Source of the DNA: Escherichia phage JN01
DNA length: 64,000 nucleotides
Direction: 5' to 3' (one strand)
Sequence record: MN882542
Shown here: positions 1-64,000 of the stretch, one piece after another
Layout of the letters: every line of letters starts with the position of its first letter
Position numbering within the stretch: position 1 is the stretch's first letter
Made by a program: the position numbers and the translations under genes
The notes under the pieces: model-generated
Seen by the model: the letters and a program-made list of their open reading frames with translations, nothing else
What the model was told of the DNA's origin: nothing
The model's database searches: none

Positions 1-1134
1 TTCCCTAAACTGGTTTATATTCATGACCAGAAGAGACACGATGAGAATATCTGTCAAGGCCAACTGTACAGTAAAGCTATTGAGTGTTGCTCTAAAGCAA
101 TGTATCCAGATTTCTTAAGCGTATCTGGTCATGGTGCTGTAGCAGAGGCTTTTGAGCGTTCTGGCAAGGTAATTTCACCGATGGGTTGCAGAGCTTTCTT
201 ATCCCCATATCTTAACGAGAATGGAGAAGAGTTCTACGTTGGTCGTGCTAATATTGGTGCTGTATCTTTGAACTTACCAATGATTTACCAGTATTCTAAA
301 GAGAATGGTTTAGATTTCTGGAAAGAGCTTGATAAGTACCTAGAGATGATTCGCAGCTTCCACAAGAAACGCTACGAAATGATTGCTAACATGCCAGCAA
401 GTTCTAACCCTCTGGCATTCACACAAGGTGGTCTGTACAAAGGGACTAAGAAACCTACTGACAAGGTTGGTTGGGATATCGTGAAATCCTTCACAGCTTC
501 TTTTGGGGTTACTGCGCTTGATGAACTATCTGTTCTTGCTGAAGGTAAACGACTTCATGAAGTTGGAAGTTCTAGTTTTGCATACGATGTTCTGGCATAC
601 ATTAACATGAAAACTGAAGAGTTTAAGAATGAAGATGGCTTCCTGTATGCAGTATATGGCACTCCAGCAGAGTCATTGTGTGGAACTCAGCTAAAACAGT
701 TCAGAGATATGTTTGGCGTTATCAAAGGCGTTTCTGATAAGGAATATTTTACAAACAGTTTCCATATGAATGTTGCAGCAGATATCTCACCATTTGAGAA
801 GCAGGACTTAGAAGAGCCATTCTTCCATATCTGTAGAGGCGGCAGAATCCAGTATGTGAGGGTAGCTAACCCAGAAAACTTACCAGCACTTAAAAGTTGT
901 ATTACAAGAGGGATGTTGAAAGGTTTTTATCAGGGACTTAACTTTGACTTAGCAATCTGCGAACATTGTGGCAACAGACCAAAGGCTGATGTTGAAGAAT
1001 GTGAGGTTTGCCATTCACATGACATCTCTGTGATTAACAGAGTGTGTGGGTATCTTGGGTGGACTAAGATTAAAGGCGAATCCCGAATGAACGATGCAAA
1101 AATTGCTGAGATTCGTGACAGGGTTTCTATGTAA
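1..1134 (+). CDS. nrdD: anaerobic ribonucleoside-triphosphate reductase NrdD, C-terminal part (5' end lies upstream of window)
   Basis: Frame 1 is open from position 1; C-terminal glycyl-radical motif RVCGYLG and CxxC...CxxC zinc ribbon (CEHCG...CEVCH) typical of class III RNR. Confidence 0.85.
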   Translation, partial: FPKLVYIHDQKRHDENICQGQLYSKAIECCSKAMYPDFLSVSGHGAVAEAFERSGKVISPMGCRAFLSPYLNENGEEFYVGRANIGAVSLNLPMIYQYSKENGLDFWKELDKYLEMIRSFHKKRYEMIANMPASSNPLAFTQGGLYKGTKKPTDKVGWDIVKSFTASFGVTALDELSVLAEGKRLHEVGSSSFAYDVLAYINMKTEEFKNEDGFLYAVYGTPAESLCGTQLKQFRDMFGVIKGVSDKEYFTNSFHMNVAADISPFEKQDLEEPFFHICRGGRIQYVRVANPENLPALKSCITRGMLKGFYQGLNFDLAICEHCGNRPKADVEECEVCHSHDISVINRVCGYLGWTKIKGESRMNDAKIAEIRDRVSM

Positions 1135-1143
1135 AACTTGACA

Positions 1144-1190
1144 AGGTGGTGTGAGTCTTGATAGGCTTACATCACCTTTTTTATTGGATG
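1144..1190 (+). terminator. candidate intrinsic terminator after nrdD
   Basis: Inverted repeat AAGGTG...CACCTT followed by TTTTTTAT. Confidence 0.35.
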
Positions 1191-1288
1191 TTAGATATGG
1201 CAGAGAGCATCATGGGCCTGTTCATAGGTTCTGTCTTACTGGGGTTCTTTTTAGGACTCTCTTATTGTGAGTTGAGAGATAAGTTAAA

Positions 1289-1489
1289 ATGTTTAAAATA
1301 TCAAAAACGTTGATATACATACTTCACATTCTAATCTTCTTTTTTGGAGTTAGTGTTATGGTATGGGGTTTTTCAGACCCACAATGGAGTTTCGCATATC
1401 ATGGTCAGATGGATTTATGGTCATGCTTCAAACCATTTTTAGGGTTAGCTATAGCATTCAGTGCATTACCAACTAGGGTGAAATTATGA
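1289..1489 (+). CDS. small hydrophobic protein
   Basis: 66 aa ORF with strongly hydrophobic N-terminal segment (ILHILIFFFGVSVMVWGF). Confidence 0.4.
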   Translation: MFKISKTLIYILHILIFFFGVSVMVWGFSDPQWSFAYHGQMDLWSCFKPFLGLAIAFSALPTRVKL

Positions 1490-1881
1490 TTAAGTTGAAC
1501 CAAAAACAGTTAGAGTGGGTTAAAGACTACGCCTCAGAGTGTGGCTCTTGCGAAAAGAATCACGTAAGATACTCAACATTCCATACAGTCTTCACATTGT
1601 ACATCAGCGACAATGTTCTAAGTGATTCCGTGGAAGACGGTGTAGCGTTACCTAATGAGTTACTTGATAAACTAGCTGTAGTCACTGGAACTTGGTCTGA
1701 AGAAGACGGTCATGAATTATCTGATGATATTGTCTTCTACACTCTTGAAAACATCATGAATCCAGAGTACATTATGCTAATGACTTGTGCACAAGACTGT
1801 GTGCCATTACAAAACTTCATTAAAGAACACTGTGAAGAATTTATTACTAAACAGGTTCCTTGTCAGGTTGTGTTTGAATAA
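1486..1881 (+). CDS. hypothetical protein
   Basis: 131 aa ORF, start overlaps previous stop (ATGA), no recognisable motif. Confidence 0.5.
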   Translation: MIKLNQKQLEWVKDYASECGSCEKNHVRYSTFHTVFTLYISDNVLSDSVEDGVALPNELLDKLAVVTGTWSEEDGHELSDDIVFYTLENIMNPEYIMLMTCAQDCVPLQNFIKEHCEEFITKQVPCQVVFE

Positions 1882-1916
1882 GTAAAACAATTAAATAATA
1901 TTGGTGAGGTAACTAG

Positions 1917-2402
1917 ATGAATTACATGGAGATTCGACCATTCGACACAGCTAATGGTGAAGGGGTTCGTGTAAGCCTCTTCGTAGCTGGCTGCAAACAT
2001 CACTGTGAAGGCTGCTTTAACAGGGAGTCTTGGAAGTTTAATGCTGGTAAAGAGTTTACTTATGCAAACCTCTACGGCATCATTAAATTAATGGATGATG
2101 AGGCCATCAGTGGGTTGTCAATACTTGGTGGAGAACCTCTTGATGACAGAAACATTCAAGAAGTCACCAACATATGTAAACGTATTAAAACTGTTTACCC
2201 AGAAAAGTCTATCTGGCTCTGGACAGGTTTTCAGTTACACGAAAAAATTCATCTAGATGTGATGAAATATGTTGACGTGGTGATTGATGGTAAGTATGAT
2301 TCTTCTAAACCAACAGTTAAACCATATCGTGGTTCTGATAACCAAAACCTCTGGAGAAAAGAGTATGGATGGCAAGGCGATTGTCAATGGCGAGCAGAGT
2401 AA
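1917..2402 (+). CDS. nrdG: anaerobic ribonucleotide reductase activating protein NrdG (radical SAM)
   Basis: CxxxCxxC cluster (CKHHCEGC) near N-terminus, about 160 aa, immediately downstream of nrdD; RBS GGTGAGG upstream. Confidence 0.85.
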   Translation: MNYMEIRPFDTANGEGVRVSLFVAGCKHHCEGCFNRESWKFNAGKEFTYANLYGIIKLMDDEAISGLSILGGEPLDDRNIQEVTNICKRIKTVYPEKSIWLWTGFQLHEKIHLDVMKYVDVVIDGKYDSSKPTVKPYRGSDNQNLWRKEYGWQGDCQWRAE

Positions 2403-2441
2403 ATCTCGTCGTAAAATTGGCTACGGAAAAGGTGAGATAAT

Positions 2442-2742
2442 GATTATCTCTTTTAATAGTGCTTTATTAGGCACTTATAAGGTTAAGACTGAACTCCTTG
2501 ATGAGTGGAAAAAGTATACAAACTCACTTTTTGGTAATGTTGGAATGGAAGCCTTAGCAGAGATTGAGAAGGCTGGAACATTCGAAGTTGTTGGTAAAGG
2601 CCACTTTACAATGTTCTACAAAACAAATTTAAACGTTGGTGACAGTGTTGTTGGTGTCACTGAAGAAGAACTTAAAACATTTTGTGAAAAGATTGAGAGA
2701 GATATCAAATGGGAATCTGGAACAGTTTTAAATCAAAAGTAA
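2442..2742 (+). CDS. hypothetical protein
   Basis: ORF-track start at 2284 is TTG inside nrdG; ATG at 2442 has AAGGTGAG RBS. Alternative ATG at 2365 not excluded. Confidence 0.35.
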
Positions 2743-2966
2743 AAGCAGCATTGGCATCACTAGGTATGCTCACTGGTGTTGACGTTACTCATCTCATGCA
2801 GAATTTCAAGATGGATGAGAGGCTGGCTAATGAGATTATGAAAAGCATCTATGTAGGTCGTGGAAAAGGTGGTAAAAAACAAGCACACCGACCAACTGGT
2901 GCAGCAGCAATTAAACGTGCAGCTAAAAAAGCTCGTAACCGTAAACGTAACAAGAAGGCTAAATAA
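2709..2966 (+). CDS. hypothetical small basic protein
   Basis: 85 aa ORF with Lys/Arg-rich C-terminus (KKARNRKRNKKAK). Confidence 0.35.
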   Translation: MGIWNSFKSKVKAALASLGMLTGVDVTHLMQNFKMDERLANEIMKSIYVGRGKGGKKQAHRPTGAAAIKRAAKKARNRKRNKKAK

Positions 2967-2968
2967 TC

Positions 2969-3289
2969 ATGAGCAAAGTTTATAACACTCGTAAATTACA
3001 GATTTTCGTACTGTGCCAGTTTATGGCTAAAGAGTATAACTGCTACTATTGTGGTACAGGGTTCATCAGTGACAATGACGGTTCATATCTACCATTCAAA
3101 GAGGCTGTAAAACTCTTCAATGAAGAGAAAAGCTCTAAGAAAGATATTGAAAAGGTTAAGCTAACCTACAGCAAGAAAGATAAGAAGATTATCTGCCTAG
3201 ATAACTTTGTGAAAGTTACTGGAGAAGCAAAAGAGTTTATGGATGAGAGTGAAATCTCATTCACAAGCATCTTGAAAGTAGCTCAGTAA
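2969..3289 (+). CDS. hypothetical protein
   Basis: 106 aa ORF directly after previous stop. Confidence 0.5.
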   Translation: MSKVYNTRKLQIFVLCQFMAKEYNCYYCGTGFISDNDGSYLPFKEAVKLFNEEKSSKKDIEKVKLTYSKKDKKIICLDNFVKVTGEAKEFMDESEISFTSILKVAQ

Positions 3290-3301
3290 ACAGATACTAT
3301 A

Positions 3302-3330
3302 AGGGGACTGTAAAGGTTCCCTTTTTTATT
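3302..3330 (+). terminator. intrinsic terminator
   Basis: GGGGAC-tgtaaa-GGTTCCC hairpin followed by TTTTTTATTTT. Confidence 0.55.
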
Positions 3331-3341
3331 TTGGAGATAAT

Positions 3342-3857
3342 ATGTATCTGTCAAATCTGAAACGTTCTGCTGCAATGTCAGTTCTAAGACTCAGCTTCGA
3401 GGAACGTCAAGAGTTCATTGACTCCCACCAATACGACCCTTCTAACTCAAATCACATGATTCTCTGGAATCGTGATAGTACCCGTGAAAGAGCACTATTC
3501 CGATATTACCCACACTACACCATAGATAACCTGTATGAATGTTTTGTTGTGAAGAACACTATCACAGTGCTCAATAAACTTTGCAGATACACAGGTAATC
3601 AAGCATTCACATTAGGTCACCACAAACCTGTTACAAAAGGTGGTGAACATCACTGTGCAAACTGGTTTATCCAAACTAAACTTGATAACCAGAAGCAAGG
3701 AGATAGTCTTTTAAGCACCTCTAAGATGACCTATGAAGAGCAAGAGAAATATATCAAAAATAATATGCCAGATGTGCTTGACAACAACTATACAGATTTG
3801 GCAATATCTCTCCTGTTGAAGTTCGAGACAGTTTATAGGGCAACTTACAATGGCTAA
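3342..3857 (+). CDS. hypothetical protein, possible HNH-like nuclease
   Basis: 171 aa; segment GHHKPVTKGGEHHCANWFIQTKLDNQKQ loosely resembles an HNH core; RBS GGAG before ATG. Confidence 0.4.
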   Translation: MYLSNLKRSAAMSVLRLSFEERQEFIDSHQYDPSNSNHMILWNRDSTRERALFRYYPHYTIDNLYECFVVKNTITVLNKLCRYTGNQAFTLGHHKPVTKGGEHHCANWFIQTKLDNQKQGDSLLSTSKMTYEEQEKYIKNNMPDVLDNNYTDLAISLLLKFETVYRATYNG

Positions 3858-4128
3858 AGAGAAGTGGGAAATTTTACCATTAGTGAGTGAAGGTGGTAAC
3901 GGTTGTGAGATGTACATGATACGTGGTCATGTCCCAGAACCGATTGCACTTGAGATGGTAAACAACTTTACAGATGGCTCTTACAAAGACTTAGGAGAAC
4001 CAACTGTCAAGCAACAATGGGTTAAACCTGTACCAGACAGCACAGGTAACTGTAGTGTACTTTATCACGTTGTAGACCCTACAAAATGCAAATCTGCAAT
4101 GGCAGTAACAAACGTAACTTTTGATTGA
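3850..4128 (+). CDS. hypothetical protein
   Basis: 92 aa ORF overlapping previous stop. Confidence 0.45.
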   Translation: MAKEKWEILPLVSEGGNGCEMYMIRGHVPEPIALEMVNNFTDGSYKDLGEPTVKQQWVKPVPDSTGNCSVLYHVVDPTKCKSAMAVTNVTFD

Positions 4129-4137
4129 GAGAGAATT

Positions 4138-4593
4138 ATGATTTTTTGCAGCTTCCAAAAAAGAATTATTGAGATTCTATACAATAAGTTTGGGACAGAT
4201 AACACATTTGACTCAAATGAAGCTATTGAAGCTCTACAAGAAGGAAGTGATTACATCAAAAAACAGCCAATAGCAAACATCAGGTACTACTTGACTCAGA
4301 TGAGAAAGTGGGGTGTACTCATCGTGGTAGGACAGATTAAGCAACAAGGGAGGATGCTCATCAACCAATTAAATAGAGGTTTTATTGAGAAGCACATTCA
4401 GCTAGACTATTTACTTAAAGAGCCACGAAACCAACGTGAAGAGCAGCAAAAAGACTTAAGTGGTGGTGTAGATGTGTCTCCAGACATAAAATTCTTTATT
4501 GGTGAGTTGATGTTTGATACACTCCAAGATGCTGTTGAACACTGCAAAAAGTATATTATCAAAGTAAAACGTGCAAAAATTATTTGGGAGTAA
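4138..4593 (+). CDS. hypothetical protein, paralog family type A (copy 1)
   Basis: 151 aa; N-terminus MIFCSFQKRIIEILYNKFGTDNTFDSNEAIEAL and C-terminus AVEHCKKYIIKVKRAKIIWE shared with 5015..5479. Confidence 0.6.
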   Translation: MIFCSFQKRIIEILYNKFGTDNTFDSNEAIEALQEGSDYIKKQPIANIRYYLTQMRKWGVLIVVGQIKQQGRMLINQLNRGFIEKHIQLDYLLKEPRNQREEQQKDLSGGVDVSPDIKFFIGELMFDTLQDAVEHCKKYIIKVKRAKIIWE

Positions 4594-4597
4594 TAAC

Positions 4598-4993
4598 ATG
4601 TTTGAGCTTCTGAAGGTTCTGTATATAAATTTTGGCTATGATAAAACATTTTCTGGCTCACAACTAACTAAGGTTTTTAATAAATATCTACCACATGCTT
4701 CAATCAGGGATAAAGCTAATTGGTCTCACAGATTACGTAAAAGTGGGTATATTAGCGTTGTTGGAGCGACAGGCTTTAATAATGAGTATCTTATGAGAAT
4801 CAATGAAAGCAAAGCTAAAAATGTGCTTTTAAGTTGTAATGGCCATCAACAAAAGGATGAAGAGGTTAGTGTAGGTGAAGTAGGGTACTTCATAGGTGAC
4901 ATACACTTTACCAGTATGGAGGCAGCAGTTGAGCATTGTAAGAGAACGGTTATCCAAACAAAAAGAAAGCGTATTGTTTGGGAAGAAGTTTAA
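4598..4993 (+). CDS. hypothetical protein, paralog family type B (copy 1)
   Basis: ORF-track start 4571 is GTG; ATG at 4598 gives MFELLKVLYINFGYDKTF; C-terminus AVEHCKRTVIQTKRKRIVWE shares the family tail. Confidence 0.55.
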   Translation: MFELLKVLYINFGYDKTFSGSQLTKVFNKYLPHASIRDKANWSHRLRKSGYISVVGATGFNNEYLMRINESKAKNVLLSCNGHQQKDEEVSVGEVGYFIGDIHFTSMEAAVEHCKRTVIQTKRKRIVWEEV

Positions 4994-5014
4994 ACATTTG
5001 ATTAGGAATACACT

Positions 5015-5479
5015 ATGATTTTTTGCAATTTACAGAAGCACGTAATAGAGATTTTATACAAAACCTTCGGGACAGAAAACACTTTTGACTCTAACGAAGC
5101 AATTGACGCATTAAGAGAGAATAGCCTTTTTATACGAGGCCAGTCAATCAGTAATACCCGTGGGTATCTAACAATGTTAAGACAGTCTGGTGTACTGCTG
5201 ACTGTAGGGCAGGTAAAAAGCAAAGGTAGGCTAAGTATTAATCAATTAAATCGAGCCTTTATGGAGAAGCACATACAACTGTCAAGGATGCTAGATAATA
5301 CGCGTGAAGAGTTGGGGAGTTCACAAAAAGCAAGTTCATCTGATGTTAAAGATGTGGATGTACAACCTGACGTAAGATACTTTATTGCTGATGTTATGTT
5401 TAAAACACTCGATGAAGCTATTGAGCACTGCAAAAAGCATCTTATTAAAGTTAAACATGCAAAAGTTATTTGGGAGTGA
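5015..5479 (+). CDS. hypothetical protein, paralog family type A (copy 2)
   Basis: 154 aa; MIFCNLQKHVIEILYKTFGTENTFDSNEAIDAL ... AIEHCKKHLIKVKHAKVIWE. Confidence 0.6.
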   Translation: MIFCNLQKHVIEILYKTFGTENTFDSNEAIDALRENSLFIRGQSISNTRGYLTMLRQSGVLLTVGQVKSKGRLSINQLNRAFMEKHIQLSRMLDNTREELGSSQKASSSDVKDVDVQPDVRYFIADVMFKTLDEAIEHCKKHLIKVKHAKVIWE

Positions 5480-5483
5480 TGCT

Positions 5484-5864
5484 ATGATTGAACTGTTAAA
5501 AGTCCTGTATAATAAGTTTGGTTATGATAAAACTTTTACTTGTTCACAGATACGTAGTATCCATGACAAGGAATTTCCAAATGTATCCAAGACAAACAAG
5601 TCAACTCGGTTCAATCGTCTTCGCCAGAGGGGTTACATTAAAATAGTTGGATATAAGAATAACTCTTTCGAGTATGTAATGCAGATTAACAGAGAAGTAT
5701 CAAGTAAAATACTTGAAGAGCCAACAGCCGAAGAACAAAAGATACAAGATGGTGAAGTTCGCTTCTTTGTGGAGAAGGAAAGTTTTGGGTCAATAGATGA
5801 AGCTATCGAGTATTGTAAAAAGAACATTATCCAGATAAAGCGTAGAAAGGTTATTTGGGAATAA
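5484..5864 (+). CDS. hypothetical protein, paralog family type B (copy 2)
   Basis: ATG at 5484 gives MIELLKVLYNKFGYDKTF; C-terminus AIEYCKKNIIQIKRRKVIWE. Confidence 0.55.
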   Translation: MIELLKVLYNKFGYDKTFTCSQIRSIHDKEFPNVSKTNKSTRFNRLRQRGYIKIVGYKNNSFEYVMQINREVSSKILEEPTAEEQKIQDGEVRFFVEKESFGSIDEAIEYCKKNIIQIKRRKVIWE

Positions 5865-5883
5865 AGAGAGAGAGAGAGAAACT

Positions 5884-6765
5884 ATGAAAACATCTATCCG
5901 TGTTACAGTTCATTCACCAACTAAAGGGACTCATGAAGAAGAGTTTAACATCATCCAATTCCCTTCTGGTGAGATTGGTGGAAACTTTTCACCAGAGTTT
6001 GTTGATTTTACTGCTTATGCAGCATCATCTATCAACAATGTGATTATGATTGTAAAAGGTTATGATAAAGATACATTGTTTGCTGTGGCACTTGCTAAAG
6101 AGGCGGTGGACAACTTAGTACCTCATAAGTTTGCTATGAAGACCATTATCTTTTACTATTTGCCAAATGCACGTTATGACCGTCACATGTTTAAAGGTGA
6201 TGCAGCAGCTTTGAAAGTGTTTGCACAACAGGTTAATGCAATGGGTTTTGATGCAGTCTGTGCAGTTGACCCTCACAGCTATGTACCAGATAACCTGTTT
6301 AACTGCTTCCAGAGTATTCCTCAAAAGGAAATTGCAGTCCACTATGCAAATGACCCACTGGTTGATTACTTAGTAGCCCCAGATGCAGGTGCTTCTAAGA
6401 AGATTGCAGAGACTGCTAAAGAGGTGGATAAACCATACATCACAATGGCTAAGGTACGTGACCTTAAGACTGGTGAAATTACTGGTATGCGAATCCTTGA
6501 TGATGTTGATTTGACCGACAAAACTGTTATGATTCTCGACGATATCTGTGATGGTGGTCGAACCTTCATAGAAGCAGCTAAACATCTTCGTGAAGCAGGT
6601 GCAAAACGTGTGGAACTCTATGTAACACATGGTATCTTCTCTAAAGGCGTTGAAAACCTTCTTGACAATGGTATTGACCATATTTACACTACAAACTCTT
6701 TAGGGGAAGCTAAAGACCGTGGCTTAACACATTATGGTCAAGTTACTGTAGCAAACCTTGATTGA
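5884..6765 (+). CDS. prs: ribose-phosphate pyrophosphokinase (PRPP synthetase)-like protein; possibly ADP-ribose pyrophosphokinase of a NAD reconstitution pair
   Basis: PRTase-type motifs VAPDAGA and ILDDICDGGRTF, 293 aa; RBS GAGAGAGA before ATG. Confidence 0.75.
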   Translation: MKTSIRVTVHSPTKGTHEEEFNIIQFPSGEIGGNFSPEFVDFTAYAASSINNVIMIVKGYDKDTLFAVALAKEAVDNLVPHKFAMKTIIFYYLPNARYDRHMFKGDAAALKVFAQQVNAMGFDAVCAVDPHSYVPDNLFNCFQSIPQKEIAVHYANDPLVDYLVAPDAGASKKIAETAKEVDKPYITMAKVRDLKTGEITGMRILDDVDLTDKTVMILDDICDGGRTFIEAAKHLREAGAKRVELYVTHGIFSKGVENLLDNGIDHIYTTNSLGEAKDRGLTHYGQVTVANLD

Positions 6766-6769
6766 AACT

Positions 6770-6796
6770 TTATAGGGGCTTCAAAGCCCCATTTTG
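6770..6796 (+). terminator. hairpin with weak T-tract between prs-like and NAMPT-like genes
   Basis: GGGGCTT-caa-AGCCCC followed by ATTTTG; may act as attenuator. Confidence 0.35.
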
Positions 6797-6811
6797 AGAG
6801 AGATTAAAAAG

Positions 6812-8593
6812 ATGACTAAATCACTTTATGCAGTACCAGCAGGTTTAAACGCAGATGCTTACAAATCTGGTCATGTTTACCAGTACCCTAGTGCAACAGA
6901 GTACTTGATGTTTAACCTGACACCACGTAGCAATAAATGGTTTAACAGCCCTTTAGCAATTGACGGTGTAGTGGCTTTTGGTATTCAACGTTTTGTTAAA
7001 GATTACTTGATAGACCACTGGAATGCCACCTTCTTTGAACGTGACAAAAAAGAAGCAATTGATGAAATCTTAGAAGTCATGAACGGTGTTCTGGGTAAAG
7101 ATGCTATTGGTCGAGAGCATTGGGAAGCACTTCATGACTTGGGTTATCTACCAGTTGAAGTATACGCTGTAGAAGAAGGCACAGTTGTCCCTATGCGTGT
7201 CCCAATGATTGTCTTCCAGAACACTATTTCAGGTTTCCATTGGGTAGCTGGGTATCTGGAAGATGCTTTCTCTGCTGAGATTTGGAAGGCTTGTACCATT
7301 GCAACTATTGCATTGCACTACAAACGTATCTGTAAGAAGTGGGCTGACCTTACTTGTGACAACGACTTGCATTTACCTTACCAGTGCCATGACTTTGCTA
7401 TGCGTGGTATGTCCGGCTTCACTGATGACGCATTTAATGCTGTAGGACACTTAACCAGCTTCAAAGGAACTGATAGCTTCCCTGCTGTATATACAGCTAA
7501 ACGCATCTATGGACAGTCCTACCCAATCTCTGATATTGGTAGCTCTGTACCAGCCACTGAACACTCTGTAATGTGTGCAAACATTGCTTGGGAAGGTGGT
7601 AATGAGTTGATTGAAGAAGAAAGACGCTTTAAAGGTGAGTTACAAACCTTCCGTCGTTTCTTAACAGAAACTTATCCAACTGGTATTGCAAGTGTTGTTT
7701 CAGACACTTATAATTTCTGGAGAACTGTATCAGAAATCTTACCAGCACTTCGTAAAGAGATTATGGAACGTGATGGCAAACTGGTAATTCGTCCTGACTC
7801 TGGCGACCCTGTACATATTGTCACAGGTTATAAAGCAATCCACTTAGAGTGTGCTAAAAAGGCTTATTACGAACACCTAAGCAAGCTGGAAGCCAGTGAC
7901 ACAATGTTGAATGCTGTTCTGAACATGAAGCTTGAAAACATCAACTATGGTATTGCTGGATGGCTACTGTCAGAAGGCTACGAAATGGTTGTTGACAGAG
8001 AAGACTTTGAAGTTGCTGATACAGTGCTGTTGAAAAATGCTTATATGGTTGGTTCTGCAAACGTTGTAACGCGTCCTGTAGCAGAGATTGATGGGGCCAT
8101 TAAGACACTGTATAACATCTTCGGAGGAACTATCAACTCTAAAGGCTTCAAGGTACTGGATGAGCACATCGGCCTTATCTATGGTGACTCTATCACGTTG
8201 GAACGTGCAAACGAAATCCTGAAGCGTTTGTATGAAATGGGTTTTGCAAGCTCTAACGTAGTGTTTGGTGTAGGTTCTTACACTTACCAGTACATTACTC
8301 GTGACACCTTTGCATTTGCTGTCAAAGCAACTCTTGCAAGCATTGGTGGTAAAGAGATTATGCTTGCAAAAGACCCTAAAACAGATAGTGGTGTTAAGAA
8401 GTCTGCTTTTGGTGGTGTAGCACCCATGTGGGATGGTGAGAATCTGAAAGCTGTAGATGGCTATGGGTTCCAGAGCTTTGCAGATGCACTTGAACATCCA
8501 GCTTGTGCTTTACGTTTAGTCTTTAGCGACTCTGAGCAGTTCGGCTACACAACTCTTGGCGATATTCGAAATAATATTGACAAGCAGCTTTAA
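6812..8593 (+). CDS. nadV: nicotinamide phosphoribosyltransferase (NAMPT/NadV) family protein
   Basis: N-terminal NADAYKSGHVYQYP resembles the NAMPT substrate motif (DSYKVTHYKQYP); about 593 aa; ORF-track start 6794 is TTG, ATG at 6812. Confidence 0.75.
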   Translation: MTKSLYAVPAGLNADAYKSGHVYQYPSATEYLMFNLTPRSNKWFNSPLAIDGVVAFGIQRFVKDYLIDHWNATFFERDKKEAIDEILEVMNGVLGKDAIGREHWEALHDLGYLPVEVYAVEEGTVVPMRVPMIVFQNTISGFHWVAGYLEDAFSAEIWKACTIATIALHYKRICKKWADLTCDNDLHLPYQCHDFAMRGMSGFTDDAFNAVGHLTSFKGTDSFPAVYTAKRIYGQSYPISDIGSSVPATEHSVMCANIAWEGGNELIEEERRFKGELQTFRRFLTETYPTGIASVVSDTYNFWRTVSEILPALRKEIMERDGKLVIRPDSGDPVHIVTGYKAIHLECAKKAYYEHLSKLEASDTMLNAVLNMKLENINYGIAGWLLSEGYEMVVDREDFEVADTVLLKNAYMVGSANVVTRPVAEIDGAIKTLYNIFGGTINSKGFKVLDEHIGLIYGDSITLERANEILKRLYEMGFASSNVVFGVGSYTYQYITRDTFAFAVKATLASIGGKEIMLAKDPKTDSGVKKSAFGGVAPMWDGENLKAVDGYGFQSFADALEHPACALRLVFSDSEQFGYTTLGDIRNNIDKQL

Positions 8594-8607
8594 AAGTATA
8601 TGATAAG

Positions 8608-8632
8608 AGGCTCCTACGGGAGCCTTTTTAAT
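8608..8632 (+). terminator. intrinsic terminator
   Basis: GGCTCC-tacg-GGAGCC hairpin followed by TTTTTAATTT. Confidence 0.65.
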
Positions 8633-8646
8633 TTCTGGAGAAGATT

Positions 8647-8982
8647 ATGAAAATCAAAGAAATGAACATCAACATTGTCTTAGAAGAACGTTGGGAGAAC
8701 ATCAAGAAGCCTGAAAATGGTCATAAGTTCCTCAACAAAATCTTAGTGGCAGCTAAAGAAGAACTGACTGGCAAGGTTGCAGCAGCAATCACAATAAAGG
8801 TGTGTGTAAAAGGTCTTCCAGACAATCACCAATTTGCACTTGACGAGTTTAAAGAAAGCTTCTACAATCCAAACAAACAGATGCTTGAAAGTAACTTTGC
8901 AGTATCTACAAGTATCGTCCATGACAGAAGCTTTATCCTTTACAAGAATATGAGAGGTGAGTCATGCAAGCATATTGGATAG
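8647..8982 (+). CDS. hypothetical protein
   Basis: 111 aa ORF with GGAG RBS. Confidence 0.5.
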   Translation: MKIKEMNINIVLEERWENIKKPENGHKFLNKILVAAKEELTGKVAAAITIKVCVKGLPDNHQFALDEFKESFYNPNKQMLESNFAVSTSIVHDRSFILYKNMRGESCKHIG

Positions 8983-9140
8983 AAATTTTACTGTCACTTG
9001 GTAGTGTAGCAGTTCTTGTTTATCTTCTTTGTAAGTACTTTGCAGAGCATAAAAAATGTGACTACTGTGATGGAGAAGGTTATACAAGAGCAGGTTGTTG
9101 CCCTATGTGTGGCGGTTCTGGTAAAATGTTTAATAAGTAA
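8964..9140 (+). CDS. small membrane-anchored protein with DnaJ-type zinc finger (not in ORF track, below 60 aa)
   Basis: ATG 8964 after GAGAGGTGAG; hydrophobic N-terminus then CDYCDGEG and CPMCGGSG (two CxxCxGxG repeats); overlaps 3' end of previous ORF. Confidence 0.35.
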   Translation: MQAYWIEILLSLGSVAVLVYLLCKYFAEHKKCDYCDGEGYTRAGCCPMCGGSGKMFNK

Positions 9141-9168
9141 TTCAACAGTAAACTAAGAGGAAAGTATT

Positions 9169-11535
9169 ATGCGCATGGTAAACGACCACGCAGAAGTGAT
9201 TAAGAGTTCAACTTCTTTAGAGACATCTCAAGCACAGATTACAATGACACCTGAAATGTTCAGCCTTCTGAGTTCTGGTGTATATACCTTTAAAGAGCGA
9301 GCAGTAATTCGTGAACTGTCATGTAACGCAGTAGATGCTCAGAAAGAAGCTGGAAAAGAGAACATCCCGTTCCATGTGCATTTACCTACTCGTTTTGAGC
9401 CTTACTTTGAAGTTCGTGATTTTGGAACTGGATTGACTCATGATAAAGTTATGAGTTTGTATCTAAATTACGGGGCTTCTACGAAGAATGACTCTAATGA
9501 CTACATTGGTGCAATGGGTATCGGCTCAAAATCTCCATTTGCAATCGCTCAGTCATTCACAGTATCTAGCTATGTTGACGGTGTTGTTAATAAGTACTCT
9601 GTTTATCTTGAGAATGGTATCCCTCAAGTAACTAAACTTACCACTAACCCAACAAAAGAACCTAATGGATTAGCTGTACGTGTAGCAGTTGCTGACCATC
9701 GTATTTCAAAGTTCTTTGAAGAGGCTGGTAATGTATACTCATACTTTGCTGTAAAACCAGAAAGTAATATCGAGTATGACGATGTGTTAGCAGATATGAA
9801 TGTTATTGCCCGTGAAGAAGGTGTTTATGATGCCATGATTCATAAGCAAAGCTGGCGTTCTAGTGGTAATAGGACAGAATTTAATGTGGTGATGGGTAAT
9901 ATTGCCTATCCAGTGAATATGGAAGCATTACTTGGTGATGATTTCTTCAAAGTATTGCCAGAATTTTTCCGTAGGAGCGTAGACCTTGTAAACATCTACA
10001 TGCCTATTGGTTCAGTTGCTATTGCAGCTTCTCGTGAAGCATTGCAGATGAATGACACGACAAAAAATGTTATCATCGAGGCTACTAAAAAGATAACTGA
10101 AGCAATTACAAAGGATGTTATCAAGAAAGTTAATAGCCAACCTACACTCATGGATGCTGCACAGGCTTATGCTGAGTTACGCTTGAACTCACGAGAGATG
10201 TTTAATGCTGTGTGTCCAAAGCTAGAGTGGGGTGGTGTTAAGCTTGATTCTCTGGAAGAAGAATTACTAAACATTCGTCGTGGAATTATCTACGCAGAAG
10301 ACGGCTCAGTCATTTATGAACGTGACGGTAAAGGTAATATTAAGGTTGATAGGAACGGAAACAACATCCCTAAAGTAGATTATCTTTATAATCCAGTTGC
10401 TTATGTCAAGTTCAACTCTTTAGAGAGTAAGATTCGTGCAACATCGCTTTCCTACACTCAAGAGGCAAGTATGTTCAATATCTTTGGCGCAATGCGTAAA
10501 AGCCAAATTGAACAGTTTTTGTTTGTTATCAATGACCGTCGCAATAAAAACGGTACTGAGAAAACTGTAGGACGCAACCAGATTCTGCGTGGTGCATGTC
10601 GAGACTATGCCAGCGAGTCAAGTCTGTTTCACAGATACAATGGCATTGTCTTTGTATTCTCTACTGAGAAAGAGCTAGATGATTTAATCAATCTGCACAA
10701 ACTTGATAAAAGCTTGTTAAAGATTGTGAAGATGTCTGATAAGGAACACCATTATCAGCGTAAAGAAGCTGTAAGAGGTGTTGTAAAACTCTGGAAAGCT
10801 GTTCCAGCAGAAGGTGTAGCTTCATACAAAGAGGTGTCAGAAGACTTAGATACGATTGAAGAGCCTCAGCTTTATATTAAGGCAGTAGGTGACACAGTTG
10901 ATGGCGAATGTTTTTGCTCATCTCCAGAAGATGTAGCTAAGTCAGTTGCCAATGTCATTGAAAAGACAGTCTATGTTTTCCGAAAAGCAAATTGGAAAAA
11001 GATACCAGAAGACTGGATTGAAGTAGATGAGAAGCTCTTGAACGACAGCTTAACTGATGTTCACTGGATTAATCATAACAGGTATATGACACGTATCTAT
11101 ATGAATGGTGTCCTTGACCTTACAAGCAGTTGGATTATTGCCAGAAACTTTACGTTCAATAACAGGAAGATTTCTCGTGGTTATTGCTATTCACGAGACA
11201 CAAACAAAACTATCTTCTTAGAAGGTAATGAAGATGCTGTTGAGGCAATGTTTGGCAAAATCCAATACGTTGCTGCACCGTTTGCATACACTTATACTGT
11301 TAGTCGGTTGCAAACTTTGAAAGAGTGCCTTGACAACGATACAAAGCTGTACAAGAAAATTAAGAAAGCTGGTGACCGTATGGTCATTAAGGTGACAAAC
11401 TACCTTTCAAAAAGAAAACAAGAAAACTTCTTGCTTTCTCATTTAGATTGGAATAAAGTGTCACCCATAGAAGTGAGTAAGTTCTTAGGTTTTGATGTGA
11501 AGTGTGTTCCAGAAGGAACTACAATTTACGATTAA
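9169..11535 (+). CDS. rIIA: rIIA-like protein with GHKL/HATPase-type N-terminal domain
   Basis: 788 aa; Bergerat-fold motifs ELSCNAVDA, RDFGTGL, GIGSKSPF near N-terminus; size and fold as in T4 rIIA; followed by an rIIB-sized gene. Confidence 0.55.
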   Translation: MRMVNDHAEVIKSSTSLETSQAQITMTPEMFSLLSSGVYTFKERAVIRELSCNAVDAQKEAGKENIPFHVHLPTRFEPYFEVRDFGTGLTHDKVMSLYLNYGASTKNDSNDYIGAMGIGSKSPFAIAQSFTVSSYVDGVVNKYSVYLENGIPQVTKLTTNPTKEPNGLAVRVAVADHRISKFFEEAGNVYSYFAVKPESNIEYDDVLADMNVIAREEGVYDAMIHKQSWRSSGNRTEFNVVMGNIAYPVNMEALLGDDFFKVLPEFFRRSVDLVNIYMPIGSVAIAASREALQMNDTTKNVIIEATKKITEAITKDVIKKVNSQPTLMDAAQAYAELRLNSREMFNAVCPKLEWGGVKLDSLEEELLNIRRGIIYAEDGSVIYERDGKGNIKVDRNGNNIPKVDYLYNPVAYVKFNSLESKIRATSLSYTQEASMFNIFGAMRKSQIEQFLFVINDRRNKNGTEKTVGRNQILRGACRDYASESSLFHRYNGIVFVFSTEKELDDLINLHKLDKSLLKIVKMSDKEHHYQRKEAVRGVVKLWKAVPAEGVASYKEVSEDLDTIEEPQLYIKAVGDTVDGECFCSSPEDVAKSVANVIEKTVYVFRKANWKKIPEDWIEVDEKLLNDSLTDVHWINHNRYMTRIYMNGVLDLTSSWIIARNFTFNNRKISRGYCYSRDTNKTIFLEGNEDAVEAMFGKIQYVAAPFAYTYTVSRLQTLKECLDNDTKLYKKIKKAGDRMVIKVTNYLSKRKQENFLLSHLDWNKVSPIEVSKFLGFDVKCVPEGTTIYD

Positions 11536-11616
11536 AGTGTTTGACAAGGGGCTTCAAAGCCCCTTAGAATAACCTCACAAAATGATTTATTAACTAACAA
11601 GAGAGAGAGTAATAAG

Positions 11617-12726
11617 ATGACTACTAAAACTAAAGCACAGATTGACGCAGAAATCTACAAACTGGTTAAAGAAGGTAAGCTGACTAAAACAGCTATTGCA
11701 CAGAAGTTCAATACCTCAACCCGTTCAGTTGGTCGTGCTGTAGAGCGTCATGAAGCAACTTTAAAAGGTAAGAAAAAGGTAGCTTCGACACCAGCTAAGA
11801 AGACTTTGAAGCAAGTTGCTAAGTCAGTTAAAAAGAAAGCTGGAAAACCAGTTGAAAAGGTTGTTAAAGACACTGTACAGAAAGTTCCAGTAAATAAACT
11901 GCACGAAGCTATGCAGAAAGATGACAAGATTGAGTACATGATTACTGGCGACTCTGTAATTATGACTTACGGTTCAGAATCTGAAATTGTTGAGTCTACT
12001 CATCCGAACTATCAAGAGATTGTAGTTCACGTTGTGAAAGGTGAGTTCAAGAAAGCATTTGAACTGATGAACATTCGTAAGTCTATCGAAAACTTCACTC
12101 AGGGTGCTATCACAATCAAAGGTGACAAGTTATTCTACGGTGCTGTTGAGATGCGTTCTACTCTGGTTGACCGTATTCTTCACATGATGAAGACTGGTGA
12201 TAAAGGTTTTGAACGACTTGTAATGTTCTTCGAAAAACTGATGGAAAACCCATCTAAAGACTCCGTAGAACAGCTTTGGGGATTTGTATCTCACCTTGAT
12301 GTTGAAATTGATGAAGAAGGCTACATCATTGGTTGGAAGAAAGTTTCTACTCGTGAAGGCAAGCTGGTTGACTCCCACACCTACAAAGTGCCTAATGATT
12401 TGGGTAACATTGTAGAAATGCCACGTTGGATGGTTGATAACAACCGTAACGTAACTTGCTCTCAGGGTCTTCATGTTGGTGCTTGGGATTATGTTCGTTA
12501 CTTCTCAGGTGATACAATCCTGAAGGTTCGTGTCCATCCACGAGATGTTGTATCTGTTCCGACTGATTACAACGATATGAAGATGCGTTCATCCCGTTAT
12601 GAAGTTGCAGCAATCGTTGATAATCAACGTAAAGTTCTGAAAGCATGGGATGGTAAGACTGAAGCTTTGCATGTCATCGTTGGTACTGCTGGGGAACTCA
12701 TCTCTCAACGCAAACGTGAAATCTAA
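11617..12726 (+). CDS. rIIB-like protein (by position and size), Lys-rich N-terminal region
   Basis: 369 aa ORF immediately downstream of rIIA-like gene; no independent motif. Confidence 0.4.
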   Translation: MTTKTKAQIDAEIYKLVKEGKLTKTAIAQKFNTSTRSVGRAVERHEATLKGKKKVASTPAKKTLKQVAKSVKKKAGKPVEKVVKDTVQKVPVNKLHEAMQKDDKIEYMITGDSVIMTYGSESEIVESTHPNYQEIVVHVVKGEFKKAFELMNIRKSIENFTQGAITIKGDKLFYGAVEMRSTLVDRILHMMKTGDKGFERLVMFFEKLMENPSKDSVEQLWGFVSHLDVEIDEEGYIIGWKKVSTREGKLVDSHTYKVPNDLGNIVEMPRWMVDNNRNVTCSQGLHVGAWDYVRYFSGDTILKVRVHPRDVVSVPTDYNDMKMRSSRYEVAAIVDNQRKVLKAWDGKTEALHVIVGTAGELISQRKREI

Positions 12727-12741
12727 TAAGTAATTTCTTAA

Positions 12742-12770
12742 AAGGCTGCTTCGGCGGCCTTTTTTATTTG
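12742..12770 (+). terminator. intrinsic terminator
   Basis: GGCTGC-ttcg-GCGGCC hairpin followed by TTTTTTATTT. Confidence 0.6.
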
Positions 12771-12800
12771 TATTTTGTGCAGAGTGCTGTATAATTGTGG
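12768..12800 (+). promoter_or_regulatory. candidate sigma70-type promoter
   Basis: TTTGTA, 17 bp spacer, TATAAT upstream of 12827 ORF. Confidence 0.4.
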
Positions 12801-12826
12801 TCACGATAAACTAAACAGGAGAACCA

Positions 12827-13375
12827 ATGAAGAAGTTGATTCTAGGTTTGTGCTTAATGTTTACAGCACAATTATCTTATGCAGTTGACTGCCCAGAGCT
12901 ATCAATTAGCCAAAAAGTAAACATGTTAAAAGCTTACCAGTATGGTGAGAATAATATGGGTAAAGGTTGGGGTATCACTCTAGCTGCTATAGCCTTACAA
13001 GAGTCAGAGTTAGGTCTGAATATGGAGAATAAAAAGACCCATGACTATGGTATCTTCCAGAATCACTTGAAGACTGTTGTAAAGCGTAACAAAATCAGTC
13101 CTAATGTGGCTAAAAAGAAACTCTTAAAAGACTTTGACTATGCTGCAAAGGAAACACACAAAGAGCTTGAGTTTTGGACGAAGGTGCATGGTCAACCAAA
13201 GTCAAAGAAGACTTTACAAAAAGTTTTAGCGTCATATAATGCTGGGTATTCGTACAAAATCCCTAAAGCTAAGAAATACTCTCAAGATGTCTACAACAAT
13301 ATGAAAGTTATTGCTCAATGTGAATTTGCAACAAACATTTCTAAGGTAAACCATGAAAAAATTAAGAAAGTCTGA
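12827..13375 (+). CDS. secreted protein, possible lytic transglycosylase (SLT)-like
   Basis: N-terminal signal peptide (MKKLILGLCLMFTAQLSYA); LQESEL and DYGIFQ loosely resemble SLT catalytic E-S and GLMQ motifs. Confidence 0.4.
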   Translation: MKKLILGLCLMFTAQLSYAVDCPELSISQKVNMLKAYQYGENNMGKGWGITLAAIALQESELGLNMENKKTHDYGIFQNHLKTVVKRNKISPNVAKKKLLKDFDYAAKETHKELEFWTKVHGQPKSKKTLQKVLASYNAGYSYKIPKAKKYSQDVYNNMKVIAQCEFATNISKVNHEKIKKV

Positions 13376-14048
13376 TGAAGTCCTGTGTCATGCTTATGAC
13401 TTACATCCTCATGAGTTAGGTCTTGATTCCTGTGTATGGACGTCAGAACAGTGCAGGGATTTTGAAGACACTGCAAGAGAAGTTGTATGTTCACTTGAAG
13501 AGTTCCACACATCAGAACCAATTGTGAACGTTGTGGACAAAGAAACTGGACAATCTATAGGTGTAAGACGTGACAGTTTAGTTATAGTCAATAAAGACCT
13601 TGTAGAAAAAGGTAACCTCATCTTAGCAGATATTGATGGTGTTCTTACAAATTTTAATCACGAAGACTGCTCAACGGAACTGATTGATGGGTCATTTTCA
13701 CAGTACACTAATTTGCTTGACTCTGTAAGTGCAAAACCAACGTATGTTTTCAATATTATTGATGCAATTGCTAACCATGCTGCCATTGGACTCTTGACAG
13801 CGAGGGGTGAATCTCAGAGAATACCTACTGAGATGTTTTTAAGGCATTACATAGAACATGATTACATGCTTTTCATGCGTGGTTTTGGAACTAACTCTAT
13901 AAGTGCAGAAAGTTTAAAAGTTAGGATGATTCAGTCTTGCATTCTTCCTTACTTTAATATAGTATGCTTTATAGAAGATACAGAGAAGAATGTTCAGAAG
14001 GTAAACAGAATCCTTCCACACATTAAAACCATGTTAGTCAAACATTGA
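13353..14048 (+). CDS. hypothetical protein with HAD-like phosphatase motif
   Basis: 231 aa; LILADIDGVLTNF matches HAD motif I (hhhDxDG[TV]). Confidence 0.4.
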   Translation: MKKLRKSDEVLCHAYDLHPHELGLDSCVWTSEQCRDFEDTAREVVCSLEEFHTSEPIVNVVDKETGQSIGVRRDSLVIVNKDLVEKGNLILADIDGVLTNFNHEDCSTELIDGSFSQYTNLLDSVSAKPTYVFNIIDAIANHAAIGLLTARGESQRIPTEMFLRHYIEHDYMLFMRGFGTNSISAESLKVRMIQSCILPYFNIVCFIEDTEKNVQKVNRILPHIKTMLVKH

Positions 14049-14058
14049 GAGAAAACTT

Positions 14059-14523
14059 ATGAACAATATCATTACGGTAGCACTGGACGATACGACAAAC
14101 AAATCTGTAGTAGTTCGTAAATTGATTCAAGGTAACTTTGAAGGTAAAATTTTTCGTGCTGTTAATGTAAAAGCTGATGGCAGCATTCGTGAATATCGTG
14201 CATTGTTGAATGTTAAAAAGCACGTAAAAGGTGCTGGTTCAACGACTGCACACAAAGAAAACCTGATGACTATCTATGATATGGGTAAGGCTTCAGAGTT
14301 AGGTGCTGAAGGTATCGTTAAAGAAGGTGCTCCGTATCGCTCTTTCAATCTGGAAACTACTCTTATGCTTTCCTTTACAAGTGGTTCTAAAACAATCACT
14401 TACCTCTTTACTGATGCTGCAACGGTATCTGCTATCAAGGATAGCACCGTCAAAGCTGGGGTAGCTGCTGCTGCAAAAGCTTCTTCGATGGCTGCAAATG
14501 TCCTTGCTAAAGTCCTCGGTTAA
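14059..14523 (+). CDS. hypothetical protein
   Basis: 154 aa ORF with Ala-rich C-terminus. Confidence 0.5.
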   Translation: MNNIITVALDDTTNKSVVVRKLIQGNFEGKIFRAVNVKADGSIREYRALLNVKKHVKGAGSTTAHKENLMTIYDMGKASELGAEGIVKEGAPYRSFNLETTLMLSFTSGSKTITYLFTDAATVSAIKDSTVKAGVAAAAKASSMAANVLAKVLG

Positions 14524-14535
14524 GGTTAAGATACA

Positions 14536-14562
14536 GGCTCCTTCGGGAGCCTTTTTCATTTC
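14536..14562 (+). terminator. intrinsic terminator
   Basis: GGCTCC-ttcg-GGAGCC hairpin followed by TTTTTCATTT. Confidence 0.65.
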
Positions 14563-14575
14563 AGGAGATTGTTAA

Positions 14576-14923
14576 ATGACATTTAAAGAGTTCTGCCAAG
14601 CTACTTTCATAATTGTTTTCTTAGTTGGGGCAGGTGTCTGGGGAGGATACTCTTACAGAGACTACCAAGTTGCTGAAACTGAGCTAAATAATGAGAAACT
14701 AATAAGTGTTGCTAAAGACGCTTATCAGGAAGGTTTAGCCACACTCAGCACCAATTACAAAAATGATTTGAAAGATGTGCTTGCTAAGAATAAGCACACA
14801 AAAGAGGTACTAACGTATGAAAAGACTAAGCCAGAGTTTTATAATGTTTGTGTTACTGATAATTATGTCAGGGTGTTCAACGAACAAAGTGAACAGTACA
14901 TTCAAAAACTCCCAAGTAAGTGA
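14576..14923 (+). CDS. candidate i-spanin (inner-membrane spanin)
   Basis: 115 aa; N-terminal TM helix (FIIVFLVGAGVWGG) then charged helical periplasmic region; overlaps a lipoprotein ORF in another frame as in Rz/Rz1. Confidence 0.45.
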   Translation: MTFKEFCQATFIIVFLVGAGVWGGYSYRDYQVAETELNNEKLISVAKDAYQEGLATLSTNYKNDLKDVLAKNKHTKEVLTYEKTKPEFYNVCVTDNYVRVFNEQSEQYIQKLPSK

Positions 14924-15086
14924 GAGTGACAAGTACACTCAAGAAGAATCAAGATTCACTGTCAAAGGTAATACTGGCAGCGATGTGGCAGCAGCCCTTG
15001 AGTTTTATCGTGATGGTTTTTACCAGTGCACAATCAAAGCTAATAACCTTATTGATATGATTTTATTAGGAAACAAACAGCAATGA
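14817..15086 (+). CDS. candidate o-spanin (outer-membrane lipoprotein)
   Basis: Signal peptide with lipobox (LLIIMSGC); start embedded in 3' third of the i-spanin candidate in a different frame. Confidence 0.45.
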   Translation: MKRLSQSFIMFVLLIIMSGCSTNKVNSTFKNSQVSESDKYTQEESRFTVKGNTGSDVAAALEFYRDGFYQCTIKANNLIDMILLGNKQQ

Positions 15087-15352
15087 CAGAGAATGAAGAT
15101 ACTTTCTATGTAGAAGGGTACTTACTACTACCACGACCAAAAGAAACTTATATGCGGGTTGATTTCTCACCAACCATTATGGATAACGTGATGTGCCATA
15201 TCTTTATGCAAGGTGTCACAGCACAGCTTAAGCATGTTGGTAAAGAGTGCAAAATAAAGGTTGACACTCATCCAGAAATCAAAGAGAATCACTACACATG
15301 GTTCTTACCAGACTCTAAAGAAATCTTAGCAGTTCTTAAAACGAGGAAATGA
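15083..15352 (+). CDS. hypothetical protein
   Basis: 89 aa ORF, start overlaps previous stop. Confidence 0.45.
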   Translation: MTENEDTFYVEGYLLLPRPKETYMRVDFSPTIMDNVMCHIFMQGVTAQLKHVGKECKIKVDTHPEIKENHYTWFLPDSKEILAVLKTRK

Positions 15353-15663
15353 TTATGCAATTCCAGCCAACAAATCGTGGATTTTCTTATGCAGAATTTA
15401 AAGATGCTAAAGGAGAGATTTGTACTTTACAAGAAAGTTCATCATATGAACCATGTATCTGGTTAGGTGCTAAAGAGGTCTCTGTTCAGTACCTAGATGG
15501 TGGCTGGAAAACACTTGATATCCCAGCATTAGTAGGCAAAGATTTTGTAGGTAACCAAAGAATGAAACTCAACCAAGAACAGGTGAAAGAGTTGTTACCA
15601 TACCTTCAGTACTTTGCTGAAAATGGTGAATTACCAACAGAGGAACTTACAAATGCAGATTAA
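15349..15663 (+). CDS. hypothetical protein
   Basis: 104 aa ORF, ATGA overlap with previous. Confidence 0.45.
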   Translation: MIMQFQPTNRGFSYAEFKDAKGEICTLQESSSYEPCIWLGAKEVSVQYLDGGWKTLDIPALVGKDFVGNQRMKLNQEQVKELLPYLQYFAENGELPTEELTNAD

Positions 15664-15979
15664 TGGAAGAGACTTTGTAGCCGTTTACTACGAGAAAGAT
15701 AAAGAAGTTGGCGTAGCACAAGTATCTTATGGTAATGGTAAGTGGTTGTATGGGACAATCGCAGTAGTCGGAACAAGAAGTGATACAAAAACTTTTAAAG
15801 ATTGTGTTGACCTTCTTGAAGAATCCATCCACAATCATTGGTGTCTGATATGGATGACTGACAACGAAGTGATAGAACGCTTCAAAAAGATTGGTATCAA
15901 CATTGATAGCATTGAGCATGTTGATTTGTATGAGCTAACTGAGAAGGTAAACTATGAAAGTAATACTAGCCAGAGATAA
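15652..15979 (+). CDS. hypothetical protein
   Basis: ORF-track start 15614 is TTG; ATG at 15652 preceded by GAGGA. Confidence 0.4.
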
Positions 15980-16187
15980 AAAGACACGTAAGATTGTAAG
16001 TTCAGCAGTATTCAAAGGGAGACATGAAGTCGTCCCGTTTGCAGGAGAAGATGTGTTAACTTACAAGAAGGTGATGAAACGTGAGTTCAGTAACCATTTC
16101 CGTGACTTCTTCTCTGAACCATTAGAAGATTTTAAAAGTCGTTGTGGTAAAGGTATCATCACTCAAGAGGTAATTATTCATGGCTGA
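15954..16187 (+). CDS. hypothetical protein
   Basis: 77 aa ORF. Confidence 0.4.
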   Translation: MKVILARDKKTRKIVSSAVFKGRHEVVPFAGEDVLTYKKVMKREFSNHFRDFFSEPLEDFKSRCGKGIITQEVIIHG

Positions 16188-16380
16188 CTTCTGCAAAGAC
16201 TGCTCTATCGAAATGTTCGGACGTGATACAGGTGACTTAAAAGGTCTTATCACTGAAGATGACTTTAAAGCTGGCTATGCAATGCCAGTAATCTGTGAAG
16301 GTTGTGGATGTATCTGGGTAGACCACGAAGGGCAACGTGTAAAACCTTCAGAAGATAAAGAATCTTGGGAGAGATGCTAA
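16180..16380 (+). CDS. small zinc-ribbon protein
   Basis: 66 aa with CKDC ... CEGCGC cysteine pairs. Confidence 0.45.
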   Translation: MADFCKDCSIEMFGRDTGDLKGLITEDDFKAGYAMPVICEGCGCIWVDHEGQRVKPSEDKESWERC

Positions 16381-17166
16381 ATGGGTATTGTAAAAATCAT
16401 CAATGGGGACATCTTCTCCGCATTTGATAAAGGTAAGTTTGATATCATTGGTCACGGTTGCAACTGTATGAATTTAATGGGTGCAGGTATCGCTGACAAG
16501 GTTTCTAAACTTTACCCAAAAGCATATGAGACCGATACAGAAGTTTATCTGTATGCAGGTGGTATAGGCCACAAACCCTGTGAAAATTTACTAGGCAATT
16601 TCTCTGTAGCACGTTTAGAACAAGGCCGTATAGCTAACCTTTACACTCAGCTTAAGACTGGTAACGATGCCCGATACAGTGCTTTAGAATCATCTTTGAA
16701 ACAACTTAACAGATACTGTGAAGTTAATCAGTTGAAGAAAGTTGGGTTACCTATGATTGGTGCAGGTATCGGTGGACTAGACCCTCAAGCCGTCACAGTT
16801 ATCATTAATCAGGTGATGAAGAGTGTAGATGTGTATCTGTATGTCTACGAAGGAGAGATGTACCACAAGTTACGCTCAGGTTGGAAGAACTACTGTGAAC
16901 CAGAATACTTTGCAGGTGTAGTAGTGTTCACTGATGATGCAGTTACCCTCTTCAGACGAAGAAAAGGTAAGATACATCAAAGTAACCCTCCGGTTGAAAA
17001 GATGTCTCTAAGTAACGCTCTAGTTACCCACCTGTCGAAGAGCAATCACAGAATTGCAGTAACATTTGGCAGTGATGCAGATACATATATCTATGCAAGA
17101 ACTGATGAGGATGTTGAGGAAATTTTCTCTTCACCGGAAGTTACCTTCTTAGACGCAAAAAACTAA
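16381..17166 (+). CDS. macro-domain-like protein (ADP-ribose binding/processing), tentative
   Basis: N-terminal INGDIFSAF...DIIGHGCNCMNLMGAGIA resembles macro-domain GDIT...D-IVNAAN...GGGV-AI pattern; 261 aa. Confidence 0.45.
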   Translation: MGIVKIINGDIFSAFDKGKFDIIGHGCNCMNLMGAGIADKVSKLYPKAYETDTEVYLYAGGIGHKPCENLLGNFSVARLEQGRIANLYTQLKTGNDARYSALESSLKQLNRYCEVNQLKKVGLPMIGAGIGGLDPQAVTVIINQVMKSVDVYLYVYEGEMYHKLRSGWKNYCEPEYFAGVVVFTDDAVTLFRRRKGKIHQSNPPVEKMSLSNALVTHLSKSNHRIAVTFGSDADTYIYARTDEDVEEIFSSPEVTFLDAKN

Positions 17167-17204
17167 GAAACTCTGTAGAATATTCACAATAGACTAAGCC
17201 TTTC

Positions 17205-17250
17205 TTATCTGGTAAATTTTTCAGGTAAGGAGGGCTTTTTTATTTCAGGA
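17205..17250 (+). terminator. candidate terminator after macro-domain gene
   Basis: Imperfect inverted repeat ending GGAGGGC followed by TTTTTTATTT. Confidence 0.35.
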
Positions 17251-17420
17251 TTGTGCAGGTAGTGTTCTGGACAGAAATCTGTAGAGAGAATTTTGAACTC
17301 CAAAGAGAAAATTCATTTTCAAACTGTGCAGGTAATCTCCAAAGAGCTTTTTCATTTTCAAAACGTGCAGACCCCGCTCAGGTCGGGCAAGAAAAATCAT
17401 TTTAGAATTGTGCAGGTAGG
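17240..17420. repeat. four direct repeats, consensus about TTTCATTTTCAAANTGTGCAGGTA
   Basis: Copies near 17240, 17311, 17351, 17396 in an ORF-poor stretch upstream of the early-region promoter. Confidence 0.6.
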
Positions 17421-17594
17421 TGGGTGTAGGTGGGGATGTCGCCATTTCTCACAAGGCTACCACATCTGAAAAGAGAAGTCAACAGAAAAATTTGTAGCGG
17501 ATTGAAAAATAATTCTTGATTGTAGTTCTGTTTTGTGGTAGTCGCGTGCGCCCGTTTCATTACATTTTTGCCAAAAATATTTTTAAAATTTTTA

Positions 17595-17623
17595 TTGACT
17601 CCTCGAACGGGTTTTTATAGTAT
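17595..17623 (+). promoter_or_regulatory. candidate sigma70-type early promoter
   Basis: TTGACT, 17 bp spacer, TAGTAT; then conserved leader with TAGGAGA RBS before 17677. Confidence 0.5.
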
Positions 17624-17676
17624 TTGCATCAGACGGGGCGACAAGCCCGATAGCCTTAAACTAGGAGAATCTAAAA

Positions 17677-17883
17677 ATGCTATACGGTCGTGAATTGATG
17701 GTTACAACTAACGTTAACACAAATGTAAAACGTTTTTACATGCAAATTTGTGGCGTATGGTCTAGAATATCAGAAGCTGATTATTGCAACTATGTAGAAA
17801 CGGCAATCAACTCTGATTGTTATCTTACAAGGAATACTAAAAAATTTACGAGACAGACAGCAGTTTATTACTACGATATCTAA
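17677..17883 (+). CDS. hypothetical early protein
   Basis: 68 aa ORF behind conserved leader/RBS. Confidence 0.5.
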   Translation: MLYGRELMVTTNVNTNVKRFYMQICGVWSRISEADYCNYVETAINSDCYLTRNTKKFTRQTAVYYYDI

Positions 17884-17971
17884 TAAAGTACTTTACAAGG
17901 GGTTTAAAAGTTGATATCTTAAGCCCCAGATAAAGAGCTTTATCAACAACCTTAAACTAGGAGATTCAAAA
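17884..17971 (+). promoter_or_regulatory. intergenic cassette type 1 (promoter overlapping stem-loop, conserved leader and RBS)
   Basis: TTTACA, 17 bp, TATCTT; stem GGGGTTTAA...TTAAGCCCC; then AGATAAAGAGCTTTA...CCTTAAACTAGGAGATTCAAAAATG. Confidence 0.55.
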
Positions 17972-18352
17972 ATGGCATATCGTGCACCTAAATTCATCAA
18001 TAAAGACAACTTCCGCAACGCACTGGAAAAATCACTTGACGAGAATTTTACAGGTCAGATTATTGTTGTTCACGCATTCAATTTTAAGTATGACATTAAC
18101 GGGAACAGAATCAACCATTACACGGCAACCATGTTAGATGGTGCGCTTTCAAGTGAAAAAGCCGTACTGAATGCGCTTGCTGGACGTGGTAAAAACCTGA
18201 TAAGATGCGATAAGAGACGTTATCAAGGTGGCGCATATGGTTATGATGATGCTGTTTACCATCTTGAAAATATGGGCTATTCAGTGGAGAAAGCTGGAGC
18301 GTCTCAAATAATCGGTAGTGATGGTTATGTGACAATTTTCAAAATTAACTGA
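17972..18352 (+). CDS. hypothetical early protein
   Basis: 126 aa ORF with conserved start context aaaATGGC. Confidence 0.55.
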   Translation: MAYRAPKFINKDNFRNALEKSLDENFTGQIIVVHAFNFKYDINGNRINHYTATMLDGALSSEKAVLNALAGRGKNLIRCDKRRYQGGAYGYDDAVYHLENMGYSVEKAGASQIIGSDGYVTIFKIN

Positions 18353-18440
18353 TAAAGTACTTTACAAGGGGCTTATAGTTCGATAAAGTAAGCCCCAGAT
18401 AAAGAGCTTTACCACTCAATCCTAAATTGGAGATTCTAAA
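18353..18440 (+). promoter_or_regulatory. intergenic cassette type 1
   Basis: TTTACA-17-TAAAGT with stem GGGGCTTAT...AAGCCCC; conserved leader and AGGAG/TGGAG RBS. Confidence 0.55.
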
Positions 18441-18698
18441 ATGGCTATTATCAAAAACGTTGTAATTACTGCAAAAACTCGCGATGACGCTCGCATCATG
18501 GCGAAAAAGTTAGGCGGGAAAGTTGTTGACAACGGAAAACAATCTGCTGTAAGATGGGGCGTGAAGGCTGATAAACAACTAACCTTAAAACGCAGTTCAA
18601 ACAATCTTTTTAAAGGTGTAAAATCACTCGGTAAAGTGAACGTGTTTACCAAAAAAGGCTATAAAATGCACTTATCATTAACTGGCAATTTAATCTGA
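18441..18698 (+). CDS. hypothetical early protein
   Basis: 85 aa basic ORF. Confidence 0.55.
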   Translation: MAIIKNVVITAKTRDDARIMAKKLGGKVVDNGKQSAVRWGVKADKQLTLKRSSNNLFKGVKSLGKVNVFTKKGYKMHLSLTGNLI

Positions 18699-18788
18699 TA
18701 AAGTACTTTACATGGGGCTTAAAAGCTGATATCTTAAGCCCCAGATAAAGAGCTTTACCACTCAATCCTTAAACTAGGAGATTCAAAA
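18699..18788 (+). promoter_or_regulatory. intergenic cassette type 1
   Basis: Near-identical copy of 17884..17971 (TTTACA-17-TATCTT, GGGGCTTAA stem). Confidence 0.55.
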
Positions 18789-19301
18789 ATGAAAACTGTA
18801 GACGCTACCTTTGAAGTTGTAAAAGAAAAATTCACCATTATTTATGAAGCTATTAATTGCTTTGAAGCAAGCCATAATCTTGATAATTGGAAGTTTACAG
18901 ATGACCATCAAGGCGGCGTGACTGTTAAAAATCCCAACTGTCAGCGTAATGATTTTAAATATGCAATCCCTTTACATTACAGCCTTAAACAGCTTTCAAG
19001 TGACTATGCAAAACAAGGCCGGGAAAATCCATCAAAAGAGGCTTACATCAGCTTACAGAAAGAACTAGAAAGAGATTTGGATGCTTCAGAGTATAACATT
19101 GCCGCTAAAGTTGTGGATGCCAACGGTAAAACGATTTTAGACAGTTTTTATATTGGTTACGCTTTCGATTGGTGCTACAGTGACGGCGATGATTTAGATG
19201 ACAGGCTAAAAGAGGAAGTGAACAACGCAGACGCAGAATCTGAAGTATTAGAACGCTTGGAAGCATTAAAAGATTCAGTGATGAATATCTTTAAGGACTA
19301 A
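18789..19301 (+). CDS. hypothetical early protein
   Basis: 170 aa acidic ORF. Confidence 0.55.
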   Translation: MKTVDATFEVVKEKFTIIYEAINCFEASHNLDNWKFTDDHQGGVTVKNPNCQRNDFKYAIPLHYSLKQLSSDYAKQGRENPSKEAYISLQKELERDLDASEYNIAAKVVDANGKTILDSFYIGYAFDWCYSDGDDLDDRLKEEVNNADAESEVLERLEALKDSVMNIFKD

Positions 19302-19392
19302 ATAGACCTCTTTACACGGGGCTAACAAGCTGATATGATAGCCCCAGATAAAGAGATTTATCAAATTAACCCTTAAACTAGGAGATTCTAAA
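19302..19392 (+). promoter_or_regulatory. intergenic cassette type 1 variant
   Basis: TTTACA-17-TATGAT with stem GGGGCTAAC...AGCCCC; conserved RBS. Confidence 0.5.
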
Positions 19393-19689
19393 ATGAAATT
19401 ATCAAATAAAGTTAGGGAAAACCTTAGCAAATTACTCAATAAAATTGATTTTATCGAGACATCAAGAAATAGTCATGATGTTATGGAATGGTTACACGGC
19501 AAAATAAAAGGCCGTCGTGTAGTGATTTGCTTATGGAACAGTTGCAGGGAGTATAAAAAACCTGTATTGCAAGTTAATATATACGATAATACTTTTAAAA
19601 GTCCTGTTAAATCTAAAAGTGATTTATTAGAATCTTATGAGATAACTGTAAATGGCAAGGTATCACGTAAAGAGGTAACACCATGTTAA
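19393..19689 (+). CDS. hypothetical early protein
   Basis: 98 aa ORF. Confidence 0.55.
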   Translation: MKLSNKVRENLSKLLNKIDFIETSRNSHDVMEWLHGKIKGRRVVICLWNSCREYKKPVLQVNIYDNTFKSPVKSKSDLLESYEITVNGKVSRKEVTPC

Positions 19690-20015
19690 TGATGGGTATC
19701 ACTGCAATCATTGCCATTATAGCACTTTATAAGGCTTACAGCGCATATAATTTGGCAAGTAAGGCAATCACGCAGCAGGTCAATAATAACCTTGTAATGA
19801 GCTTTCTGGAGCGTTTAAGCGATGAACAAATAAAACGGTTAGAAATGAGCTTCAGATTTCAATCAAAAACTTATCAAATCAGCGACATTTTCAAAGATGA
19901 TTTTCAGCTTGTCGATGATTATAACTCTCTGATAAATGCTTTAAATATCAGTGATTTAAAAGATTATCATGCTGTAATAGTTCAAGAATTGAGCAAACGA
20001 AAAAATTCCTCTTGA
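19683..20015 (+). CDS. hypothetical membrane protein
   Basis: 110 aa; hydrophobic N-terminus (MGITAIIAIIALY). Confidence 0.5.
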   Translation: MLMMGITAIIAIIALYKAYSAYNLASKAITQQVNNNLVMSFLERLSDEQIKRLEMSFRFQSKTYQISDIFKDDFQLVDDYNSLINALNISDLKDYHAVIVQELSKRKNSS

Positions 20016-20105
20016 TTTTGGTTTTTAAAACAAGTAAATTACTAATCAACGGGGAGGGAATGACCTTCCCCACTAAGTAAAGTCCTTAAACTAGGAGATT
20101 CGAAA
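20016..20105 (+). promoter_or_regulatory. intergenic cassette type 2 (promoter, then leader stem-loop GGGGAGGG/CCTTCCCC, then RBS)
   Basis: TTGATT, 17 bp, TAAATT; leader ACTAATCAACGGGGAGGGAATGACCTTCCCCACTAAGTAAAGTCCTTAAACTAGGAGATTC. Confidence 0.55.
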
Positions 20106-20378
20106 ATGTATACTACTAACAATGGTCGCACTTTGAACGTAACCCTGCGCCACTATGTGAACGGTGTAATGCACTTCGAGGATTTACAAGCTGAACAACA
20201 TATATTGGATTGGCAACTTGCAGGACTCCAAAAAACTGCTACCGGATACGGGAAAAAGATTCCAACTAGCTGGAAAGTATACTACGAAGGACGTTTGCGC
20301 AGAATTTATCAAGATGTATGCAGCAATAGCGCATCAAGTTACATCATGGTAAAAGGTAAAAAATTACACTTAGTATAA
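20106..20378 (+). CDS. hypothetical early protein
   Basis: 90 aa ORF. Confidence 0.55.
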   Translation: MYTTNNGRTLNVTLRHYVNGVMHFEDLQAEQHILDWQLAGLQKTATGYGKKIPTSWKVYYEGRLRRIYQDVCSNSASSYIMVKGKKLHLV

Positions 20379-20463
20379 AGTACTTTACAAGGGGCTTATA
20401 GTTCGATAAAGTAAGCCCCAGATAAAGAGCTTTATCACTCAATCCTAAATTGGAGATTCTAAA
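20379..20463 (+). promoter_or_regulatory. intergenic cassette type 1
   Basis: Copy of 18353..18440. Confidence 0.55.
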
Positions 20464-20868
20464 ATGGCTATTAATAATCGTGAGTTATCAATCTTAAAAG
20501 CACGTTTGACCGTTAACCGGATTAATGTTATTACGTCATCAGCACCTGATGAGACATTGCACAACATTATCGGGAAGATTCAAAGTGTTATCTTAGACGT
20601 TGAAAGCGTAAAAAACTCACTGGCTGACGTTGCAGCAGGTATCACGCTAGACGGTGCACAATATGAAATGGCTGACATGTTAGGCAAATCTAAGGTAATG
20701 AATAAAGAGCTTGATTTAAAAATGTTTCGTTTTGCTGTTAAAGTGTGGCTATCTGTCGAGTATGACGCAAATTTTGCAATCGCTGACTTTTTTGCAACAT
20801 GGTTGCAACGTAATTTAACAAATCATGATTTTCGTGATATCTGCGATGTAATTTACGCAGAACTATAA
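20464..20868 (+). CDS. hypothetical early protein
   Basis: 134 aa ORF. Confidence 0.55.
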   Translation: MAINNRELSILKARLTVNRINVITSSAPDETLHNIIGKIQSVILDVESVKNSLADVAAGITLDGAQYEMADMLGKSKVMNKELDLKMFRFAVKVWLSVEYDANFAIADFFATWLQRNLTNHDFRDICDVIYAEL

Positions 20869-20971
20869 AAATTTTTCTTGATTTTGGTTTTTAAAACAAG
20901 TAAATTACTAATCAACGGGGAGGGAAGGACCTTCCCCACTAAGTAAAGTCCTTAAACTAGGAGATTCAAAA
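20869..20971 (+). promoter_or_regulatory. intergenic cassette type 2
   Basis: Copy of 20016..20105 with one base change in the stem-loop. Confidence 0.55.
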
Positions 20972-21172
20972 ATGGCTATTATTAACGGCTTAAACATTGA
21001 AACTACTCACATCAAAGACATTAAAGTCGGTGATGTAGTCCTTTCCCACGGCGTAGAAAAAACTGTCACTGCAAAGGATATCAAAGAGGATTCTTTCATG
21101 GGTAGAACTCTCTTCGGTGATTCTTATTGCTTAGGTTATCTTGCAGTTTTAAAAGTTGTCAAAAATAACTGA
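20972..21172 (+). CDS. hypothetical early protein
   Basis: 66 aa ORF. Confidence 0.5.
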   Translation: MAIINGLNIETTHIKDIKVGDVVLSHGVEKTVTAKDIKEDSFMGRTLFGDSYCLGYLAVLKVVKNN

Positions 21173-21267
21173 TAAAGTACTTTACAAGGGGCTTAAAAGC
21201 TGATATCTTAAGCCCCAGATAAAGAGCTTTACCACTAAATCAAGTCCTTAAACTAGGAGATTCAAAA
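21173..21267 (+). promoter_or_regulatory. intergenic cassette type 1
   Basis: TTTACA-17-TATCTT with GGGGCTTAA stem; conserved leader and RBS. Confidence 0.55.
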
Positions 21268-21810
21268 ATGAAATGCTTTCACGGTACTACTCAAGAAAAC
21301 TTCATCAACTTAATTAATAACGGTGATAAACCATCAGGCGCATGGAATTGTTCGGATATGGATGGCAATTTTTACGTTTATCCAGAAAATAAAATCTATG
21401 GCGACGATGAGGAAGAAATAATCTCTGAAGGCATTCAACAAGCTTTAGGCAATGCCACTATAACGGCAGCTTTTCAGATGAAAACTCAAAATATTGTTAT
21501 CTTAGAACTTGATATCCCAGAGGATGAGTTGAATGATGATTATTCTTGTGATAATATGTCGAGCGTAGCAAGTTTTACAGAATACTTCGATTTAAATTGG
21601 ATTAAAAAGGTTTACGTAACCGAGTTTAATGCAATGTTTTCACCTTTTTGTCTTCCTTCACTGGATAACCCAAATTTAAACTATCTTGAGGAGACATTAG
21701 AACTACTTGCTAAAAGTGTTCAACAGTCGGACAGTATTCAGGTTTTTTGTGACATCATGGATACACTGACAGGAAACATTACAGAAGAGGATTTAAAGAG
21801 CTTTTTATAA
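21268..21810 (+). CDS. hypothetical early protein
   Basis: 180 aa acidic ORF. Confidence 0.55.
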   Translation: MKCFHGTTQENFINLINNGDKPSGAWNCSDMDGNFYVYPENKIYGDDEEEIISEGIQQALGNATITAAFQMKTQNIVILELDIPEDELNDDYSCDNMSSVASFTEYFDLNWIKKVYVTEFNAMFSPFCLPSLDNPNLNYLEETLELLAKSVQQSDSIQVFCDIMDTLTGNITEEDLKSFL

Positions 21811-21876
21811 TAACCTATACAATCACCTTATAAATACTGATTATCCCCTCATAGGGGCTTTTAGGAGGCTTAAATC

Positions 21877-22119
21877 ATGCTTACAACCATTTACCTCATC
21901 CTTTCTATTTGTAATGGTCATTCATGCGATTTTAAAGGGCTTGAGGAGTTTACAGGGAGTAAAGAAAATGCCGTTCAAGTGTGCCAGATAGCAAGGCAAG
22001 ACTATCCCGCCAGTGATGATATACAATGTTACTTTAAGACAGAAGATGAAGACGGTATCTATTTTGACAGCGTAGATGGTCAATATGAAATTATCATTGA
22101 AAAGACTAGACAAGCCTGA
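21877..22119 (+). CDS. hypothetical protein
   Basis: 80 aa ORF, hydrophobic N-terminus, TAGGAGG RBS. Confidence 0.5.
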   Translation: MLTTIYLILSICNGHSCDFKGLEEFTGSKENAVQVCQIARQDYPASDDIQCYFKTEDEDGIYFDSVDGQYEIIIEKTRQA

Positions 22120-22198
22120 TAAAAGTCTGTAAATTGTCAATCAACGGGAGGTAATAACCTCCCCACTAAGTAAAGTCCTTAAACTAGGAGATTCTAAA
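22120..22198 (+). promoter_or_regulatory. intergenic cassette type 2 variant
   Basis: TAGACA-17-TAAATT; stem GGGAGGTAATAACCTCCCC; conserved RBS. Confidence 0.5.
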
Positions 22199-22540
22199 AT
22201 GGCTTATGTAACCGTAATTACCGATAAAGCTGGCTCATCTTGGTCAACTCAAGTAAGTGATAAGATGTCACCTATGCAGTGCCTAAAATACTTTGAGCAA
22301 TGGAACAAAGGCGAGAATGTCAGCCCCTTTCAAGTCATGCAGATTATCCATACAGATAACGAAGGGAATAAAACTGTTTTGAATAGTGAGTACTACGCAA
22401 CCCGATTTGAAACGAGATGTAAAGCAATGAAGCTTTTGCGTGAGTCTGGTTATTCTCATATCGCCTCACTAATCTGGGATGACCTGCTAAAAAATCAGCG
22501 TATCAGCTATGTAAAACCTGAAAAAATATTCATCAGTTAA
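22199..22540 (+). CDS. hypothetical early protein
   Basis: 113 aa ORF. Confidence 0.55.
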   Translation: MAYVTVITDKAGSSWSTQVSDKMSPMQCLKYFEQWNKGENVSPFQVMQIIHTDNEGNKTVLNSEYYATRFETRCKAMKLLRESGYSHIASLIWDDLLKNQRISYVKPEKIFIS

Positions 22541-22760
22541 TCAATAACTTACAAAAAACTTTTTAAAAAGTATTGACAATACCCCTTGACATTGGTAAAT
22601 TTGTTCGAGGGGGTTTATCTAAAAGGGATTAACTTAAAAGATTCTTTATAGATAAGCTTAAAAAATTGCTTGCAATCAGATATCAAAACAAGTAAATTAC
22701 TAATCAACGGGAGGGATAACCTCCCTACTAAGTAAAGTCCTTAAACTAGGAGATTCAAAA
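22541..22760 (+). promoter_or_regulatory. extended intergenic region ending in a type 2 cassette
   Basis: Tandem TTGACA boxes near 22572 and 22586, then TTGCAA-17-TAAATT, stem GGGAGGGATAACCTCCC and RBS. Confidence 0.45.
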
Positions 22761-23291
22761 ATGAACAAGTTCAAAGCTATCAACTTCATTCGTTCAAATA
22801 GTGTTATGTCAAAGCCTGTTAAAGATACCTATGAATTTCGTTGCAATGGGGTGCATTTTGCAACCATCACCAAATCAGAAAACGGAGCTTATTACATCCA
22901 TCGCCGTAATGTTGCAACCGTTGTTGTCTCTCACTTTATGCAAGCTGTCGCGGAACTTCTCCCGATGTTTTTAGGGCTTTACTTGGATGAGTGTAAAAAC
23001 GTTCACAATCACGTTAAAAACCTTTTAAACAGCTATAAAATGGCTTATGAACGTTCTATCAAGTCATTGAACAAGTTTTACAACGCACCTGAAAACACTG
23101 TGTCAATAGCCTATGGTGTAAGCGGTGAAATGGTAAACTTATCCAATGTGGAAGAAATCAAGCTGCATGATTTACGCCCTAACGGTTACGCTAAAACCAT
23201 CGGTGAAGGTTTAACTTTCAATATCAAGAACTTAGAAAAAACTTTAAAAGATATTGAAAAAGATATTGACGAGACAATCAAAAGTCTGTAA
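22761..23291 (+). CDS. hypothetical early protein
   Basis: 176 aa ORF. Confidence 0.55.
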   Translation: MNKFKAINFIRSNSVMSKPVKDTYEFRCNGVHFATITKSENGAYYIHRRNVATVVVSHFMQAVAELLPMFLGLYLDECKNVHNHVKNLLNSYKMAYERSIKSLNKFYNAPENTVSIAYGVSGEMVNLSNVEEIKLHDLRPNGYAKTIGEGLTFNIKNLEKTLKDIEKDIDETIKSL

Positions 23292-23357
23292 ATTGTCAAT
23301 CAACGGGGAGGGAATGACCTTCCCCACTAAGTAAAGTCCTAAACTGGAGTTATCAAG
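23292..23357 (+). promoter_or_regulatory. intergenic cassette type 2 variant
   Basis: TAAATT box and GGGGAGGGAATGACCTTCCCC stem; divergent RBS GGAG. Confidence 0.45.
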
Positions 23358-23621
23358 ATGGAAAACGTCGAACTGACCACACTTTTACAAATTGCAACCG
23401 ACAAAGAGGATGTAGCATTATTCCACCGTATCGAAAGTGATTTGTTCAATGGTGAAATCATTAAAGAATCTTACGAAGTGGTCGGATTCAAAGATGGTAA
23501 ATCATTTGGATTCTTTGACCTCGACAAAGGCAACGCTATTACAAAGTATGATGTTTTATCTTGTGAGATTCTGACAAAATACAACGAAAAAAGACTTGCA
23601 ACATACGCCAACATGCAGTAA
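23358..23621 (+). CDS. hypothetical early protein
   Basis: 87 aa ORF. Confidence 0.5.
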   Translation: MENVELTTLLQIATDKEDVALFHRIESDLFNGEIIKESYEVVGFKDGKSFGFFDLDKGNAITKYDVLSCEILTKYNEKRLATYANMQ

Positions 23622-23686
23622 ATTACTAATCAACGGGAGGGATGACCTCCCTACTAAATAAAGTCCTTAAACTAGGAGATTCTAAA
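23622..23686 (+). promoter_or_regulatory. intergenic cassette type 2
   Basis: TTGCAA-17-TAAATT overlapping the end of the previous ORF; stem GGGAGGGATGACCTCCC; conserved RBS. Confidence 0.5.
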
Positions 23687-23935
23687 ATGGCAACTATCCG
23701 CGCAATTGTAAATTCTTATGGCTGCTACACTCTGGACGCTAAATTTGATATTGGTGGGACTGATGAGTGTTTCGAACTGGTGAAGACAGTCATTAAACAA
23801 GTTATCCCAGACTATAACCCTACTGATGACTTCTGGAAAGATGCAGTAAAAGAGGCGTTGAACGATGAATATCATTACCATTATTGGGGTGACTTGATTG
23901 TCTCACTGTACTACAATAAACAAGGTTGCAACTAA
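23687..23935 (+). CDS. hypothetical early protein
   Basis: ORF-track start 23642 lies inside the cassette; conserved cassette ATG at 23687 gives MATIRAIV. Confidence 0.5.
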   Translation: MATIRAIVNSYGCYTLDAKFDIGGTDECFELVKTVIKQVIPDYNPTDDFWKDAVKEALNDEYHYHYWGDLIVSLYYNKQGCN

Positions 23936-23961
23936 TCGACGCAACGGGGCAAATAGCCCCA

Positions 23962-23996
23962 GATACCTTTACAGCCCCTTAAATGGGGCTTTTTTA
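23962..23996 (+). terminator. intrinsic terminator closing the rightward early block
   Basis: AGCCCC-ttaaat-GGGGCT hairpin followed by TTTTTTAC. Confidence 0.6.
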
Positions 23997-25534
23997 CGTC
24001 TTATCAAATCCTATACAACCCTTTTCCTTTCCTTTCCAGAATCTTACTAGACCTTAAAAAGCAATAACTTTATAGCCTTTTACTAAGTCAATTAATTGGC
24101 CTTGTTAATAATCCCTTAAATAAAAGACAATAACCCCAGAAAGGGGGTAACCCATTTAAACGCCCTATAAAGCCCTATAACGGCCTTTTTAACCTAACTT
24201 AAGGGATTGCATTAACTAACCTTAAAAAGCCCTTTATAAAGCTTCTCAGAGCCTTAAAAGAATCTTATAAGGGTGTAAGCTTTATTATCTCGTTAGCTAT
24301 CTTGTGAACTACTAAAAAGGGCTTGTTAGTGTCTTAAAAGTATGTTATAGGGGCTATAAAGTTGCTTAAAAGTAGCTTAAAAGTTACGTAAATGCTAGCC
24401 CCCTTAACATTTTCTTAACAATTTCTTAACAAACCCTACATAGTTATGCTTTTAAGACACTTGTTAGCAACTTGTTAGCCCCTTGTTAAATCTCTGTTAA
24501 AACCACGTAAAAGCCTTGTAAGAGCCTTTGACATAGCCTTTAAAGCTCCTGTAAAGCCCTATAAAGAGCTTTCTACATAGTTGGTGTGTAATTACTAGAA
24601 AGAGACTAAAAAGAGCTTATAAGGAGCTATAAAGGGCTTTTAAGAGGGCTATTTAAAGGGTCACTAAGAGGGAAAGGGAACGATAAGAAAAGAGATAGTG
24701 ACCATGTTAATAGCTTGTTAAAAAGATTAAACACTTGTTAGGAACTTGTTAATTATCTTAACAAAATAACTCTTTAAAATTAACTTGTTAGCTCTTGTTA
24801 GTCATCTGTTAAGACTCTGTAAAGACCATGTATCAACTGTTAAGAAACTGTTAAGTTCTTGTTAGTTCTGTTAAGAATCTGTTAAGACCTCTGAAGAGAT
24901 GTTAAGAGGATGTAGTAGCTGTTAAGAGATTGTTAAGGATATTTTAAAATTCTGCAAAGGGATGGTAAGGGAGCTGTTAAGGGCTACCAAGCAGATATAC
25001 ATCCTAATCAGATATTTTTCAGTTCCTTCAAAGACCCTAAAAAATGACTTGATAGTCCTATTTTATAAAAATTTTAAAATTCTGAATAATTACCTAGACA
25101 GTCTTCTAAAAATACAGGCATAAACAGGCTTATAAGATACCTTGTTAGTACCGTGTTAGACCTTGTGAGATAAGGTCTGTAAAGATATTCCTGTTAAGTT
25201 TGTTAAAACAGTCTATATAGAGGCTTAGTATTTCCTAGTGAACACCTATAGAGGGTATCATAGCTGACATAGAGATTAAGAGGTGTATAGGAGCTTCTAA
25301 GAGGGTGTAGAGGTATGGTTAAGGTGATTGTATAGGTTGTTAAGAAGGCTTGTTAGAAGAGTGTTTAGAAGGGCTATACAGAGGGGCTATTAAGACCACT
25401 AGATAGATACTAAGATACTATATAGTACTATATAACTATATAGAGAGTAAGATTAAGAAGGATGTTAAGAAGGGTAGATATTTTATTCACATATGATGGT
25501 GACCCAGAGGTTGGGACAACCGATAAAATTTTAT
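23997..25534. repeat. ORF-free island densely packed with short motifs (C/T)TGTTA(A/G), CTTAAAAG, CTATAAAG
   Basis: No ORF of 60 aa or more on either strand; 30 or more TGTTA-type motifs, about 11 bp apart between 24735 and 24990. Confidence 0.7.
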
Positions 25535-25565
25535 AAAAATTAAAAAGCCCCCAATTAAGGAGGCT
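25535..25565 (-). terminator. intrinsic terminator closing the leftward block
   Basis: Minus-strand RNA reads GCCUCC-UUAAUU-GGGGGC then UUUUUAAUUUUU. Confidence 0.55.
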
Positions 25566-25576
25566 CTTAAGATATT

Positions 25577-26170
25577 TTAAACCAGTGTTTCCAGAACTGT
25601 TTTCAATGATGACTTGGTTGTCTGATAAAAATGAGTAAATCCATTGTTATTATCGAATACCTGCATCATGATATCATCTCCCTTGATTGGGTACACTCGG
25701 ATATCATAGTGAAAACCATTAAAGACACAAGAACCACTACAGAATCCTCTAAAGTCATCCACTGAGATGTACTCTTCATGACCTGTGATTTTTATACAAA
25801 CACCTTTACTCGGTCTCTTAGGGTTGATATCTTCCATCACAGACATACTCTGACCACCAAGAGACACTATAGTGACCACTTTACGGTTCTTCTGTCTAAA
25901 GTACATCTTAACTTTCTGTAAAGTGTCTTCATAGAACGGATAAGACTTCTCTACAAAGATTCCTTCTAATGGCTCTTTACCGTTTACAATACCTCTGGTA
26001 TGACGTACTGCAAAGATAATTTGTTGGAGCCAATCAAAATTTTCTTCGGATAGTGCTTCTCGAATATCATTCCAATCAAGGACTAGATAGTTACCTTCAA
26101 CATCTTTTAAGTTATCTTTTTCCATATCTATCACACCATTATCGTAAAACTTGGTAATCTGGTACTGCAA
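25577..26170 (-). CDS. hypothetical protein
   Basis: 197 aa ORF. Confidence 0.5.
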   Translation of the reverse strand: MQYQITKFYDNGVIDMEKDNLKDVEGNYLVLDWNDIREALSEENFDWLQQIIFAVRHTRGIVNGKEPLEGIFVEKSYPFYEDTLQKVKMYFRQKNRKVVTIVSLGGQSMSVMEDINPKRPSKGVCIKITGHEEYISVDDFRGFCSGSCVFNGFHYDIRVYPIKGDDIMMQVFDNNNGFTHFYQTTKSSLKTVLETLV

Positions 26171-26603
26171 ACTTGTTGTTGTTGTTTTTAATGAGGTCTT
26201 CTTTTGTTACAAAGAATGTAAGCCCACATAAGTGTGTATAGTGGCTACCATACTCAAATACTTTAAGTAAGTATTCGCCATCATCATAAACATGCTCTAC
26301 TACACCTTTTGCAACAATCTTTCCAGTCTTGAAATCTTTAAGAGGGTATACATTACCAACTTTAGGAACTGTTTTCATCTCAGGTTCTTTTAGCTTCTCA
26401 CCAGCTTCTACATCACCTAGTAAGTGAGAACTATCAAAAGCTACATGTTGCATATAAGCTTCTGAGCATTCCCAGATAAAGCAACTTACAAGAACCTTAG
26501 CAGCATGTCTTGAACAATTCAGCTTATCACAAATCTCTTTGTACATTTCATCTTTAGTTGAGTTGTCAAGCATTGCTTTTTGGACTACTTCTTTAATTTT
26601 CAT
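26139..26603 (-). CDS. hypothetical protein
   Basis: 154 aa ORF. Confidence 0.5.
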   Translation of the reverse strand: MKIKEVVQKAMLDNSTKDEMYKEICDKLNCSRHAAKVLVSCFIWECSEAYMQHVAFDSSHLLGDVEAGEKLKEPEMKTVPKVGNVYPLKDFKTGKIVAKGVVEHVYDDGEYLLKVFEYGSHYTHLCGLTFFVTKEDLIKNNNNKFAVPDYQVLR

Positions 26604-27021
26604 AAGCTCTCCGAATAACCCTATTAAGCATCTCTAAAGTCAGCTTTCCAGATTCTAAATGTGGCATGATGAGTTTTAAAGCTTTTTCAACATCATGCAC
26701 AACATCTATTATACCTTCTGCATAGGCTTCTACAAGGATATCTTTTACATTTTGTGATTTACCTTTTTGTGGTATCACTAGACGCATATCAAACTCATTT
26801 GCTTGAGGATGGTTCTTACCTTGCCAATAACCATCTTTGTTAAAGCTGATGTAGTCACCGTGGTAAAAGTGTACACCATTAGCTTTAAACTTCTCCAGCA
26901 CAAGGCATTGAATTGGGTATTCAGTATTCCACTCCCTGACTCCTATAACCTTCACTGTTGCGATGTACTCCTGTGTTTTTGCATCTATGATGTCAAGTTC
27001 TTGACCAGCTATGATTTGCAT
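26593..27021 (-). CDS. hypothetical protein
   Basis: 142 aa ORF. Confidence 0.5.
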   Translation of the reverse strand: MQIIAGQELDIIDAKTQEYIATVKVIGVREWNTEYPIQCLVLEKFKANGVHFYHGDYISFNKDGYWQGKNHPQANEFDMRLVIPQKGKSQNVKDILVEAYAEGIIDVVHDVEKALKLIMPHLESGKLTLEMLNRVIRRAYEN

Positions 27022-27075
27022 ATTCGCTACCTTCTAAGTTCCTACAAAGGGGCTATCAAGTAACCCCTCAAGTGA

Positions 27076-27300
27076 CTACTCAGACTTTTCAGTCTTCTTA
27101 TCGGATTTCTTACTAGTCTTCTTCTCAGCTTTCTGCTCAGGTTCCTTCTCAGAAGTTACCTTGATAACCATATCAAGAAGCTCTGATAAGTCACTCTTCA
27201 GCAGAGTAACAGGCTGCTCATTGTAGAAGTTTTTGTCAAGATAAACTTTAAACTCTTCTATAGAAGGAAATCCAAAAATTGGTACAGGTGTCTTAATCAT
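27076..27300 (-). CDS. hypothetical protein with Lys/Glu-rich C-terminus
   Basis: 74 aa ORF. Confidence 0.45.
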   Translation of the reverse strand: MIKTPVPIFGFPSIEEFKVYLDKNFYNEQPVTLLKSDLSELLDMVIKVTSEKEPEQKAEKKTSKKSDKKTEKSE

Positions 27301-27376
27301 TACTTAGTTTCTCCATAAGCATCTTTCAAGATTGCCTTGTTAATCATTTCAGCGATTGCAAAACGAACACATACAG

Positions 27377-27910
27377 CTATAATTGTAGGTTGCATTCTTT
27401 ACTTACCTCTTCAAGTTTAACCTCAGAGTCCTTAAGACGTTTCTTATGAACTCTAAACCTCATTAGTGCGATGATGATACCAACTAAAGGAACAGCATAC
27501 AAGTACCAAACATCATATACCTTTGCAGTAATCTGTGTAATGGTCAAGTCTTGAGCTATGGAACTGATTGCTGATACTGCCAGTAATGTTGCTAGGAAAA
27601 ACGCTAGTATCATTACCGTGCTTAAACAACCTCTGGCATGGTGTTCATGCTTAATGCACTTATTCTTTTCGTCAACAACTCTGTTGTAGTCATTTGTAAA
27701 GTCTCTGTAGAAAGCTTTCAAGTATTCTTTATTGTAGCCTTCAAAGCAACCTGTACCGTACCAATAATCACCACCAAAATGTGCTATGATACCAGTATCC
27801 CCATTTGGTTTAGTTACTCTCAAAGATGTGTGATGACGAGTATCTTGATAGTCTATTTTGTATCTTTCTTCGTAAATCATTTTCCAATCCCTCTCAATCG
27901 TTTGTTCCAC
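27377..27910 (-). CDS. hypothetical membrane protein
   Basis: 177 aa; two predicted TM helices in C-terminal half. Confidence 0.5.
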   Translation of the reverse strand: MEQTIERDWKMIYEERYKIDYQDTRHHTSLRVTKPNGDTGIIAHFGGDYWYGTGCFEGYNKEYLKAFYRDFTNDYNRVVDEKNKCIKHEHHARGCLSTVMILAFFLATLLAVSAISSIAQDLTITQITAKVYDVWYLYAVPLVGIIIALMRFRVHKKRLKDSEVKLEEVSKECNLQL

Positions 27911-28095
27911 TCAAGGTCAACAAGTCTTTGTAGGACTTTCCCTCTAGGTGTTACACCTTTTAAATCTGCATCATAACAATGGTAAAAGTCACCTTCAGCG
28001 TGTTTACCATAGCATTTTCTGATGTTCTGACTCCTACGATACTGCTCTAATAGGGATAGTCTGTAGTAATCTTCAACTGTAGTTAATTTTTTCAT
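27877..28095 (-). CDS. hypothetical protein
   Basis: 72 aa ORF. Confidence 0.4.
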   Translation of the reverse strand: MKKLTTVEDYYRLSLLEQYRRSQNIRKCYGKHAEGDFYHCYDADLKGVTPRGKVLQRLVDLEWNKRLRGIGK

Positions 28096-28178
28096 TCTTT
28101 CACCACGTATCTTCTCAAGAAACTAAAAAGGGAACTACCTCTCGATAGCTCCCATCATAGTTAATATTGTATACTCGG

Positions 28179-28760
28179 TCAAGAGTATTTTTTAGGCAGT
28201 AATGCACTACGCTTGTTACTCTCTTCACTCAATAGTGCGATAAATTCATCACCTTTCCCTTTCCACGGACTGAATGTAGGGATGTGCTCTCTGATAGCCT
28301 CAATCACTGTTTTCAGGGCATTGTTCTTTAACCACCAATCAGACACTGCCGAAGCTACAATGTAGTAAGCACCATCATCTGTGAAGATTGGCTCAGAGAT
28401 ACATGGTGAAATCATAGTGGTAATGATAGAACCATTATTCATGTAGTATGTTCTTTTTTCAACCTTATCAAGAAGCTTATGAAGGTCTGCAAAGAGACTT
28501 ACCACCTCTTTATGGTCAATATCTTTTTCAAGGTTTGCCCTGTATTTCAATAGTGCAGCATCAACCTCTTTATCATTGAATTTGAAGTATTGGACTTCTT
28601 CATTCACACATACACTGATATTGTTGGTGTTTATCGTCAATTTGCACAGTTTGACTGGAGAGTTGATGTTGGTCTGGAAAAGTGCTACACAGCCTTCTAC
28701 ATTCCCGAAATGCTTGACTAGTGTAACTTCTGGTTGGATGTGCTCATGCTCTTCTGACAT
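28179..28760 (-). CDS. hypothetical protein
   Basis: 193 aa ORF. Confidence 0.5.
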   Translation of the reverse strand: MSEEHEHIQPEVTLVKHFGNVEGCVALFQTNINSPVKLCKLTINTNNISVCVNEEVQYFKFNDKEVDAALLKYRANLEKDIDHKEVVSLFADLHKLLDKVEKRTYYMNNGSIITTMISPCISEPIFTDDGAYYIVASAVSDWWLKNNALKTVIEAIREHIPTFSPWKGKGDEFIALLSEESNKRSALLPKKYS

Positions 28761-29104
28761 TACAGTTTCCTCATTAAATACTTTTTAAGTTGTGTGTTAG
28801 GTTTCTCAAAAACTTCTATAGAAGATATCTTGACAGATTCACCACGCATACCAGTGTGTTTGAAAATATAGTACTCCAACATACCTATGTATTTTGCTGG
28901 TAAGTCATACTTGACGTACACTGTTACAGAATCTTCAAATTCAACAACCTTTGTACCATCTTTGTAGTTAAACTCTTTAGGATGGTTGTAATTGTCGATG
29001 TCGTACATTAAAAAGAGTCTTTTCCGTTGCATGTCAAGCTTATTGGTTAAAGACTCTTTGATATCTGAGAAGTTTTTATAGACTATGACATGGAGCTTAC
29101 TCAT
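28760..29104 (-). CDS. hypothetical protein
   Basis: 114 aa ORF. Confidence 0.5.
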   Translation of the reverse strand: MSKLHVIVYKNFSDIKESLTNKLDMQRKRLFLMYDIDNYNHPKEFNYKDGTKVVEFEDSVTVYVKYDLPAKYIGMLEYYIFKHTGMRGESVKISSIEVFEKPNTQLKKYLMRKL

Positions 29105-29390
29105 CGTTAAACTCTCTGACGAAGAAATAGTTGACTTTGTTATTACCTACCATAAGGTCAAAGCAGGTGTTCTCAAAAGGTTTGTTGTAGGCATCATATG
29201 AAGTGTACGTATCAGCTACTTGTTTAGTATTGAGCTTTTTACTTGATGGATTTAAGAGGCCACCATACAGTTTCTTGATAGCCTCTTCTACAACAGACCA
29301 GATGATTTCGTCAGTAATTTCTTCGTACAGGTCAAGTTCACGCTCTAGTGAGAAGTCACAAATAGGGAAAATAACCTGTACTTTACTCAT
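29097..29390 (-). CDS. hypothetical protein
   Basis: 97 aa ORF. Confidence 0.45.
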   Translation of the reverse strand: MSKVQVIFPICDFSLERELDLYEEITDEIIWSVVEEAIKKLYGGLLNPSSKKLNTKQVADTYTSYDAYNKPFENTCFDLMVGNNKVNYFFVREFNDE

Positions 29391-29785
29391 TAACGGATAA
29401 CCTGTGTGACTTGAATTGCTTCAGTTACGGACAATTCACCTACTTTCTCTTCTTTGATAAAAGTGAAGGTGAGTTCAACAGGTTCTTCTTCTTCTTGCTC
29501 AACTGGAATGCCGTTAAGCTCATCAAAGATTGATTGAGTTGTCCAATCTTCTCCACCATCTGGGTAGTGGATTGCGTAAAGTGGAAACTCTAAATTATAC
29601 CAAGCAAAAACAGGGCAACCATCTGCATCATCTCGACATCTGTGGAGATATGTGTTTGTGCCTTCAAAATGCAAATGGAGATTACCATTCTTCTCAAAGA
29701 GAAGAGCATCTTGCAGGTCTAGTTCCTCATTTTTGCTGTAACGGCTGACATCAACTTTAACGTGAATATGACTGTTATTATTCAT
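29390..29785 (-). CDS. hypothetical protein
   Basis: 131 aa acidic ORF. Confidence 0.5.
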   Translation of the reverse strand: MNNNSHIHVKVDVSRYSKNEELDLQDALLFEKNGNLHLHFEGTNTYLHRCRDDADGCPVFAWYNLEFPLYAIHYPDGGEDWTTQSIFDELNGIPVEQEEEEPVELTFTFIKEEKVGELSVTEAIQVTQVIR

Positions 29786-30176
29786 AAAAACCTCTCTCTG
29801 CTTGTTCGATTTTTGCTCTTAAAATTTCGCAATGTTGTAAATGGTAGTTAGCTTCTTGTTCATGTGTTGCTAACTGCCTTTCAAGAACAGTTTTATAATA
29901 ACCTGCAAGTTGCTCTCTTGTCAATGGGTTCTCCGAAATAATATCGAGACCACTTTCACCTAGAGTATTAAACTGCCCATTTTCATTTACATGGTAAGTT
30001 TCAAACTTGAATAAACCGTTATTAGCAGCCTCAATAGGTGAGAGTTCAACCAACTCAACGGTGAACATTGTATGCACTCTATCACCAACTGTAACAACGT
30101 TACTTCCAATGATGCGTACAAGCGAACCATTACGTGTGTACTTAAAAGTTCCAAAGTCACTGGCCCAAAGCTTCAT
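29778..30176 (-). CDS. hypothetical protein
   Basis: 132 aa ORF. Confidence 0.5.
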   Translation of the reverse strand: MKLWASDFGTFKYTRNGSLVRIIGSNVVTVGDRVHTMFTVELVELSPIEAANNGLFKFETYHVNENGQFNTLGESGLDIISENPLTREQLAGYYKTVLERQLATHEQEANYHLQHCEILRAKIEQAERGFYE

Positions 30177-30187
30177 AATTTTCTCCT

Positions 30188-30218
30188 TAGAAAATAAAAA
30201 AGGCTCCCGAAGGAGCCT
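30188..30218 (-). terminator. intrinsic terminator downstream of endolysin
   Basis: Minus-strand RNA: GGCUCC-UUCG-GGAGCC then UUUUUUUAUUUU. Confidence 0.55.
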
Positions 30219-30227
30219 ATGAAGATA

Positions 30228-30692
30228 TTACTTTGGATATACACTGTCAAGATAAATGTCAGCTTCCATTCTACGTCTGTTTTTCAGGCCGTTTGAAGTG
30301 ACCTTCTTACCCTTGACTGTAACCTTGTTCCACCACTGCATAGCTTCTGCACAACCTACCTTATTACCAGCATTGTGGCGCTTGATAAATGTAGAATCCT
30401 GCATAGCTGTGATACCGATGTTGTATGTTTCACTTACAAGTGCATCGAACTCATTCTGAGAGGTTGGAACCTTGATAGCTTTATTCACTGCTGCAACGAA
30501 CTTCTCAACATCTGCAAGAAGATACTGTTCAGCCTGTTCAGCAGTAATTTTCATACCCAGCTTAACAGGTTTTCCGTCAATACGGATTGTACCATACCCG
30601 ATTGTTGGGATTCCGGCAGAGTCTTCGTAAGCCTCTAACTTCAGACCTTCAAAGAACTTGATAGCTTCTAAACCTTTTCTTGAGAGTTGCAT
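30228..30692 (-). CDS. endolysin, GH24 T4-lysozyme-like muramidase
   Basis: N-terminal LEAIKFFEGLKLEAYEDSAGIPTIGYGT matches the phage lysozyme catalytic E...D...T motif; 154 aa. Confidence 0.8.
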   Translation of the reverse strand: MQLSRKGLEAIKFFEGLKLEAYEDSAGIPTIGYGTIRIDGKPVKLGMKITAEQAEQYLLADVEKFVAAVNKAIKVPTSQNEFDALVSETYNIGITAMQDSTFIKRHNAGNKVGCAEAMQWWNKVTVKGKKVTSNGLKNRRRMEADIYLDSVYPK

Positions 30693-31576
30693 TATGCCTC
30701 CCCTGTTGGGTTAACTGTAACTGTTGCTGCATTAGATGTTACAGAGCCACCTGCGCCAGTCACTACACAGGTATAGCTTCCTGCATCAGCAGTAGTTGCA
30801 CCTTCTTTGGTGTAAGTTGCAGCAGTTGCGTCTGGGATGACTTCCTCACCTTTCTTCCACTGGTAACCTGTTGCACCGGTTGCCACAACATTCAGCGTTA
30901 AGGTTTCACCTTCAGTGATTTCTTGATTTGCTGGCTGTTGAGTGATAACTGGCAAAGCATTCACAGTTACTGTTGCTGCATCTGAGGTGACACTTGTTCC
31001 ACCATCTCCAGAGACAACACAAGTGTATGAACCAGCATCAGAAGGTGCTACGGATGGTTTTGTGTAAGTTGCAGAAGTGGCACTAGGAATGTCCTCACCA
31101 TCTTTCTTCCACTGATAACCAGTGGCATTAGACGCAACAACACTCAGAGTAAGTGTCCCACCTTCATTGACTGTTTGGTTTGTTGGTTGCTGAGTGATTG
31201 ATGGTGGTGTGATGGCATCTTTCAACTTAGCATTCAGCATTGAGAAAGGTTTAACTCTTGCCAGCCATTCACAGTAAATTGTGTCAACATCTTTACCGTT
31301 GATGATTGCATACTGTAAATCCATGAAGAAATCAGCAGTTCTCATCTGTGCACCAACACTGTAAAGGAGTTCATCACTAAAAGGAACTTTGTAGTCTGGT
31401 TTGTAGTCAAACTTCTTAACTTCTGCGATGTCAGCTTCAGGCCAATATGAGCTATAGGTGAGTGGTAAAATAGCTTCTTGATATGTTCTAAAATCATATC
31501 TCTTACCAGCCTTTACATTTGCGATGAAACCCTTCACAAATTCTTTGAAGTCTGGGTAAGTCTTTGCTTTAATCAT
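30692..31576 (-). CDS. protein with N-terminal paralogous domain and two C-terminal Ig-like domains
   Basis: Two about 85 aa repeats with YQWKK...SYTCVV, typical of Ig I-set-like domains; N-terminal 120 aa paralogous to 31573..31944. Confidence 0.6.
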   Translation of the reverse strand: MIKAKTYPDFKEFVKGFIANVKAGKRYDFRTYQEAILPLTYSSYWPEADIAEVKKFDYKPDYKVPFSDELLYSVGAQMRTADFFMDLQYAIINGKDVDTIYCEWLARVKPFSMLNAKLKDAITPPSITQQPTNQTVNEGGTLTLSVVASNATGYQWKKDGEDIPSATSATYTKPSVAPSDAGSYTCVVSGDGGTSVTSDAATVTVNALPVITQQPANQEITEGETLTLNVVATGATGYQWKKGEEVIPDATAATYTKEGATTADAGSYTCVVTGAGGSVTSNAATVTVNPTGEA

Positions 31577-31944
31577 TTCTTTTTAGCCTCTAAACGTGCG
31601 TTTAATCTAAAATAGCCTTTATGTTGTGGAGACACATCACCAACAACGATACCTTCAACTTTATAACCTTTACCGATTACATACTGGATATCCATAAGAA
31701 ATGTACCAAGTCCTACAATGTGGAACATTGGGTATAATAACTTATCTGAATCTGGGAGATTAATATCTGGGTTGTAGGTAGGCTGTTTACTAGTAGGTGT
31801 AATATCTTCTTCAGGCCATTTACTTAGTCTCCATGTCAAAGGTGTTGGGATAACATCATTAAGATTGTACCTCCCACCATTCTCCACGGAATGGATATAG
31901 GATTGTAGGAAGCAATAAAAGTCTTTTGCACTCTTAGCTTTCAT
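31573..31944 (-). CDS. hypothetical protein, paralog of N-terminal domain of 30692..31576
   Basis: Shared motifs YNPDINLPDSDKLLY / YKPDYKVPFSDELLY and FLMDIQYVI / FFMDLQYAI. Confidence 0.55.
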   Translation of the reverse strand: MKAKSAKDFYCFLQSYIHSVENGGRYNLNDVIPTPLTWRLSKWPEEDITPTSKQPTYNPDINLPDSDKLLYPMFHIVGLGTFLMDIQYVIGKGYKVEGIVVGDVSPQHKGYFRLNARLEAKKK

Positions 31945-31991
31945 TAAATATCCTTATAAATAGATAAAGGGGCATTAGCCCCTGTTTATAC

Positions 31992-32582
31992 TTAAGCTTT
32001 GGTCTTAAGTAGGTTCTTAAGTTTTTTGAGATTCATGCTCTCGTCAAACTTAAAACCAAATCCATTGACATAATCAATGAACTCGGATTTCTTACTAAGT
32101 GATAGCGCGTAACTCATATCAAAGTTATTACTGGTTTCTGCGTCTGGACTAGAGTTCACATCAAATGAAATTTCTGTAGGCTCTTGCTTGCTACTTCTCA
32201 TATTATCAATTAATAGGCATGTATAGTTCGCTGGATAGAAGTTTGCACTGCCATCAACATACCCATACTTATTGTTGTGAATAAGGTTTGAAAATACCTT
32301 AAGAAATGTTTCTGAGTCGTGGCATACAAGTTTGAATTGACTGCACTCTCCAAGAGCCACTAAAGAGTAAGGGCTTTCACTATCAATGTCGTAGTTTGGA
32401 TTTGATGTTGTAACCGTCACACGCATCAAGTTATTAGCGATGGTCTTCTGTTTAAAAGAATTTGGGACATAGTGAAGACCTCTATCACACTGATTAACTA
32501 ACTCTTTAAGTAGGTCATTTGCATAAGGTGAATTAATTGATACAGAGCCATCACTATTGTAATTAAAACTTACTGTTAACAT
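31992..32582 (-). CDS. hypothetical protein
   Basis: 196 aa ORF. Confidence 0.5.
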   Translation of the reverse strand: MLTVSFNYNSDGSVSINSPYANDLLKELVNQCDRGLHYVPNSFKQKTIANNLMRVTVTTSNPNYDIDSESPYSLVALGECSQFKLVCHDSETFLKVFSNLIHNNKYGYVDGSANFYPANYTCLLIDNMRSSKQEPTEISFDVNSSPDAETSNNFDMSYALSLSKKSEFIDYVNGFGFKFDESMNLKKLKNLLKTKA

Positions 32583-32809
32583 TTTTCAGTTCTCCTGCGG
32601 TTTATAATTTTGCTGCAATAGAGAAACGAAGTAAACTCACTGGAAGAAACCATTAAGTGTTGTTCACTAGACTGAGCCATTGCCCTGAAATACATTCCAG
32701 TCAAAGCATCGTAGTGACTATTCTTTCCAATTGAGGTTATATAGCCATGACTCTTTGCAGTTTTATATAAATCTATAATATCTGCGATTTCTAATTGGGA
32801 ACTACACAT
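32576..32809 (-). CDS. hypothetical protein
   Basis: 77 aa ORF. Confidence 0.4.
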   Translation of the reverse strand: MCSSQLEIADIIDLYKTAKSHGYITSIGKNSHYDALTGMYFRAMAQSSEQHLMVSSSEFTSFLYCSKIINRRRTEKC

Positions 32810-32973
32810 AGATAATCCTCTTGTCTTCTGTAATTTTGAAAGAACAGGTACAGACCAATTTCAGAGGATGAATAGTAGAGCAACTCTACCCTTTTTGATT
32901 CCTTACAGTGATTGGTATTTTTACCTTTCTTCGGGTTGTTTGATTTTCTCATTAAGTCTCCTTTGTAGAACAA
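32791..32973 (-). CDS. hypothetical protein
   Basis: 60 aa ORF, first gene of leftward block. Confidence 0.35.
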   Translation of the reverse strand: MFYKGDLMRKSNNPKKGKNTNHCKESKRVELLYYSSSEIGLYLFFQNYRRQEDYLCVVPN

Positions 32974-33201
32974 GGCAGACCTACAGCTTTAAGTAAGATG
33001 GTACAGTAATCCATACAACAAGTCAAGAACTATTGCAAGTTAAAAAAGTTGTTGACAAAGGACTTGACAAGGTGTAGGCTTATAAATACTTAGAAGATAA
33101 CTTAAAAGGTTCCTCTAAAAAGGCTATTTAAACAGATATCTTTCTGGATATCTATCTTTTATCTTAAAAGCCTTTTAAGAGGTCTTATAAGAGGCATACC
33201 A
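32974..33201. promoter_or_regulatory. divergent promoter region
   Basis: Strand switch; TTGACA boxes at 33052 and 33066, TATAAATA at 33078, CTTAAAAG/CTTATAAGAGG words shared with the 24-25.5 kb island. Confidence 0.45.
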
Positions 33202-33573
33202 ATGAAAAACAGAACAAACAAAGGCCAGTTTAAAAAAGGCCAGTCTGGAAACCCATCTGGAAGACCAAAAGGCTCTCGTAACAAAAGCTCACTCGTAAAA
33301 GCTCAACTGACCATTGATAATTCTGCTGAGTTCGCTGCAAAGCTGTTTGAGGCGATTGTTACAAGGGACGCTGCTAAGCTTGCAGAGTTCGGTTTGACGA
33401 CTGACGATGTAAACCTGAAGTCGATGATGGAAGCTGGTAAAACTATCATGACCCACTCAGCAGGTGAGATGAAAGCAATTGCAGCAGACACTAAGAAGAC
33501 CCCTGATAACGGTGGTCAACCTCAGACAGATAACAAACCAACGTTCTCTGCTGTAGCGACTCTCAAAAAATAA
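33202..33573 (+). CDS. hypothetical protein with N-terminal KKGQSGNPSGRPKG motif
   Basis: 123 aa; basic Gly/Pro-rich N-terminus. Confidence 0.5.
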   Translation: MKNRTNKGQFKKGQSGNPSGRPKGSRNKSSLVKAQLTIDNSAEFAAKLFEAIVTRDAAKLAEFGLTTDDVNLKSMMEAGKTIMTHSAGEMKAIAADTKKTPDNGGQPQTDNKPTFSAVATLKK

Positions 33574-33653
33574 TTTTAAAAGGTGTTGACAGACTCTACA
33601 AAGTTGCTCTAAAGTCTGTCACATCAAACAACAATGAGAGAAGAGAGTAAAAT

Positions 33654-35069
33654 ATGAGCGAGTTATTTAAACATGCGCACCTTCATGCAGGTCGAACTGA
33701 AAATGGTGCTGTAAACCATACTTCATCAATGTCTGCTCTGGTAGACTTCTACAAATCCGCTGGCTCAAGCCGTAGCAATGTAGAAATCTTACCAGACCTG
33801 TTCTACAAAGCTTTGCGTGAGGATGTTGATGTTGCAGTTCGTATTTTACTGCATATGCGAGATGTACGAGAAGGTATGGGTGAGCGTAAAGCCTTCCGAA
33901 CTGTTTTATTTCAAGCGATTGAAGATAAAGTTTTAGAACCTACACAGGTTCTTCGCATTATGGATAAGATTGCAGAACTTGGTCGTTTTGATGACTTCAA
34001 AATCTTCGTAGGTACTCGTTTTGAGACAGATGCCTTCAAACATTTAGAAGCAGCATTACTAGACCCTGCAACAGCAGGTTTAGCAGCTAAGTGGTTACCA
34101 CGAGTAAAACCACGCCACAAACAGTTTGTAAAACGTTTCTGCAAGTTTGCAAACTTAAGTGAGAAGGAGTATCGCACACTGTTGTCTGCACTGTCTGATA
34201 CGGTTGAGCAAAAAATCTCTGCGAATGAGTTTGGCAAGATTGACTATAGTAAGATTCCTTCACTCGCTGCTGCACGTTACCAAAAGCTCTTTAACCGTAA
34301 AGATGGGGAACGTTACAAAGCTTACATCGAGTCACTCTCAAAAGGTGAGGCTAAGATTAACGCTGGTGCTGTTTACCCATACGATGTGATTAAATCTATC
34401 AAGTATGGTAATGCAGATGTAGCTAATGAGCAGTGGAAAGCACTACCAAACTGGATGGCAGAAGGTGAGAACATCTTGTGTATGACTGATGTTTCAAGCT
34501 CAATGTCTTGGGTGAATCTTGGTTCAATCACTGCCCTTGATATTGGTGTATCCCTTGCCTTGTATGTAGCAGAACGCAACACAGGTTGCTTTAAGAATGA
34601 GTTGATGGTTTATTCAACAAACCCTCATTTCATTGAACTGAGTGGTGATTTACAAAACCGTCATCGTCAAGTAATGCGTCATGTTGAATATGGTTCAACT
34701 AACTTACAAGCAGCTTTTGACCGTATTCTTGAAATAGGTAAGAGAAACAACTTGACTCAGAAAGATATGCCAAGTAAGCTTATTATCTTCTCTGATATGG
34801 AGTTTAATCAGGTTGATGGTGCAAATGGTCGTACAAACTTTGAAGCAATTCAGAGTAAGTACAAAAAAGCTGGATACGAAATGCCACAACTAGTATTCTG
34901 GTACTTAGCAAACCGTAATGGTACTTGCGAAGTATCTGTTAAGGATAATGGTGTAGCAATGGTATCAGGGTTCTCTCCAGCCACTTTAAAAGCTCTGCTT
35001 GGTGGTGAGAAGTTTGACCCAATCAGCGTAATGCTCAAAGCAGTAATGATTGACCGTTACATCTGGTAA
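33654..35069 (+). CDS. vWA-domain protein, candidate Ro60/Rsr-like (TROVE-vWA) RNA-binding protein
   Basis: 471 aa; C-terminal vWA with MIDAS DxSxS (LCMTDVSSSM) and downstream Thr/Asp positions; N-terminal 270 aa helical domain; sits just upstream of stem-closed Y-RNA-like elements. Confidence 0.5.
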   Translation: MSELFKHAHLHAGRTENGAVNHTSSMSALVDFYKSAGSSRSNVEILPDLFYKALREDVDVAVRILLHMRDVREGMGERKAFRTVLFQAIEDKVLEPTQVLRIMDKIAELGRFDDFKIFVGTRFETDAFKHLEAALLDPATAGLAAKWLPRVKPRHKQFVKRFCKFANLSEKEYRTLLSALSDTVEQKISANEFGKIDYSKIPSLAAARYQKLFNRKDGERYKAYIESLSKGEAKINAGAVYPYDVIKSIKYGNADVANEQWKALPNWMAEGENILCMTDVSSSMSWVNLGSITALDIGVSLALYVAERNTGCFKNELMVYSTNPHFIELSGDLQNRHRQVMRHVEYGSTNLQAAFDRILEIGKRNNLTQKDMPSKLIIFSDMEFNQVDGANGRTNFEAIQSKYKKAGYEMPQLVFWYLANRNGTCEVSVKDNGVAMVSGFSPATLKALLGGEKFDPISVMLKAVMIDRYIW

Positions 35070-35087
35070 AAAGTTTTAAAAAGGGTA

Positions 35088-35116
35088 TTGACAATGTGTT
35101 TGATACCCTTTAATAT
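35088..35116 (+). promoter_or_regulatory. candidate sigma70-type promoter for the tRNA cluster
   Basis: TTGACA, 17 bp spacer, TAATAT; second candidate TTGACA-18-TAAAGT at 35179..35208. Confidence 0.5.
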
Positions 35117-35234
35117 GTTCTACATAGAAACGAAATGAGAGCTTTTCTAAGATACTGAAAAATATTTTAAAAAAGTTCTTGACAACCACTAAAAAATAAT
35201 GTTAAAGTGGTTACATAGAGTTTGAAAAGTTTAT

Positions 35235-35308
35235 CTCTGTTTAGCTCAGCTTGGTAGAGCGTTCCGTTTGGGGCGGTAAGGCCGGAGGTTCAAGTCCTCC
35301 AACAGAGA
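35235..35308 (+). tRNA. tRNA-Pro(TGG)
   Basis: Hand-folded cloverleaf, anticodon loop TTTGGGG, T-arm GGAGGTTCAAGTCCTCC, CCA encoded. Confidence 0.7.
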
Positions 35309-35318
35309 CCAAATTAAT

Positions 35319-35392
35319 GTTCCAGTAGACAAAATGGTAAAGTCACCACTCTTTCAAAGTGGATATTTGAGGGTTCAAATCCCTTCTGGAAT
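35319..35392 (+). tRNA. tRNA-Glu(TTC)
   Basis: Acceptor GTTCCAG/CTGGAAT, anticodon stem-loop CCACT-CTTTCAA-AGTGG, T-loop TTCAAAT, CCA encoded. Confidence 0.7.
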
Positions 35393-35403
35393 GCCAGTTT
35401 TGA

Positions 35404-35476
35404 CAGAAGACCAATTACAGCAAGTTTAATCTTATTCATCTGACACGAAATCGGACAAAGAAGAGATTTGGTCTGG
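35404..35476 (+). ncRNA. stem-closed structured element A (Y-RNA-like candidate)
   Basis: 5' arm CAGAAGACCAA pairs with 3' arm TTGGTCTGG; conserved ACAGCAA box after 5' arm. Confidence 0.35.
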
Positions 35477-35487
35477 TCATTAAGAAT

Positions 35488-35561
35488 TGCGGGTATAGAG
35501 AAAGGGCGTCTCACATGTCTCATTAGCATGGTATCGGCAGGTTCGACTCCTGCACCCGCCT
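35488..35561 (+). tRNA. tRNA-Met or Ile2 (CAT), slightly atypical acceptor/D junction
   Basis: Anticodon stem-loop CATGT-CTCATTA-GCATG, T-arm GCAGGTTCGACTCCTGC, CCA encoded; 1-72 pair mismatched. Confidence 0.55.
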
Positions 35562-35570
35562 CCAATTTTG

Positions 35571-35630
35571 CAGAAGACCGTATTCAGCAACAAACTACTT
35601 TTTGCGGATAAAAGAAAAAACACGGTCTGG
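35571..35630 (+). ncRNA. stem-closed structured element B (Y-RNA-like candidate)
   Basis: 5' arm CAGAAGACCGT pairs with 3' arm ACGGTCTGG; the two bases beside GACC covary relative to element A (AA/TT vs GT/AC). Confidence 0.35.
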
Positions 35631-35641
35631 CAATGTATTAA

Positions 35642-35715
35642 GGTTAGGAAGCACATAAGGTATGTGCGGTCGCCTGTTAAGCGAATGGCACAGGGTTCGA
35701 ATCCCTGACTAACCG
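35642..35715 (+). tRNA. tRNA-Asn(GTT)
   Basis: Acceptor GGTTAGG/ACTAACC, anticodon loop CTGTTAA, T-arm CAGGGTTCGAATCCCTG, CCA encoded. Confidence 0.65.
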
Positions 35716-35727
35716 CCAAATTTAAAT

Positions 35728-35812
35728 GTGTCGTTATCCCGTAGATGGTAGCGGTGGGGACTGTAAATCCCTTGTCATTGAGACTCGGTAGGTTCGACTC
35801 CTACACGGCACA
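35728..35812 (+). tRNA. tRNA-Tyr(GTA), class II
   Basis: Anticodon stem-loop GGGGA-CTGTAAA-TCCCT, long variable arm, T-arm GTAGGTTCGACTCCTAC, CCA encoded. Confidence 0.7.
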
Positions 35813-35821
35813 CCAAATAAA

Positions 35822-35895
35822 GGTTATGTAGTTTAACTGGTTAAAATACTCCCCTGTCACGGGAGATGATGAGGGTTCAAATCCCTTCGTAACCG
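35822..35895 (+). tRNA. tRNA-Asp(GTC)
   Basis: Acceptor GGTTATG/CGTAACC, anticodon stem-loop CTCCC-CTGTCAC-GGGAG, T-loop TTCAAAT, CCA encoded. Confidence 0.7.
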
Positions 35896-35984
35896 CCAAA
35901 TTATAATAAGTATTTCAAAATGCTGTTTGAGAGGGCTATTTAGCCTCTCCCTTAAAGAGTTCTTACGAGTATTCTTTAAAGGAG

Positions 35985-36061
35985 CAGAAGACCAAATTCA
36001 GCAAGTACGTATGATATTTTCAAGCCAATTTAATTTTGAAAAAATTTAAAACTTGGTCTGG
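35985..36061 (+). ncRNA. stem-closed structured element C (Y-RNA-like candidate)
   Basis: 5' arm CAGAAGACCAA, ATTCAGCAA box, 3' arm TTGGTCTGG. Confidence 0.35.
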
Positions 36062-36074
36062 CTCAACAAATTTA

Positions 36075-36206
36075 CAGAAGACCGTTTACAGCAAAACTTA
36101 AACAATCTATTTCTCCGGTAAAGAAAAGGCGAAGGTTCGATTCCTTCACTCGGCAGGTGTCGAGTTGGTGTAATGGTAGCACTTAAGATGATAAACAACG
36201 GTCTGG
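36075..36206 (+). ncRNA. stem-closed element D with embedded tRNA-like module (YrlA-like Y RNA candidate)
   Basis: Arms CAGAAGACCGTT / AACGGTCTGG enclose hairpin TTTCT-CCGGTAA-AGAAA, T-arm GAAGGTTCGATTCCTTC, capped helix ACTCGGC-AGGT-GTCGAGT and D-arm GTGTAATGGTAGCAC. Confidence 0.45.
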
Positions 36207-36216
36207 TAATTATCTT

Positions 36217-36354
36217 TGTAGATAAGTTATTAAGCTTACCTGTGAGTATGCGACCACAAAGGGTGAAAGGGTAAATTCTAGATTTAAACCCAACAATGCA
36301 CATCGCTACAGACCTTAAGCAAGTCTGGGTAGCTTATCTACAAAGATAATTTAA
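36217..36354 (+). ncRNA. structured element E: 21 bp inverted repeat pair around a CAGACC...GGTCTG hairpin
   Basis: TTATCTTTGTAGATAA at 36221 and its reverse complement TTATCTACAAAGATAA at 36335; inner hairpin CAGACCTTAAGCAAGTCTGG. Confidence 0.3.
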
Positions 36355-36355
36355 T

Positions 36356-36428
36356 GGAAGTGTAGCAGAATGGTGATGCGGCAGACTTTTAATCTGACAG
36401 GCGATGGGTTCGAATCCCTCCACTTCTA
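36356..36428 (+). tRNA. tRNA-Lys(TTT)
   Basis: Acceptor GGAAGTG/CACTTCT, anticodon stem-loop CAGA-CTTTTAA-TCTG, T-loop TTCGAAT, CCA encoded; paralog of 38064..38135 with compensatory stem changes. Confidence 0.6.
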
Positions 36429-36435
36429 CCAATAT

Positions 36436-36509
36436 GGTTCAGTCGCAGATAAGGTAATGCAGGGGTTTCATAAGCCCTATGAATGTGGGTTCGATTCCCA
36501 TCTGAACCT
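36436..36509 (+). tRNA. tRNA-Met(CAT)
   Basis: Acceptor GGTTCAG/CTGAACC, anticodon stem-loop GGGGT-TTCATAA-GCCCT with three G-C pairs, T-arm GTGGGTTCGATTCCCAT, CCA encoded. Confidence 0.65.
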
Positions 36510-36513
36510 CCAA

Positions 36514-36586
36514 GCTGGTATAGTTAAGAAGGTTATAACACTCCCCTGATAAGGGAATATCGGTGGTTCGATTCCACCTACCAGTA
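36514..36586 (+). tRNA. tRNA-Ile(GAT)
   Basis: Acceptor GCTGGTA/TACCAGT, anticodon loop CTGATAA, T-arm GGTGGTTCGATTCCACC, CCA encoded. Confidence 0.7.
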
Positions 36587-36604
36587 CCAATTTCAATAAA
36601 GTTG

Positions 36605-36633
36605 TTGACATTGAGATGTGACTACTTTATAGT
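36605..36633 (+). promoter_or_regulatory. candidate sigma70-type promoter inside tRNA cluster
   Basis: TTGACA, 17 bp spacer, TATAGT. Confidence 0.5.
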
Positions 36634-36956
36634 AACTGAAAATAATTCAGCATATGTATAATTCAAACACCAATACATGAGCGTTAGACGTAACACAATG
36701 TGGGGAAATTTGTTGTACATATTCTGAATAGTTTTCGTTGCGTAGCGTCTATTTTGCAAATTTAAAATAAATGCAAACGACAATGTTTTTCTGGCAGTAG
36801 CTTGATAGGCTAAACACCAGTGAGGTCTTCCAATCCCTCATCAAAGAATTTGGCGTACTCGCCCACGGTATGATTAATAAGGTGGGCAACATTCTAAAGG
36901 GTATCCCTTATGGGGCTTGGCTTAAATGCAATGAGTACCCTTTAAAATGTTAATTA

Positions 36957-37035
36957 CGGGGCGTATCTCAGCGGTCTTCTAAACCGCCGTTAACCGAGTA
37001 AGTGGAGTATGCGGGTTCGAGTCCTGCCGCCTCGA
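36957..37035 (+). tRNA. atypical tRNA-like gene, Arg(TCT)-type anticodon loop, no recognisable D-arm
   Basis: Acceptor CGGGGCG/CGCCTCG, anticodon stem-loop GCGGT-CTTCTAA-ACCGC, T-arm GCGGGTTCGAGTCCTGC, CCA encoded; only 7 nt between acceptor and anticodon stem, 23 nt variable region. Confidence 0.4.
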
Positions 37036-37053
37036 CCAATTTTGGATGAAATC

Positions 37054-37401
37054 ATGAAAACTTGTATTAGGTGCAAACTTAGCAAGGATGAAAGTGATTT
37101 CTACATGAAAGATGGTAGGAGAACTCATTCATACTGTAAAAAGTGTGTTAATGAGCAAACCATAGAAAGACAAAGAGCACTTAAACTTTCAGCTATTGAG
37201 TACAAAGGTGGAGTTTGTCATGATTGTGGTAAAAGGTATCATCCAGCAGTGTATGACTTCCATCATTTGAATCCTTCAGAGAAAGATTTTAACATTGGTC
37301 ATAGAAAAAGTCTTAAGTTCTCTCAGGAGCTAAAGGACGAACTTGACAAATGTGTTTTGCTATGTTCAAATTGCCATAGGGTAAGACATGCAAAGTATTA
37401 G
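37054..37401 (+). CDS. HNH endonuclease (homing-endonuclease-like) inside the tRNA cluster
   Basis: CxxC...CxxC zinc pairs with HNH core DFHHLNPSEKDFNIGH...CSNCHRVRH; ORF-track start 37009 falls in the tRNA-like T-arm, ATG at 37054 preferred. Confidence 0.75.
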   Translation: MKTCIRCKLSKDESDFYMKDGRRTHSYCKKCVNEQTIERQRALKLSAIEYKGGVCHDCGKRYHPAVYDFHHLNPSEKDFNIGHRKSLKFSQELKDELDKCVLLCSNCHRVRHAKY

Positions 37402-37538
37402 TTAGCAGATTGCTTAGACGACCTTATCGGGTCTCCGTGTAAGGAGGTGGTCTGTATCTCATGTTTTCCAGAACATGTAAATAATCTGAGAAGGGGCTTT
37501 ACAGTGTTGTGAGAATACGGTAAGCTTCGAATTATAGT

Positions 37539-37618
37539 GTGGGACGATGTTAAGACTCTAAGGCATGAGCAACGGCCTCCAAAACCGTTTCAAAGTGGTT
37601 CAACTCCTCCGTCCCATG
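37539..37618 (+). tRNA. atypical tRNA-like gene, Trp(CCA)-type anticodon loop, oversized D region and weak T-stem
   Basis: Acceptor GTGGGAC/GTCCCAT, anticodon loop CTCCAAA in stem ACGG/CCGT, T-loop TTCAACT, CCA encoded; may be degenerate. Confidence 0.35.
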
Positions 37619-37633
37619 CCAAAGTCTTATTAG

Positions 37634-37721
37634 GGGTAGGTAGCGGCTAATGGTAGCCAAACTGTCTTGAAAACAGTTGCCACTGTAGAGATACGGTGAG
37701 GGTTCGACTCCTTTACTTACC
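37634..37721 (+). tRNA. tRNA-Ser(TGA), class II
   Basis: Anticodon stem-loop ACTGT-CTTGAAA-ACAGT, long variable arm, T-arm GAGGGTTCGACTCCTTT. Confidence 0.7.
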
Positions 37722-37879
37722 GCCTAATAAGATTTAAAGCCAAGCTTCATTCGGATGTTGCTTTGGTATCCCTCGTGTATTGTCGTACACACTGATAAAG
37801 CACCTAGTAGGTGTCACGGAGAAGAGATAATATCAAGCTCTCCAAAGGTTCTAGTCACCGGATTAAACAAGACTATGCA

Positions 37880-37908
37880 AAGACCTATTTAGGTCTTTTT
37901 AGAGGGCT
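37880..37908 (+). terminator. hairpin with T-tract inside tRNA cluster
   Basis: AAGACCTA-ttt-AGGTCTT followed by TTTAGAG; repeats the AGACC/GGTCT arm motif. Confidence 0.4.
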
Positions 37909-37979
37909 TCTAAGGTTATTACAGCTTGTTGTGGAACCTTGTTGCTTAGGTTCTTAGAAGTTCTCTAAAAAGATTTAAT

Positions 37980-38053
37980 GCACCTATAGCCCAACTGGTA
38001 GAGGCAGCAGACTTAGAATCTGCTCAGTGTGAGTTCGAATCTCTCTAGGTGTA
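37980..38053 (+). tRNA. tRNA with anticodon TAG (Leu by anticodon), short variable arm
   Basis: Anticodon stem-loop GCAGA-CTTAGAA-TCTGC, 3 bp D-stem, 5 nt variable loop, discriminator A, CCA encoded. Confidence 0.5.
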
Positions 38054-38063
38054 CCAAATTAAT

Positions 38064-38135
38064 GCAGGTGTAGCAAAATGGTTATGCGGCTGACTCTTAA
38101 TCAGTAAGACGATGGGTTCAATTCCCTCCACCTGT
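38064..38135 (+). tRNA. tRNA-Lys(CTT)
   Basis: Anticodon stem-loop CTGA-CTCTTAA-TCAG, T-loop TTCAATT, CCA encoded. Confidence 0.6.
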
Positions 38136-38144
38136 ACCAAACAT

Positions 38145-38218
38145 TGGGGATGTAGTTTACATGGTTAAAACATAAGTTTTGCAAACTTAAGTACAGGGTT
38201 CAATTCCCTGCTTCTCCA
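38145..38218 (+). tRNA. tRNA-Ala(TGC)
   Basis: D-arm GTTT...AAAC, anticodon stem-loop TAAGT-TTTGCAA-ACTTA, T-arm CAGGGTTCAATTCCCTG, CCA encoded. Confidence 0.7.
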
Positions 38219-38226
38219 CCAATTAG

Positions 38227-38298
38227 TGCATCCATAGTTTAAACGGGAAAATTACAGTCTTCCAAACTGAGGTTGAGGGTTCGATTCCCTCTGGATGC
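38227..38298 (+). tRNA. tRNA-Gly(TCC)
   Basis: Acceptor GCATCCA/TGGATGC, anticodon loop CTTCCAA, T-arm GAGGGTTCGATTCCCTC, CCA encoded. Confidence 0.7.
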
Positions 38299-38308
38299 TC
38301 CAAATTAA

Positions 38309-38382
38309 TGCTCCTATCGTATAATTGGCTATTACGGTTGCCTTGTAAGCAACTTATCAGGGTTCGAATCCTTGTGGGAGCA
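38309..38382 (+). tRNA. tRNA-Thr(TGT)
   Basis: Anticodon stem-loop GTTGC-CTTGTAA-GCAAC, T-arm CAGGGTTCGAATCCTTG, CCA encoded. Confidence 0.7.
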
Positions 38383-38388
38383 CCAATT

Positions 38389-38476
38389 CAGAGGTCAAGT
38401 GAAAGACCGCTGGTGTCAACTGAAGACCGTAACAAATTCCACGGAGTTGAGTTAGCGGCACAACTTCAGACCTCTT
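38389..38476 (+). ncRNA. structured element F (multi-stem, GAAGACCGT motif)
   Basis: Outer stem CAGAGGTC/GACCTCT; nested pairs CCGCT/AGCGG, CAACT/AGTTG, CCGT/ACGG; contains CTGAAGACCGTAAC related to elements A-D. Confidence 0.35.
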
Positions 38477-38480
38477 TCAT

Positions 38481-38552
38481 ACTCGCTTAGTTTATATGGT
38501 AAAACATCACCCTTACAAGATGGAGAAAAAGGTTCAAGTCCTTTAGTGAGTA
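38481..38552 (+). tRNA. tRNA-Val(TAC)
   Basis: Acceptor ACTCGCT/AGTGAGT, D-arm GTTT...AAAC, anticodon loop CTTACAA (one stem mismatch), T-arm AAAGGTTCAAGTCCTTT, CCA encoded. Confidence 0.55.
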
Positions 38553-38556
38553 CCAT

Positions 38557-38631
38557 GTTCCAGTATCCCAATTGGCAGAGGATGCAAGCTCAAACCTTGT
38601 ACTAGTGACGGTTCGAATCCGTCTTGGAACA
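38557..38631 (+). tRNA. tRNA with anticodon CAA (Leu by anticodon), short variable arm
   Basis: Anticodon stem-loop GCAAG-CTCAAAC-CTTGT, T-arm GACGGTTCGAATCCGTC, discriminator A, CCA encoded. Confidence 0.5.
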
Positions 38632-38639
38632 CCAATTTT

Positions 38640-38712
38640 GCAGGATTAGTTCAAATGGATAGAGCAACAGTCTACGAAGCTGTTAATAGGGGTTCGAATC
38701 CCTTATCCTGCG
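38640..38712 (+). tRNA. tRNA-Arg(ACG)
   Basis: Acceptor GCAGGAT/ATCCTGC, anticodon stem-loop ACAGT-CTACGAA-GCTGT, T-loop TTCGAAT, CCA encoded. Confidence 0.7.
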
Positions 38713-38733
38713 CCAGATAAGTAAGAGTGATTT

Positions 38734-38976
38734 ATGCAAACATTAATCGTCGTTGAACATGAAAATTCCAATAGCATTGAGTTTGTAAGGGTTCCCACTA
38801 TAGATACCCACATTTTCTTGAAAGTAGGCTGGGAATGTGACCCAATAAGAGTAGAAAAATTTATTGGTCATTACTTTGGTGGAAGACAACTTAAAAGTGT
38901 TAATTTTGAGACAATGTTACCAGAAAACTCAGAAACAAATAATAATGTTTACCTCCTTACAAGGATTAGACAATGA
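38734..38976 (+). CDS. hypothetical protein
   Basis: 80 aa ORF within tRNA cluster, weak RBS. Confidence 0.35.
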   Translation: MQTLIVVEHENSNSIEFVRVPTIDTHIFLKVGWECDPIRVEKFIGHYFGGRQLKSVNFETMLPENSETNNNVYLLTRIRQ

Positions 38977-39530
38977 GATATTTGAAGTATGTTTCATGGA
39001 TTTTCTTAGCTTTGCTAGAGCCATTTGCAGCAATCTTAGCAGTCATCTTAGCACCTTTTGTAGTTCTATTCTACAGTGAGAAGAGAGGACACTTACCTTT
39101 CGGCTTCAGATGGATGGAAACATATGACAACCCAATTGATGGTGATAAAGGTCATGTCGAACGATGGGCTAAGATTAGAAAGATTGGTAAGCTTGGTATC
39201 TATATGCAGAGAGTTGGTTGGCTCTGGAGAAACAAAGCTTATAACTTCTCTTACCATGTGTTAGGAAGAGATGTAAAAGATGTTACTAAGTGGAAAGGTA
39301 ATATCAATGTAAGTTCTAACCCTGAAGATAATCAGACAGGTTATCTCCTAATGTGGAACAGTAATGCTTGGGGATTATTCGCTTTTATCCCATCAATTAA
39401 ACTCTTTGGTAAGCAATTCTACTGGAGAATTTATGTTGGATGGAAACTTAAAAGTGTTGTTCCAAAAGAAAGAGCATTCTCAAGGGAAAGAGTTATGTTG
39501 GCATTCTTTATTCATCCACTGAGAAAGTAA
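38973..39530 (+). CDS. hypothetical membrane protein
   Basis: 185 aa; hydrophobic N-terminus (WIFLALLEPFAAILAVILAPFVVLF), Trp-rich. Confidence 0.45.
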   Translation: MRYLKYVSWIFLALLEPFAAILAVILAPFVVLFYSEKRGHLPFGFRWMETYDNPIDGDKGHVERWAKIRKIGKLGIYMQRVGWLWRNKAYNFSYHVLGRDVKDVTKWKGNINVSSNPEDNQTGYLLMWNSNAWGLFAFIPSIKLFGKQFYWRIYVGWKLKSVVPKERAFSRERVMLAFFIHPLRK

Positions 39531-39538
39531 AGATTTAA

Positions 39539-39611
39539 AGGGGATTAGTTTACAAGGTTAAAACCTCGGTCTTTGAAATCGAAGAAGTTGGTTCAATTCC
39601 AACATCCCCCG
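39539..39611 (+). tRNA. tRNA-Gln(TTG)
   Basis: Anticodon stem-loop TCGGT-CTTTGAA-ATCGA, T-arm GTTGGTTCAATTCCAAC, CCA encoded; 1-72 pair mismatched. Confidence 0.6.
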
Positions 39612-39616
39612 CCAAT

Positions 39617-39692
39617 GCTCCATTACTCCAATTGGCAGAGAGGCCAGACTTAAAATCTGTGTTATGTATCGGTTCGAATCCGATATGGAGTA
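39617..39692 (+). tRNA. tRNA with anticodon TAA (Leu by anticodon), short variable arm
   Basis: Anticodon loop CTTAAAA, T-arm ATCGGTTCGAATCCGAT, discriminator A, CCA encoded. Confidence 0.5.
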
Positions 39693-39700
39693 CCAAATTT

Positions 39701-39773
39701 AGCGGTATAGCATAACTGGTAATGCAGCAGTCTCTGAAGCTGTCTTATTAAGGTTCAAATCCTTATGCCGCTG
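39701..39773 (+). tRNA. tRNA-Gln(CTG)
   Basis: D-arm GCAT...ATGC, anticodon stem-loop GCAGT-CTCTGAA-GCTGT, T-arm TAAGGTTCAAATCCTTA, CCA encoded. Confidence 0.55.
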
Positions 39774-39807
39774 CCACTTCTAAGGATTCTTACGAGAGCC
39801 CTTAAAT

Positions 39808-39880
39808 GTGGCCTTATCATAAATGGTAATGACCCATGCTGTGAACATGGTCTATACGGGTTCAAATCCCGTAGGTCACC
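39808..39880 (+). tRNA. tRNA-His(GTG)
   Basis: Anticodon stem-loop CCATG-CTGTGAA-CATGG, T-arm ACGGGTTCAAATCCCGT, CCA encoded. Confidence 0.7.
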
Positions 39881-39888
39881 CCAATTTA

Positions 39889-39963
39889 TAGTCCAAGTAG
39901 CTTATATGGTTAAAGCGCGTGTCTGAAAAACATGAGAAGAGGGTTCAAATCCCACTGGACTAC
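39889..39963 (+). tRNA. tRNA-Phe(GAA), irregular acceptor/D junction
   Basis: D-arm GCTT...AAGC, anticodon stem-loop CGTGT-CTGAAAA-ACATG, T-loop TTCAAAT; acceptor register ambiguous. Confidence 0.5.
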
Positions 39964-39981
39964 CAATTTCAAAGGTGCTTA

Positions 39982-40716
39982 ATGAAAGAGATGACAGAAC
40001 AAGGTAAGGAGATTTTTAGTCTCTTAAAAACCGGTAGAGGGTTTTCTAATCCCCTTATTACTGGTGCAGCAGTTCTCGGTGGAACCGTAGCTGCCTCTAC
40101 ATCACTTGTAAGCTCTATTAGCTCTGTAGCAGACCCTACAATAAAGGATAAACTTGTTGCTGCTGGACTTACAACAGTTCTGCTTAATAGCTTTACAACG
40201 AGTCTGACAAGCACTACATCAACTACTAAGACACTGACAGATTACGGTCAAAAGTCCATTGATGAGTTTTCATCACGTATGCAGGTAGCAAAAGGGTATT
40301 CCAATGTTATGGGTGCAGCAGGAGAGCAAGTTGGTTGTACACCATTTAGTGGTATTATGGGTGTTGCTACAGAGTACGGTCAAAAAGCTATTGACACAAT
40401 TAACAGTACACTAGACGGTGTTAATGATGTATTAAGTGACTTACAAGATGCTATTGATAAAGGTCTTGATACTGTTTCTGATTTAGCTAACCAAGCTGTT
40501 AGCAAGATTAATGAAGGTATCTCGAAGATTACAGCTTATGCAGATGAAGTTGTGCAGATGATTGAAGAAGAAGCTGCCCTTATTGCAGAGTACCTTAAAA
40601 CGAATATCAATGGGTTCTTAGCAGGTATCTTACCAGACTGGTTTGATGATGCTTGTAAAACTGGTGTAATTGATACTATTGCAACACCAGAAATGAAGAA
40701 CGCATTACAGAAATAA
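39982..40716 (+). CDS. hypothetical protein (Ser/Thr-rich central region)
   Basis: ORF-track start 39919 is GTG inside the tRNA; ATG 39982 preceded by AAAGGTGCTTA. Confidence 0.5.
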   Translation: MKEMTEQGKEIFSLLKTGRGFSNPLITGAAVLGGTVAASTSLVSSISSVADPTIKDKLVAAGLTTVLLNSFTTSLTSTTSTTKTLTDYGQKSIDEFSSRMQVAKGYSNVMGAAGEQVGCTPFSGIMGVATEYGQKAIDTINSTLDGVNDVLSDLQDAIDKGLDTVSDLANQAVSKINEGISKITAYADEVVQMIEEEAALIAEYLKTNINGFLAGILPDWFDDACKTGVIDTIATPEMKNALQK

Positions 40717-40717
40717 T

Positions 40718-40807
40718 GGAAGATTAACCCTAAAAGGTAAGGGAGCAGTTTGCTAAACTGCCAGTAGCTGAGAAATCGGTGTACCAGTTCAAGTCTGGTA
40801 TCTTCCT
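40718..40807 (+). tRNA. tRNA-Ser(GCT), class II
   Basis: Acceptor GGAAGAT/ATCTTCC, anticodon stem-loop GCAGT-TTGCTAA-ACTGC, long variable arm, T-arm ACCAGTTCAAGTCTGGT, CCA encoded. Confidence 0.7.
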
Positions 40808-40814
40808 CCAATTT

Positions 40815-40887
40815 GAATCCGTGACAGAAATGGCTATGTACCTGTCTGCAAAACAGGTTTATAAGGGTTCGAGTCCCTTCGGATTCT
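40815..40887 (+). tRNA. tRNA-Cys(GCA)
   Basis: Acceptor GAATCCG/CGGATTC, anticodon stem-loop CCTGT-CTGCAAA-ACAGG, T-arm AAGGGTTCGAGTCCCTT, CCA encoded. Confidence 0.7.
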
Positions 40888-40924
40888 CCAAGTTATTTTA
40901 CTCTCTCTCTCAATTAAAATAATA

Positions 40925-40995
40925 ATAATGCCCTGCTATAAGTATTCTTCCTTTCGCTACCGAAGAGTATTTTTAGACAGGGCTTTTTTACAGAG
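40925..40995 (+). terminator. terminator closing the tRNA cluster
   Basis: GCCCTG...CAGGGC stem with structured loop, followed by TTTTTTAC. Confidence 0.5.
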
Positions 40996-41051
40996 TTATA
41001 CTTTATAAGAAGACTTATACAGTATGTCTCTGACGTACATTGTGGTTTCTC

Positions 41052-41082
41052 CTTGACGGTCTCTGTACCGTCTTTTTTAAGG
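41052..41082 (+). terminator. intrinsic terminator
   Basis: GACGGT-ctctgt-ACCGTC hairpin followed by TTTTTTAAGG. Confidence 0.55.
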
Positions 41083-41114
41083 AGAAACATGGTTAATTAT
41101 TTGGAGAAAACATA

Positions 41115-41315
41115 ATGAGCGAGACCGTTTATAAAGAACTTTATGAAGCTAATAAGAAGCTAGAATTTATGCAGAACACTATCATGGCAATTGCAGACAG
41201 ATTGTCTGTAGCAACAGGTATTGATATCAAAGAAGCCTCTATGGATGCACTTCTTGATGCTGTTGATGCAAAGTTCGAAGTTAAGAAAGAAGAGACTGCT
41301 ACAGACTCTGAATAA
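41115..41315 (+). CDS. hypothetical small acidic protein
   Basis: 66 aa ORF immediately upstream of large terminase. Confidence 0.5.
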   Translation: MSETVYKELYEANKKLEFMQNTIMAIADRLSVATGIDIKEASMDALLDAVDAKFEVKKEETATDSE

Positions 41316-41336
41316 TTCTATTTGCGGAGGTGCTTA

Positions 41337-42938
41337 ATGGACTTAAATGCTGTTAAGCAGAAGCGAGTGGAAGATGTTAGGAAAGTCCTAGCTGGAGAGT
41401 TGGGGCTTTCTGATGAAGTAAAAGAAATTATCAAATCATTCGGTAAAGACCCCTCTAAATTCCTTCCAACTCAAATTCTGACTTTATTAAGATACACACC
41501 AGACCAAGTTAGACTTATCTTCAAATTGATGACTGATAAGAACTATGTAGCCCCTCAGCCGGGTTCTCAAGAGGTGTTTTTAAATACTAATGCTGACTTG
41601 GTTTTATATGGTGGTGCTGCTGGTGCTGGTAAAACTGCTGCATTGTTAATGGACTCTTTAAGGTTTATTGAAGACCCTAACTATAATGCTGTATATTTCC
41701 GTCGAAATACAACACAGTTACAAGGTGGTTTATGGCCTGCTGCAAAGAAACTATTTGGTAAGTTTGGTGGGGTTCCTCACGAGCAGAAGATGACTATCAC
41801 ATTCCCCTCTGGGGCAACTATCAAGTTCACCTACCTAGAACTTGAAAAGCACGCTGAAGGTCATCAGGGTATTGAATACTCAGCTATCTACTTTGACGAA
41901 GGTACACACTTCTCTGCTTCACAGATTTCATACCTACAGACCCGTCTACGTTCTGGTGCTGAAGGTGACTCATACATGAAGATTTCTATGAACCCAGATA
42001 GAGACCACTTCATTTATGATTGGGTAGAACCATTCTTAGATGAAGAAGGTTACCCAGACCCTGAGAAGTGCGGTCGTATTCGTTGGTATGTTATGAATGA
42101 TGGTGTGATGGTTTCTGATTGGGAAAGAGACAAGATTCTTGAAATGTTCCCTCTTGAGATTCCTCAGACATACACCTTCATCTCTGGTACGATTGATGAT
42201 AACCCAATCCTTGACTTCTTAGAACCTAAATATCGTGGTAAGTTGGAAAACAACACACCTGTAAACGTTGCAAGACTTCGTTTCGGTAACTGGAAGGCTC
42301 GTGCAGAAGGTTCAAACTATTGGCAAAGACAGTGGTGTGAGATTGTTGATTCACTCCCAGAAGATGTGTTTGATGTCAGAGCATGGGACTTAGCAGCAAC
42401 TTTACCATCTGAGATTAACCCTAATCCAGACTGGACAGCGGGTGTTAAGATGGGTAAATCTAAAAAAGACGGTTGCTATTATATCATTGATGTAGTAAGA
42501 TTTAGAGATAGACCCTCTGGAGTCGAAACACAAATTAATTTGACTGCTGAAAGTGACGGTAAGCGAACTGGTATTTTTATCCCTCAAGACCCAGGCGCTG
42601 CTGGTAAATCCTATGCAACATCCCTCATCAGGAAACTTGCCGAGAAAGGTTATCGCGCAAGAGCTAAACCAACAAATAAAGATAAAGTTACCCGCTTTGC
42701 GGGATTTTCTGCTGCTTCTGAAGCTGGACTTGTAAAAGTCTTGAGAGGTAGCTGGAACGAAGCTTACTTCCAAGAACTTGAAGGTTTTTGTGGTGATGGC
42801 AAAACTAAAGATGACCAAGTGGATGCTACCAGTGATGCTTTCAACAGTCTTAACGAAGTTAAATTATTCAAGCCACCATCAATGGGTGCTCATACAGACT
42901 TAGTGAGAGGAAACCCATATGAGGGGCTTAGACGTTGA
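41337..42938 (+). CDS. terL: terminase large subunit
   Basis: Walker A VLYGGAAGAGKT; about 530 aa; ORF-track start 41322 is TTG, ATG at 41337 preceded by GGAGGTG. Confidence 0.8.
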   Translation: MDLNAVKQKRVEDVRKVLAGELGLSDEVKEIIKSFGKDPSKFLPTQILTLLRYTPDQVRLIFKLMTDKNYVAPQPGSQEVFLNTNADLVLYGGAAGAGKTAALLMDSLRFIEDPNYNAVYFRRNTTQLQGGLWPAAKKLFGKFGGVPHEQKMTITFPSGATIKFTYLELEKHAEGHQGIEYSAIYFDEGTHFSASQISYLQTRLRSGAEGDSYMKISMNPDRDHFIYDWVEPFLDEEGYPDPEKCGRIRWYVMNDGVMVSDWERDKILEMFPLEIPQTYTFISGTIDDNPILDFLEPKYRGKLENNTPVNVARLRFGNWKARAEGSNYWQRQWCEIVDSLPEDVFDVRAWDLAATLPSEINPNPDWTAGVKMGKSKKDGCYYIIDVVRFRDRPSGVETQINLTAESDGKRTGIFIPQDPGAAGKSYATSLIRKLAEKGYRARAKPTNKDKVTRFAGFSAASEAGLVKVLRGSWNEAYFQELEGFCGDGKTKDDQVDATSDAFNSLNEVKLFKPPSMGAHTDLVRGNPYEGLRR

Positions 42939-42954
42939 TAGCTAGGTGAGAAGA

Positions 42955-44421
42955 ATGGCAGATATTACAGAAACACAAGAAAGCTTACCACCATTTAGAA
43001 TGGGTGAAGTAGGTTCTTTGGGTCTGAAGGTTAAGAATGGTAGAATCTATGAAGAACCTCGTCAGGCACTAAGGTTCCCTGAAAGTATTAAAACTTTCCA
43101 ATTAATGATGCGTGACCCTGCTGTAGCAGCATCTGTAAATATTATTAAGATGTTTGTCAGAAAAGTCAACTGGAGATTCGTACCTCCAAAGGGAAAAGAG
43201 CAAGACCCTAAAATGCTTGAAAGAGCAGACTTCTTTAATTCTTTAATGGATGACATGGAGCATGATTGGGCAGATTTTATTAACTCTGTAATGTCATTCT
43301 GCACTTATGGGTTCTGTGTTAACGAAAAGGTTTATAAGAAACGTCAGGGTAAAAAAGGAAAGTATCAGTCAAAATTTGATGATGGTCTAATTGGGTGGGC
43401 TAAATTACCAATCAGAAATCAATCAACGCTTGATAAGTGGTATTTTGACGAAGACTTTAGAAAAGTTACTGGTGTCAGACAAAATCTAAGAAATGTTTCA
43501 CATATTGCTGGAGCAATTAATCTTGGAGAAAGACCACTAACAAGAAAACTCCCACGAGCTAAATTCATGCTGTTTAAGTATGATGATGAGTATGGTAACC
43601 CAGAAGGTCGTTCACCATTACTTAATGCTTATGTACCGTGGAAGTATAAAGTACAGATTGAAGAGTATGAAGCTGTTGGTGTTTCAAGAGACTTAGTAGG
43701 TATGCCAAAAATTGGTTTACCACCAGACTATCTAGATGAAAATGCAGAACCTGAAAAGAAAGCTTTCGTACAATACTGCAAAACTGTTGTTAATGATATG
43801 ATTGCTAATGACAGAGCAGGTTTAATCTGGCCTAGATATATCGACCCAGAAACTAAAGAGGATATCTTTGAGTTCTCATTAGTTTCTAGACAGGGTGCTA
43901 AAGCATATGATACAGGTTCTATTATTGACAGATATTCTAAGCAGATTATGATGGCATTTATGTCAGATGTTCTTGCTATGGGTCAGTCAAAATATGGTTC
44001 ATTCTCTCTTGCAGATTCTAAGACAAGCTTATTAGCAATGTCAGTAGATATTCTGCTGAAGCAAATTAAGAACGTAATTAACCGTGATTTAGTTGCACAG
44101 ACTTATGCTCTTAATATGTGGGATGATGAAGAACATGTACAAATCACATATGATGATATCGAAACTCCAGACCTTGAAGCAATTGGTTCTTATATTCAGA
44201 AGACTGTTGCAGTAGGTGCTTTGGAAGTTGACAAAGAACTATCTAACAAACTTAGAGAGCATATTGGTCTTCCTCCTGCTGATGAGTCTCAGCCAGTATC
44301 TGAAAAGCTTTCTCCGAATAGCCAAAGCCGTTCAGGAGATGGTTATAAGACCGCTGGAGAAGGTACTGCAAAGACACCTTCAGCGAAAGACCCAAGCACA
44401 GCAAATAAGGCAAATAAATAA
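42955..44421 (+). CDS. portal protein
   Basis: About 490 aa directly downstream of terL, upstream of prohead protease; ORF-track start 42946 is GTG, ATG at 42955 after AGGTGAG. Confidence 0.65.
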   Translation: MADITETQESLPPFRMGEVGSLGLKVKNGRIYEEPRQALRFPESIKTFQLMMRDPAVAASVNIIKMFVRKVNWRFVPPKGKEQDPKMLERADFFNSLMDDMEHDWADFINSVMSFCTYGFCVNEKVYKKRQGKKGKYQSKFDDGLIGWAKLPIRNQSTLDKWYFDEDFRKVTGVRQNLRNVSHIAGAINLGERPLTRKLPRAKFMLFKYDDEYGNPEGRSPLLNAYVPWKYKVQIEEYEAVGVSRDLVGMPKIGLPPDYLDENAEPEKKAFVQYCKTVVNDMIANDRAGLIWPRYIDPETKEDIFEFSLVSRQGAKAYDTGSIIDRYSKQIMMAFMSDVLAMGQSKYGSFSLADSKTSLLAMSVDILLKQIKNVINRDLVAQTYALNMWDDEEHVQITYDDIETPDLEAIGSYIQKTVAVGALEVDKELSNKLREHIGLPPADESQPVSEKLSPNSQSRSGDGYKTAGEGTAKTPSAKDPSTANKANK

Positions 44422-44921
44422 TGGCTGAAGTTATCTCTATTTCAAATGCTACACGAGTGCATTCGTATAGAGGTGTCCTTGTCATTACTGATAAGTTATC
44501 TGTAGAGGCTGGCTCAAGGGTCAGCCTTTCAGGTTATGTTAGTGATGGTGGAATCTCTGACGTTTTCACTATTTGTAGGTTACTTGATGCACCAATGAGT
44601 GGAAAATCGTTTATTTCAGGAAATTGTAGTGAAATTGTTAAAATTCCATTTGACAGTTCATGCCTTTTGGGTGTAAAGTTATATAACTGCGAGAATAAAC
44701 GTGTCAATGTTAATAGCATTGAAGCCGCTTTCATTACCCTTGACACTGCATTTCAATCTCCAATGACAGTTAACAAAGAAACAAATAGACTTGAATACAT
44801 TTTTTCACAAAATGATTACAAAGTACTTGTCAAAGGTAAAGTATATGATATGATTGTAAATGTGGTAGATGAATCTGGTAACCATTCAACAGTCCTTAAA
44901 CAAAAAGTAAGGTTTAATTAA
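44421..44921 (+). CDS. hypothetical protein (head module)
   Basis: 166 aa ORF, ATGA overlap with portal. Confidence 0.5.
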   Translation: MAEVISISNATRVHSYRGVLVITDKLSVEAGSRVSLSGYVSDGGISDVFTICRLLDAPMSGKSFISGNCSEIVKIPFDSSCLLGVKLYNCENKRVNVNSIEAAFITLDTAFQSPMTVNKETNRLEYIFSQNDYKVLVKGKVYDMIVNVVDESGNHSTVLKQKVRFN

Positions 44922-45253
44922 TGGGAACATTAACTATTGATGGTAAGAATAAAATCCTCGCCACGCTAACCCCAACGACTATTATTTTACACAATGTAGA
45001 CCCAACGGCAGACCCTACAGCAAATAAGGTTACTCAGCCAGTGGCTATTTATTTTTCTGAACCGGATAATGGCTTAATTGCCTCAGAAGACACAGTTAAT
45101 ATTACTGTCCCAGCTTCTGCAACGGTCTCACACTATAGCTTGTGGGATGCTAACGATAAATGCGTGGCAACTGGTGCTCTTAGCAAACCTCAATTCTTTG
45201 CTGAAGAAGGTATCTATGTTATCTCTTCAGTCTCTGTAGATTTAAACAAATAG
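44921..45253 (+). CDS. hypothetical protein (head module)
   Basis: 110 aa ORF. Confidence 0.5.
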   Translation: MGTLTIDGKNKILATLTPTTIILHNVDPTADPTANKVTQPVAIYFSEPDNGLIASEDTVNITVPASATVSHYSLWDANDKCVATGALSKPQFFAEEGIYVISSVSVDLNK

Positions 45254-45264
45254 GGTGAGTAAAA

Positions 45265-46611
45265 ATGAGTTCGAATATCTTCAGACTTGCTGATAGATTA
45301 TTCAACCAACCTTTACTAGCCACTGAATCATTAGCTCACTCAGCAGCAACTTATGTGAATAACAGATTGCTGGGTGATGTCCAAGCAGCAGTAAACTTTG
45401 ATAAACCCAAAGGTGAAGCAAGAAGTCTTTTAAAAGTAAAAGATGACATTGCTATTATTCCTATTATGGGTGGTTTAACTCATCGTATGACATTCATTGA
45501 TGCAATGTGTACAGGTGGTTTAAGCTCTTATGAAGGTTTACGTAGAGGCTTTGACGAAGCTTTAGCAGATGAGTCAATCAAGACTATTGTTCTGCATATT
45601 GATTCTGGTGGTGGTGAAGCTTCAGGTTGCTTTGAATTAGCACGTCACATTATGGCTTCAAGAGGCCAAAAGAAAATTATTGCTTATGTAGATGAGTTCG
45701 CTTGTTCCGCTGCATATGCTCTTGCATCTTCTGCTGAAGAAATTATTGCATCACCAGACGCAGATGTTGGTTCTATTGGTGTAATCATGGTTCATCAGGA
45801 ATTGACTAAGGCATTTGAAAAGAATGGCGTAACAATTAACGTCATTAAAGCTGGTGAGTTTAAAGGTATGGGTTCACCATTCCAAGCACTTTCAGAAGAA
45901 AGCAAAGAAAGACTTCAAAAGAGAATTAATGATACCTACGCAACCTTTACAGGTTTTGTAGCTGAATCACGTAATCTCTCTGAAGAAGCTGTAAAGAATA
46001 CTGAGGCGAATGTTTATTCTGCTCAGGAAGCTCTTGAACTTGGTTTAATTAACTCAATCATGTCTCAAGATGATTTCTTAAATTACTTACAAGGTTCTGA
46101 AGAGGCTCCTGTAAGTTTAAACGTTAACAATTCAGGTGAAGAAATGACTGAACAAGAAAAGCAAGAACTAGAAGCTTTGCGTCTTCAGGTTGCTCAAATG
46201 AAAGCTAAAGAACAGGAAGCTGCTTTGTCAGATTTGACTAATAAGATTTCTGCTTCTGCTGAAGCTTTTGGATTTGATGCAAAAGAAGCTGCAACGACTA
46301 TTTTAGGTGCTGGTCTTGATAACCCTCTGAGTGTTCTGTTTATGAATGCTATGGAAGGTGCTAACCAGAAACTTAATGAAACTATCGCATCCCATGCTTC
46401 TGCAATGGAAGAAAAAGAATCAGAAATTACCAAGCTGAAAGAAACTGCTGGTGCTGTTCTTGAACATTCCAACGCTATGGAAGAAGTGGGTAATGACGGC
46501 GAAGCTGATTTGGTTGAAGAAGAAAAAGAACCAGCTAAGAATGCTTCCGAAGACACCGCTGAACAACGCAAACTGGCTCTCCAGAATGCTCTAAAATCTC
46601 TTATCAAATAA
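45265..46611 (+). CDS. prohead protease, S49 (SppA/ClpP-like) family, with C-terminal scaffold-like domain
   Basis: N-terminal S49-like fold (IDSGGGEASG, GSIGVIMVHQ); C-terminal Ala/Glu/Lys-rich helical region; position as lambda gpC. Confidence 0.65.
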   Translation: MSSNIFRLADRLFNQPLLATESLAHSAATYVNNRLLGDVQAAVNFDKPKGEARSLLKVKDDIAIIPIMGGLTHRMTFIDAMCTGGLSSYEGLRRGFDEALADESIKTIVLHIDSGGGEASGCFELARHIMASRGQKKIIAYVDEFACSAAYALASSAEEIIASPDADVGSIGVIMVHQELTKAFEKNGVTINVIKAGEFKGMGSPFQALSEESKERLQKRINDTYATFTGFVAESRNLSEEAVKNTEANVYSAQEALELGLINSIMSQDDFLNYLQGSEEAPVSLNVNNSGEEMTEQEKQELEALRLQVAQMKAKEQEAALSDLTNKISASAEAFGFDAKEAATTILGAGLDNPLSVLFMNAMEGANQKLNETIASHASAMEEKESEITKLKETAGAVLEHSNAMEEVGNDGEADLVEEEKEPAKNASEDTAEQRKLALQNALKSLIK

Positions 46612-46622
46612 GGAACACAATA

Positions 46623-47000
46623 ATGGCATATCAAGGTTTTACTAAGTTAGGTAAAAGAGAACCTCTGAATGATATCATTCTTTGGGAACAGGTTACCCCA
46701 ACAGGCCACTCTCGTAAAGAGTACACCCCACAGGCATCTACAGAATATCGTGTAGGTGAAGTTCTGAAAGCAGACGGTACTAAGGTTACAGCAGGGCAAG
46801 AAGCTCAGGCTGATTCAGTATGTATCGTTAACTTTTATGCAGACCTGCAACTGTCTTATCATGGTCAGTTGAAAGTTGTTGGTATTTACCGCGACGCAGA
46901 ACTGAAAGACATGCTTACTCTTGAAGCAAGCGTTGACGCTGCCGCAGTCAAGAAAGCTCTGGCTGCCAAAGGTATTGATTTCGTACCAACTGGCCTGTAA
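46623..47000 (+). CDS. head decoration protein (gpD-like), tentative
   Basis: 125 aa ORF between protease and major capsid gene. Confidence 0.45.
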   Translation: MAYQGFTKLGKREPLNDIILWEQVTPTGHSRKEYTPQASTEYRVGEVLKADGTKVTAGQEAQADSVCIVNFYADLQLSYHGQLKVVGIYRDAELKDMLTLEASVDAAAVKKALAAKGIDFVPTGL

Positions 47001-47033
47001 TAACAATAATAAGACATTCTGGAGAATTTTACA

Positions 47034-48140
47034 ATGTTGACTAATTCTGAAAAAAGCAGATTTTTCCTTGCTGACCTGACTGGTGAAGTCCAGTCTATCC
47101 CAAATACTTATGGGTATATTTCCAACTTAGGTCTGTTCCGTTCAGCACCAATCACCCAAACTACTTTCCTTATGGACTTGACTGATTGGGATGTTAGCTT
47201 GCTTGATGCGGTAGACCGTGATAGCCGTAAAGCAGAGACTAGCGCACCTGAGCGTGTTCGTCAAATCAGCTTCCCAATGATGTACTTCAAAGAAGTTGAA
47301 AGCATTACTCCTGATGAGATTCAGGGTGTACGTCAGCCAGGCACTGCAAACGAACTGACTACTGAAGCTGTAGTACGTGCTAAGAAGCTGATGAAGATTC
47401 GTACCAAGTTCGATATTACTCGTGAGTTCCTGTTTATGCAAGCTCTGAAGGGTAAAGTTGTTGATGCTCGTGGTACTCTGTACGCTGACCTGTACAAGCA
47501 GTTCGACGTTGAGAAGAAGACTGTTTACTTCGACCTTGCCAACCCTAATGCTGACATCGACGCTTCTATCGAAGAACTGCGTATGCACATGGAAGACGAA
47601 GCTAAGACTGGCACTGTAATCAACGGCGAAGAAATTCACGTAGTTGTTGACCGTGTATTCTTCAGCAAACTGGTTAAGCATCCTAAGATTCGTGACGCTT
47701 ATCTTGCACAGCAGACTCCGCTGGCTTGGCAACAGATTACTGGTTCTCTGAGAACTGGTGGTACTGACGGCGTTCAGGCTCATATGAACACCTTCTACTA
47801 CGGTGGTGTTAAGTTTGTCCAGTACAACGGTAAGTTCAAAGACAAGCGTGGTAAGGTTCACACTCTGGTGGGCATTGATGGTGTAGCAGCAACTGTTGGT
47901 GTTGGTCATGCTTTCCCTAACGTATCTATGCTGGGTGAAGCAAACAACATCTTCGAAGTTGCATATGGTCCATGTCCTAAGATGGGTTATGCAAATACAC
48001 TTGGTCAGGAACTGTACGTATTCGAATACGAAAAAGACCGTGACGAAGGTATTGACTTCGAAGCTCACTCTTACATGCTGCCATACTGTACTCGTCCTCA
48101 GTTGCTGGTAGATGTTCGCGCTGACGCTCAAGGTGGCTGA
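47034..48140 (+). CDS. major capsid protein (lambda gpE-like), tentative family
   Basis: 368 aa ORF after protease and decoration genes; biased codon usage. Confidence 0.6.
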   Translation: MLTNSEKSRFFLADLTGEVQSIPNTYGYISNLGLFRSAPITQTTFLMDLTDWDVSLLDAVDRDSRKAETSAPERVRQISFPMMYFKEVESITPDEIQGVRQPGTANELTTEAVVRAKKLMKIRTKFDITREFLFMQALKGKVVDARGTLYADLYKQFDVEKKTVYFDLANPNADIDASIEELRMHMEDEAKTGTVINGEEIHVVVDRVFFSKLVKHPKIRDAYLAQQTPLAWQQITGSLRTGGTDGVQAHMNTFYYGGVKFVQYNGKFKDKRGKVHTLVGIDGVAATVGVGHAFPNVSMLGEANNIFEVAYGPCPKMGYANTLGQELYVFEYEKDRDEGIDFEAHSYMLPYCTRPQLLVDVRADAQGG

Positions 48141-48160
48141 TAAACTTAGGAGGGTTATGA

Positions 48161-48610
48161 ATGTGCTATACAGGCGACCCAGCCAATAACCCTCTTGATA
48201 GAGTAAGAATCCTCTGCACAGACACCAATAATGATGAAATTCTTATTGAGCAGTCTGTGCTAGAGTGGTTCTATCTAGAATCTGGAAAGGATGAAAAGAA
48301 AGCAGCCATCAAAGCTCTTAAATATTTACTCTTTCAAGTAGCCAAGATGGGAGATGAGAAGGTTGGTGGTGTTTATTTACGTAACTCTTCCAGATTCAAA
48401 TCTCTGAAAGCTGTTTATGATGACCTTGTTAAAAGCTCTGTTTCAGGACTGCCCTATGCAGGTGGTATTAATCAGTGCGATATTGACATGCGTCGTCAAA
48501 ATCCTTGCTCTGTCAAGAAATACACAGAATATGGTGATGCTGCCAGATACGAAGGCAGAGATTACTGCAACCGTGTTAATGGCGTATTTATTATCGAGCG
48601 AGATGAATAA
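48161..48610 (+). CDS. hypothetical protein (head-tail connector region)
   Basis: 149 aa ORF. Confidence 0.5.
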   Translation: MCYTGDPANNPLDRVRILCTDTNNDEILIEQSVLEWFYLESGKDEKKAAIKALKYLLFQVAKMGDEKVGGVYLRNSSRFKSLKAVYDDLVKSSVSGLPYAGGINQCDIDMRRQNPCSVKKYTEYGDAARYEGRDYCNRVNGVFIIERDE

Positions 48611-49092
48611 TGGTTAAAAGGGTTATTCACCCCGCTAGAGCAAAATTAGTCGGGGCTATGAAGAACTTGCAAACGGCTAATGCTCAAGTTGGGTATTTTC
48701 AAGAACAAGGTCAACATAGCTCTGGTTTTTCTTATCCTGCTTTAATGTATTTACAAGAAGTTATTGGGGTTCCTTCAGCTTCTGGTAAAGTATATCGTAG
48801 GTTGTTTGAAATCACTATGATGCTAAACAGACAGACCTTGTTAGAGCAGACTAAGAAGAATCTATATAAGCAACTTAGCAGTCTCAACACAGACCCTTCA
48901 AATACCTTAGAAGCATTTGCAAAGAATGCTCAGAAGGCAATTAAAAGAGGTTTTGGTAATTCTGCTATCCTCCCTCCTAACGCACCTTCCACAGTCAAGA
49001 AAAAAGGCTTTAATGCACCTCTTGTTGAGACAGGTGACTTAAGAGATAACCTTGCTTATAAAATTTCTACTAAGAAGGGTATTAAAAAATGA
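48610..49092 (+). CDS. hypothetical protein (head-tail connector region)
   Basis: 160 aa ORF, ATGA overlap. Confidence 0.5.
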   Translation: MVKRVIHPARAKLVGAMKNLQTANAQVGYFQEQGQHSSGFSYPALMYLQEVIGVPSASGKVYRRLFEITMMLNRQTLLEQTKKNLYKQLSSLNTDPSNTLEAFAKNAQKAIKRGFGNSAILPPNAPSTVKKKGFNAPLVETGDLRDNLAYKISTKKGIKK

Positions 49093-49490
49093 GGCTCTTA
49101 AACAGACACAGCTTTGTAGTAAAGCGTAAAGTCTCTGAAGACGGTTATTATAATGATGATGGTGATTGGGTAGCTTCACAAGATATTGTAGAGGTTAACT
49201 GTAAAGGTAATATCCAGCCGTATATCAAAGGTTCTGTAAAGAATGGTACACAGATTGCTTTACCGGAAGGTATTAGGCTTACCGATACAAGAATCCTGTA
49301 TACCACATATAAACTTAGAACTTCAGATGATGTAGAGTGGAATGAGTCTGATATTGTTATGATTGATGGTCATGAGTATGAAGTATTTATGACTATGGAT
49401 TGGTCACAGCAATTAGCCCATACGTCCCATTATGAATATATCATTATTAGAAGGGATAAAATGAATGCAGTTAGAAACAGCAGAACTTGA
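49089..49490 (+). CDS. hypothetical protein (head-tail connector region)
   Basis: 133 aa ORF. Confidence 0.5.
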   Translation: MRLLNRHSFVVKRKVSEDGYYNDDGDWVASQDIVEVNCKGNIQPYIKGSVKNGTQIALPEGIRLTDTRILYTTYKLRTSDDVEWNESDIVMIDGHEYEVFMTMDWSQQLAHTSHYEYIIIRRDKMNAVRNSRT

Positions 49491-50064
49491 AAAAGGTCTA
49501 GTTAGAACCTTAGTGGATGTTATTGGTCACAGACTAGCTCGTGATAAAAATAATAGACCAAATGTAATTAGAGCTTACCCTTCTGATAACTCAAATGACA
49601 AAGGTTTAAAACCTGACCAGCCATTTATTACCGTATATTGTCAAGATGCTGCAACACCTTATGGTTGGGTTCTTGATAAGTTTGTTGAGGATGATGTAGT
49701 TTGCTACAGAATTGCTTTTCAGATTCCAGTATTAATTACGGTAAATGGTAAAGGTGCTCACAGTATTATGCTTGAGCTTAAACAACGATTAGAGATGAGT
49801 TCAGTCAGAGATTTAATTCTTGAAGAGACAGGAGCTACAGTTCTAGATACTGGAGCTATCCCAAATGACTACACTTATCTTAATACAGATTTCGAAAATT
49901 CTGCACCTCTTGTTGTAACTCTTGTAAAAAATTCAGTCCTGAAAGATGAACGTGGAGGTATTATTGAACGTGTCATTGTTGATGGTGAATTGGTTTACGA
50001 AGAAGGACAAGAGCCACCAGAATATACTATCCATCTAGATGTAGACTCCAAAGGGGTAAAATAA
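49465..50064 (+). CDS. hypothetical protein (tail completion region)
   Basis: 199 aa ORF. Confidence 0.5.
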   Translation: MQLETAELEKGLVRTLVDVIGHRLARDKNNRPNVIRAYPSDNSNDKGLKPDQPFITVYCQDAATPYGWVLDKFVEDDVVCYRIAFQIPVLITVNGKGAHSIMLELKQRLEMSSVRDLILEETGATVLDTGAIPNDYTYLNTDFENSAPLVVTLVKNSVLKDERGGIIERVIVDGELVYEEGQEPPEYTIHLDVDSKGVK

Positions 50065-51417
50065 ATGTGGAATCCAATTGTTAATGTAGATATTACATTG
50101 AACACCGCAGGAACTACAAGAGAAGGTTTTGGGCTACCACTATTTTTAGCTTCAACAGATAACTTTGAAGAAAGAGTCCGTGGTTACACTTCCTTAACTG
50201 AAGTTGCTGAAGATTTCGATGAAAACTCTGCTGCATATAAGGCTGCTAAACAACTTTGGAGTCAGACTCCTAAAGTAACCCAGCTTTATATTGGTAGACG
50301 TGCTATGCAGTACACTGTATCAATTCCTGACTCTGTTACTGAAAGTACCGATTATTCTTTAACTGTAGCTGTTAGAGGTGGAGTTTCTCAACCATTCCAG
50401 TACACTTCACAGTCAGAAGATACTGCTGAGAAGGTGTTACAGCAGCTTAAAACACAGATTGAAGCAGAACCTTCTGTAAAAGACCTTGTTACTGTCAATG
50501 TAACTGGTGCTGGCGGTTCAGCAACAATGGTAATCACCAAAGCTGGCGATAATGACTTCGTGAAGGTTACTACTACAGCACAAACAGTGTCAATTGCAAG
50601 CACAACTGCTGACACAGCATCGACTGCTCTGGCAGCTATTGAAGCTTATTCAACTGACTGGTATTTCATTGCAGCAGAAGACAGAACTCAACAGTTTGTC
50701 TTAGCAATGGCTTCTGAGATTCAAGCTCGTAAGAAGATTTTCTTTACAGCTAACTCTGATGTAGCAGCACTGCAAGGTACAGAATTAGCCAGTGCAAATG
50801 ACGTTCCAGCACAACTTGCTAAGAATAAGTACACTCGTACAGTTTGCTTGTGGCATCACACAGCAGCAGAAGATTATCCAGAAATGGCATACATTGCTTA
50901 TGGTGCTCCATATGATGCAGGTTCAATTGCTTGGGGTAACGCACAGTTAACTGGTGTAGCTGCTTCTCTACAGCCATCTAATCAGAGACCTCTGACAAGT
51001 ATTCAGAAGTCAGCTTTAGATGCACGTCACTGTAACTTTATTGACCTTGATGGTGGTGTTCCAGTGGTTCGTAGAGGGATTACTTCTGGTGGGGAATGGA
51101 TTGATATCATCCGTGGTGTTGACTGGTTAGAATCAGACCTGAAAACTTCTCTGAGAGACTTGCTAATTAACCAGAAGGGTGGTAAGATTACTTATGATGA
51201 TACTGGTATTACCCGTATTCGTCAAGTCATTGAAACCTCTCTGCAAAGAGCAGTCAACAGAAACTTCCTGTCATCTTACACAGTTAATGTTCCTAAAGCC
51301 TCTCAAGTTGCTTTAGCAGACAAGAAAGCTCGTATCCTGAAAGATGTTACCTTCGCAGGTATCTTAGCAGGGGCTATCTTGGATGTTGACTTGAAAGGTA
51401 CAGTGGCTTACGAATAA
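50065..51417 (+). CDS. tail sheath protein (contractile tail), by size and synteny
   Basis: 450 aa ORF followed by a 148 aa tube-sized ORF, chaperone pair and tape measure. Confidence 0.5.
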   Translation: MWNPIVNVDITLNTAGTTREGFGLPLFLASTDNFEERVRGYTSLTEVAEDFDENSAAYKAAKQLWSQTPKVTQLYIGRRAMQYTVSIPDSVTESTDYSLTVAVRGGVSQPFQYTSQSEDTAEKVLQQLKTQIEAEPSVKDLVTVNVTGAGGSATMVITKAGDNDFVKVTTTAQTVSIASTTADTASTALAAIEAYSTDWYFIAAEDRTQQFVLAMASEIQARKKIFFTANSDVAALQGTELASANDVPAQLAKNKYTRTVCLWHHTAAEDYPEMAYIAYGAPYDAGSIAWGNAQLTGVAASLQPSNQRPLTSIQKSALDARHCNFIDLDGGVPVVRRGITSGGEWIDIIRGVDWLESDLKTSLRDLLINQKGGKITYDDTGITRIRQVIETSLQRAVNRNFLSSYTVNVPKASQVALADKKARILKDVTFAGILAGAILDVDLKGTVAYE

Positions 51418-51432
51418 TAGAGGTAAATTGGA

Positions 51433-51879
51433 ATGGCTATGTATCAGCAATATTCCCCTAAAGACGTTGTGTGTAGCTGGAATGGTATTGCCATTGAAGG
51501 CTTTGCCCCAGACTCATTCTTACGTCTACAGAGAACATCACCACTTGTGACACCAGTTGTAGGTGCAGGTGGTCAAGTTGCTCTGACAAGAAATGCAGAC
51601 AAGACAGGTACTATTGAGATTGAGCTAATGCAGACTTCTCTCTCTAATCAGATGCTTTCTGCAATTCAAGCTAAACAAGACAATATGGAACTTGAAGAAG
51701 ATATCTCTTCTAACTTCGTAATCTACGACCCATCAGGCTCTGTTCTGGCAACTGGTATTAATGCTTGGTTGCAGGAACTACCACAGATTGAACTTGGTCG
51801 TGACCAGAACTCTAAGACTTGGATTTTTGGTTGTGAGAAGCTAGACTACACTTCTACAATTCCAGCGTCAAGTGTTTAA
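51433..51879 (+). CDS. tail tube protein, by size and synteny
   Basis: 148 aa ORF between sheath-sized ORF and chaperones. Confidence 0.5.
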   Translation: MAMYQQYSPKDVVCSWNGIAIEGFAPDSFLRLQRTSPLVTPVVGAGGQVALTRNADKTGTIEIELMQTSLSNQMLSAIQAKQDNMELEEDISSNFVIYDPSGSVLATGINAWLQELPQIELGRDQNSKTWIFGCEKLDYTSTIPASSV

Positions 51880-51889
51880 TAAATCCTAT

Positions 51890-51925
51890 AAGGGGGAGAC
51901 TTTAAAAGGTCTTCCCCTTTTTTGT
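51890..51925 (+). terminator. intrinsic terminator after tube gene
   Basis: GGGGGAGAC-tttaaaa-GGTCTTCCCC followed by TTTTTTG. Confidence 0.6.
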
Positions 51926-51952
51926 TTCTTTTAAAAGTATTAAGGAATCACA

Positions 51953-52351
51953 ATGAAAACAGAATCTAGAGTAATTAATGGTAAGAAAGTAAATATCGTT
52001 CTGCTTGGGGCAAGAGATGGTATTAAGATGTCTATGAAGTTGGGTAAAATTGTTGTTCCAACCTTTGCACAGATGCTGTCAAGTTTGACTGATAAAGATA
52101 AGAAAGAAGCTCCGATGGTTCCGTTTAAAGAACTTGTTGAAGCTTGTTTTGACAGAATTGAAGAAATTAACCTTGAAGAAATGGCTACCCTGTTATTTCA
52201 AGGGGCAACTGTTGATGACTTCCCACTTAATATTGATACATACTTCCAAGCAAACTATGGTGAATTTATTGATTACTTAGCATTTGCGCTGGAGGCAAAC
52301 TTCGGAAGTTTTTTCGAAGCAAGCATTTTCAAAAGCCTAACTTCTCAGTAA
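51953..52351 (+). CDS. tail assembly chaperone
   Basis: 132 aa ORF immediately upstream of tape measure. Confidence 0.5.
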   Translation: MKTESRVINGKKVNIVLLGARDGIKMSMKLGKIVVPTFAQMLSSLTDKDKKEAPMVPFKELVEACFDRIEEINLEEMATLLFQGATVDDFPLNIDTYFQANYGEFIDYLAFALEANFGSFFEASIFKSLTSQ

Positions 52352-52353
52352 AC

Positions 52354-52592
52354 ATGGGTAACACTCTACAGACACCACTAACTGATGCTGCTGTAGAGGC
52401 AACCTATGAAGAAGCAGACGAGATGAAATTTGTGCTTGCTATTTATGGTATGGAAGGGTGTAAAGAAACACTTGACCAACTCTTTGCTATGACATTCTCT
52501 GATTTATTATCATTGAGACAATTTCTTGAAATTCAGAGGTCGTATAAAGAGGAAATTGCTTACAACGAACTTAGAAGAGCAGGAAAAATGTA

Positions 52593-52593
<1 letters not shown>
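52354..52593 (+). CDS. tail assembly chaperone, second ORF
   Basis: 79 aa ORF between chaperone and tape measure. Confidence 0.45.
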
Positions 52594-57977
<5,384 letters not shown>

Positions 57978-57978
<1 letters not shown>

Positions 57979-59447
57979 TGGCAGGACTAACTACAACAGG
58001 ATTACAAACTCTAAGATATCAGGAGATTTTTGATAATATCAAATCAAGACTTCTTAGAGATATTTCACCAAACCTTGACGTTTCTGAAGATAGTCAATTA
58101 GGACTCTTCCTAGCTTCAATTGCAAGGTCTTTAGCAGATACCCATGAGATTCTATCAGAAGTCTATGACGGTGGAACAATTGACAAGGCCGAAGGCTTTA
58201 ACCTTGATGATATTACAGCTTTAAATGCTGTATATAGATATGTTGCTCAGGCAACAAGAGGTCAGGTAGAGTTTACTGGAACGACTGGTGCTACCATTCC
58301 TTCAACAACAAGATTAAGAAGTACTGCCGGAAATATCTTTTATCCAGTTAACAACATTACCCTAACCCCATCATATTGTGTTGAAGCTGTCCTTGAAGTT
58401 AACTCTTTACGAACTGATGCAGATTATGTTATTATTATTGATAACGTCATTTTCTCATATAAACCAACCTCATCAGACACAATCACCACACTTCTAACAA
58501 AATTAGCAGAAGCTATTAATGGTGGTATTGTAGCAAAGGCAGAAGTCATTAATGATGGAGCATCATTGAGAGTCTATAAAGATGAGGGTGATATCATTGC
58601 CAGAACAAACCCTATGGTTGTCACTGCGACAACATTTCTGACCTTTACAAAAATTACAACTATTTCAGATGTAGTAGCTGAAGAGGTGGGTGCTACCCCT
58701 GCTTTGGCTGGTACACTTATTGAGATTGAGACAACTGTTGATGGTCTTGACAGTATTTATAACAGGTATGACTTAACAACTGGTAGAAATGAAGAAACTG
58801 ACACAGAACTGAGACAGAGATATTTAGAATCCTTAGCAGTTACTGGTGTGGGGACTTTAGATGCAATTGTAGCTGCTGTTAAAAGAGTTCAAGGTGTCTC
58901 AGATGCTTCAGGTGTTGAAAATGATACTGAAGAGACAAACTCAGAAGGTCTTCCACCAAAATCTTTTAAGATTGTCGTAGTTGGTGGTCAAAATGATAAT
59001 GTAGCTCAGGCAATCTGGGATACAAAACCTGCTGGTATTAGGGCTTATGGTTCAATTTTTGGTACAGCCTATGATTTAGGTGGTTTGGCACATAATATCT
59101 ATTTTAGCAGACCAACACCAAAATACGCATTTGTTAAGGTGTCTTACTCACTATATGATGAAGAAAGCTTGACAATCCCTGAAGAGGATATCAGAGACAG
59201 TATTGTACAAGGTATTAATGCCTACGGAAGAACTCTTAAGGTTGGTAATGACGTTATCCCTAACAGAATCTATGGATATATCTATGACGTAATTAAAGGT
59301 ATTGAGATTAATGAAGTTAAAGTAGCATTATCAAACAGTCAATCAGTTCCACCTAGTGACGGACAGTATACTACAGCAAGAATTACTGTTGACGGTGACC
59401 AATATACTGTTTGGGAAAGCAGCCAGTATACCATCACTAAGGAGTAA
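57978..59447 (+). CDS. baseplate J-like protein (by size and position)
   Basis: 489 aa ORF after gp25-like ORF, as in Mu/P2-type baseplates. Confidence 0.45.
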
Positions 59448-59449
59448 TA

Positions 59450-60304
59450 ATGTTTGAAAAGATTGATAGTGTTTATTACAAAACACTTGATGAACGAACT
59501 GTAACACAGTTTAAAGATAAGTTTATCTACACAAGCATCTTGAAAGCAATCACTGATGAGTTACAAACACTAGAGGATGTTTGCTGGCAGATGCACACAG
59601 AGAGAAATATCAGGACATCAGTAGGTCAACAACTTGATAATATTGGCTCACTGATTAAAGTTCCTAGACCTTTAGGTGCTGATGATGAAACATATAGAGC
59701 TATGCTTTATATCCAAATCTTCCTAAGACGCTCTGACACTACTCCAACATTCTTGCAAAAAGCAATTATGACACTGTATGGTGCAACTTTCTCTCAGATT
59801 TTTGAGCATATTACTCCTAAGACTGGTGGTATCGTTATCCGTATCAACACTAGGAAAAGCGTTCTAGATGCTGCATATACACTGTCAAAGATTTCTGCAA
59901 CAACTACTGGTTCTGCTGTTATCTTAAGAGATGTTACTTTAAAAGGAACTGCTTGGACACCTGTAGAGGTTGCTGATTCAGCACTTGCTATTGTTGATGA
60001 TAAAGAGAACTGGTTCGTAACTGATGCTAACAGGGGTCTTGTTACAAATAACACTGGTGGCTCTCTGGAGTCCAACCTAGTAGGGAGTCTTGCAGATGCT
60101 GGTGTTATTGATGGTTACTTTAAGGTTGACAGAACAGCAAACTCACAGAGTGATGATTACATGACTGTAGATAGGTCTAATAATAGTGGATATTTCATCG
60201 TTGGTAAAGAAGCTGTTGCAGGTGGTGCATACGGAATCATGGCTGAGGTTGCACAAATTGTCAAAGGCAGAAAAGATAAATCACAACAAGAAGGAAATTC
60301 TTAA
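59450..60304 (+). CDS. baseplate/tail protein I-like (by position)
   Basis: 284 aa ORF. Confidence 0.4.
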
Positions 60305-60606
60305 TGGCAGTTTTAAATTGGTCTACAAATGAAGTGGATACTGATGGTAATCAGTTAAAAGTTTTACCACCACCGGAAATTCAAGAGACAGGTCTTTTAA
60401 AGGGTGAGCCTATGGGTAGACAGTGGTTCAACTATATTATCAACTACCTGCTGAATAAAGTAAACGGCACTGTTGGGGAAGTTCGCTCATATGCAACTGA
60501 GCAACCAGATTTAGTGGCTAATGGCTGGAATCTAATTAAGTCTGAGACAGGGACTGCATCAACAAGCACAAGAAACCTTTACACATATGAATATGTAGGA
60601 GCTTAA
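60304..60606 (+). CDS. hypothetical tail protein
   Basis: 100 aa ORF. Confidence 0.4.
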
Positions 60607-60608
60607 TA

Positions 60609-61784
60609 ATGGCAGTAGGTGAAATTCAAATTAGTGCCTTGCCACAAGCGGCCTTACCAATTGATTTGAGTGATATCTTCCATCTTAAGCAAGGTGTTGA
60701 GGATAAAAGATGTACGCTTGAACAGTTGTTAGCACCTCACACATCTTTGAGGAATAACCCTCATGGTGTAACTAAATCGCAAGTTGGTCTTGATAATGTT
60801 ATTAACTCACTCCAATTGGTCGCAGCTAATAACTTGTCAGACATTGTAGATGTTGCTGAGGCAAGAGCAAATCTACAGATTATGTCGTCAGATGAAGTGA
60901 GCAGTTTAATTCAGAGACATATCGACGACAAAAGTAACCCACACAACACAACGAAAGCACAGGTTGGTTTAAGTAATGTTCAGAACTGGACAACATCCAA
61001 CCTGTACAATGAAGATGCTGATAAATATGCTACCGCGAGAGCAGTGAATAATCTATACAAAGCTATCCAAGCATCATATCCAGTGGGGACTATTCATCTG
61101 TCTGTTAACTCTGCTAACCCATCCACTTACTTGCTTTGTGGAGGTACTTGGGAGTTGGTTTCTAAAGGTAGGGCGCTTGTTGGTTATGATACAGAAGCTA
61201 GACCTGTTGGTTCAACGTTCGGTTCTCAGACTGTAGCATTAACAAATAATAATTTACCAGCACACACCCACTCTATCTATTTAACAGGTGGTGGTCACAC
61301 ACACTCTGCAAGCGTATCTATCTCTAGTTTTGATTATGGTTCAAAAAGTACATCAACTTTTGATTACGGTACAAAAACGACTAATAGTGCTGGTGCTCAC
61401 ACTCACACGTTTAGCGGCACGACAAGTAATGATGGTAACCATAACCATAGAGTACCACTGAGAGGTAATGATAGAAGTGGGGGGGATGCTATTACTGCAT
61501 CTGCTTATGCTGGGGTTAATAATAATACGTATACTGATTTAGCAGGTGCTCACACCCATAGCTTCTCAGGCACAACTGCATCATCTGGTGCTCATAACCA
61601 TACTGTTGCAATTGGTGCTCATAGCCACACTGTTAATATTGGTTCACACAGTCATACGGGTACTGTTACTGTCTCTAGCTCTGAACATACACACTCAGGA
61701 ACATCTGGTTCTGTTGGTGGTGGTCAAGCTTTCAGTGTTGAACAGCCATCTTTTGTACTATATGTATGGCAGAGAACAGCTTAA
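60609..61784 (+). CDS. tail fiber protein with His-rich HxH repeats
   Basis: C-terminal half has repeated AHTHTFSGTTS, GAHTHSFSGTTASSGAHNHTVAIGAHSHTVNIGSHSHTGT motifs. Confidence 0.65.
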   Translation: MAVGEIQISALPQAALPIDLSDIFHLKQGVEDKRCTLEQLLAPHTSLRNNPHGVTKSQVGLDNVINSLQLVAANNLSDIVDVAEARANLQIMSSDEVSSLIQRHIDDKSNPHNTTKAQVGLSNVQNWTTSNLYNEDADKYATARAVNNLYKAIQASYPVGTIHLSVNSANPSTYLLCGGTWELVSKGRALVGYDTEARPVGSTFGSQTVALTNNNLPAHTHSIYLTGGGHTHSASVSISSFDYGSKSTSTFDYGTKTTNSAGAHTHTFSGTTSNDGNHNHRVPLRGNDRSGGDAITASAYAGVNNNTYTDLAGAHTHSFSGTTASSGAHNHTVAIGAHSHTVNIGSHSHTGTVTVSSSEHTHSGTSGSVGGGQAFSVEQPSFVLYVWQRTA

Positions 61785-61830
61785 TTTCTTTACAGGGGCT
61801 TTATAGCCCCTTTTAAGAGGAAAATTTATA

Positions 61831-64000
61831 ATGGCAGATTACAAATTGAGTCAATTAAACTCAATAGACACAATTCGTTCAGAAGACCTATTGCACATCA
61901 GAGTTAAGAAAAGACCTGAAATGTTGGGTGACGAAGACCGTAGAATGACCTATCAAGACTTCTTAGCTTCCTTCAAACTAGAAAGGTTTGTTCAGATTGC
62001 TGGGAGCACTATGATTGGGGATTTAGGTATTGTCAAGTTACTTTACGGTGGCAAGGCTGTATTTGACCCAACAGGCTCTTCTGAGATTACTATTGGGGAT
62101 GTTTTAAAGACTTTTAAACTTAACGCAAATGGTCTTAAACTCACTATTGCAGATGCTTCAAGGTCAGCAACTGTTTATCATACTTTGAATAAACCAAGCC
62201 CTAATGAACTTGGTATGAGAACTAATGAAGAGAATGATGCAAGATATGCAAGGCTTGCTGTTACAAACACATTCTCTGGAACTCAGAATATTCAAGGTGA
62301 TGCTAACTTACTTCGCCTTAGAAACCAAAATGCAAATAATGCACAATACATTGAAGGTGTAAACCTAGATGGTTCAGCTAGATGGTGGGTTGGTATTGGT
62401 AGTAATGGCTCTGACGAAGTAAAACTGTACAATAACAAATACAACTCAGTTTTGACTGTTGCAAGTAATATCTCTGTTAATAAGTCTTTAGCAATCACTG
62501 GACAAGTTCAACCTTCAGATTTCTCTAACTTAGATGCCAGATACTTTACTCAGACAGTTGCTAATCAGAGATTTGCACAGTTAGCTGCTAATAATAATTT
62601 TACTGGAACAAACACGTTTAGTAGAAACCTACTTATTATCAGTGATAGTGCTGCTTTAAGGTTGAAAAATGCAACATCTAGTTCCCTATTTATTCAGGGA
62701 GTTGACTCTCAGAATGCCAACAGATGGTATGTAGGGAATGGTGATAACACCGCCTCTGTGTTACTACACAACTATGTACATGGTTCAAATATTAGACTTG
62801 ATAATGGGTATATCTCAGTAAACCAAAATTTCAGAATCACTGGTCAAGTCCAACCTTCAGATTGGGCTAATATTGACTCTAGATATATTCCGGCAGCAAC
62901 TTTGAATACAATTGCAAGAACCAATGCAATGAATACTTTTAATGGTGTGCAGACAGTTGTTAGTGATAACGAAGGTCTAGTTATTAGAAACTCTACTCAG
63001 AGCAAGCCATTATATATTCGTGGTGTGGACACTGCTAATGTATCAAGATGGTGGATTGGTATTGGTGGTGCAGATAGTAATAACGTGACACTAAGTAACA
63101 GCTTTTCTGGGACTCAGATTTCTCTTGAGTCAACGTTAGTAAGTGTAAATAAGAATCTGTATATCAATGGTCAGGTTCAACCACAAGACTGGACTAATAT
63201 TGATGGGAGATACTATAACAAATCATCTGCTGATAGCAGATACCTGAGAATCAGAAGCACTGGATTTAACAATGTTAATGGGAATAAATGGGCTAAGATT
63301 GCTACTGTCACCATGCCACAAGGAACATCAACAGCAGTAATTGAACTATTTGGTGGTGCTGGTTTCAACTATGGTATATATAACCAAGCCTGTAAAACAG
63401 AAATTGTTCTTAGTACAGGGAATGGTAAACCAAAAGGCTTAAATGTTGTTGCATGGAAAAACGCACCGAATGATGTTGTAGGCCAAGTTGGTTATGTTAA
63501 TACCTCTGGTGATAATTATGACATTTATTGCTATGTTGGTGGTTATCAAAATGCTACGACAGCTAGGGTTCAGTCCTCAGATAATGCAACAGTACAACTG
63601 TTTGCATCCCCAGAGACATACGATAATGCTCCAGATGACTATGTTGCTGGGACAATTGCTTATTATTATACTAGTCTCTTGAAACCAACACCTACAGATA
63701 TTGGTGCATACACTAAAGCTGAAACTGACCAGAAAATTGCAGAAGCAATTAGTGACTCTACAGACCTGAATAAAATCTACCCAGTAGGTATTGTAACGTG
63801 GTTTAACAGTAATGTTAACCCTAATACAGCACTTCCTGGTCTAACTTGGACGTACCTGAATAATGGTGTTGGTAGAACTATTAGAATTGCAGCAGCAAAC
63901 GGTTCAGATGTTGCTACAACTGGTGGTTCAGATTCTGTAACGCTATCTGTTGGTAACTTACCTTCACACACACATAGTTTCTCTGCTACCACTTCATCAT
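61831..64000 (+). CDS. large tail fiber protein (3' end beyond window)
   Basis: Frame open from ATG 61831 to window end; three about 105 aa internal repeats (ITGQVQPSDxxNxDxRY); ends with LPSHTHSFSATTSS. Confidence 0.6.
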   Translation, partial: MADYKLSQLNSIDTIRSEDLLHIRVKKRPEMLGDEDRRMTYQDFLASFKLERFVQIAGSTMIGDLGIVKLLYGGKAVFDPTGSSEITIGDVLKTFKLNANGLKLTIADASRSATVYHTLNKPSPNELGMRTNEENDARYARLAVTNTFSGTQNIQGDANLLRLRNQNANNAQYIEGVNLDGSARWWVGIGSNGSDEVKLYNNKYNSVLTVASNISVNKSLAITGQVQPSDFSNLDARYFTQTVANQRFAQLAANNNFTGTNTFSRNLLIISDSAALRLKNATSSSLFIQGVDSQNANRWYVGNGDNTASVLLHNYVHGSNIRLDNGYISVNQNFRITGQVQPSDWANIDSRYIPAATLNTIARTNAMNTFNGVQTVVSDNEGLVIRNSTQSKPLYIRGVDTANVSRWWIGIGGADSNNVTLSNSFSGTQISLESTLVSVNKNLYINGQVQPQDWTNIDGRYYNKSSADSRYLRIRSTGFNNVNGNKWAKIATVTMPQGTSTAVIELFGGAGFNYGIYNQACKTEIVLSTGNGKPKGLNVVAWKNAPNDVVGQVGYVNTSGDNYDIYCYVGGYQNATTARVQSSDNATVQLFASPETYDNAPDDYVAGTIAYYYTSLLKPTPTDIGAYTKAETDQKIAEAISDSTDLNKIYPVGIVTWFNSNVNPNTALPGLTWTYLNNGVGRTIRIAAANGSDVATTGGSDSVTLSVGNLPSHTHSFSATTSS
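62270..63230 (+). repeat. intragenic tandem repeats (about 320 bp, 3 copies) in the large tail fiber gene
   Basis: Protein-level repeats around NGQVQP(S/Q)D(F/W)xNxDxRY recur about every 105 aa. Confidence 0.5.

Follow-up and report, generated by a model that had tools for sequence, protein, structure and literature searches.

Optional cassettes of predicted winged-helix paralogues beside counter-defence genes of Felix O1-like phages

Four consecutive genes of Escherichia phage JN01 (MN882542; the 64,000-nucleotide stretch analysed is called the window) would form the cassettes A1B1 and A2B2, both belonging to a family of accessory proteins in the Ounavirinae. The family is essentially undescribed, very rare and restricted to the Ounavirinae. 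Each of its modular proteins appears to join a nucleic-acid-binding module to a constant C-terminal domain, and the explanation that we favour, tentatively and at somewhat less than an even chance, is an optional role in counter-defence or host takeover, not in core phage regulation. But what kind of genes are these, how do they come and go, and what could they be doing next to genes that overcome bacterial immunity?

Four paralogous genes in two coupled pairs

A sequence-only reading of this stretch had proposed a tandem A-B-A-B array of four paralogues at 4138-5864. The proposal is borne out, as four ORFs lie on the same strand and resemble each other over their full length:

4138..4593, + strand: A1 gene, 151 aa; predicted N-terminal winged helix, acidic linker and conserved C-terminal mini-domain
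4598..4993, + strand: B1 gene, 131 aa; shorter paralogue with A1-like architecture, translationally coupled to A1
5015..5479, + strand: A2 gene, 154 aa; ORF, 59% identical to A1
5484..5864, + strand: B2 gene, 126 aa; translationally coupled to A2 and 41% identical to B1

The size of about 150 aa assigned to each protein is right for the A types (151 and 154 aa) and too high for the B types (131 and 126 aa). The B genes are likely to start at ATG 4598 and ATG 5484, each 4 nt past the stop of the A gene before it and 7-8 nt 3' of a GGGAG (4586-4590 and 5472-5476), and proteins begun there line up with A-type helix 1; the longer GTG or TTG versions of the B genes in the ORF list run into the A genes. 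This GGGAG Shine-Dalgarno falls within the codons for the conserved terminal Trp-Glu of the A protein. All four A genes that precede a B gene (4/4) spell this Glu as GAG, and GAA is used wherever no coupled gene follows, a split that argues for A-B translational coupling, by which A and B would be made together. The opposite strand of the array region holds no meaningful ORF, and an Rfam scan of the region returned no family.

Full-length identity is 59% between A1 and A2, 41-42% between B1 and B2 and 26-33% between A and B types; B1 and B2 match at E=5e-37. Is this likeness confined to a low-complexity tail, the outcome that had been named as speaking against the array? The BLASTP match of A1 to B1 (E=2e-17) spans both domains and the N-terminal domains alone match at E=2e-6, so the similarity reaches beyond such a tail. 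The shared C-terminal motif has to be restated: invariants exist across the whole family (F..(5)..F..(5)..A.E.C....I..K.....WE), but the exact string AVEHCKKYIIKVKRAKIIWE is present only in A1.

The idea that a two-gene unit was duplicated stands in part. The unit itself is supported by the 4-nt gap, by the coupling and by A1-B1 occurring alone in two contigs. A recent in-place duplication, on the other hand, finds no support, given the divergence of the copies (59% for A1/A2, 42% for B1/B2, saturated dS); direct DNA repeats within the array, spaced 877-886 nt apart, are 73-77% identical. On their sequences A1B1 and A2B2 are old and divergent. This divergence, the saturated dS and the occurrence of A2 without a B gene elsewhere point to an ancient duplication or to two units assembled by recombination, and recombination, not in-place duplication, may have joined them.

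Gain and loss of cassettes in related phages

The phage of the window is Felix O1-like, of the genus Felixounavirus, and shares 97.9% identity over 5.3 kb with Salmonella phage SP3_SHan-2021. Its gene content in the window includes 25 tRNA genes, rIIA/rIIB and nucleotide-metabolism genes. How common is the array among its relatives? The surrounding 5.3 kb has matches in 257 phage records, only 10 of which carry the full array; carriage is about 5% of related genomes, while some 95% are without it and have an otherwise similar genome organisation. A tblastn search with A1 through 50,697 phage records found the family in only 15, which correspond to 13 distinct phages, with four copies in ten of the records and two in the other five. 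The site is always the same, between homologues of Bas63 gp78 and gp79, and holds 0, 2 or 4 genes. In the array-less phages SP116 and Bas63, 11-12 nt (11 nt in Bas63) separate the gp78 homologue from the downstream gene.

The units of this variation are A1B1, A2B2, A2 and A3. A1-B1 alone was seen in two Logan contigs from a more distant Ounavirinae lineage, and the order A1-B1-A2-B2 in the window, in nine distinct phages of the phage collection and in one JGI metagenome contig. In Pr103Blw, Mordin, KMM2, Henu11 and L008, A2 lacks a B gene and is followed by a third A-like type, A3, which is 55% identical to A1 and so about as close to it as A2 is; the A2 orthologues of Pr103Blw, Mordin and L008 show 71-81% identity. 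In another related contig a single copy of a distant relative, the C type P0015, lies 6 kb downstream of the operon.

Carriage does not follow the similarity of the flanks, which are 96.7% identical to the window in array-less SP116 against 95.0-95.4% in several array carriers. Pr103Blw has flanks 96-98% identical to those of the window and an A2 that is only 81% identical. The uncoupling of presence from flank similarity, together with this divergent A2, argues that the cassettes are exchanged laterally. The junctions offer a route for it:

4119..4137, + strand: upstream boundary TTTTGATTGAGAGAGAATT; 3' end of the gp78-homologue gene (last codons and stop) together with a GAGAGA ribosome-binding site
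4994..5014, + strand: degenerate boundary copy ACATTTGATTAGGAATACACT between A1B1 and A2B2, from junction comparison
5865..5883, + strand: downstream boundary copy; an (AG)7.5 tract plus AAACT before the adps ATG

Gaps between units measure 21-33 nt, each with a copy of the upstream boundary sequence that has degenerated to a varying degree. That same upstream sequence lies directly 5' of adps in array-less SP116 and Bas63, and in Mordin the two array boundaries form a perfect 31-nt direct repeat. A tandem-repeat scan of the array region gave the (AG)7.5 tract as the only relevant item. With a boundary copy bounding each unit, the 0/2/4 polymorphism is explained by recombination between repeats, and cassettes would be gained and lost through these repeated boundary sequences.

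Are the cassettes then simply selfish? An addiction-like element that spreads through its boundary repeats, or that acts on competing phages with little anti-host benefit, would accommodate the patchy presence, uncoupled as it is from flank similarity (SP116 against the carriers), the direct repeats at the boundaries and the lateral exchange suggested by Pr103Blw. Family scans, however, detect no nuclease, recombinase or toxin-like domain. The A and B genes are coupled, but they are mutual paralogues with the same architecture, unlike toxin-antitoxin pairs, and units made of an A gene only occur. We consider a selfish cassette of this kind very unlikely.

A rare family under purifying selection

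All four proteins match the 150-position profile phrog_29478 (E=8.7e-64, 8.8e-68, 2.5e-14 and 3.7e-15), the A types over positions 1-150 and the B types from 9 or 10 to 150. PHROG 29478 is the array family itself, listed there as of unknown function; it makes no distinction between the types A, B, A3 and C and is silent on the cassette structure. Pfam and NCBIfam scans with all types gave only noise and no winged-helix or HTH family even at E<=1. No HMM of the MarR, PadR, Fur or HxlR regulator families matched in Pfam or NCBIfam, and the Pfam scan showed no HNH, GIY-YIG, LAGLIDADG or like domain of a homing endonuclease or other mobile nuclease. PADLOC models run against six family members produced zero matches at E<=1.

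The family comprises 14 clusters at 90% identity among 5.8 billion proteins searched. An exhaustive HMM search of 1.84 billion representatives returned five matches, of which three were the family itself and two were the distant relative P0015 and a giant protein with tandem winged-helix repeats (P0016). Seeding a word-based search of 5.8 billion proteins with P0015 added a single new find, the A3-type variant P0017, 88% identical to the second array gene of Mordin. JGI metagenomes contain 2 family loci; IMG/VR scans gave no relatives, and nothing matched in 5,426 complete E. coli genomes or in 72,556 plasmids. No publication on winged-helix proteins or transcriptomics of Felix O1 came up in a literature search, and Felix O1-like phages lie outside the coverage of the accessory-gene screen of Silas et al.

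The lack of a known domain and the extreme rarity of the family would suit decaying duplicates or mis-called ORFs without function. This is hardly credible and is contradicted by selection: all four ORFs are intact, the ribosome-binding sites and the coupling are conserved, the N-domain fold is predicted with confidence, and dN/dS across genera lies at 0.05-0.25, which indicates that the array genes are functional. In pairwise comparisons of orthologues across genera, dN/dS is 0.05-0.09 for A1, 0.14-0.22 for B1, 0.05-0.11 for A2 and 0.16-0.25 for A3, comparable to the 0.12-0.14 of Adps. The array genes evolve no faster than their flanks, and fast arms-race evolution was rejected given these rates and the purifying dN/dS. 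Many arms-race genes do evolve fast, unlike these, a contrast that counts against a counter-defence role.

A variable, predicted winged helix on a constant C-terminal domain

In the AlphaFold2 models of A1 and B1 an N-terminal winged helix (pLDDT about 90) leads into a further helix and a disordered acidic linker, and the C-terminal part is a beta-hairpin with a helix, where pLDDT is 65-73 and drops below 50 over the last 8-10 residues. The predicted N-domain has the elements of a winged helix in the order H1-S1-H2-H3-S2-S3, with H2-H3 as helix-turn-helix and a beta-hairpin as wing. Foldseek matches the B1 model to DNA-bound winged-helix proteins, and the best low-rmsd fold matches, SarX, FOXN1 and PadR among them, are regulators that bind DNA. 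These fold matches are of a generic kind; protein binding is common among winged-helix domains, and MukF, cullin and ORC subunits, which bind proteins, are among the matches. A fold search of BFVD retrieved only family members and generic viral winged-helix proteins; the winged helix is the commonest DNA-binding fold in phages.

The charge is distributed unevenly along the chain. N-domains of the A and B types have a pI of 8.7-9.9, with a basic wing tip in the A types, and that of the C type is not basic (pI 6.7). The linker of 20-40 aa is acidic, with a pI of 4.1-5.6 in 13 of 14 A- and B-type proteins, and the 34-residue C-domain is mostly basic. Sequence identity between A and B types is 22-25% in the winged helix and 41-53% in the C-domain; against the C type it is 13-20% and 44-56%. 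This conservation pattern, a constant C-domain and a variable winged helix, is inverted from expectation. The invariant residues (F, F, A, E, C, I, K and the terminal W-E) fall mostly within the C-domain, which is the signature of the family. A PDB sequence profile search gave no significant match to this domain and no regulator family at E<=10. Its local resemblance to the betaD-alphaB part of the NCK SH2 domain (E about 0.09) was taken as a chance match of supersecondary structure, and a beta-beta-alpha-metal (HNH) nuclease was rejected, the domain having no invariant His or Asn.

What could such a layout do? The basic N-terminal winged helix, strongly type-specific, is most likely nucleic-acid-binding, and its variability may set target specificity, in which case a phage with several co-expressed types would cover several targets. 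The constant C-domain could serve as an oligomerisation interface for homo- or hetero-dimers or as the contact to one shared partner. Winged-helix regulators need dimers, as the first of these options would provide. Of the functions that the sequence-only reading had offered, a DNA-binding specificity factor would agree with the predicted fold. Alternatively, the winged helix might be an interaction surface (kleisin, cullin or NLR-like) that engages no nucleic acid, each type blocking a different host protein such as a defence effector or a chromosome-organising factor. The A- and B-type N-domains, however, are strongly basic and the best low-rmsd matches (SarX, FOXN1, PadR) bind DNA; we hold such inhibitors to be quite unlikely.

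The array among counter-defence genes

The array is embedded in a same-strand gene series with the following further features:

3272..3323, + strand: promoter-like site TTGAAA-17-TACTAT, then a hairpin plus T-run, from a consensus scan; putative transcription start
3342..3857, + strand: gp77 homologue, 96% aa identity to Bas63 gp77; first gene of the putative operon
3850..4128, + strand: gp78 homologue, 92 aa, 98% aa identity to Bas63 gp78
5884..6765, + strand: Adps (annotated prs), 80% identical to Bas63 gp79; first NARP1 enzyme
6812..8593, + strand: Namat (annotated nadV/NAMPT), 98% identical to Bas63 gp80; second NARP1 enzyme
8605..8628, + strand: terminator-like hairpin after namat, from a consensus scan; putative end of the unit

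Between 3323 and 8605 the consensus scan gave no convincing promoter or terminator. Given the promoter-like and terminator-like sites at the two ends and nothing between them, the array is probably co-transcribed with the gp77, gp78, Adps and Namat homologues. Its placement in an early region, which the sequence-only reading had assumed, is plausible from the sigma-70-like promoter matches.

The neighbours are where the case for counter-defence begins. Bas63 is itself a Felixounavirus (PMC12609058). Its genes 79-80, Adps and Namat, constitute NARP1, which rebuilds NAD+ and overcomes NAD+-depleting defence (bioRxiv 10.1101/2024.02.11.579819). According to a knockout screen, gp77 counters retron Ec67, g79/g80 also counter retron Ec86 and hhe, and rIIA/rIIB (g84/g85) counter QatABCD (bioRxiv 10.1101/2024.10.10.617714). 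Does the array belong to one of these systems? It stands directly upstream of NARP1, on the same strand and apparently in the same transcription unit, yet it lies outside the NARP1 system itself: NARP1 works in Bas63, which has no array, so the array is needed neither for NARP1 nor for gp77 function, and a role as a component of the NARP1 operon was ruled out. P0015, 6 kb from NARP1, shows that the linkage of the family to NARP1 is not strict. The suggestion of an anti-defence function draws its support from location, beside the gp77 homologue and NARP1, and neighbourhood of this kind proves little. That the genes are optional, exchangeable and embedded among validated counter-defence genes points to counter-defence or host takeover, and the cassettes would act from within one transcription unit with the gp77 homologue and NARP1.

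Regulators or a new counter-defence class?

The strongest competitor of this interpretation is a set of accessory transcription factors, whose winged helix would sit on phage or host promoters and whose C-domain would contact RNA polymerase or sigma in a MotA-like manner. They would adjust when or how strongly phage or host genes are expressed and have no direct bearing on immunity. Predicted fold and charge fit such factors equally well, activators with a common polymerase contact would be expected to combine a constant module with a variable one that reads DNA, selection is purifying and not diversifying, and the window contains many repeated promoter-like cassettes as possible targets. The array is nevertheless missing from about 95% of related phages with the same genome organisation, and the searches revealed no resemblance to MotA or to any family of regulators. 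Searches for operator-like repeats in and around the array gave weak matches only, none of which accompanies a cassette. Accessory transcription factors are a doubtful solution, if one to be taken seriously.

MotA of T4 has a helical NTD and a 'double-wing' CTD and is essential and single-copy. The array proteins are like it in being small proteins of a virulent phage that relies on the host polymerase and in pairing a DNA module with a constant-partner module; they differ in fold and are optional, multi-copy and without detected sequence similarity to it. The PadR-s2, MarR/SarX and Fur/PerR regulators are small winged-helix proteins with a C-terminal dimerisation element. The array proteins match none of them in sequence, in Pfam/NCBIfam (E<=1) or the PDB (E<=10), their C-terminal hairpin/helix on an acidic linker of 20-40 aa is not the PadR/MarR/Fur dimerisation architecture, and they have no ligand- or metal-binding domain. 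AcrIIA1 and the Aca-type proteins are small HTH proteins of counter-defence clusters, mostly in temperate phages, where they regulate adjacent acr promoters; AcrIIA1 combines a DNA-binding N-domain with a C-terminal effector. No sequence similarity to AcrIIA1 or Aca was found, and no Acr is known nearby. The array begins 9 nt 3' of the stop of the gp78 homologue, and an ATG so close to the upstream stop indicates a cassette without its own promoter, unlike acr loci.

Counter-defence or host takeover, still the preferred reading, has a bolder form, in which the array would represent a new counter-defence class and each winged helix would recognise a different immunity nucleic acid or regulatory site, for example retron msDNA, the promoters of defence systems or another signalling nucleic acid. 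The constant C-domain would then neutralise the target or recruit a shared partner, and by exchanging cassettes at the boundary repeats phages would adapt to the set of defences in their hosts. This specific form is unlikely.

Why would these genes matter? Diagnostics and phage therapy for Salmonella and E. coli make use of felixounaviruses, whose host range depends on the defences that they overcome. The array genes are no surprise in themselves; they are good candidates for experiment, as counter-defence proteins or as regulators. If they turned out to be ordinary accessory regulators, their value would be limited to annotating PHROG 29478. As an optional module among validated counter-defence genes, with natural isogenic-like comparators that carry 0, 2 or 4 genes, the locus is a cheap and well-controlled test case for a new counter-defence or takeover function, and a route to the role of a previously undescribed 34-residue conserved domain.

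The array and its surroundings

How is the array set into its surroundings? The block gp77-gp78-array-Adps-Namat (gene names following the Bas63 homologues, Adps and Namat forming the NARP1 pair) is flanked on both sides by promoter-like/hairpin sites:

3272-3341, promoter-like/hairpin site 1
8577-8648, promoter-like/hairpin site 2

Both have a common layout, in which a sigma-70-like promoter leads directly into a GC-rich hairpin with a T-run, followed by GGAGA and an ATG. Within the block, Adps (5884-6765) has only 80% identity with Bas63 gp79, the differences falling mostly within its N-terminal two-thirds, whereas the neighbouring Namat (6812-8593) is 98% identical to its Bas63 counterpart. 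Judged by sequence comparison, this step in identity is a mosaic border located directly beside the array insertion site.

At the other end of the block, 3342-3857 encodes a 171-aa product with 96% identity to Bas63 gp77, for which a preprint reports anti-retron-Ec67 activity and a GIY-YIG domain (bioRxiv 10.1101/2024.10.10.617714). A Pfam scan of the 171-aa homologue returned no domain, and its motif HHKPVTKGGEHHCANW...N looks HNH-like, at odds with the GIY-YIG assignment of the preprint.

Variant loci and distant relatives

Salmonella phage fBSPA4 (L002, 1074-1090) carries the four-gene array and lacks the 92-aa gp78 homologue, with 15 nt from the gp77 homologue to the array start. In another array carrier, vB_EcoM_ESCO50 (OM386664.1), the 5.3-kb region matching window 3300-8600 contains an additional insert (~460 nt) whose annotation reads HNH homing endonuclease.

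Further afield, the distant, Ounavirinae-like Logan contig SRR31815898_117897 (L005, 1-14374) has an uncharacterised 178-aa gene between Adps and Namat; the single-copy C-type relative sits in a stretch of small accessory genes, with WYL_2 and Macro-domain proteins encoded nearby. A Lys/Glu-rich giant protein of 1424 aa from the representative library (P0016) has a winged-helix unit in at least five tandem repeats, which show weak similarity to the N-domain of the array family (E=1.8e-5).

Other features of the window

Between 17654 and 23679, CCTTAAACTAGGAGA occurs in 10 exact copies (0.18 expected by chance), belonging to a repeated cassette of ~90 nt. These cassettes stand 5' of small ORFs in a run, and comprise:

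promoter-like site, TTTACA-N17-GATATCT
hairpin, reading AAGCCCCAGATAAAGAGCTTTATCTGGGGCTT in part of the copies
RBS-ATG

The window also contains a tRNA cluster, a typical trait of Felix O1-like phages:

35235-40890, plus strand, 25 tRNA genes

Follow-up and report, generated by a model that had tools for sequence, protein, structure and literature searches.

Do adjacent phage genes for a PRPP-synthetase-like (Prs-like) and a NAMPT-like protein serve ordinary NAD+ salvage, or do they rebuild NAD+ that host defense systems have broken down? We addressed this question in Escherichia phage JN01 (sequence record MN882542), of which a stretch of 64,000 nucleotides, hereafter the window, was analysed. 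An initial annotation had proposed that two genes of the window are a NARP1-like (NAD+ reconstitution pathway 1) pair, encoding an ADP-ribose pyrophosphokinase (Adps) and a nicotinamide ADP-ribose transferase (Namat). Both open reading frames were present on the plus strand, at 5884..6765 (293 aa) and 6794/6812..8593, and the motifs quoted for them (VAPDAGA, ILDDICDGGRTF and NADAYKSGHVYQYP) were all found in the translations. Profile searches against the Prs and NAMPT families upheld the family assignments of both.

The window genome is that of a Felixounavirus and is collinear with genes 76-95 of Escherichia phage JohannRWettstein (Bas63; accession MZ501086, taken from the PhageMaP preprint). 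The pair occupies the same slot as in Bas63, between the orthologue of gene 0078 and rIIA, with the same gene order, strand and protein lengths (293 and 593 aa). The second length depends on the start of namat: the ATG at 6812 gives 593 aa, agrees with the Bas63 annotation and is the likely start, and the ORF as delimited mechanically begins at the in-frame upstream TTG of position 6794 (599 aa). From the ATG, 46 nt separate the two genes. Adps was 80% identical to Bas63_0079 across 293/293 aa and Namat 98% identical to Bas63_0080 across 593/593 aa, both with zero gaps. These identities, the synteny and the conservation of the published residues mapped below bear out the NARP1 proposal. The pair matches Bas63 Adps and Namat, and therefore the call appears correct and the system is one already known. 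We conclude that the pair is very probably the NARP1 operon of a Felixounavirus, and this operon is orthologous to the founding Bas63 operon.

NARP1 was discovered and genetically validated in the Bas63 operon, whose deletion made the phage sensitive to SIR2-HerA; ADPR-pyrophosphate (ADPR-PP) was seen only when both the operon and a defense system were present (Osterman et al. 2024, 10.1101/2024.02.11.579819). In an independent study, single deletion of g79 or g80 cut plating on Sir2-HerA cells 1e4-1e6-fold, and the defect was rescued by complementation (10.1101/2024.10.10.617714). Activity of the pathway has been shown in vivo for Bas63 and in vitro for the SPbetaL1, ICP1, Gary and DyoEdafos homologues. 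From the Bas63 orthologues and the SPbetaL1, ICP1 and Gary homologues, we infer the same chemistry and anti-defense phenotype here. A host defense NADase of the SIR2, TIR or SEFIR type would split NAD+ into ADP-ribose and nicotinamide. Adps would then move the beta-gamma pyrophosphate of ATP to the 1'' position of ADP-ribose, yielding ADPR-PP, and Namat would swap the pyrophosphate for nicotinamide, regenerating NAD+ directly, with neither NMN as an intermediate nor any need for salvage enzymes of the host. Such rebuilding would permit phage replication in cells that carry NAD-depleting abortive-infection systems.

Adps (5884..6765, plus strand) matched Pfam Pribosyltran/Pribosyl_synth and phrog_619 (3e-99), and it was 40% identical to the Gary and ICP1 Adps. 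It passed the broad subfamily model TIGR01251 (122 bits, where 113 are needed) but scored below every NCBIfam Prs equivalog cutoff, with 45-104 bits against cutoffs of 296-536; the best of these scores, 104 bits, faced a cutoff of 296. On the basis of identity, phrog_619 and the failed equivalog cutoffs, we placed it with the phage Adps clade and not with cellular Prs. The PDB search for Adps structures returned cellular Prs enzymes only. To map functional residues, we aligned the ICP1 sequence from GenBank and used the residue list of PMC13586617. All eight of the ICP1 residues F18, R87, H121, D161, K185, D212, D213 and D216 were kept, as F26, R97, H131, D167, K190, D219, D220 and D223, and the position of ICP1 F92 is Met in both the window Adps and Bas63. 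K190 also aligned with K192 of Gary Adps, whose mutation to alanine inactivates the pathway (Osterman et al. 2026 preprint).

The two Felixounavirus operons differ at the start of adps. Its 5' ~500 nt form a divergent, mosaic allele with 58-75% nucleotide identity to Bas63. The divergent region encodes the N-terminal ~170 residues, in which the mapped residues F26, R97, H131 and D167 were all kept. In that domain, the validated Adps and the window Adps are therefore less than near-identical. All functional residues that were examined are nonetheless shared by the two operons.

Namat (6812..8593, plus strand) matched Pfam NAPRTase (7.5e-35) and NAMPT_N, phrog_448 (5e-202) and NF006629 (469 bits). 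Its best PDB sequence matches were the SPbetaL1 Namat structures 9W5W/9W5X (E ~1e-128), compared with 1e-41 to 1e-52 for true NAMPTs, and its AF2 model (pLDDT 93.5) gave 9W5X/9W5W as the top Foldseek matches, with a TM of 0.95. The catalytic core was kept: H251 is the catalytic histidine, and F195, R198, D221, R327 and D329 correspond to SPbetaL1 F189, R192, D215, R306 and D308. H251 aligned with Gary H243, for which H243A is an inactivating mutation (Osterman et al. 2026 preprint). The selectivity-clamp helix motif GSX-phi-X-phi-X-phi-TRD was present as GSYTYQYITRD, from G488 to D498, in which positions 3 and 7 are aromatic. The selectivity-clamp loop (SCL) of Namat supplies an adenine-stacking residue, which is either an Arg in position 3 or a stacking residue that comes after Lys/Tyr (PMC12774641); the window protein has RSNK42-W43, the K-W arrangement described for Bas63 Namat.

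Between the invariant G339 and G428, the window Namat carries 88 aa, against 12-20 aa in short forms. This insertion subdomain (residues ~340-427; 7829..8092, plus strand) appeared as a HMMER alignment gap against 9W5W and in the MAFFT alignment, and it was predicted to be a compact alpha/beta unit (pLDDT 92-96). Other lineages have unrelated modules of 33-94 aa at the equivalent place, and the crystallised SPbetaL1 Namat has no such insertion. As a lesser possibility, the insertion may add a regulatory or partner-binding function.

Among the more distant systems, the NARP1 of SPbetaL1 and ICP1 runs on the same logic of two enzymes. Its NAM/NMN/AMP-contact residues and SCH motif are conserved in the window pair, as are the catalytic Lys and the Asp-rich acceptor loop, DDICD. 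SPbetaL1 NARP1 has been biochemically characterised, including the Namat structures 9W5W/9W5X, and structures of ICP1 Adps are described in PMC13586617. Identity to these proteins is, however, only ~38-40%. The window Namat also has a 19-aa insertion that SPbetaL1 Namat does not share, in addition to the 88-aa folded one; its SCL has K-W in place of a stacking Arg, and the PP-loop residues are GGRTF versus GAASF.

We then weighed whether the pair could instead encode a true PRPP synthetase, making PRPP from ribose-5-phosphate, and a true NAMPT/NadV, making NMN from nicotinamide and PRPP, with host NadR/PncC finishing NAD+ and a general nucleotide/NAD boost as the outcome. The current labels favor this: in most related phage records listed, GenBank names the pair 'ribose-phosphate pyrophosphokinase' and 'nicotinamide phosphoribosyltransferase', and Pfam and NCBIfam place the proteins in the Prs and NAMPT superfamilies. 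The two kinds of enzyme share their folds, pyrophosphoryl transfer from ATP and the displacement of pyrophosphate by nicotinamide at ribose C1. Their substrates would differ, being ADPR and ADPR-PP here and ribose-5-phosphate and PRPP in the cellular enzymes. ADPR is the substrate of SPbetaL1 Adps, and Namat has a preference for ADPR-PP (10.1101/2024.02.11.579819, PMC12774641), and ADPR-PP and PRPP-independent NAD+ synthesis have already been shown for orthologues. The sequences of the window proteins agree with this, as Adps falls short of the Prs equivalog thresholds (45-104 versus 296-536 bits) and Namat has the adenine-binding clamp motif, which is absent from NAMPTs (PMC12774641). Namat enzymes do retain PRPP-to-NMN activity in vitro, at about half the NMN-forming level of human NAMPT (PMC12774641), and some NMN synthesis by the window Namat is thus possible. 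Taken as the function of the pair, conventional salvage is very improbable.

NARP2, in which NadV and Nmnat work from PRPP, and NARP3, in which PnuC and NadR work from nicotinamide riboside, were rejected, and we give them a close to negligible probability. The second ORF has the NAMPT-family fold, but the Nampts of NARP2 fall into a clade of their own, found in phages with Nmnat and no Adps (10.1101/2024.02.11.579819). The window gene adjoins Adps and is 98% identical to a member of the Namat clade. NARP3 is made of unrelated proteins, and neither Nmnat, the NARP2 partner that we looked for, nor NadR or PnuC was among the annotations of the collinear Bas63 genome. The NARP1 assignment rests on orthology, synteny and conservation of the mapped published functional residues.

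The surroundings of the operon differ from those of Bas63 on both sides. Four extra tandem ORFs lie directly 5' of adps, and bas63_0081 is missing 3' of the pair. The four ORFs form a tandem array of paralogues of one family, phrog_29478, of unassigned function. They are absent from Bas63, and they were rejected as extra NARP1 components. Some NARP1 operons contain RyDEP, a RyR-domain cADPR glycosidase; none was found among the immediate neighbours, which gave only PHROGs of unknown function and zero Pfam matches.

The initial annotation had also noted a hairpin between the genes. It is present at 6775..6790 (plus strand), with a 6-bp stem and a UCAA loop (GGGGCU-UCAA-AGCCCC, then AUUUUG), and Bas63 has the same hairpin apart from one loop substitution. 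Its predicted fold has a dG of -12.6 kcal/mol and is statistically modest (z = -1.76), and the consensus terminator scan did not call it. Given the 6-bp stem, the 4-U tail, this z value and the absence of a scan call, we set aside the idea of a terminator or regulatory RNA. Lying between adps and namat, the hairpin is at most a minor feature, which may attenuate weakly or affect RNA stability. An intrinsic-terminator-like hairpin with a 10-bp stem, 5 GC pairs and a T-run lies at the operon end (8605..8628, plus strand).

A macro-domain-like protein at 16381..17166 (plus strand) had been suggested as a functional relative of the pair. The ORF is real: it matched Pfam PF01661 (1.2e-6), and its AF2 fold (pLDDT 89.6) matched Macro proteins. 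It encodes 261 aa, is 97% identical to bas63_0095 ('putative phosphatase'), and is the only Macro ORF found. It lies outside the core operon, 7.8 kb and 13 genes downstream. Gary Adpp is the validated ADPR-1''-phosphate phosphatase of NARP1-AP and is killed by H24A (Osterman et al. 2026 preprint). The Gary operon (Adps-Adpp-Namat) resembles the window in its Adps (40% identity) and Namat (37% identity), and the window genome likewise has a Macro protein of phrog_335 (1e-112), the PHROG of Gary Adpp, with the catalytic His. The Gary phosphatase has 158 aa and is encoded between adps and namat, whereas the window protein is more distant in position, longer, only 27% identical (E 4e-13), and equipped with an extra beta-rich C-terminal domain. 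The suggested functional relation is reasonable, and we regard the protein as a candidate, still unproven, for an Adpp-like ADPR-1''-phosphate phosphatase unlinked to the operon.

If so, the Macro protein would turn ADPR-1''-phosphate, produced by aRES/RES NAD+ phosphorylases, into ADPR that feeds Adps and Namat, and the phage would overcome aRES. Besides the common phrog_335, the protein shares 27-30% identity with two Adpps linked to NARP1, that of Gary and the JG004 NARP1-linked Macro (30%, E 2e-21). Its H25 aligned with Adpp H24 and was invariant in 31 homologues, and Foldseek matched it to Poa1p (6LFQ), the yeast ADPR-1''-P phosphatase, with an rmsd of 2.5 A. At identities of at least 60%, about 243 Felixounavirus-like records matched the Macro protein and about 252 matched Adps; from these similar numbers, most such records probably carry both. 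Both queries also had matches in Erwinia phage vEam_PM_21, 12 kb apart, and in Pseudomonas phage Kremar, 3 kb apart.

Several observations point the other way. The gene lies beyond the two genes on either side of the operon within which NARP1-AP is assigned, the published NARP1-AP table is without any Escherichia or Salmonella phage, and Adpp is without the extra C-terminal domain. About 2,800 phage records have the Macro family, versus about 1,400 for Adps. It is spread over many lineages, including the T-even phages, in which it bears the name Tk.4. To our knowledge, these T-even phages are without NARP1, which suggests another primary role for the family. TARG1, DarG and Poa1p were about equally good structural matches, TARG1/DarG-type de-ADP-ribosylation being as well represented as the phosphatase; the fold therefore cannot separate the two activities, and we dropped the assignment of activity by fold alone. 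PhageMaP did not report Bas63 gene 95 as counter-defense, although aRES may have been outside its panel. We consider this dispersed arrangement of NARP1-AP tentative and rather unlikely.

The finding is a re-identification of a published counter-defense system in the genus of its discovery. Its main practical value lies in the labels, as most related GenBank records listed still misleadingly name the pair Prs and NAMPT. If the dispersed NARP1-AP is true, Felixounaviruses would resist aRES even though operon searches class them as plain NARP1. If the Macro protein acts as Adpp, searches by operon proximity would undercount the NARP1 phages able to beat RES-type NAD+ phosphorylases, and its presence would help to predict the host range of therapeutic Felixounavirus phages on aRES strains.

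The two consecutive plus-strand genes at 5884..8593 were described in the initial annotation as a Prs-like and NAMPT-like pair separated by a hairpin. Both ORFs and all of the quoted motifs were present in the window translations, and profile searches bore out the family call. ORF1 (adps, 5884..6765, 293 aa) matched Pfam Pribosyltran/Pribosyl_synth and phrog_619 'ribose-phosphate pyrophosphokinase' (3e-99). It exceeded the cutoff of the broad model TIGR01251 (122 bits vs 113) and fell far under all Prs equivalog thresholds. ORF2 (namat) matched NAPRTase/NAMPT_N and phrog_448 (5e-202); it spans 6794..8593 from a TTG codon (599 aa) or begins at the ATG at 6812 (593 aa), the counterpart of the annotated start in Bas63 (Escherichia phage JohannRWettstein, MZ501086). 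The hairpin, a 6-bp GC-rich stem followed by AUUUUG, was found at 6775..6790 within the 46-nt spacer. It is kept in the closest characterised relative and is thermodynamically unremarkable (z = -1.76). A stronger, terminator-like hairpin lies 3' of ORF2 (8605..8628).

The window is collinear with genes 76-95 of Bas63, a Felixounavirus. In gap-free comparisons, the window Adps was 80% identical to Bas63_0079 (235/293) and Namat was 98% identical to Bas63_0080 (580/593). The residues listed in the structural study of ICP1 Adps (F18, R87, H121, D161, K185, D212, D213, and D216; PMC13586617) are all kept in the window Adps, as F26, R97, H131, D167, K190, D219, D220, and D223, and all eight are the same in Bas63. 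The Namat crystal paper (PMC12774641; PDB 9W5W/9W5X) describes two elements, a conserved core like that of NAMPT and a 'selectivity clamp' for adenine; the clamp pairs a variable loop with the helix motif GSX-phi-X-phi-X-phi-TRD. In the window Namat, the clamp helix reads GSYTYQYITRD (residues 488-498), and the loop carries K42-W43, the configuration described for Bas63. The alignment also placed D15, Y17, F195, R198, D221, A248, H251, R327, D329, and G458-D459-S460 in this protein. Two pathway-inactivating mutations of Vibrio phage Gary, K192A in Adps and H243A in Namat, fall at K190 and H251 of the window proteins. In sequence searches, Namat matched the Namat crystals at ~1e-128 and true NAMPTs at 1e-41 to 1e-52. 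Its AF2 model (pLDDT 93.5) superposed best on 9W5X/9W5W (TM 0.95), with HdNadV and mammalian NAMPT behind. The identity to Bas63_0079/0080 and the conserved clamp and Adps residues support the earlier NARP1-like reading, and the pair is very probably NARP1.

NARP1 was discovered as Bas63 genes 79-80. Bas63 without the operon is sensitive to SIR2-HerA, NAD+ restoration by the operon persists without host PncC/NadR, and ADPR-pyrophosphate (ADPR-PP) appears only when the operon and the defence system are present together. The SPbetaL1 homologues convert ADP-ribose (ADPR) and ATP to ADPR-PP, and ADPR-PP and nicotinamide to NAD+ (10.1101/2024.02.11.579819). In an independent knockout screen, single deletion of g79 or g80 cut plating 1e4-1e6-fold on Sir2-HerA cells, and the two genes are also active against retron Ec86 and hhe (10.1101/2024.10.10.617714). 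A GenBank-style reading of the pair as Prs and NAMPT, making PRPP and NMN, could draw on the finding that some PRPP-dependent NMN synthesis by Namat remains in vitro (PMC12774641), but it conflicts with the genetic and metabolomic data on Bas63 and with the clamp seen in the window Namat. NARP2 requires Nmnat and a distinct Nampt clade (10.1101/2024.02.11.579819), and the annotation of the collinear Bas63 genome lists no Nmnat. NARP3 consists of PnuC and NadR. Since these alternatives are contradicted or unmatched, the pair was filed as NARP1 with high confidence.

A search with the 2.7-kb operon segment hit 255 phage records. Almost all of them are FelixO1-like myoviruses of Escherichia, Salmonella, Shigella, and Citrobacter, and Salmonella phage SP3_SHan-2021 was the top hit (97.7%). 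GU169904.1, MG065664.1, and MG065691-like records also carry this Felixounavirus operon (91-93% nt identity). Their labels include 'Staphylococcus phage SA1' and 'Campylobacter phage A132', and these two are probably contaminated or mislabelled entries. The window also contains a plus-strand cluster of 25 tRNAs (35235..40890) corresponding to the Bas63 tRNA block; such clusters are typical of Felixounaviruses.

Over its 5' ~500 nt (5884..6400), adps is a divergent allele that shares 58-75% of its nucleotides with Bas63, against 90-97% across the remainder of the operon. By identity, Felixounavirus Adps proteins fall into two sets, one at >=93% and one at about 77-80%. The 5' divergence and this grouping suggest a recombination mosaic within the Adps N-terminal domain. 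The divergent end adjoins a variable upstream region, where four tandem paralogous ORFs (A-B-A-B; 151, ~131, 154, and ~135 aa; phrog_29478, no Pfam match) occupy 4138..5864. This array is an insertion that separates adps from the bas63_0078 orthologue; it is missing from Bas63 and is covered in only ~10/258 related records. Downstream, bas63_0081 (114 aa; L003 6009..6353) has no counterpart in 8594..8646, and other relatives carry an HNH homing endonuclease or a membrane protein around the operon. From these comparisons, both flanks are indel hot-spots. Window 3342..3857 and 9169..12726 hold orthologues of Bas63 g77 and rIIA/rIIB (g84/g85), which PhageMaP reported as counter-defence genes against retron Ec67 and QatABCD, respectively (10.1101/2024.10.10.617714). 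Therefore, the NARP1 operon is located in an anti-defence-rich early region.

Between the invariant G339 and G428, Namat has an 88-aa insertion (7829..8092, residues ~340-427), predicted to be a compact, well-folded alpha/beta subdomain (pLDDT 92-96). This site is hypervariable among Namat homologues: short Namats have 12-20 aa there, and other phage lineages carry unrelated modules of 33-94 aa. A second insertion of 19 aa lies at residues ~257-275. The word 'insertion' is absent from the Namat structure paper (PMC12774641). Chromosomal Namat-like proteins of 495-496 aa (P0099-P0151) were seen in Klebsiella, Cronobacter, Phytobacter, Citrobacter, and Erwinia, on contigs reaching 6 Mb, with 40-48% identity mostly over roughly half the query. 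They are consistent with the bacterial NARP1 homologues reported earlier (PMC12774641).

The initial annotation had also pointed to a Macro-domain-like protein at 16381..17166 (261 aa), and the domain was recovered (Pfam Macro, 1.2e-6); bas63_0095 'putative phosphatase' is 97% identical. The RES-type defence aRES converts NAD+ to ADPR-1''-phosphate, which NARP1 cannot use, and ~15% of NARP1 operons include Adpp, a Macro phosphatase resembling Poa1p, which regenerates ADPR ('NARP1-AP'); that survey covered Macro genes <=2 genes from the operon only (10.64898/2026.01.28.702374). An Adpp-like role of the window protein, functionally linked to NARP1, is a tentative candidate. It shares one PHROG (phrog_335) with the validated Gary Adpp (27% identity, E 4e-13), resembles the NARP1-linked Macro protein of JG004 (30%, E 2e-21), and has H25, the equivalent of Adpp H24, invariant in 31 homologues; the modelled macro domain superposes on Poa1p at 2.5 A. 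However, TARG1 and DarG match the model as well as Poa1p does, and the ORF lies 13 genes downstream of the operon. The published NARP1-AP table contains no Escherichia or Salmonella phage (10.64898/2026.01.28.702374). The protein also has an extra beta-rich C-terminal domain (residues ~170-261), confidently predicted and without a PDB match among the listed hits; the best-matching targets are only ~140-170 residues long, and none covers it. Gary Adpp (158 aa) lacks this domain, which homologues of ~250 aa retain at identities as low as ~33%. Furthermore, the Macro family occurs in ~2,800 phage records vs ~1,400 for Adps, including T-even phages, which are not known to carry NARP1 and in which the gene bears the annotation Tk.4. 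Weighing these points, we consider the link plausible but less likely than not.

NARP1 is already known, and the window pair sits at the locus and in the genus where it was discovered; therefore, its presence here is ordinary, and the only mildly novel lead is that the unlinked Macro protein may act as an Adpp.

Follow-up and report, generated by a model that had tools for sequence, protein, structure and literature searches.

A probable two-component spanin of overlapped architecture in a Felix O1-like Escherichia phage

The gene pair and its surroundings

The window analyzed here is a stretch of 64,000 nucleotides from Escherichia phage JN01 (sequence record MN882542), and it represents a Felixounavirus. 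Its closest relative is Escherichia phage EC6, which is 98% identical over the spanin region. More than 200 Felixounavirus genomes are 90-98% identical to this region, and many of them annotate the two genes described below as 'Rz-like spanin', 'i-spanin' or 'o-spanin'. The window is laid out in three blocks: a plus-strand block with the spanin pair, a minus-strand block with the endolysin gene (25.6-32.6 kb), and a plus-strand tRNA region followed by the structural module. The tRNA region holds 25 tRNA genes (35235..40890), a cluster expected in a Felix O1-like phage. The spanin-containing block includes rIIA (9169..11535), rIIB (11617..12726), a gene for an exported SLT-like protein (12827..13375, matching PHROG 600, 'unknown function'), a PseT-like polynucleotide kinase gene (13353..14048), and a 154-aa gene (14059..14523) that is the upstream neighbor of the pair and ends with its stop codon at 14523. 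Between the pair and a strong terminator (17196..17237), which closes the block, there are six small plus-strand genes and then a gene for a macro-domain protein.

The first gene of the pair, the i-spanin gene, occupies positions 14576..14923 on the plus strand and encodes 115 residues. The earlier note, made from the letters of the window, had placed an open reading frame here with an N-terminal transmembrane (TM) helix, and both the open reading frame listing and a direct reading of the sequence agree with it. The gene is preceded by a Shine-Dalgarno sequence, AGGAG (14563..14567), with an 8-nt spacer to the ATG. The protein contains a single hydrophobic segment at approximately residues 6-26 and is hydrophilic thereafter; the best 19-residue Kyte-Doolittle (KD) window covers residues 6-24 (FCQATFIIVFLVGAGVWGG), with a mean of 1.75. 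This TM segment is retained in all i-spanin homologues that we compared. The remaining 88 residues are predicted to form a periplasmic domain, which contains a conserved cysteine (Cys92) and ends in an invariant QKLPSK. A single-sequence AlphaFold2 model of the protein is all-helical, but its pLDDT of 48.7 makes it unreliable. For the i-spanin of Felix O1, 66% helix and no coiled coil have been predicted (Kongari 2018, PMC6139136).

The second gene, the o-spanin gene (14817..15086, plus strand, 89 aa), has its start codon inside the i-spanin gene, 241 nt from the beginning and in the +1 frame, and continues beyond the i-spanin stop codon. The Rz/Rz1-like overlapped arrangement that the earlier note had recognized is therefore present, with a dual-coding overlap of 107 bp (14817..14923) in which frame 0 encodes the C-terminus of the i-spanin and frame +1 encodes the signal peptide and N-terminus of the o-spanin. 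The o-spanin Shine-Dalgarno sequence, AAGAGG (14802..14807), is itself part of the i-spanin gene and is separated from the ATG at 14817 by 9 nt. At the other end of the gene, the TGA stop codon (15084..15086) shares bases with the start codon of the following gene (15083..15352, plus strand, PHROG 4391, unknown function) in the sequence ATGA. The translation of the two genes may therefore be coupled at 15083..15086, in a tightly packed unit that extends up to the terminator at 17196..17237.

A conserved, terminator-like hairpin (AGGCTCC-TTCG-GGAGCCT followed by a T-run) lies on the plus strand just before the pair, at 14535..14560, with the hairpin itself at 14535..14552. It lies in the gap between the upstream stop codon at 14523 and the i-spanin ribosome-binding site, and there is no room left for a promoter. 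The hairpin is retained in 30 of the 32 Felixounavirus and Mooglevirus loci. Hairpins with other stem sequences are found before the i-spanin gene in phiEa21-4 (where the hairpin is annotated as a terminator), SkaterBoy, Hafnia phage SarahDanielle and Yersinia phage P778; in the distant loci that we retrieved, they lie at ~2390..2420 (L032), ~2246..2265 (L034), ~1925..1950 (L036) and ~1945..1970 (L037, P778). The stem differs among Felixounavirus, Kolesnikvirus, the Hafnia phage, the Yersinia phage and a phiEco32-like podovirus, and no such hairpin is present in Carvaje, Isfahan and Wc4-1, whose i-spanin gene directly adjoins the one before it. These features suggest that the spanin genes may be expressed by read-through of the terminator.

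Two coding frames and the start of the lipoprotein gene

To see whether both frames are coding, we compared a 511-nt block in 32 sequences (29 unique), namely the window, 29 loci from viral contigs and two GenBank phages, covering 76-100% i-spanin identity. In the part that encodes only the i-spanin, diversity at codon positions 1, 2 and 3 is 0.079, 0.055 and 0.221, respectively, and the ratio of synonymous to non-synonymous codon changes in frame is 324:154. In the 160 nt that encode only the o-spanin, the corresponding diversities are 0.083, 0.054 and 0.328, and the ratio is 377:124 in frame versus 11:493 and 33:481 off frame. Within the 107-bp overlap, diversity is only 0.04-0.06 at every codon position of either frame, compared with 0.22-0.33 at the third positions of the flanking single-coding parts, and the synonymous to non-synonymous ratios are 43:54 in the i-spanin frame and 23:78 in the o-spanin frame. 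This uniformly low diversity is the signature of a double constraint. No stop codon was found in either frame among the 29 unique sequences. Taken with the codon-position pattern, this indicates that both genes are real and under purifying selection. We considered whether 14817..15086 could be a chance open frame that is not expressed, as short open reading frames are generally frequent in AT-rich phage DNA, which is the only point that speaks for it. The third-position diversity of the o-spanin frame and its in-frame ratio refute this reading, and the frame also stays uninterrupted in every relative, even at 30% protein identity; we regard the chance that it is correct as negligible.

The o-spanin is predicted to be a lipoprotein. 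Its signal peptide comprises residues 1-19, and the N-terminus reads MKRLSQSFIMFVLLIIMSG|CST, with a basic n-region (K2 and R3), an uncharged hydrophobic core (mean KD 3.1) and the lipobox IMSG|C, as had been proposed for this frame. The lipobox cysteine, Cys20, is encoded at 14874..14876, and the residue at +2 is serine, not aspartate. The sequence satisfies a PROSITE PS51257-type lipoprotein pattern, and with Met at -3 it lies outside the strictest consensus, [LVI][ASTVI][GAS]C. We applied a simple lipoprotein rule to all possible starts of at least 50 codons in the six frames of the 64-kb window, and among these 908 candidates it picked only the start at 14817. Because the signal is unique among so many starts, the coincidence of a lipobox with the 3' end of a gene for a TM protein is not due to chance. 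The mature protein would have 70 residues without any proline; it contains a conserved cysteine (Cys71) and ends in an invariant NNLIDMILLGNKQQ. After the signal peptide, the maximum of the 11-residue KD profile is 1.2, at the C-terminus. A unimolecular spanin of the T1 gp11 type was ruled out, as the 89-aa lipoprotein has no second hydrophobic segment.

We note that GenBank records often start the o-spanin too late, at Met17 (14865) or Val25 (14889), and thereby cut off the lipoprotein signal. Such starts are used in the records of Pr103Blw and EC6, with examples at 3867..4088 (L001) and 3891..4088 (L002), and the largest cluster of o-spanin proteins (P0026, 303 members) consists of a 73-aa form without the signal peptide. 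If one of these starts were the true one, the o-spanin would have no signal peptide and would not be a lipoprotein. We consider this extremely unlikely. In each of the 32 related loci, GAGGT stands 9 nt ahead of the ATG at 14817, and relatives with only 30-40% identity still show a K/R n-region, a hydrophobic core and SG|C or SA|C within residues 1-20. Moreover, misplaced starts are a typical error of gene callers on overlapped spanin genes (Kongari 2018, PMC6139136). Some Felixounavirus papers report only the i-spanin or only the o-spanin, and late start calls probably explain these reports of a single spanin subunit.

Relatives and known spanin systems

Database profiles agree with the spanin assignment for both proteins. 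The i-spanin matches PHROG 1152, 'Rz-like spanin', over residues 1-115 (E=8e-42). The o-spanin matches the unnamed PHROG 4180 (E=9e-51) and, weakly, PHROG 456, 'Rz-like spanin' (E=6e-5). Neither protein matches a Pfam spanin family at E<=1, which leaves both outside the Rz and Rz1 sequence families. Pfam and NCBIfam scans of the two proteins otherwise returned sub-threshold noise, and the weak matches to NCBIfam lipoprotein families cover the signal peptide only.

The closest described counterpart is the Felix O1 pair p014/p015, which SpaninDB lists as 'ovl', with 115 and 89 aa and a 107-bp overlap (Kongari 2018, PMC6139136). The Felix O1 genes lie at 5330..5678 and 5571..5841, and each product has one periplasmic cysteine (PMC6139136). 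The window pair has the same lengths, overlap, architecture class and number of periplasmic cysteines per subunit, and the two pairs differ by point substitutions only. The i-spanin is identical to p014 at 113 of 115 residues (98%, two differences), and the lipobox is TMSG|C in Felix O1 and IMSG|C here (LISG|C in Moogle). Both Shine-Dalgarno contexts are shared with Felix O1, that of the i-spanin gene being identical and that of the o-spanin gene differing by one base upstream of the ATG; the Shine-Dalgarno sequence that SpaninDB gives for p015 is itself identical to ours (Kongari 2018, PMC6139136). EC6 is listed in the SpaninDB 'JH2' families, which have 15 i-spanin members, including phiEco32-like phages, and 11 o-spanin members (PMC6139136). 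The window proteins belong to this JH2 / PHROG 1152 family by full-length similarity.

The pair is kept in related phages: all 31 close loci have a TM protein and a lipoprotein overlapping it in the +1 frame, with Ser or Thr at +2. In tblastn searches of phage genomes, the i-spanin matched 402 phage records and the o-spanin 319, including distant homologues of both proteins outside Felixounavirus at 26-40% identity. A search of a protein collection with the o-spanin returned only close relatives (at least 74% identity) and no distant members. The distant pairs come from a phiEco32-like podovirus, two siphoviruses and other Ounavirinae. Their overlaps are 116-164 bp, and in the distant loci inspected the lipobox is MSAC, ISAC, IAGC, MSGC or TASC, with Ser or Thr at +2 in each. 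Each subunit has one conserved periplasmic cysteine, located in the motifs YEK-TK..F.N.C and E.Y.D.Y..C...N.L.D; C92 of the i-spanin and C71 of the o-spanin are invariant even in relatives at 30-40% identity. The most invariant stretches of the family are C-terminal, QKLPSK and EFYRDG.Y.C..K.NNLIDMILLGNKQQ. A TM i-spanin, a lipoprotein signal on the o-spanin, overlapping genes and periplasmic cysteines are the sequence features of a two-component spanin, and all of them are present here. Among known systems, 507 of 528 have at least one periplasmic cysteine for homotypic intermolecular disulfides (Kongari 2018, PMC6139136).

Comparison with other spanin systems places the pair more precisely. 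P2 LysB/LysC is the prototype of the overlapped class: there, too, the o-spanin gene begins in the +1 frame within the 3' portion of the i-spanin gene and ends beyond the i-spanin stop codon. P2 lysB/lysC sit in a lysis cassette, whereas the window pair is unlinked, and the likeness to P2 described here is one of architecture class. As in lambda Rz/Rz1, a type II inner-membrane protein and an outer-membrane lipoprotein, both with periplasmic cysteines, would be encoded by shared DNA in different frames, but the architecture is embedded in lambda and overlapped here. Lambda Rz has two coiled-coil helices and two cysteines, unlike the Felix O1 i-spanin, which has no predicted coiled coil and an 88-residue periplasmic domain; mature Rz1 has 40 residues and is proline-rich, in contrast to the 70 proline-free residues of the mature o-spanin here. 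The T4 genes PseT.3/PseT.2 are named for their position beside pseT, the polynucleotide kinase gene, and the polynucleotide kinase gene of the window (13353..14048) sits two genes upstream of the pair. The T4 subunits (117 and 83 aa) are similar in size to those of the window (115 and 89 aa), but T4 has a separated architecture with both cysteines in the o-spanin, whereas the window pair is overlapped with one cysteine per subunit. The T4 spanin genes resemble the window pair also in being unlinked to the holin and endolysin genes (Kongari 2018, PMC6139136).

Based on the PHROG 1152 match, the Felix O1 p014/p015 entry and the annotated GenBank relatives, we conclude with high confidence that the pair is the overlapped two-component spanin proposed in the earlier note, and that it belongs to a Felix O1-like phage (Felixounavirus).

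Separation from the endolysin and proposed role in lysis

The endolysin of the window is a GH24 enzyme (T4-lysozyme type) encoded on the minus strand at 30228..30692 (PF00959, E=1.6e-40; PHROG 7 endolysin, E=2e-57), where it had been placed before. It lies ~15.1 kb from the spanin pair on the opposite strand. The protein has no N-terminal hydrophobic segment, and it is therefore a soluble, holin-dependent enzyme. The gene directly upstream of it (30692..31576, minus strand), whose stop codon overlaps the endolysin start, encodes two tandem repeats of ~90 residues, each resembling an Ig-like domain (…TLTL.VVA..ATGYQWKK…DAGSYTCVV…).

Neither a holin-like gene nor an endolysin gene adjoins the pair, in line with the earlier description, and apart from the pair, the only open reading frame nearby with a TM segment is that of the signal-peptide gene at 12827. 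A scan for small TM proteins found none flanking the pair. As an endolysin gene takes this place in relatives, the upstream neighbor at 14059..14523 was considered as a degenerate endolysin gene and rejected, as we found no similarity to the endolysin. The 'putative holin' gene of Moogle, which sits after the tail-fiber genes, has no homologue within the window according to the small-TM scan and a homology search. Its counterpart EC6 gp058 (L040, 1784..2155), which encodes 123 aa with an N-terminal TM helix and a long helical tail and is 93% identical, maps ~0.65-1.0 kb past the end of the window (equivalent to ~64.65-65.03 kb).

By pointing out the distance between spanin and endolysin genes, the earlier note implied that it is unusual. 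It is not: published genome notes on Felix O1-like phages, including the Meda note, document scattered lysis genes as normal for this group, and in T4, too, the spanin genes lie away from t and e (Kongari 2018, PMC6139136). Adjacency to holin and endolysin genes is frequent among spanin genes, but it does not define them. While the window pair stands outside a lysis cassette, homologous pairs in four other phages stand directly after an endolysin gene or within a holin-endolysin cassette. In the Klebsiella siphovirus Carvaje, the order is holin, GH24 lysozyme, membrane protein and then the pair. In the Proteus siphovirus Isfahan, it is Phage_holin_8 (9.7e-14), a small open reading frame, a CHAP endolysin (3.4e-8) and then the pair. 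In the Yersinia myovirus P778 (L037, 1472..2493) and the Pectobacterium myovirus Wc4-1 (L039, 1294..2276), a GH24 endolysin gene is directly upstream of the pair, and the window endolysin is 57% and 45% identical to these two endolysins, respectively. Judged by gene order, the neighborhoods in these four relatives tie the putative spanin family to lysis. Since an orthologous endolysin gene abuts the homologous pair in the Ounavirinae-like phages P778 and Wc4-1, a rearrangement that broke up an endolysin-spanin unit, rather than a difference in function, seems to have placed the two 15 kb apart on opposite strands in Felixounavirus.

The same neighborhoods bear on the possibility that the pair has some other task in the envelope, for example to exclude superinfecting phages or to block a receptor in the manner of the T5 Llp or Cor lipoproteins, and has only a spanin-like topology. 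Its place beside rIIA/rIIB and early-type genes, away from the endolysin, would fit such a role, as would the lack of matches to the Pfam spanin families. No exclusion lipoprotein is known to depend on an overlapped TM partner. The homologous pairs that follow endolysin genes or end holin-endolysin cassettes in four other phages argue against this role, and so do the single conserved periplasmic cysteine of each subunit and the invariant C-termini, which are expected of interacting spanin subunits. In favor of caution, we found no published experimental test of the JH2-type (Felix O1-like) family in the literature; essentially all spanin experiments have been done on lambda Rz/Rz1, and tests in T4 and T1 have also been reported (Kongari 2018, PMC6139136). 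Further points that speak against the spanin reading are the missing Pfam matches, Met at -3 of the lipobox, the short periplasmic domains, the Felix O1 i-spanin having no predicted coiled coil, the proline-free mature o-spanin, and the location of the genes behind a terminator-like hairpin in a block with rIIA/rIIB and genes of nucleotide metabolism. Overall, we believe that a non-lytic envelope function is very unlikely and that the pair acts as a spanin.

For the action of this spanin we propose a model by analogy with lambda Rz/Rz1 and T4 PseT.3/PseT.2, from which we infer lipidation, complex formation, disulfides, membrane fusion and their timing. The 115-aa product would be held in the inner membrane by its N-terminal TM helix and expose 88 residues to the periplasm. 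The 89-aa product would be exported by Sec, lipidated at Cys20, cleaved by signal peptidase II and, with Ser at +2, sorted by Lol to the outer membrane. The periplasmic domains would bind each other through their conserved C-terminal regions, and each subunit is probably a covalent homodimer linked through its single conserved cysteine (C92 in the i-spanin and C71 in the o-spanin). The peptidoglycan mesh would restrain the complex until an unlinked holin releases the GH24 endolysin, which would destroy the wall. With the wall gone, the complexes may collapse and fuse the inner and outer membranes, thereby completing lysis.

A further protein that may act on the wall is encoded three genes upstream of the spanin pair. 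The signal-peptide, SLT-like character attributed to the gene at 12827..13375 was borne out by its motifs, by a profile search of PDB sequences and by the predicted fold. Aligned with homologues down to 30% identity, the protein keeps E59-S60, G75..Q78, S136-Y-N-A-G140 and Y151. A single-sequence search against PDB sequences gave no match, and the profile search found the lytic transglycosylase EtgA (E=0.0035) and goose lysozyme. The predicted model, which is confident (pLDDT 83.9), resembles g-type lysozymes, MltE, Slt70 and phiKZ gp144, with weak Foldseek E-values and a TM-score of ~0.5. The profile and fold matches are thus weak, but they agree with each other. The protein would be a second, exported wall-degrading enzyme beside the cytoplasmic GH24 endolysin. 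The gene order of SLT-like protein, polynucleotide kinase, small genes and spanin pair is also found in a distant Hafnia phage. One could imagine that the hairpin at 14535..14552 is a dedicated control of spanin dosage or timing, the pair being expressed by read-through alone, and that the SLT-like enzyme weakens the wall independently of the holin as an aid to the spanin. We consider this combination doubtful, with a small chance of being correct, and even if hairpin control or cooperation with the SLT-like enzyme proved true, the pair would still be a known spanin.

On record as a spanin since at least 2018, and annotated in many of its GenBank relatives, the pair carries little weight as a discovery. 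Its value lies in annotation: in the comparison across relatives neither gene is ever missing, and the correct start of the o-spanin gene emerges from it, which is of practical use for the many Felixounavirus records whose o-spanin start removes the signal peptide.

Follow-up and report, generated by a model that had tools for sequence, protein, structure and literature searches.

A conserved array of four direct repeats, possibly a regulatory or boundary element, between an operon terminator and a small-gene promoter in a Felixounavirus genome

Results

Genomic context of the array

The DNA analysed here is a 64,000-nucleotide stretch of Escherichia phage JN01 (sequence record MN882542; hereafter the window). 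The 2-kb stretch around the repeat array had matches in 247 phage records, with identities of up to 98.6%, nearly all of them from Felixounavirus (Ounavirinae), and Escherichia phage vB_EcoM_ULIM9 was the closest record. Judged by its sequence, the window is a Felixounavirus genome. It carries 25 tRNA genes, which are the sole Rfam matches in it and are consistent with the assignment to Felixounavirus and Ounavirinae.

The array lies in a gap of 510 bp, bounded by the terminator of an operon extending from rIIA to a macro-domain gene and by the first sigma70-type promoter of a small-gene block. In annotated relatives, the 5′ side of the gap holds the plus-strand series rIIA, rIIB, polynucleotide kinase, spanins, and macro-domain 'phosphatase' (gene names taken from the HK3 record), and a run of small hypothetical genes follows on the 3′ side. 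The features in and around the gap, other than the repeats themselves, are as follows.

16381-17166, plus strand: macro-domain 'phosphatase' gene, the last gene of the operon starting at ~12.8 kb
17196..17237, plus strand: strong intrinsic terminator of the operon from ~12.8 kb to the macro-domain gene, found by a terminator scan (17-pair stem and T run)
17417..17475, plus strand: strand-skewed tract after the fourth repeat unit, found in the alignment (conservation 0.68-0.81)
17477..17516, plus strand: near-invariant AT-rich block AGTCAACAGAAAAATTTGTAGCGGATTGAAAAATAATTCTTGA between the array and the promoter
17572..17623, plus strand: AT-rich upstream stretch and sigma70-type promoter-like site
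17677-17883, plus strand: first small gene, preceded by the promoter-like site at 17595-17623

The promoter-like site consists of TTGACT (17595-17600), an N17 spacer, and TAGTAT (17618-17623). It had been proposed as a candidate promoter at 17595..17623 in a preliminary description of this DNA, and such a site is present there, with TTGAC kept in relatives, including Kolesnikvirus. The small-gene block behind it comprises ~15 plus-strand genes (17677-23935) that are transcribed toward the terminus, and gene size and promoters suggest that this block is an early region. The strand-skewed tract at 17417-17475 is G-rich in JN01 and ULIM9 and C-rich in most relatives, Kolesnikvirus among them, and shows the lowest conservation anywhere in the gap. 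In 23 distinct gaps from Felixounavirus and Mooglevirus, the AT-rich block that follows has a major-allele frequency of 0.92-1.0.

Four two-part units on one strand

Each unit of the array is displayed as 28 nt, including 18 nt 5′ of GTGCA, and is scored with a 28-nt position weight matrix.

17235..17262, plus strand: unit 1 (T-type), CTTTTTTATTTCAGGATTGTGCAGGTAG, 33.5 bits, kept in relatives
17308..17335, plus strand: unit 2 (A-type), AAAATTCATTTTCAAACTGTGCAGGTAA, containing the palindrome GAAAATTCATTTTC, 34.6 bits, kept in relatives
17347..17374, plus strand: unit 3 (T-type), CTTTTTCATTTTCAAAACGTGCAGACCC, 31.6 bits, kept in relatives
17392..17419, plus strand: unit 4 (A-type), AAAAATCATTTTAGAATTGTGCAGGTAG, 34.6 bits, kept in relatives
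17298..17346, plus strand: repeated spacer CTCCAAAGAG, at 17298-17307 and 17337-17346, preceding units 2 and 3

All units lie on the same strand, with start-to-start distances of 73, 39, and 45 bp, and share an asymmetric architecture of TCATTT, seven variable bases, and GTGCA. The T-tail of the terminator at 17196-17237 is at the same time the T-rich half of unit 1, which carries TTATTTCAGGA in place of TTCATTTTCAAA. The 3′ flank of unit 3 varies between relatives. The spacer CTCCAAAGAG together with a unit makes up a 39-bp tandem unit, which is kept in Felixounavirus and Mooglevirus.

The preliminary description had reported four direct copies of TGTGCAGGTA upstream of the promoter. Four same-strand repeats are indeed there, but the count of the exact 10-mer was slightly overstated: three units carry it, and unit 3 reads CGTGCAGACC. 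The exact 10-mer occurs three times in the 64 kb, always in the gap, against 0.13 occurrences expected, and none of 100 shuffled sequences reached three. By the weight matrix, the four units score 30-35 bits, where the chance level is 13-19 bits; the next-best match in the window reaches 12-18 bits, equal to the best matches in shuffled sequence. In the complete UAB_Phi87 genome (87.6 kb), the matrix found the four units, a site after rIIB, and one chance-level match that lacks GTGCA. The genome-wide search for the motif that had been suggested at the outset thus confines it, in the 64-kb window and in the 87.6-kb genome, to the gap and one promoter site.

Conservation of the array across the Ounavirinae

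The array is present, in constant order, in all Ounavirinae sequences examined, which share the same organisation and represent four genera (Felixounavirus, Mooglevirus, Suspvirus, and Kolesnikvirus). The unit spacing is 73/39/45 bp in Felixounavirus and SUSP2, 75/41/45 bp in Mooglevirus and SUSP1, and 37/37/39 bp in Kolesnikvirus (phiEa21-4, MM7, and phiEa104). When the unit offsets are aligned (0, 37, 74, and 113 in Kolesnikvirus; 0, 73, 112, and 157 in Felixounavirus), Felixounavirus lacks the second Kolesnikvirus unit with the distance kept, and Kolesnikvirus lacks the last unit. Between genera, unit positions shift by only 1-4 bp despite diverged spacers, and in a blastn comparison of JN01 with the Erwinia phages the repeat stretch at 17312-17414 is the only part of the gap that still aligns. 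A few Felixounaviruses (Si3-type) carry three units, resulting from a 39-bp fusion of units 2 and 3, and these natural variants indicate that the full array is not strictly required.

Outside the annotated relatives, a search of IMG/VR with a two-unit pattern returned 32 loci, 29 of which are Ounavirinae contigs with the array; the other three, from outside the Ounavirinae, are unrelated tandem repeats and not the array. Among more distant relatives, the macro-domain locus of Pakpunavirus has no comparable gap.

We measured conservation as the major-allele frequency over the 23 distinct Felixounavirus and Mooglevirus gaps. It is 0.97 for the TCATTT block and 0.98 for the GTGCA block, and 0.98 and 0.94 for the −35 and −10 hexamers of the promoter. 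The seven bases between the two blocks and the inter-unit spacers both stand at 0.86, and the remainder of the gap at 0.80. After the neighbouring 40-bp block, the array is the best-conserved non-coding element within its gap. With two conserved blocks that enclose variable bases and lie about one helical turn from each other, the units resemble protein-binding sites, and this block-wise conservation is the footprint predicted for a recognition site that has two parts and spans about one helical turn.

A fifth site after rIIB

A related site had been placed within a candidate promoter at 12768..12800 in the preliminary description. Such a site is real and conserved.

12759-12786, plus strand: site 5, CTTTTTTATTTGTATTTTGTGCAGAGTG, directly after the rIIB terminator (12740-12763), in a region spanning 12740..12795

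A perfect TATAAT follows site 5 after 7 nt (12790-12795), so that the −35 position of a promoter-like site is overlapped by the T-rich block and its spacer contains GTGCAG. The score of site 5 in JN01 is 18 bits, which by score alone is at chance level. Its sequence is identical in HK3, UAB_Phi87, and Si3, and Mooglevirus-type loci read CTTTTTTATTTGAAAAATGTGCAGG...TATAAT, with 22 bits; both blocks are therefore kept, with variable bases between them, in two genera. Site 5 was not found in the Kolesnikvirus loci. The region of site 5 also holds a weak second match, 73 bp downstream, at the same distance as that from unit 1 to unit 2. Since the operon that site 5 would serve ends at the terminator merging into unit 1, the motif brackets this operon. 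On these sequence comparisons, site 5 is the sole link of the motif to transcription.

Evidence against coding, RNA, and promoter functions of the repeats

The initial reading of the locus had seen no convincing open reading frame across the repeats, and our analysis agrees: in four ORFs that cross the array, the variable columns show no codon periodicity (p 0.69-0.96). A small protein gene would fit the CDSs annotated here in GenBank, namely three ORFs on the plus strand of ULIM9 and one on the minus strand of Moogle and Mordin, as well as a 66-codon minus-strand ORF (17245-17445) that is open in Felixounavirus and a 64-77 codon ORF that is open in Mooglevirus. However, the longest ORF is closed in Kolesnikvirus, where the DNA repeats persist, unit spacings of 73, 41, and 37 bp are not multiples of three, two of the three frames of a unit are stop-free through composition alone, and the start-codon context is weak compared with the standard ACTAGGAGA ribosome-binding sites of the phage. 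The annotated CDSs over the array in ULIM9, Moogle, and Mordin are probably overcalls. Folding z-scores of +0.06, −0.49, and −0.81 and the lack of any Rfam match in the gap likewise speak against a structured RNA. We consider it exceedingly improbable that either a small protein gene or a structured RNA lies across the repeats.

The units do not form a set of sigma70 promoters. No promoter-like site was detected on either strand between 16805 and 17595, and the units have no −10 hexamer at the distance found at site 5. A cluster of DnaA boxes was rejected for JN01, where each unit core has three mismatches to TTWTNCACA and the gap holds no consensus box; the consensus DnaA boxes of the window lie only outside the gap. 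In Kolesnikvirus, each unit core is one mismatch away from a DnaA box. Classical operators were rejected as well, in view of units that are asymmetric, directly repeated, and 175-360 bp upstream of the promoter, with site 5 as the only overlap between motif and promoter. The preliminary description had spoken of operator- or iteron-like sites. The conservation pattern makes this a fair description, but it leaves the choice between operator and origin, and the distance of 175-360 bp is too long for a classical operator.

Position of the array relative to the genome end

A terminal repeat or pac site was another candidate that we rejected; the repeat maps elsewhere, and 220 of 222 records contain the gap only once. 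The direct terminal repeats of Felixounaviruses measure ~580-613 bp (PMC4837284, PMC6454146, PMC8303462). In the Ro111lw record, an exact 613-bp repeat is found at both ends and maps to 24398-24988 of the window. The SpeI end fragments reported for UAB_Phi87 give 4322 + 2819 − 608 = 6533 bp, a value fitted by the 6568-bp SpeI fragment of UAB_Phi87 that represents the same terminal region. A terminal repeat at 24398-24988 places the array ~7.6 kb inside the right end (~8.7% of the genome), and only small plus-strand genes lie between the array and the terminus.

Two records have end features that cover this gap, a 1232-bp end duplication in Erwinia phage BoyaciRG1 and scrambled ends in EAP4. 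Since the end lies ~7 kb downstream of the gap in at least 11 other Kolesnikvirus records, these features are probable assembly overlaps.

Candidates for the putative binding protein

The sequence 3′ of the units differs between phage lineages: Felixounavirus and Mooglevirus have AGGTA, and all four units of Kolesnikvirus have ATAGR. The ATAGR form is also found in Kolesnikviruses recorded on Salmonella, Hafnia, and Cronobacter, besides those on Erwinia. Among 185,579 species representatives searched, the motif was not found as a tandem pair in any Enterobacterales genome, and the two-unit pattern matched host and other genomes only at unrelated tandem repeats outside Enterobacterales. The 3′ flank follows the phage lineage, and tandem sites are missing from Enterobacterales; both favour a phage-encoded binder that changes along with its sites. 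The host regulator that had been named initially as one of the possible binders is less likely on the same grounds, since the flank changes with the phage irrespective of its host. It is probable that a protein binds the units, and the balance tilts mildly toward this protein being encoded by the phage.

The 26 neighbouring proteins (12.8-23.9 kb) contain no Rep or DNA-binding Pfam family, and their PHROGs matches are all of 'unknown function'. When four of the neighbouring proteins were compared with PDB sequences, no relative of a solved structure was found. Three basic proteins near the array are kept in Felixounavirus, Mooglevirus, and Kolesnikvirus. The best-conserved basic neighbour is a protein of 154 aa that is found only in the Ounavirinae; its confidently predicted structure (pLDDT 81) gave no significant Foldseek match in the PDB, the best E-value being 0.07 with a faint WYL-like similarity. 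Among experimental essentiality data, the PhageMaP library for Bas63 has only genes as targets.

Discussion

A possible regulatory or boundary element

The array probably belongs to a familiar class, that of conserved direct-repeat arrays bound by a protein. In our main reading, one sequence-specific protein would recognise TCATTT and GTGCA across the seven variable bases, together with the lineage-specific 3′ flank. Sitting at fixed distances from one another, copies of this protein would assemble into a nucleoprotein complex between the operon terminator and the first small-gene promoter, and the complex could serve as a boundary, shut-off, or activating element for the terminal small-gene block. 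The same protein would also act at site 5, where the motif overlaps the promoter-like site after rIIB. We slightly favour such a regulatory or boundary role over a replication origin, mainly because of site 5 and the position of the array between a terminator and a first promoter. Overall, a transcriptional rather than replicative role of the array is a tentative assignment to which we give somewhat less than even weight.

Several observations run against a regulatory role. Neither Pfam nor PHROGs points to a binder among the 26 neighbours, and a regulon of just two loci would be odd. Asymmetric sites in one orientation, 175-360 bp from the promoter, are unusual for operators and typical of iterons. 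Site 5, at 18 bits, was not found in the Kolesnikvirus loci, and the Si3-type variants carry three units.

Alternative functions of the array

The array could instead be an iteron-type replication origin, in which a phage initiator, possibly a small protein, would bind the direct repeats and the DNA would open in the neighbouring AT-rich invariant block or in the promoter region. Same-orientation, asymmetric two-part sites of about one helical turn in three to four copies are what such an origin would present, and the array is kept across four genera. The invariant AT-rich 40-bp block and the AT-rich promoter region lie 60-180 bp away, and a strong sigma70-type promoter adjoins, as at T4 oriE (PMC3016281). 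The single promoter site would suit autoregulation of the initiator if the initiator were encoded in that operon. However, the spacings of 37-45 and 73 bp are about twice the typical iteron spacing and out of helical phase, amounting to 3.5, 3.7, 4.3, and 7 turns and not to a regular ~11 or 22 bp. No recognisable initiator gene lies nearby, which would call for an initiator of an unrecognised family, and the replication genes are far from the array. The gap has no consensus DnaA box, and the AT-rich stretch at 17572-17594 is already accounted for as the upstream element of the promoter. The GC skew, which is weak evidence, shows no inflection at 17.3 kb and tracks gene orientation. Weighing these sequence features, we regard an origin as rather unlikely. 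A DNA-entry stop or checkpoint like that of T5 seems very improbable, resting as it does on an analogy by position only. In such a system, the terminal segment that enters first would be 7.6 kb long and have the array at its inner edge, and membrane-bound DnaA or another protein would hold the DNA until the small terminal genes were expressed. The mapped terminal repeat and its agreement with the UAB_Phi87 end fragments, the distance of the array from the right end, and the small genes in between conform to this arrangement. The T5 signal, at 7.9% of the genome, likewise consists of conserved untranslated repeats (bioRxiv 10.1101/866236), and the Kolesnikvirus cores come within one mismatch of a DnaA box. 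On the other hand, the cores of JN01 and Mooglevirus have three mismatches to the consensus, which has no copy in the gap, and promoters within the segment itself drive the small genes in the direction of the terminus. If these two possibilities are taken as one, the array and the invariant 40-bp block would form a checkpoint cis site, either a primary origin with an initiator of an unrecognised family or a T5-like entry stop, and this broader proposal is somewhat unlikely in our estimate.

The repeats might also be a functionless relic, consisting of decayed duplications of a module of terminator tail plus promoter like the one after rIIB. Unit 1 and site 5 both start in the T-tail of a terminator, the weak match 73 bp downstream of site 5 mirrors the distance between units 1 and 2, the units lack −10 hexamers, and the three-unit deletion variant is viable. 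Against such decay, the conservation of the blocks equals that of the promoter hexamers while the bases between them drift, the array is kept in genera whose flanking gap sequence no longer aligns, and the lineage-specific change of the 3′ flank is present in every unit. Because the conservation is specific to the blocks, we consider a relic quite unlikely. The probability left over after the readings named here belongs to something else.

Significance of the array

Few phages of Salmonella and E. coli are used as widely in diagnostics and therapy as Felix O1 and its relatives. In the literature searched, we found no paper in which these repeats, iterons, or an origin are connected with Felixounavirus. 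The direct repeats listed in the Felix O1 genome paper, alongside a few promoters, do not include the array, and the paper describes the temporal regulation of transcription as not understood (PMC3185647). Term searches of the wV8 and VpaE1 papers turned up nothing relevant on repeats or promoters. As far as this literature goes, the array is undescribed so far.

Whether the preferred regulatory or boundary role or one of its alternatives applies, the array offers a 28-bp bait for finding its binding protein. It is also a small deletion target with which effects on early-gene expression, replication start, and genome entry could be told apart. If it were an origin or an entry stop, it would be the first of its kind to be defined in the Ounavirinae. 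For phage engineering, insertions or deletions in this seemingly empty gap may not be neutral.

Comparison with known systems

To our knowledge, no replication origin has been mapped in Felix-O1-like phages, and we know of no autonomous replication from the array. The iterons of lambda ori and of the plasmids R6K, RK2, F, and P1 are same-orientation, asymmetric initiator sites, and plasmid iterons have a length of about two major grooves and are read by two-domain Rep monomers. The JN01 array resembles these systems, which have three to seven same-orientation asymmetric sites, about two major grooves long, with AT-rich DNA nearby, and its extra site in a promoter could serve autoregulation. 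It differs from them in having no adjacent rep gene, about double the spacing, units out of phase, and no DnaA box in the gap.

The closest counterpart in a virulent phage may be T4 oriE, a conserved iteron cluster whose origin function depends on an early promoter and whose iterons have a role that is still undefined (PMC3016281). In both cases, a short direct-repeat cluster in a virulent myovirus with rIIA and rIIB adjoins an early host-type promoter and small early genes and is kept in syntenic regions of relatives. Nevertheless, the two clusters share no sequence similarity. The T4 repeats are 12-nt and even, whereas the JN01 units are 28 nt, two-part, and unevenly spaced (73, 39, and 45 bp), and no homologue of repEA or repEB was detected among the JN01 neighbours.

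The injection stop signal of T5 is an untranslated repeat region at 7.9% of the genome that carries DnaA boxes and is better conserved than many of the ORFs next to it in the terminal repeat (bioRxiv 10.1101/866236). Like the JN01 array at ~8.7%, it is a conserved, gene-free repeat region bordering a terminal block of small genes. However, the T5 region, 1.2 kb in size and located inside a 10-kb terminal repeat, is a nest of palindromes, inverted repeats, and paired DnaA boxes, whereas JN01 has four direct units in 185 bp and a 0.6-kb terminal repeat ~7 kb away. Moreover, the matches to the DnaA box are poor in the phages of E. coli and Salmonella, and two-step entry is not known for this group.

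Among promoter-associated sites, the four array units differ from lambda OR/OL and from the T4 MotA box in being non-palindromic, without a −10, and 175-360 bp from the nearest promoter. Site 5, on the other hand, resembles a T4 MotA box, which takes the place of the −35 element at middle promoters, or an operator that overlaps a promoter, with the motif lying over the −35 and the spacer and a good −10 present.

Tracts beside the repeat array and variation in unit number

In the gene-free gap, the AT-rich block AGTCAACAGAAAAATTTGTAGCGGATTGAAAAATAATTCTTGA (17477-17516) is invariant or nearly so over 23 distinct gaps of Felixounavirus and Mooglevirus, where its conservation exceeds that of the promoter hexamers. 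This block holds two GAAAAAT...GATT half-repeats with about 19 bp between them, and it lacks a counterpart in Kolesnikvirus. Directly 3' of unit 4, at 17417-17475, the JN01 window and ULIM9 carry the G-rich tract GGTAGGTGGGTGTAGGTGGGG, whereas most relatives, Kolesnikvirus included, have the C-rich tract CCCCTCTTACTCCCCCTCTCCCC at this position. The difference appears to reflect a strand-skewed element that was replaced or inverted.

The Si3-type Felixounaviruses (loci L022 and L045) are natural variants with three array units instead of four. Their middle unit is the 5' half of unit 2 fused to the 3' half of unit 3, a fusion consistent with unequal recombination between units.

Duplications at the ends of related records

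The UAB_Phi87 record JN225449 has an exact 542-bp duplication at its ends (1-542 = 87062-87603, tRNA region), which disagrees with both the published 608-bp terminal repeat and the SpeI end fragments. The published data place the true UAB_Phi87 ends near record positions 15.1-15.8 kb. The duplication in the record looks like an assembly overlap. In Erwinia phage BoyaciRG1, the first 1232 bp equal the last 1232 bp and cover exactly the repeat gap and its flanks, and EAP4 carries duplicates of this same stretch in rearranged form. At least 11 other Kolesnikvirus records, unlike these two, end downstream of the gap, at a distance of about 7 kb. The BoyaciRG1 and EAP4 duplications of the repeat gap are probably an assembly artefact.

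Terminal-repeat region of the window

Two nested features define this region:

23990-25543, gene-free stretch of 1.55 kb with convergent terminators on both sides and the direct terminal repeat inside
about 24398-24988, direct terminal repeat, 591 bp in the window

The hexamer TGTTAR is dense in this stretch: the 591-bp repeat alone holds 24 copies, of which 20 are plus-strand, while the density elsewhere is about 0.9 per 500 bp. Longer repeats in the same stretch include ACACTTGTTAGCAACTTGTTA and TGTTAAGACTCTGTTAAGAC. The TGTTAR copies and the larger repeats are candidate terminase or end-replication signals.

Proteins encoded near the motif sites

12827-13375, gene for a 182-aa protein, downstream of the promoter-like site at site 5 (the isolated fifth motif copy), which would serve it
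14059-14523, 154-aa basic protein, pI 9.7, with 60% identity kept as far as Kolesnikvirus

The 182-aa protein carries a signal-peptide-like sequence, MKKLILGLCLMFTAQLSYA, at its N terminus. Against the SLT lytic transglycosylase domain it gives a match with E 0.004, which falls short of the Pfam cut-off. Relatives of the 154-aa protein were found in Ounavirinae only. Its AlphaFold model (pLDDT 81, confident) predicts a beta-rich fold with a long C-terminal helix, and comparison of this model with the PDB gave no significant match, only a faint similarity to WYL-type barrels.

Repeated modules of the small-gene block

The translation-start module CCTTAAACTAGGAGATTCAAAAATG occurs in ten near-identical copies upstream of small genes (17651-23692), and its 14-bp core is annotated as a repeat_region in the record of Mordin, a relative. 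For AAAGAGCTTT, 9 copies were counted where 0.5 would be expected, and one of them lies in the array spacer at 17341. The block from 17883 to 21270 is composed of recurring cassettes, such as those at 18352-18450 and 20375-20473. One type has the following order:

promoter-like TTTACA-N17-TAAAGT/TATCTT
GGGGCTTA...TAAGCCCC stem-loop, within the hexamer spacing
AGATAAAGAGCTTTA

This cassette may resemble those known in T4-type phages as 'promoter-early stem-loop' cassettes.
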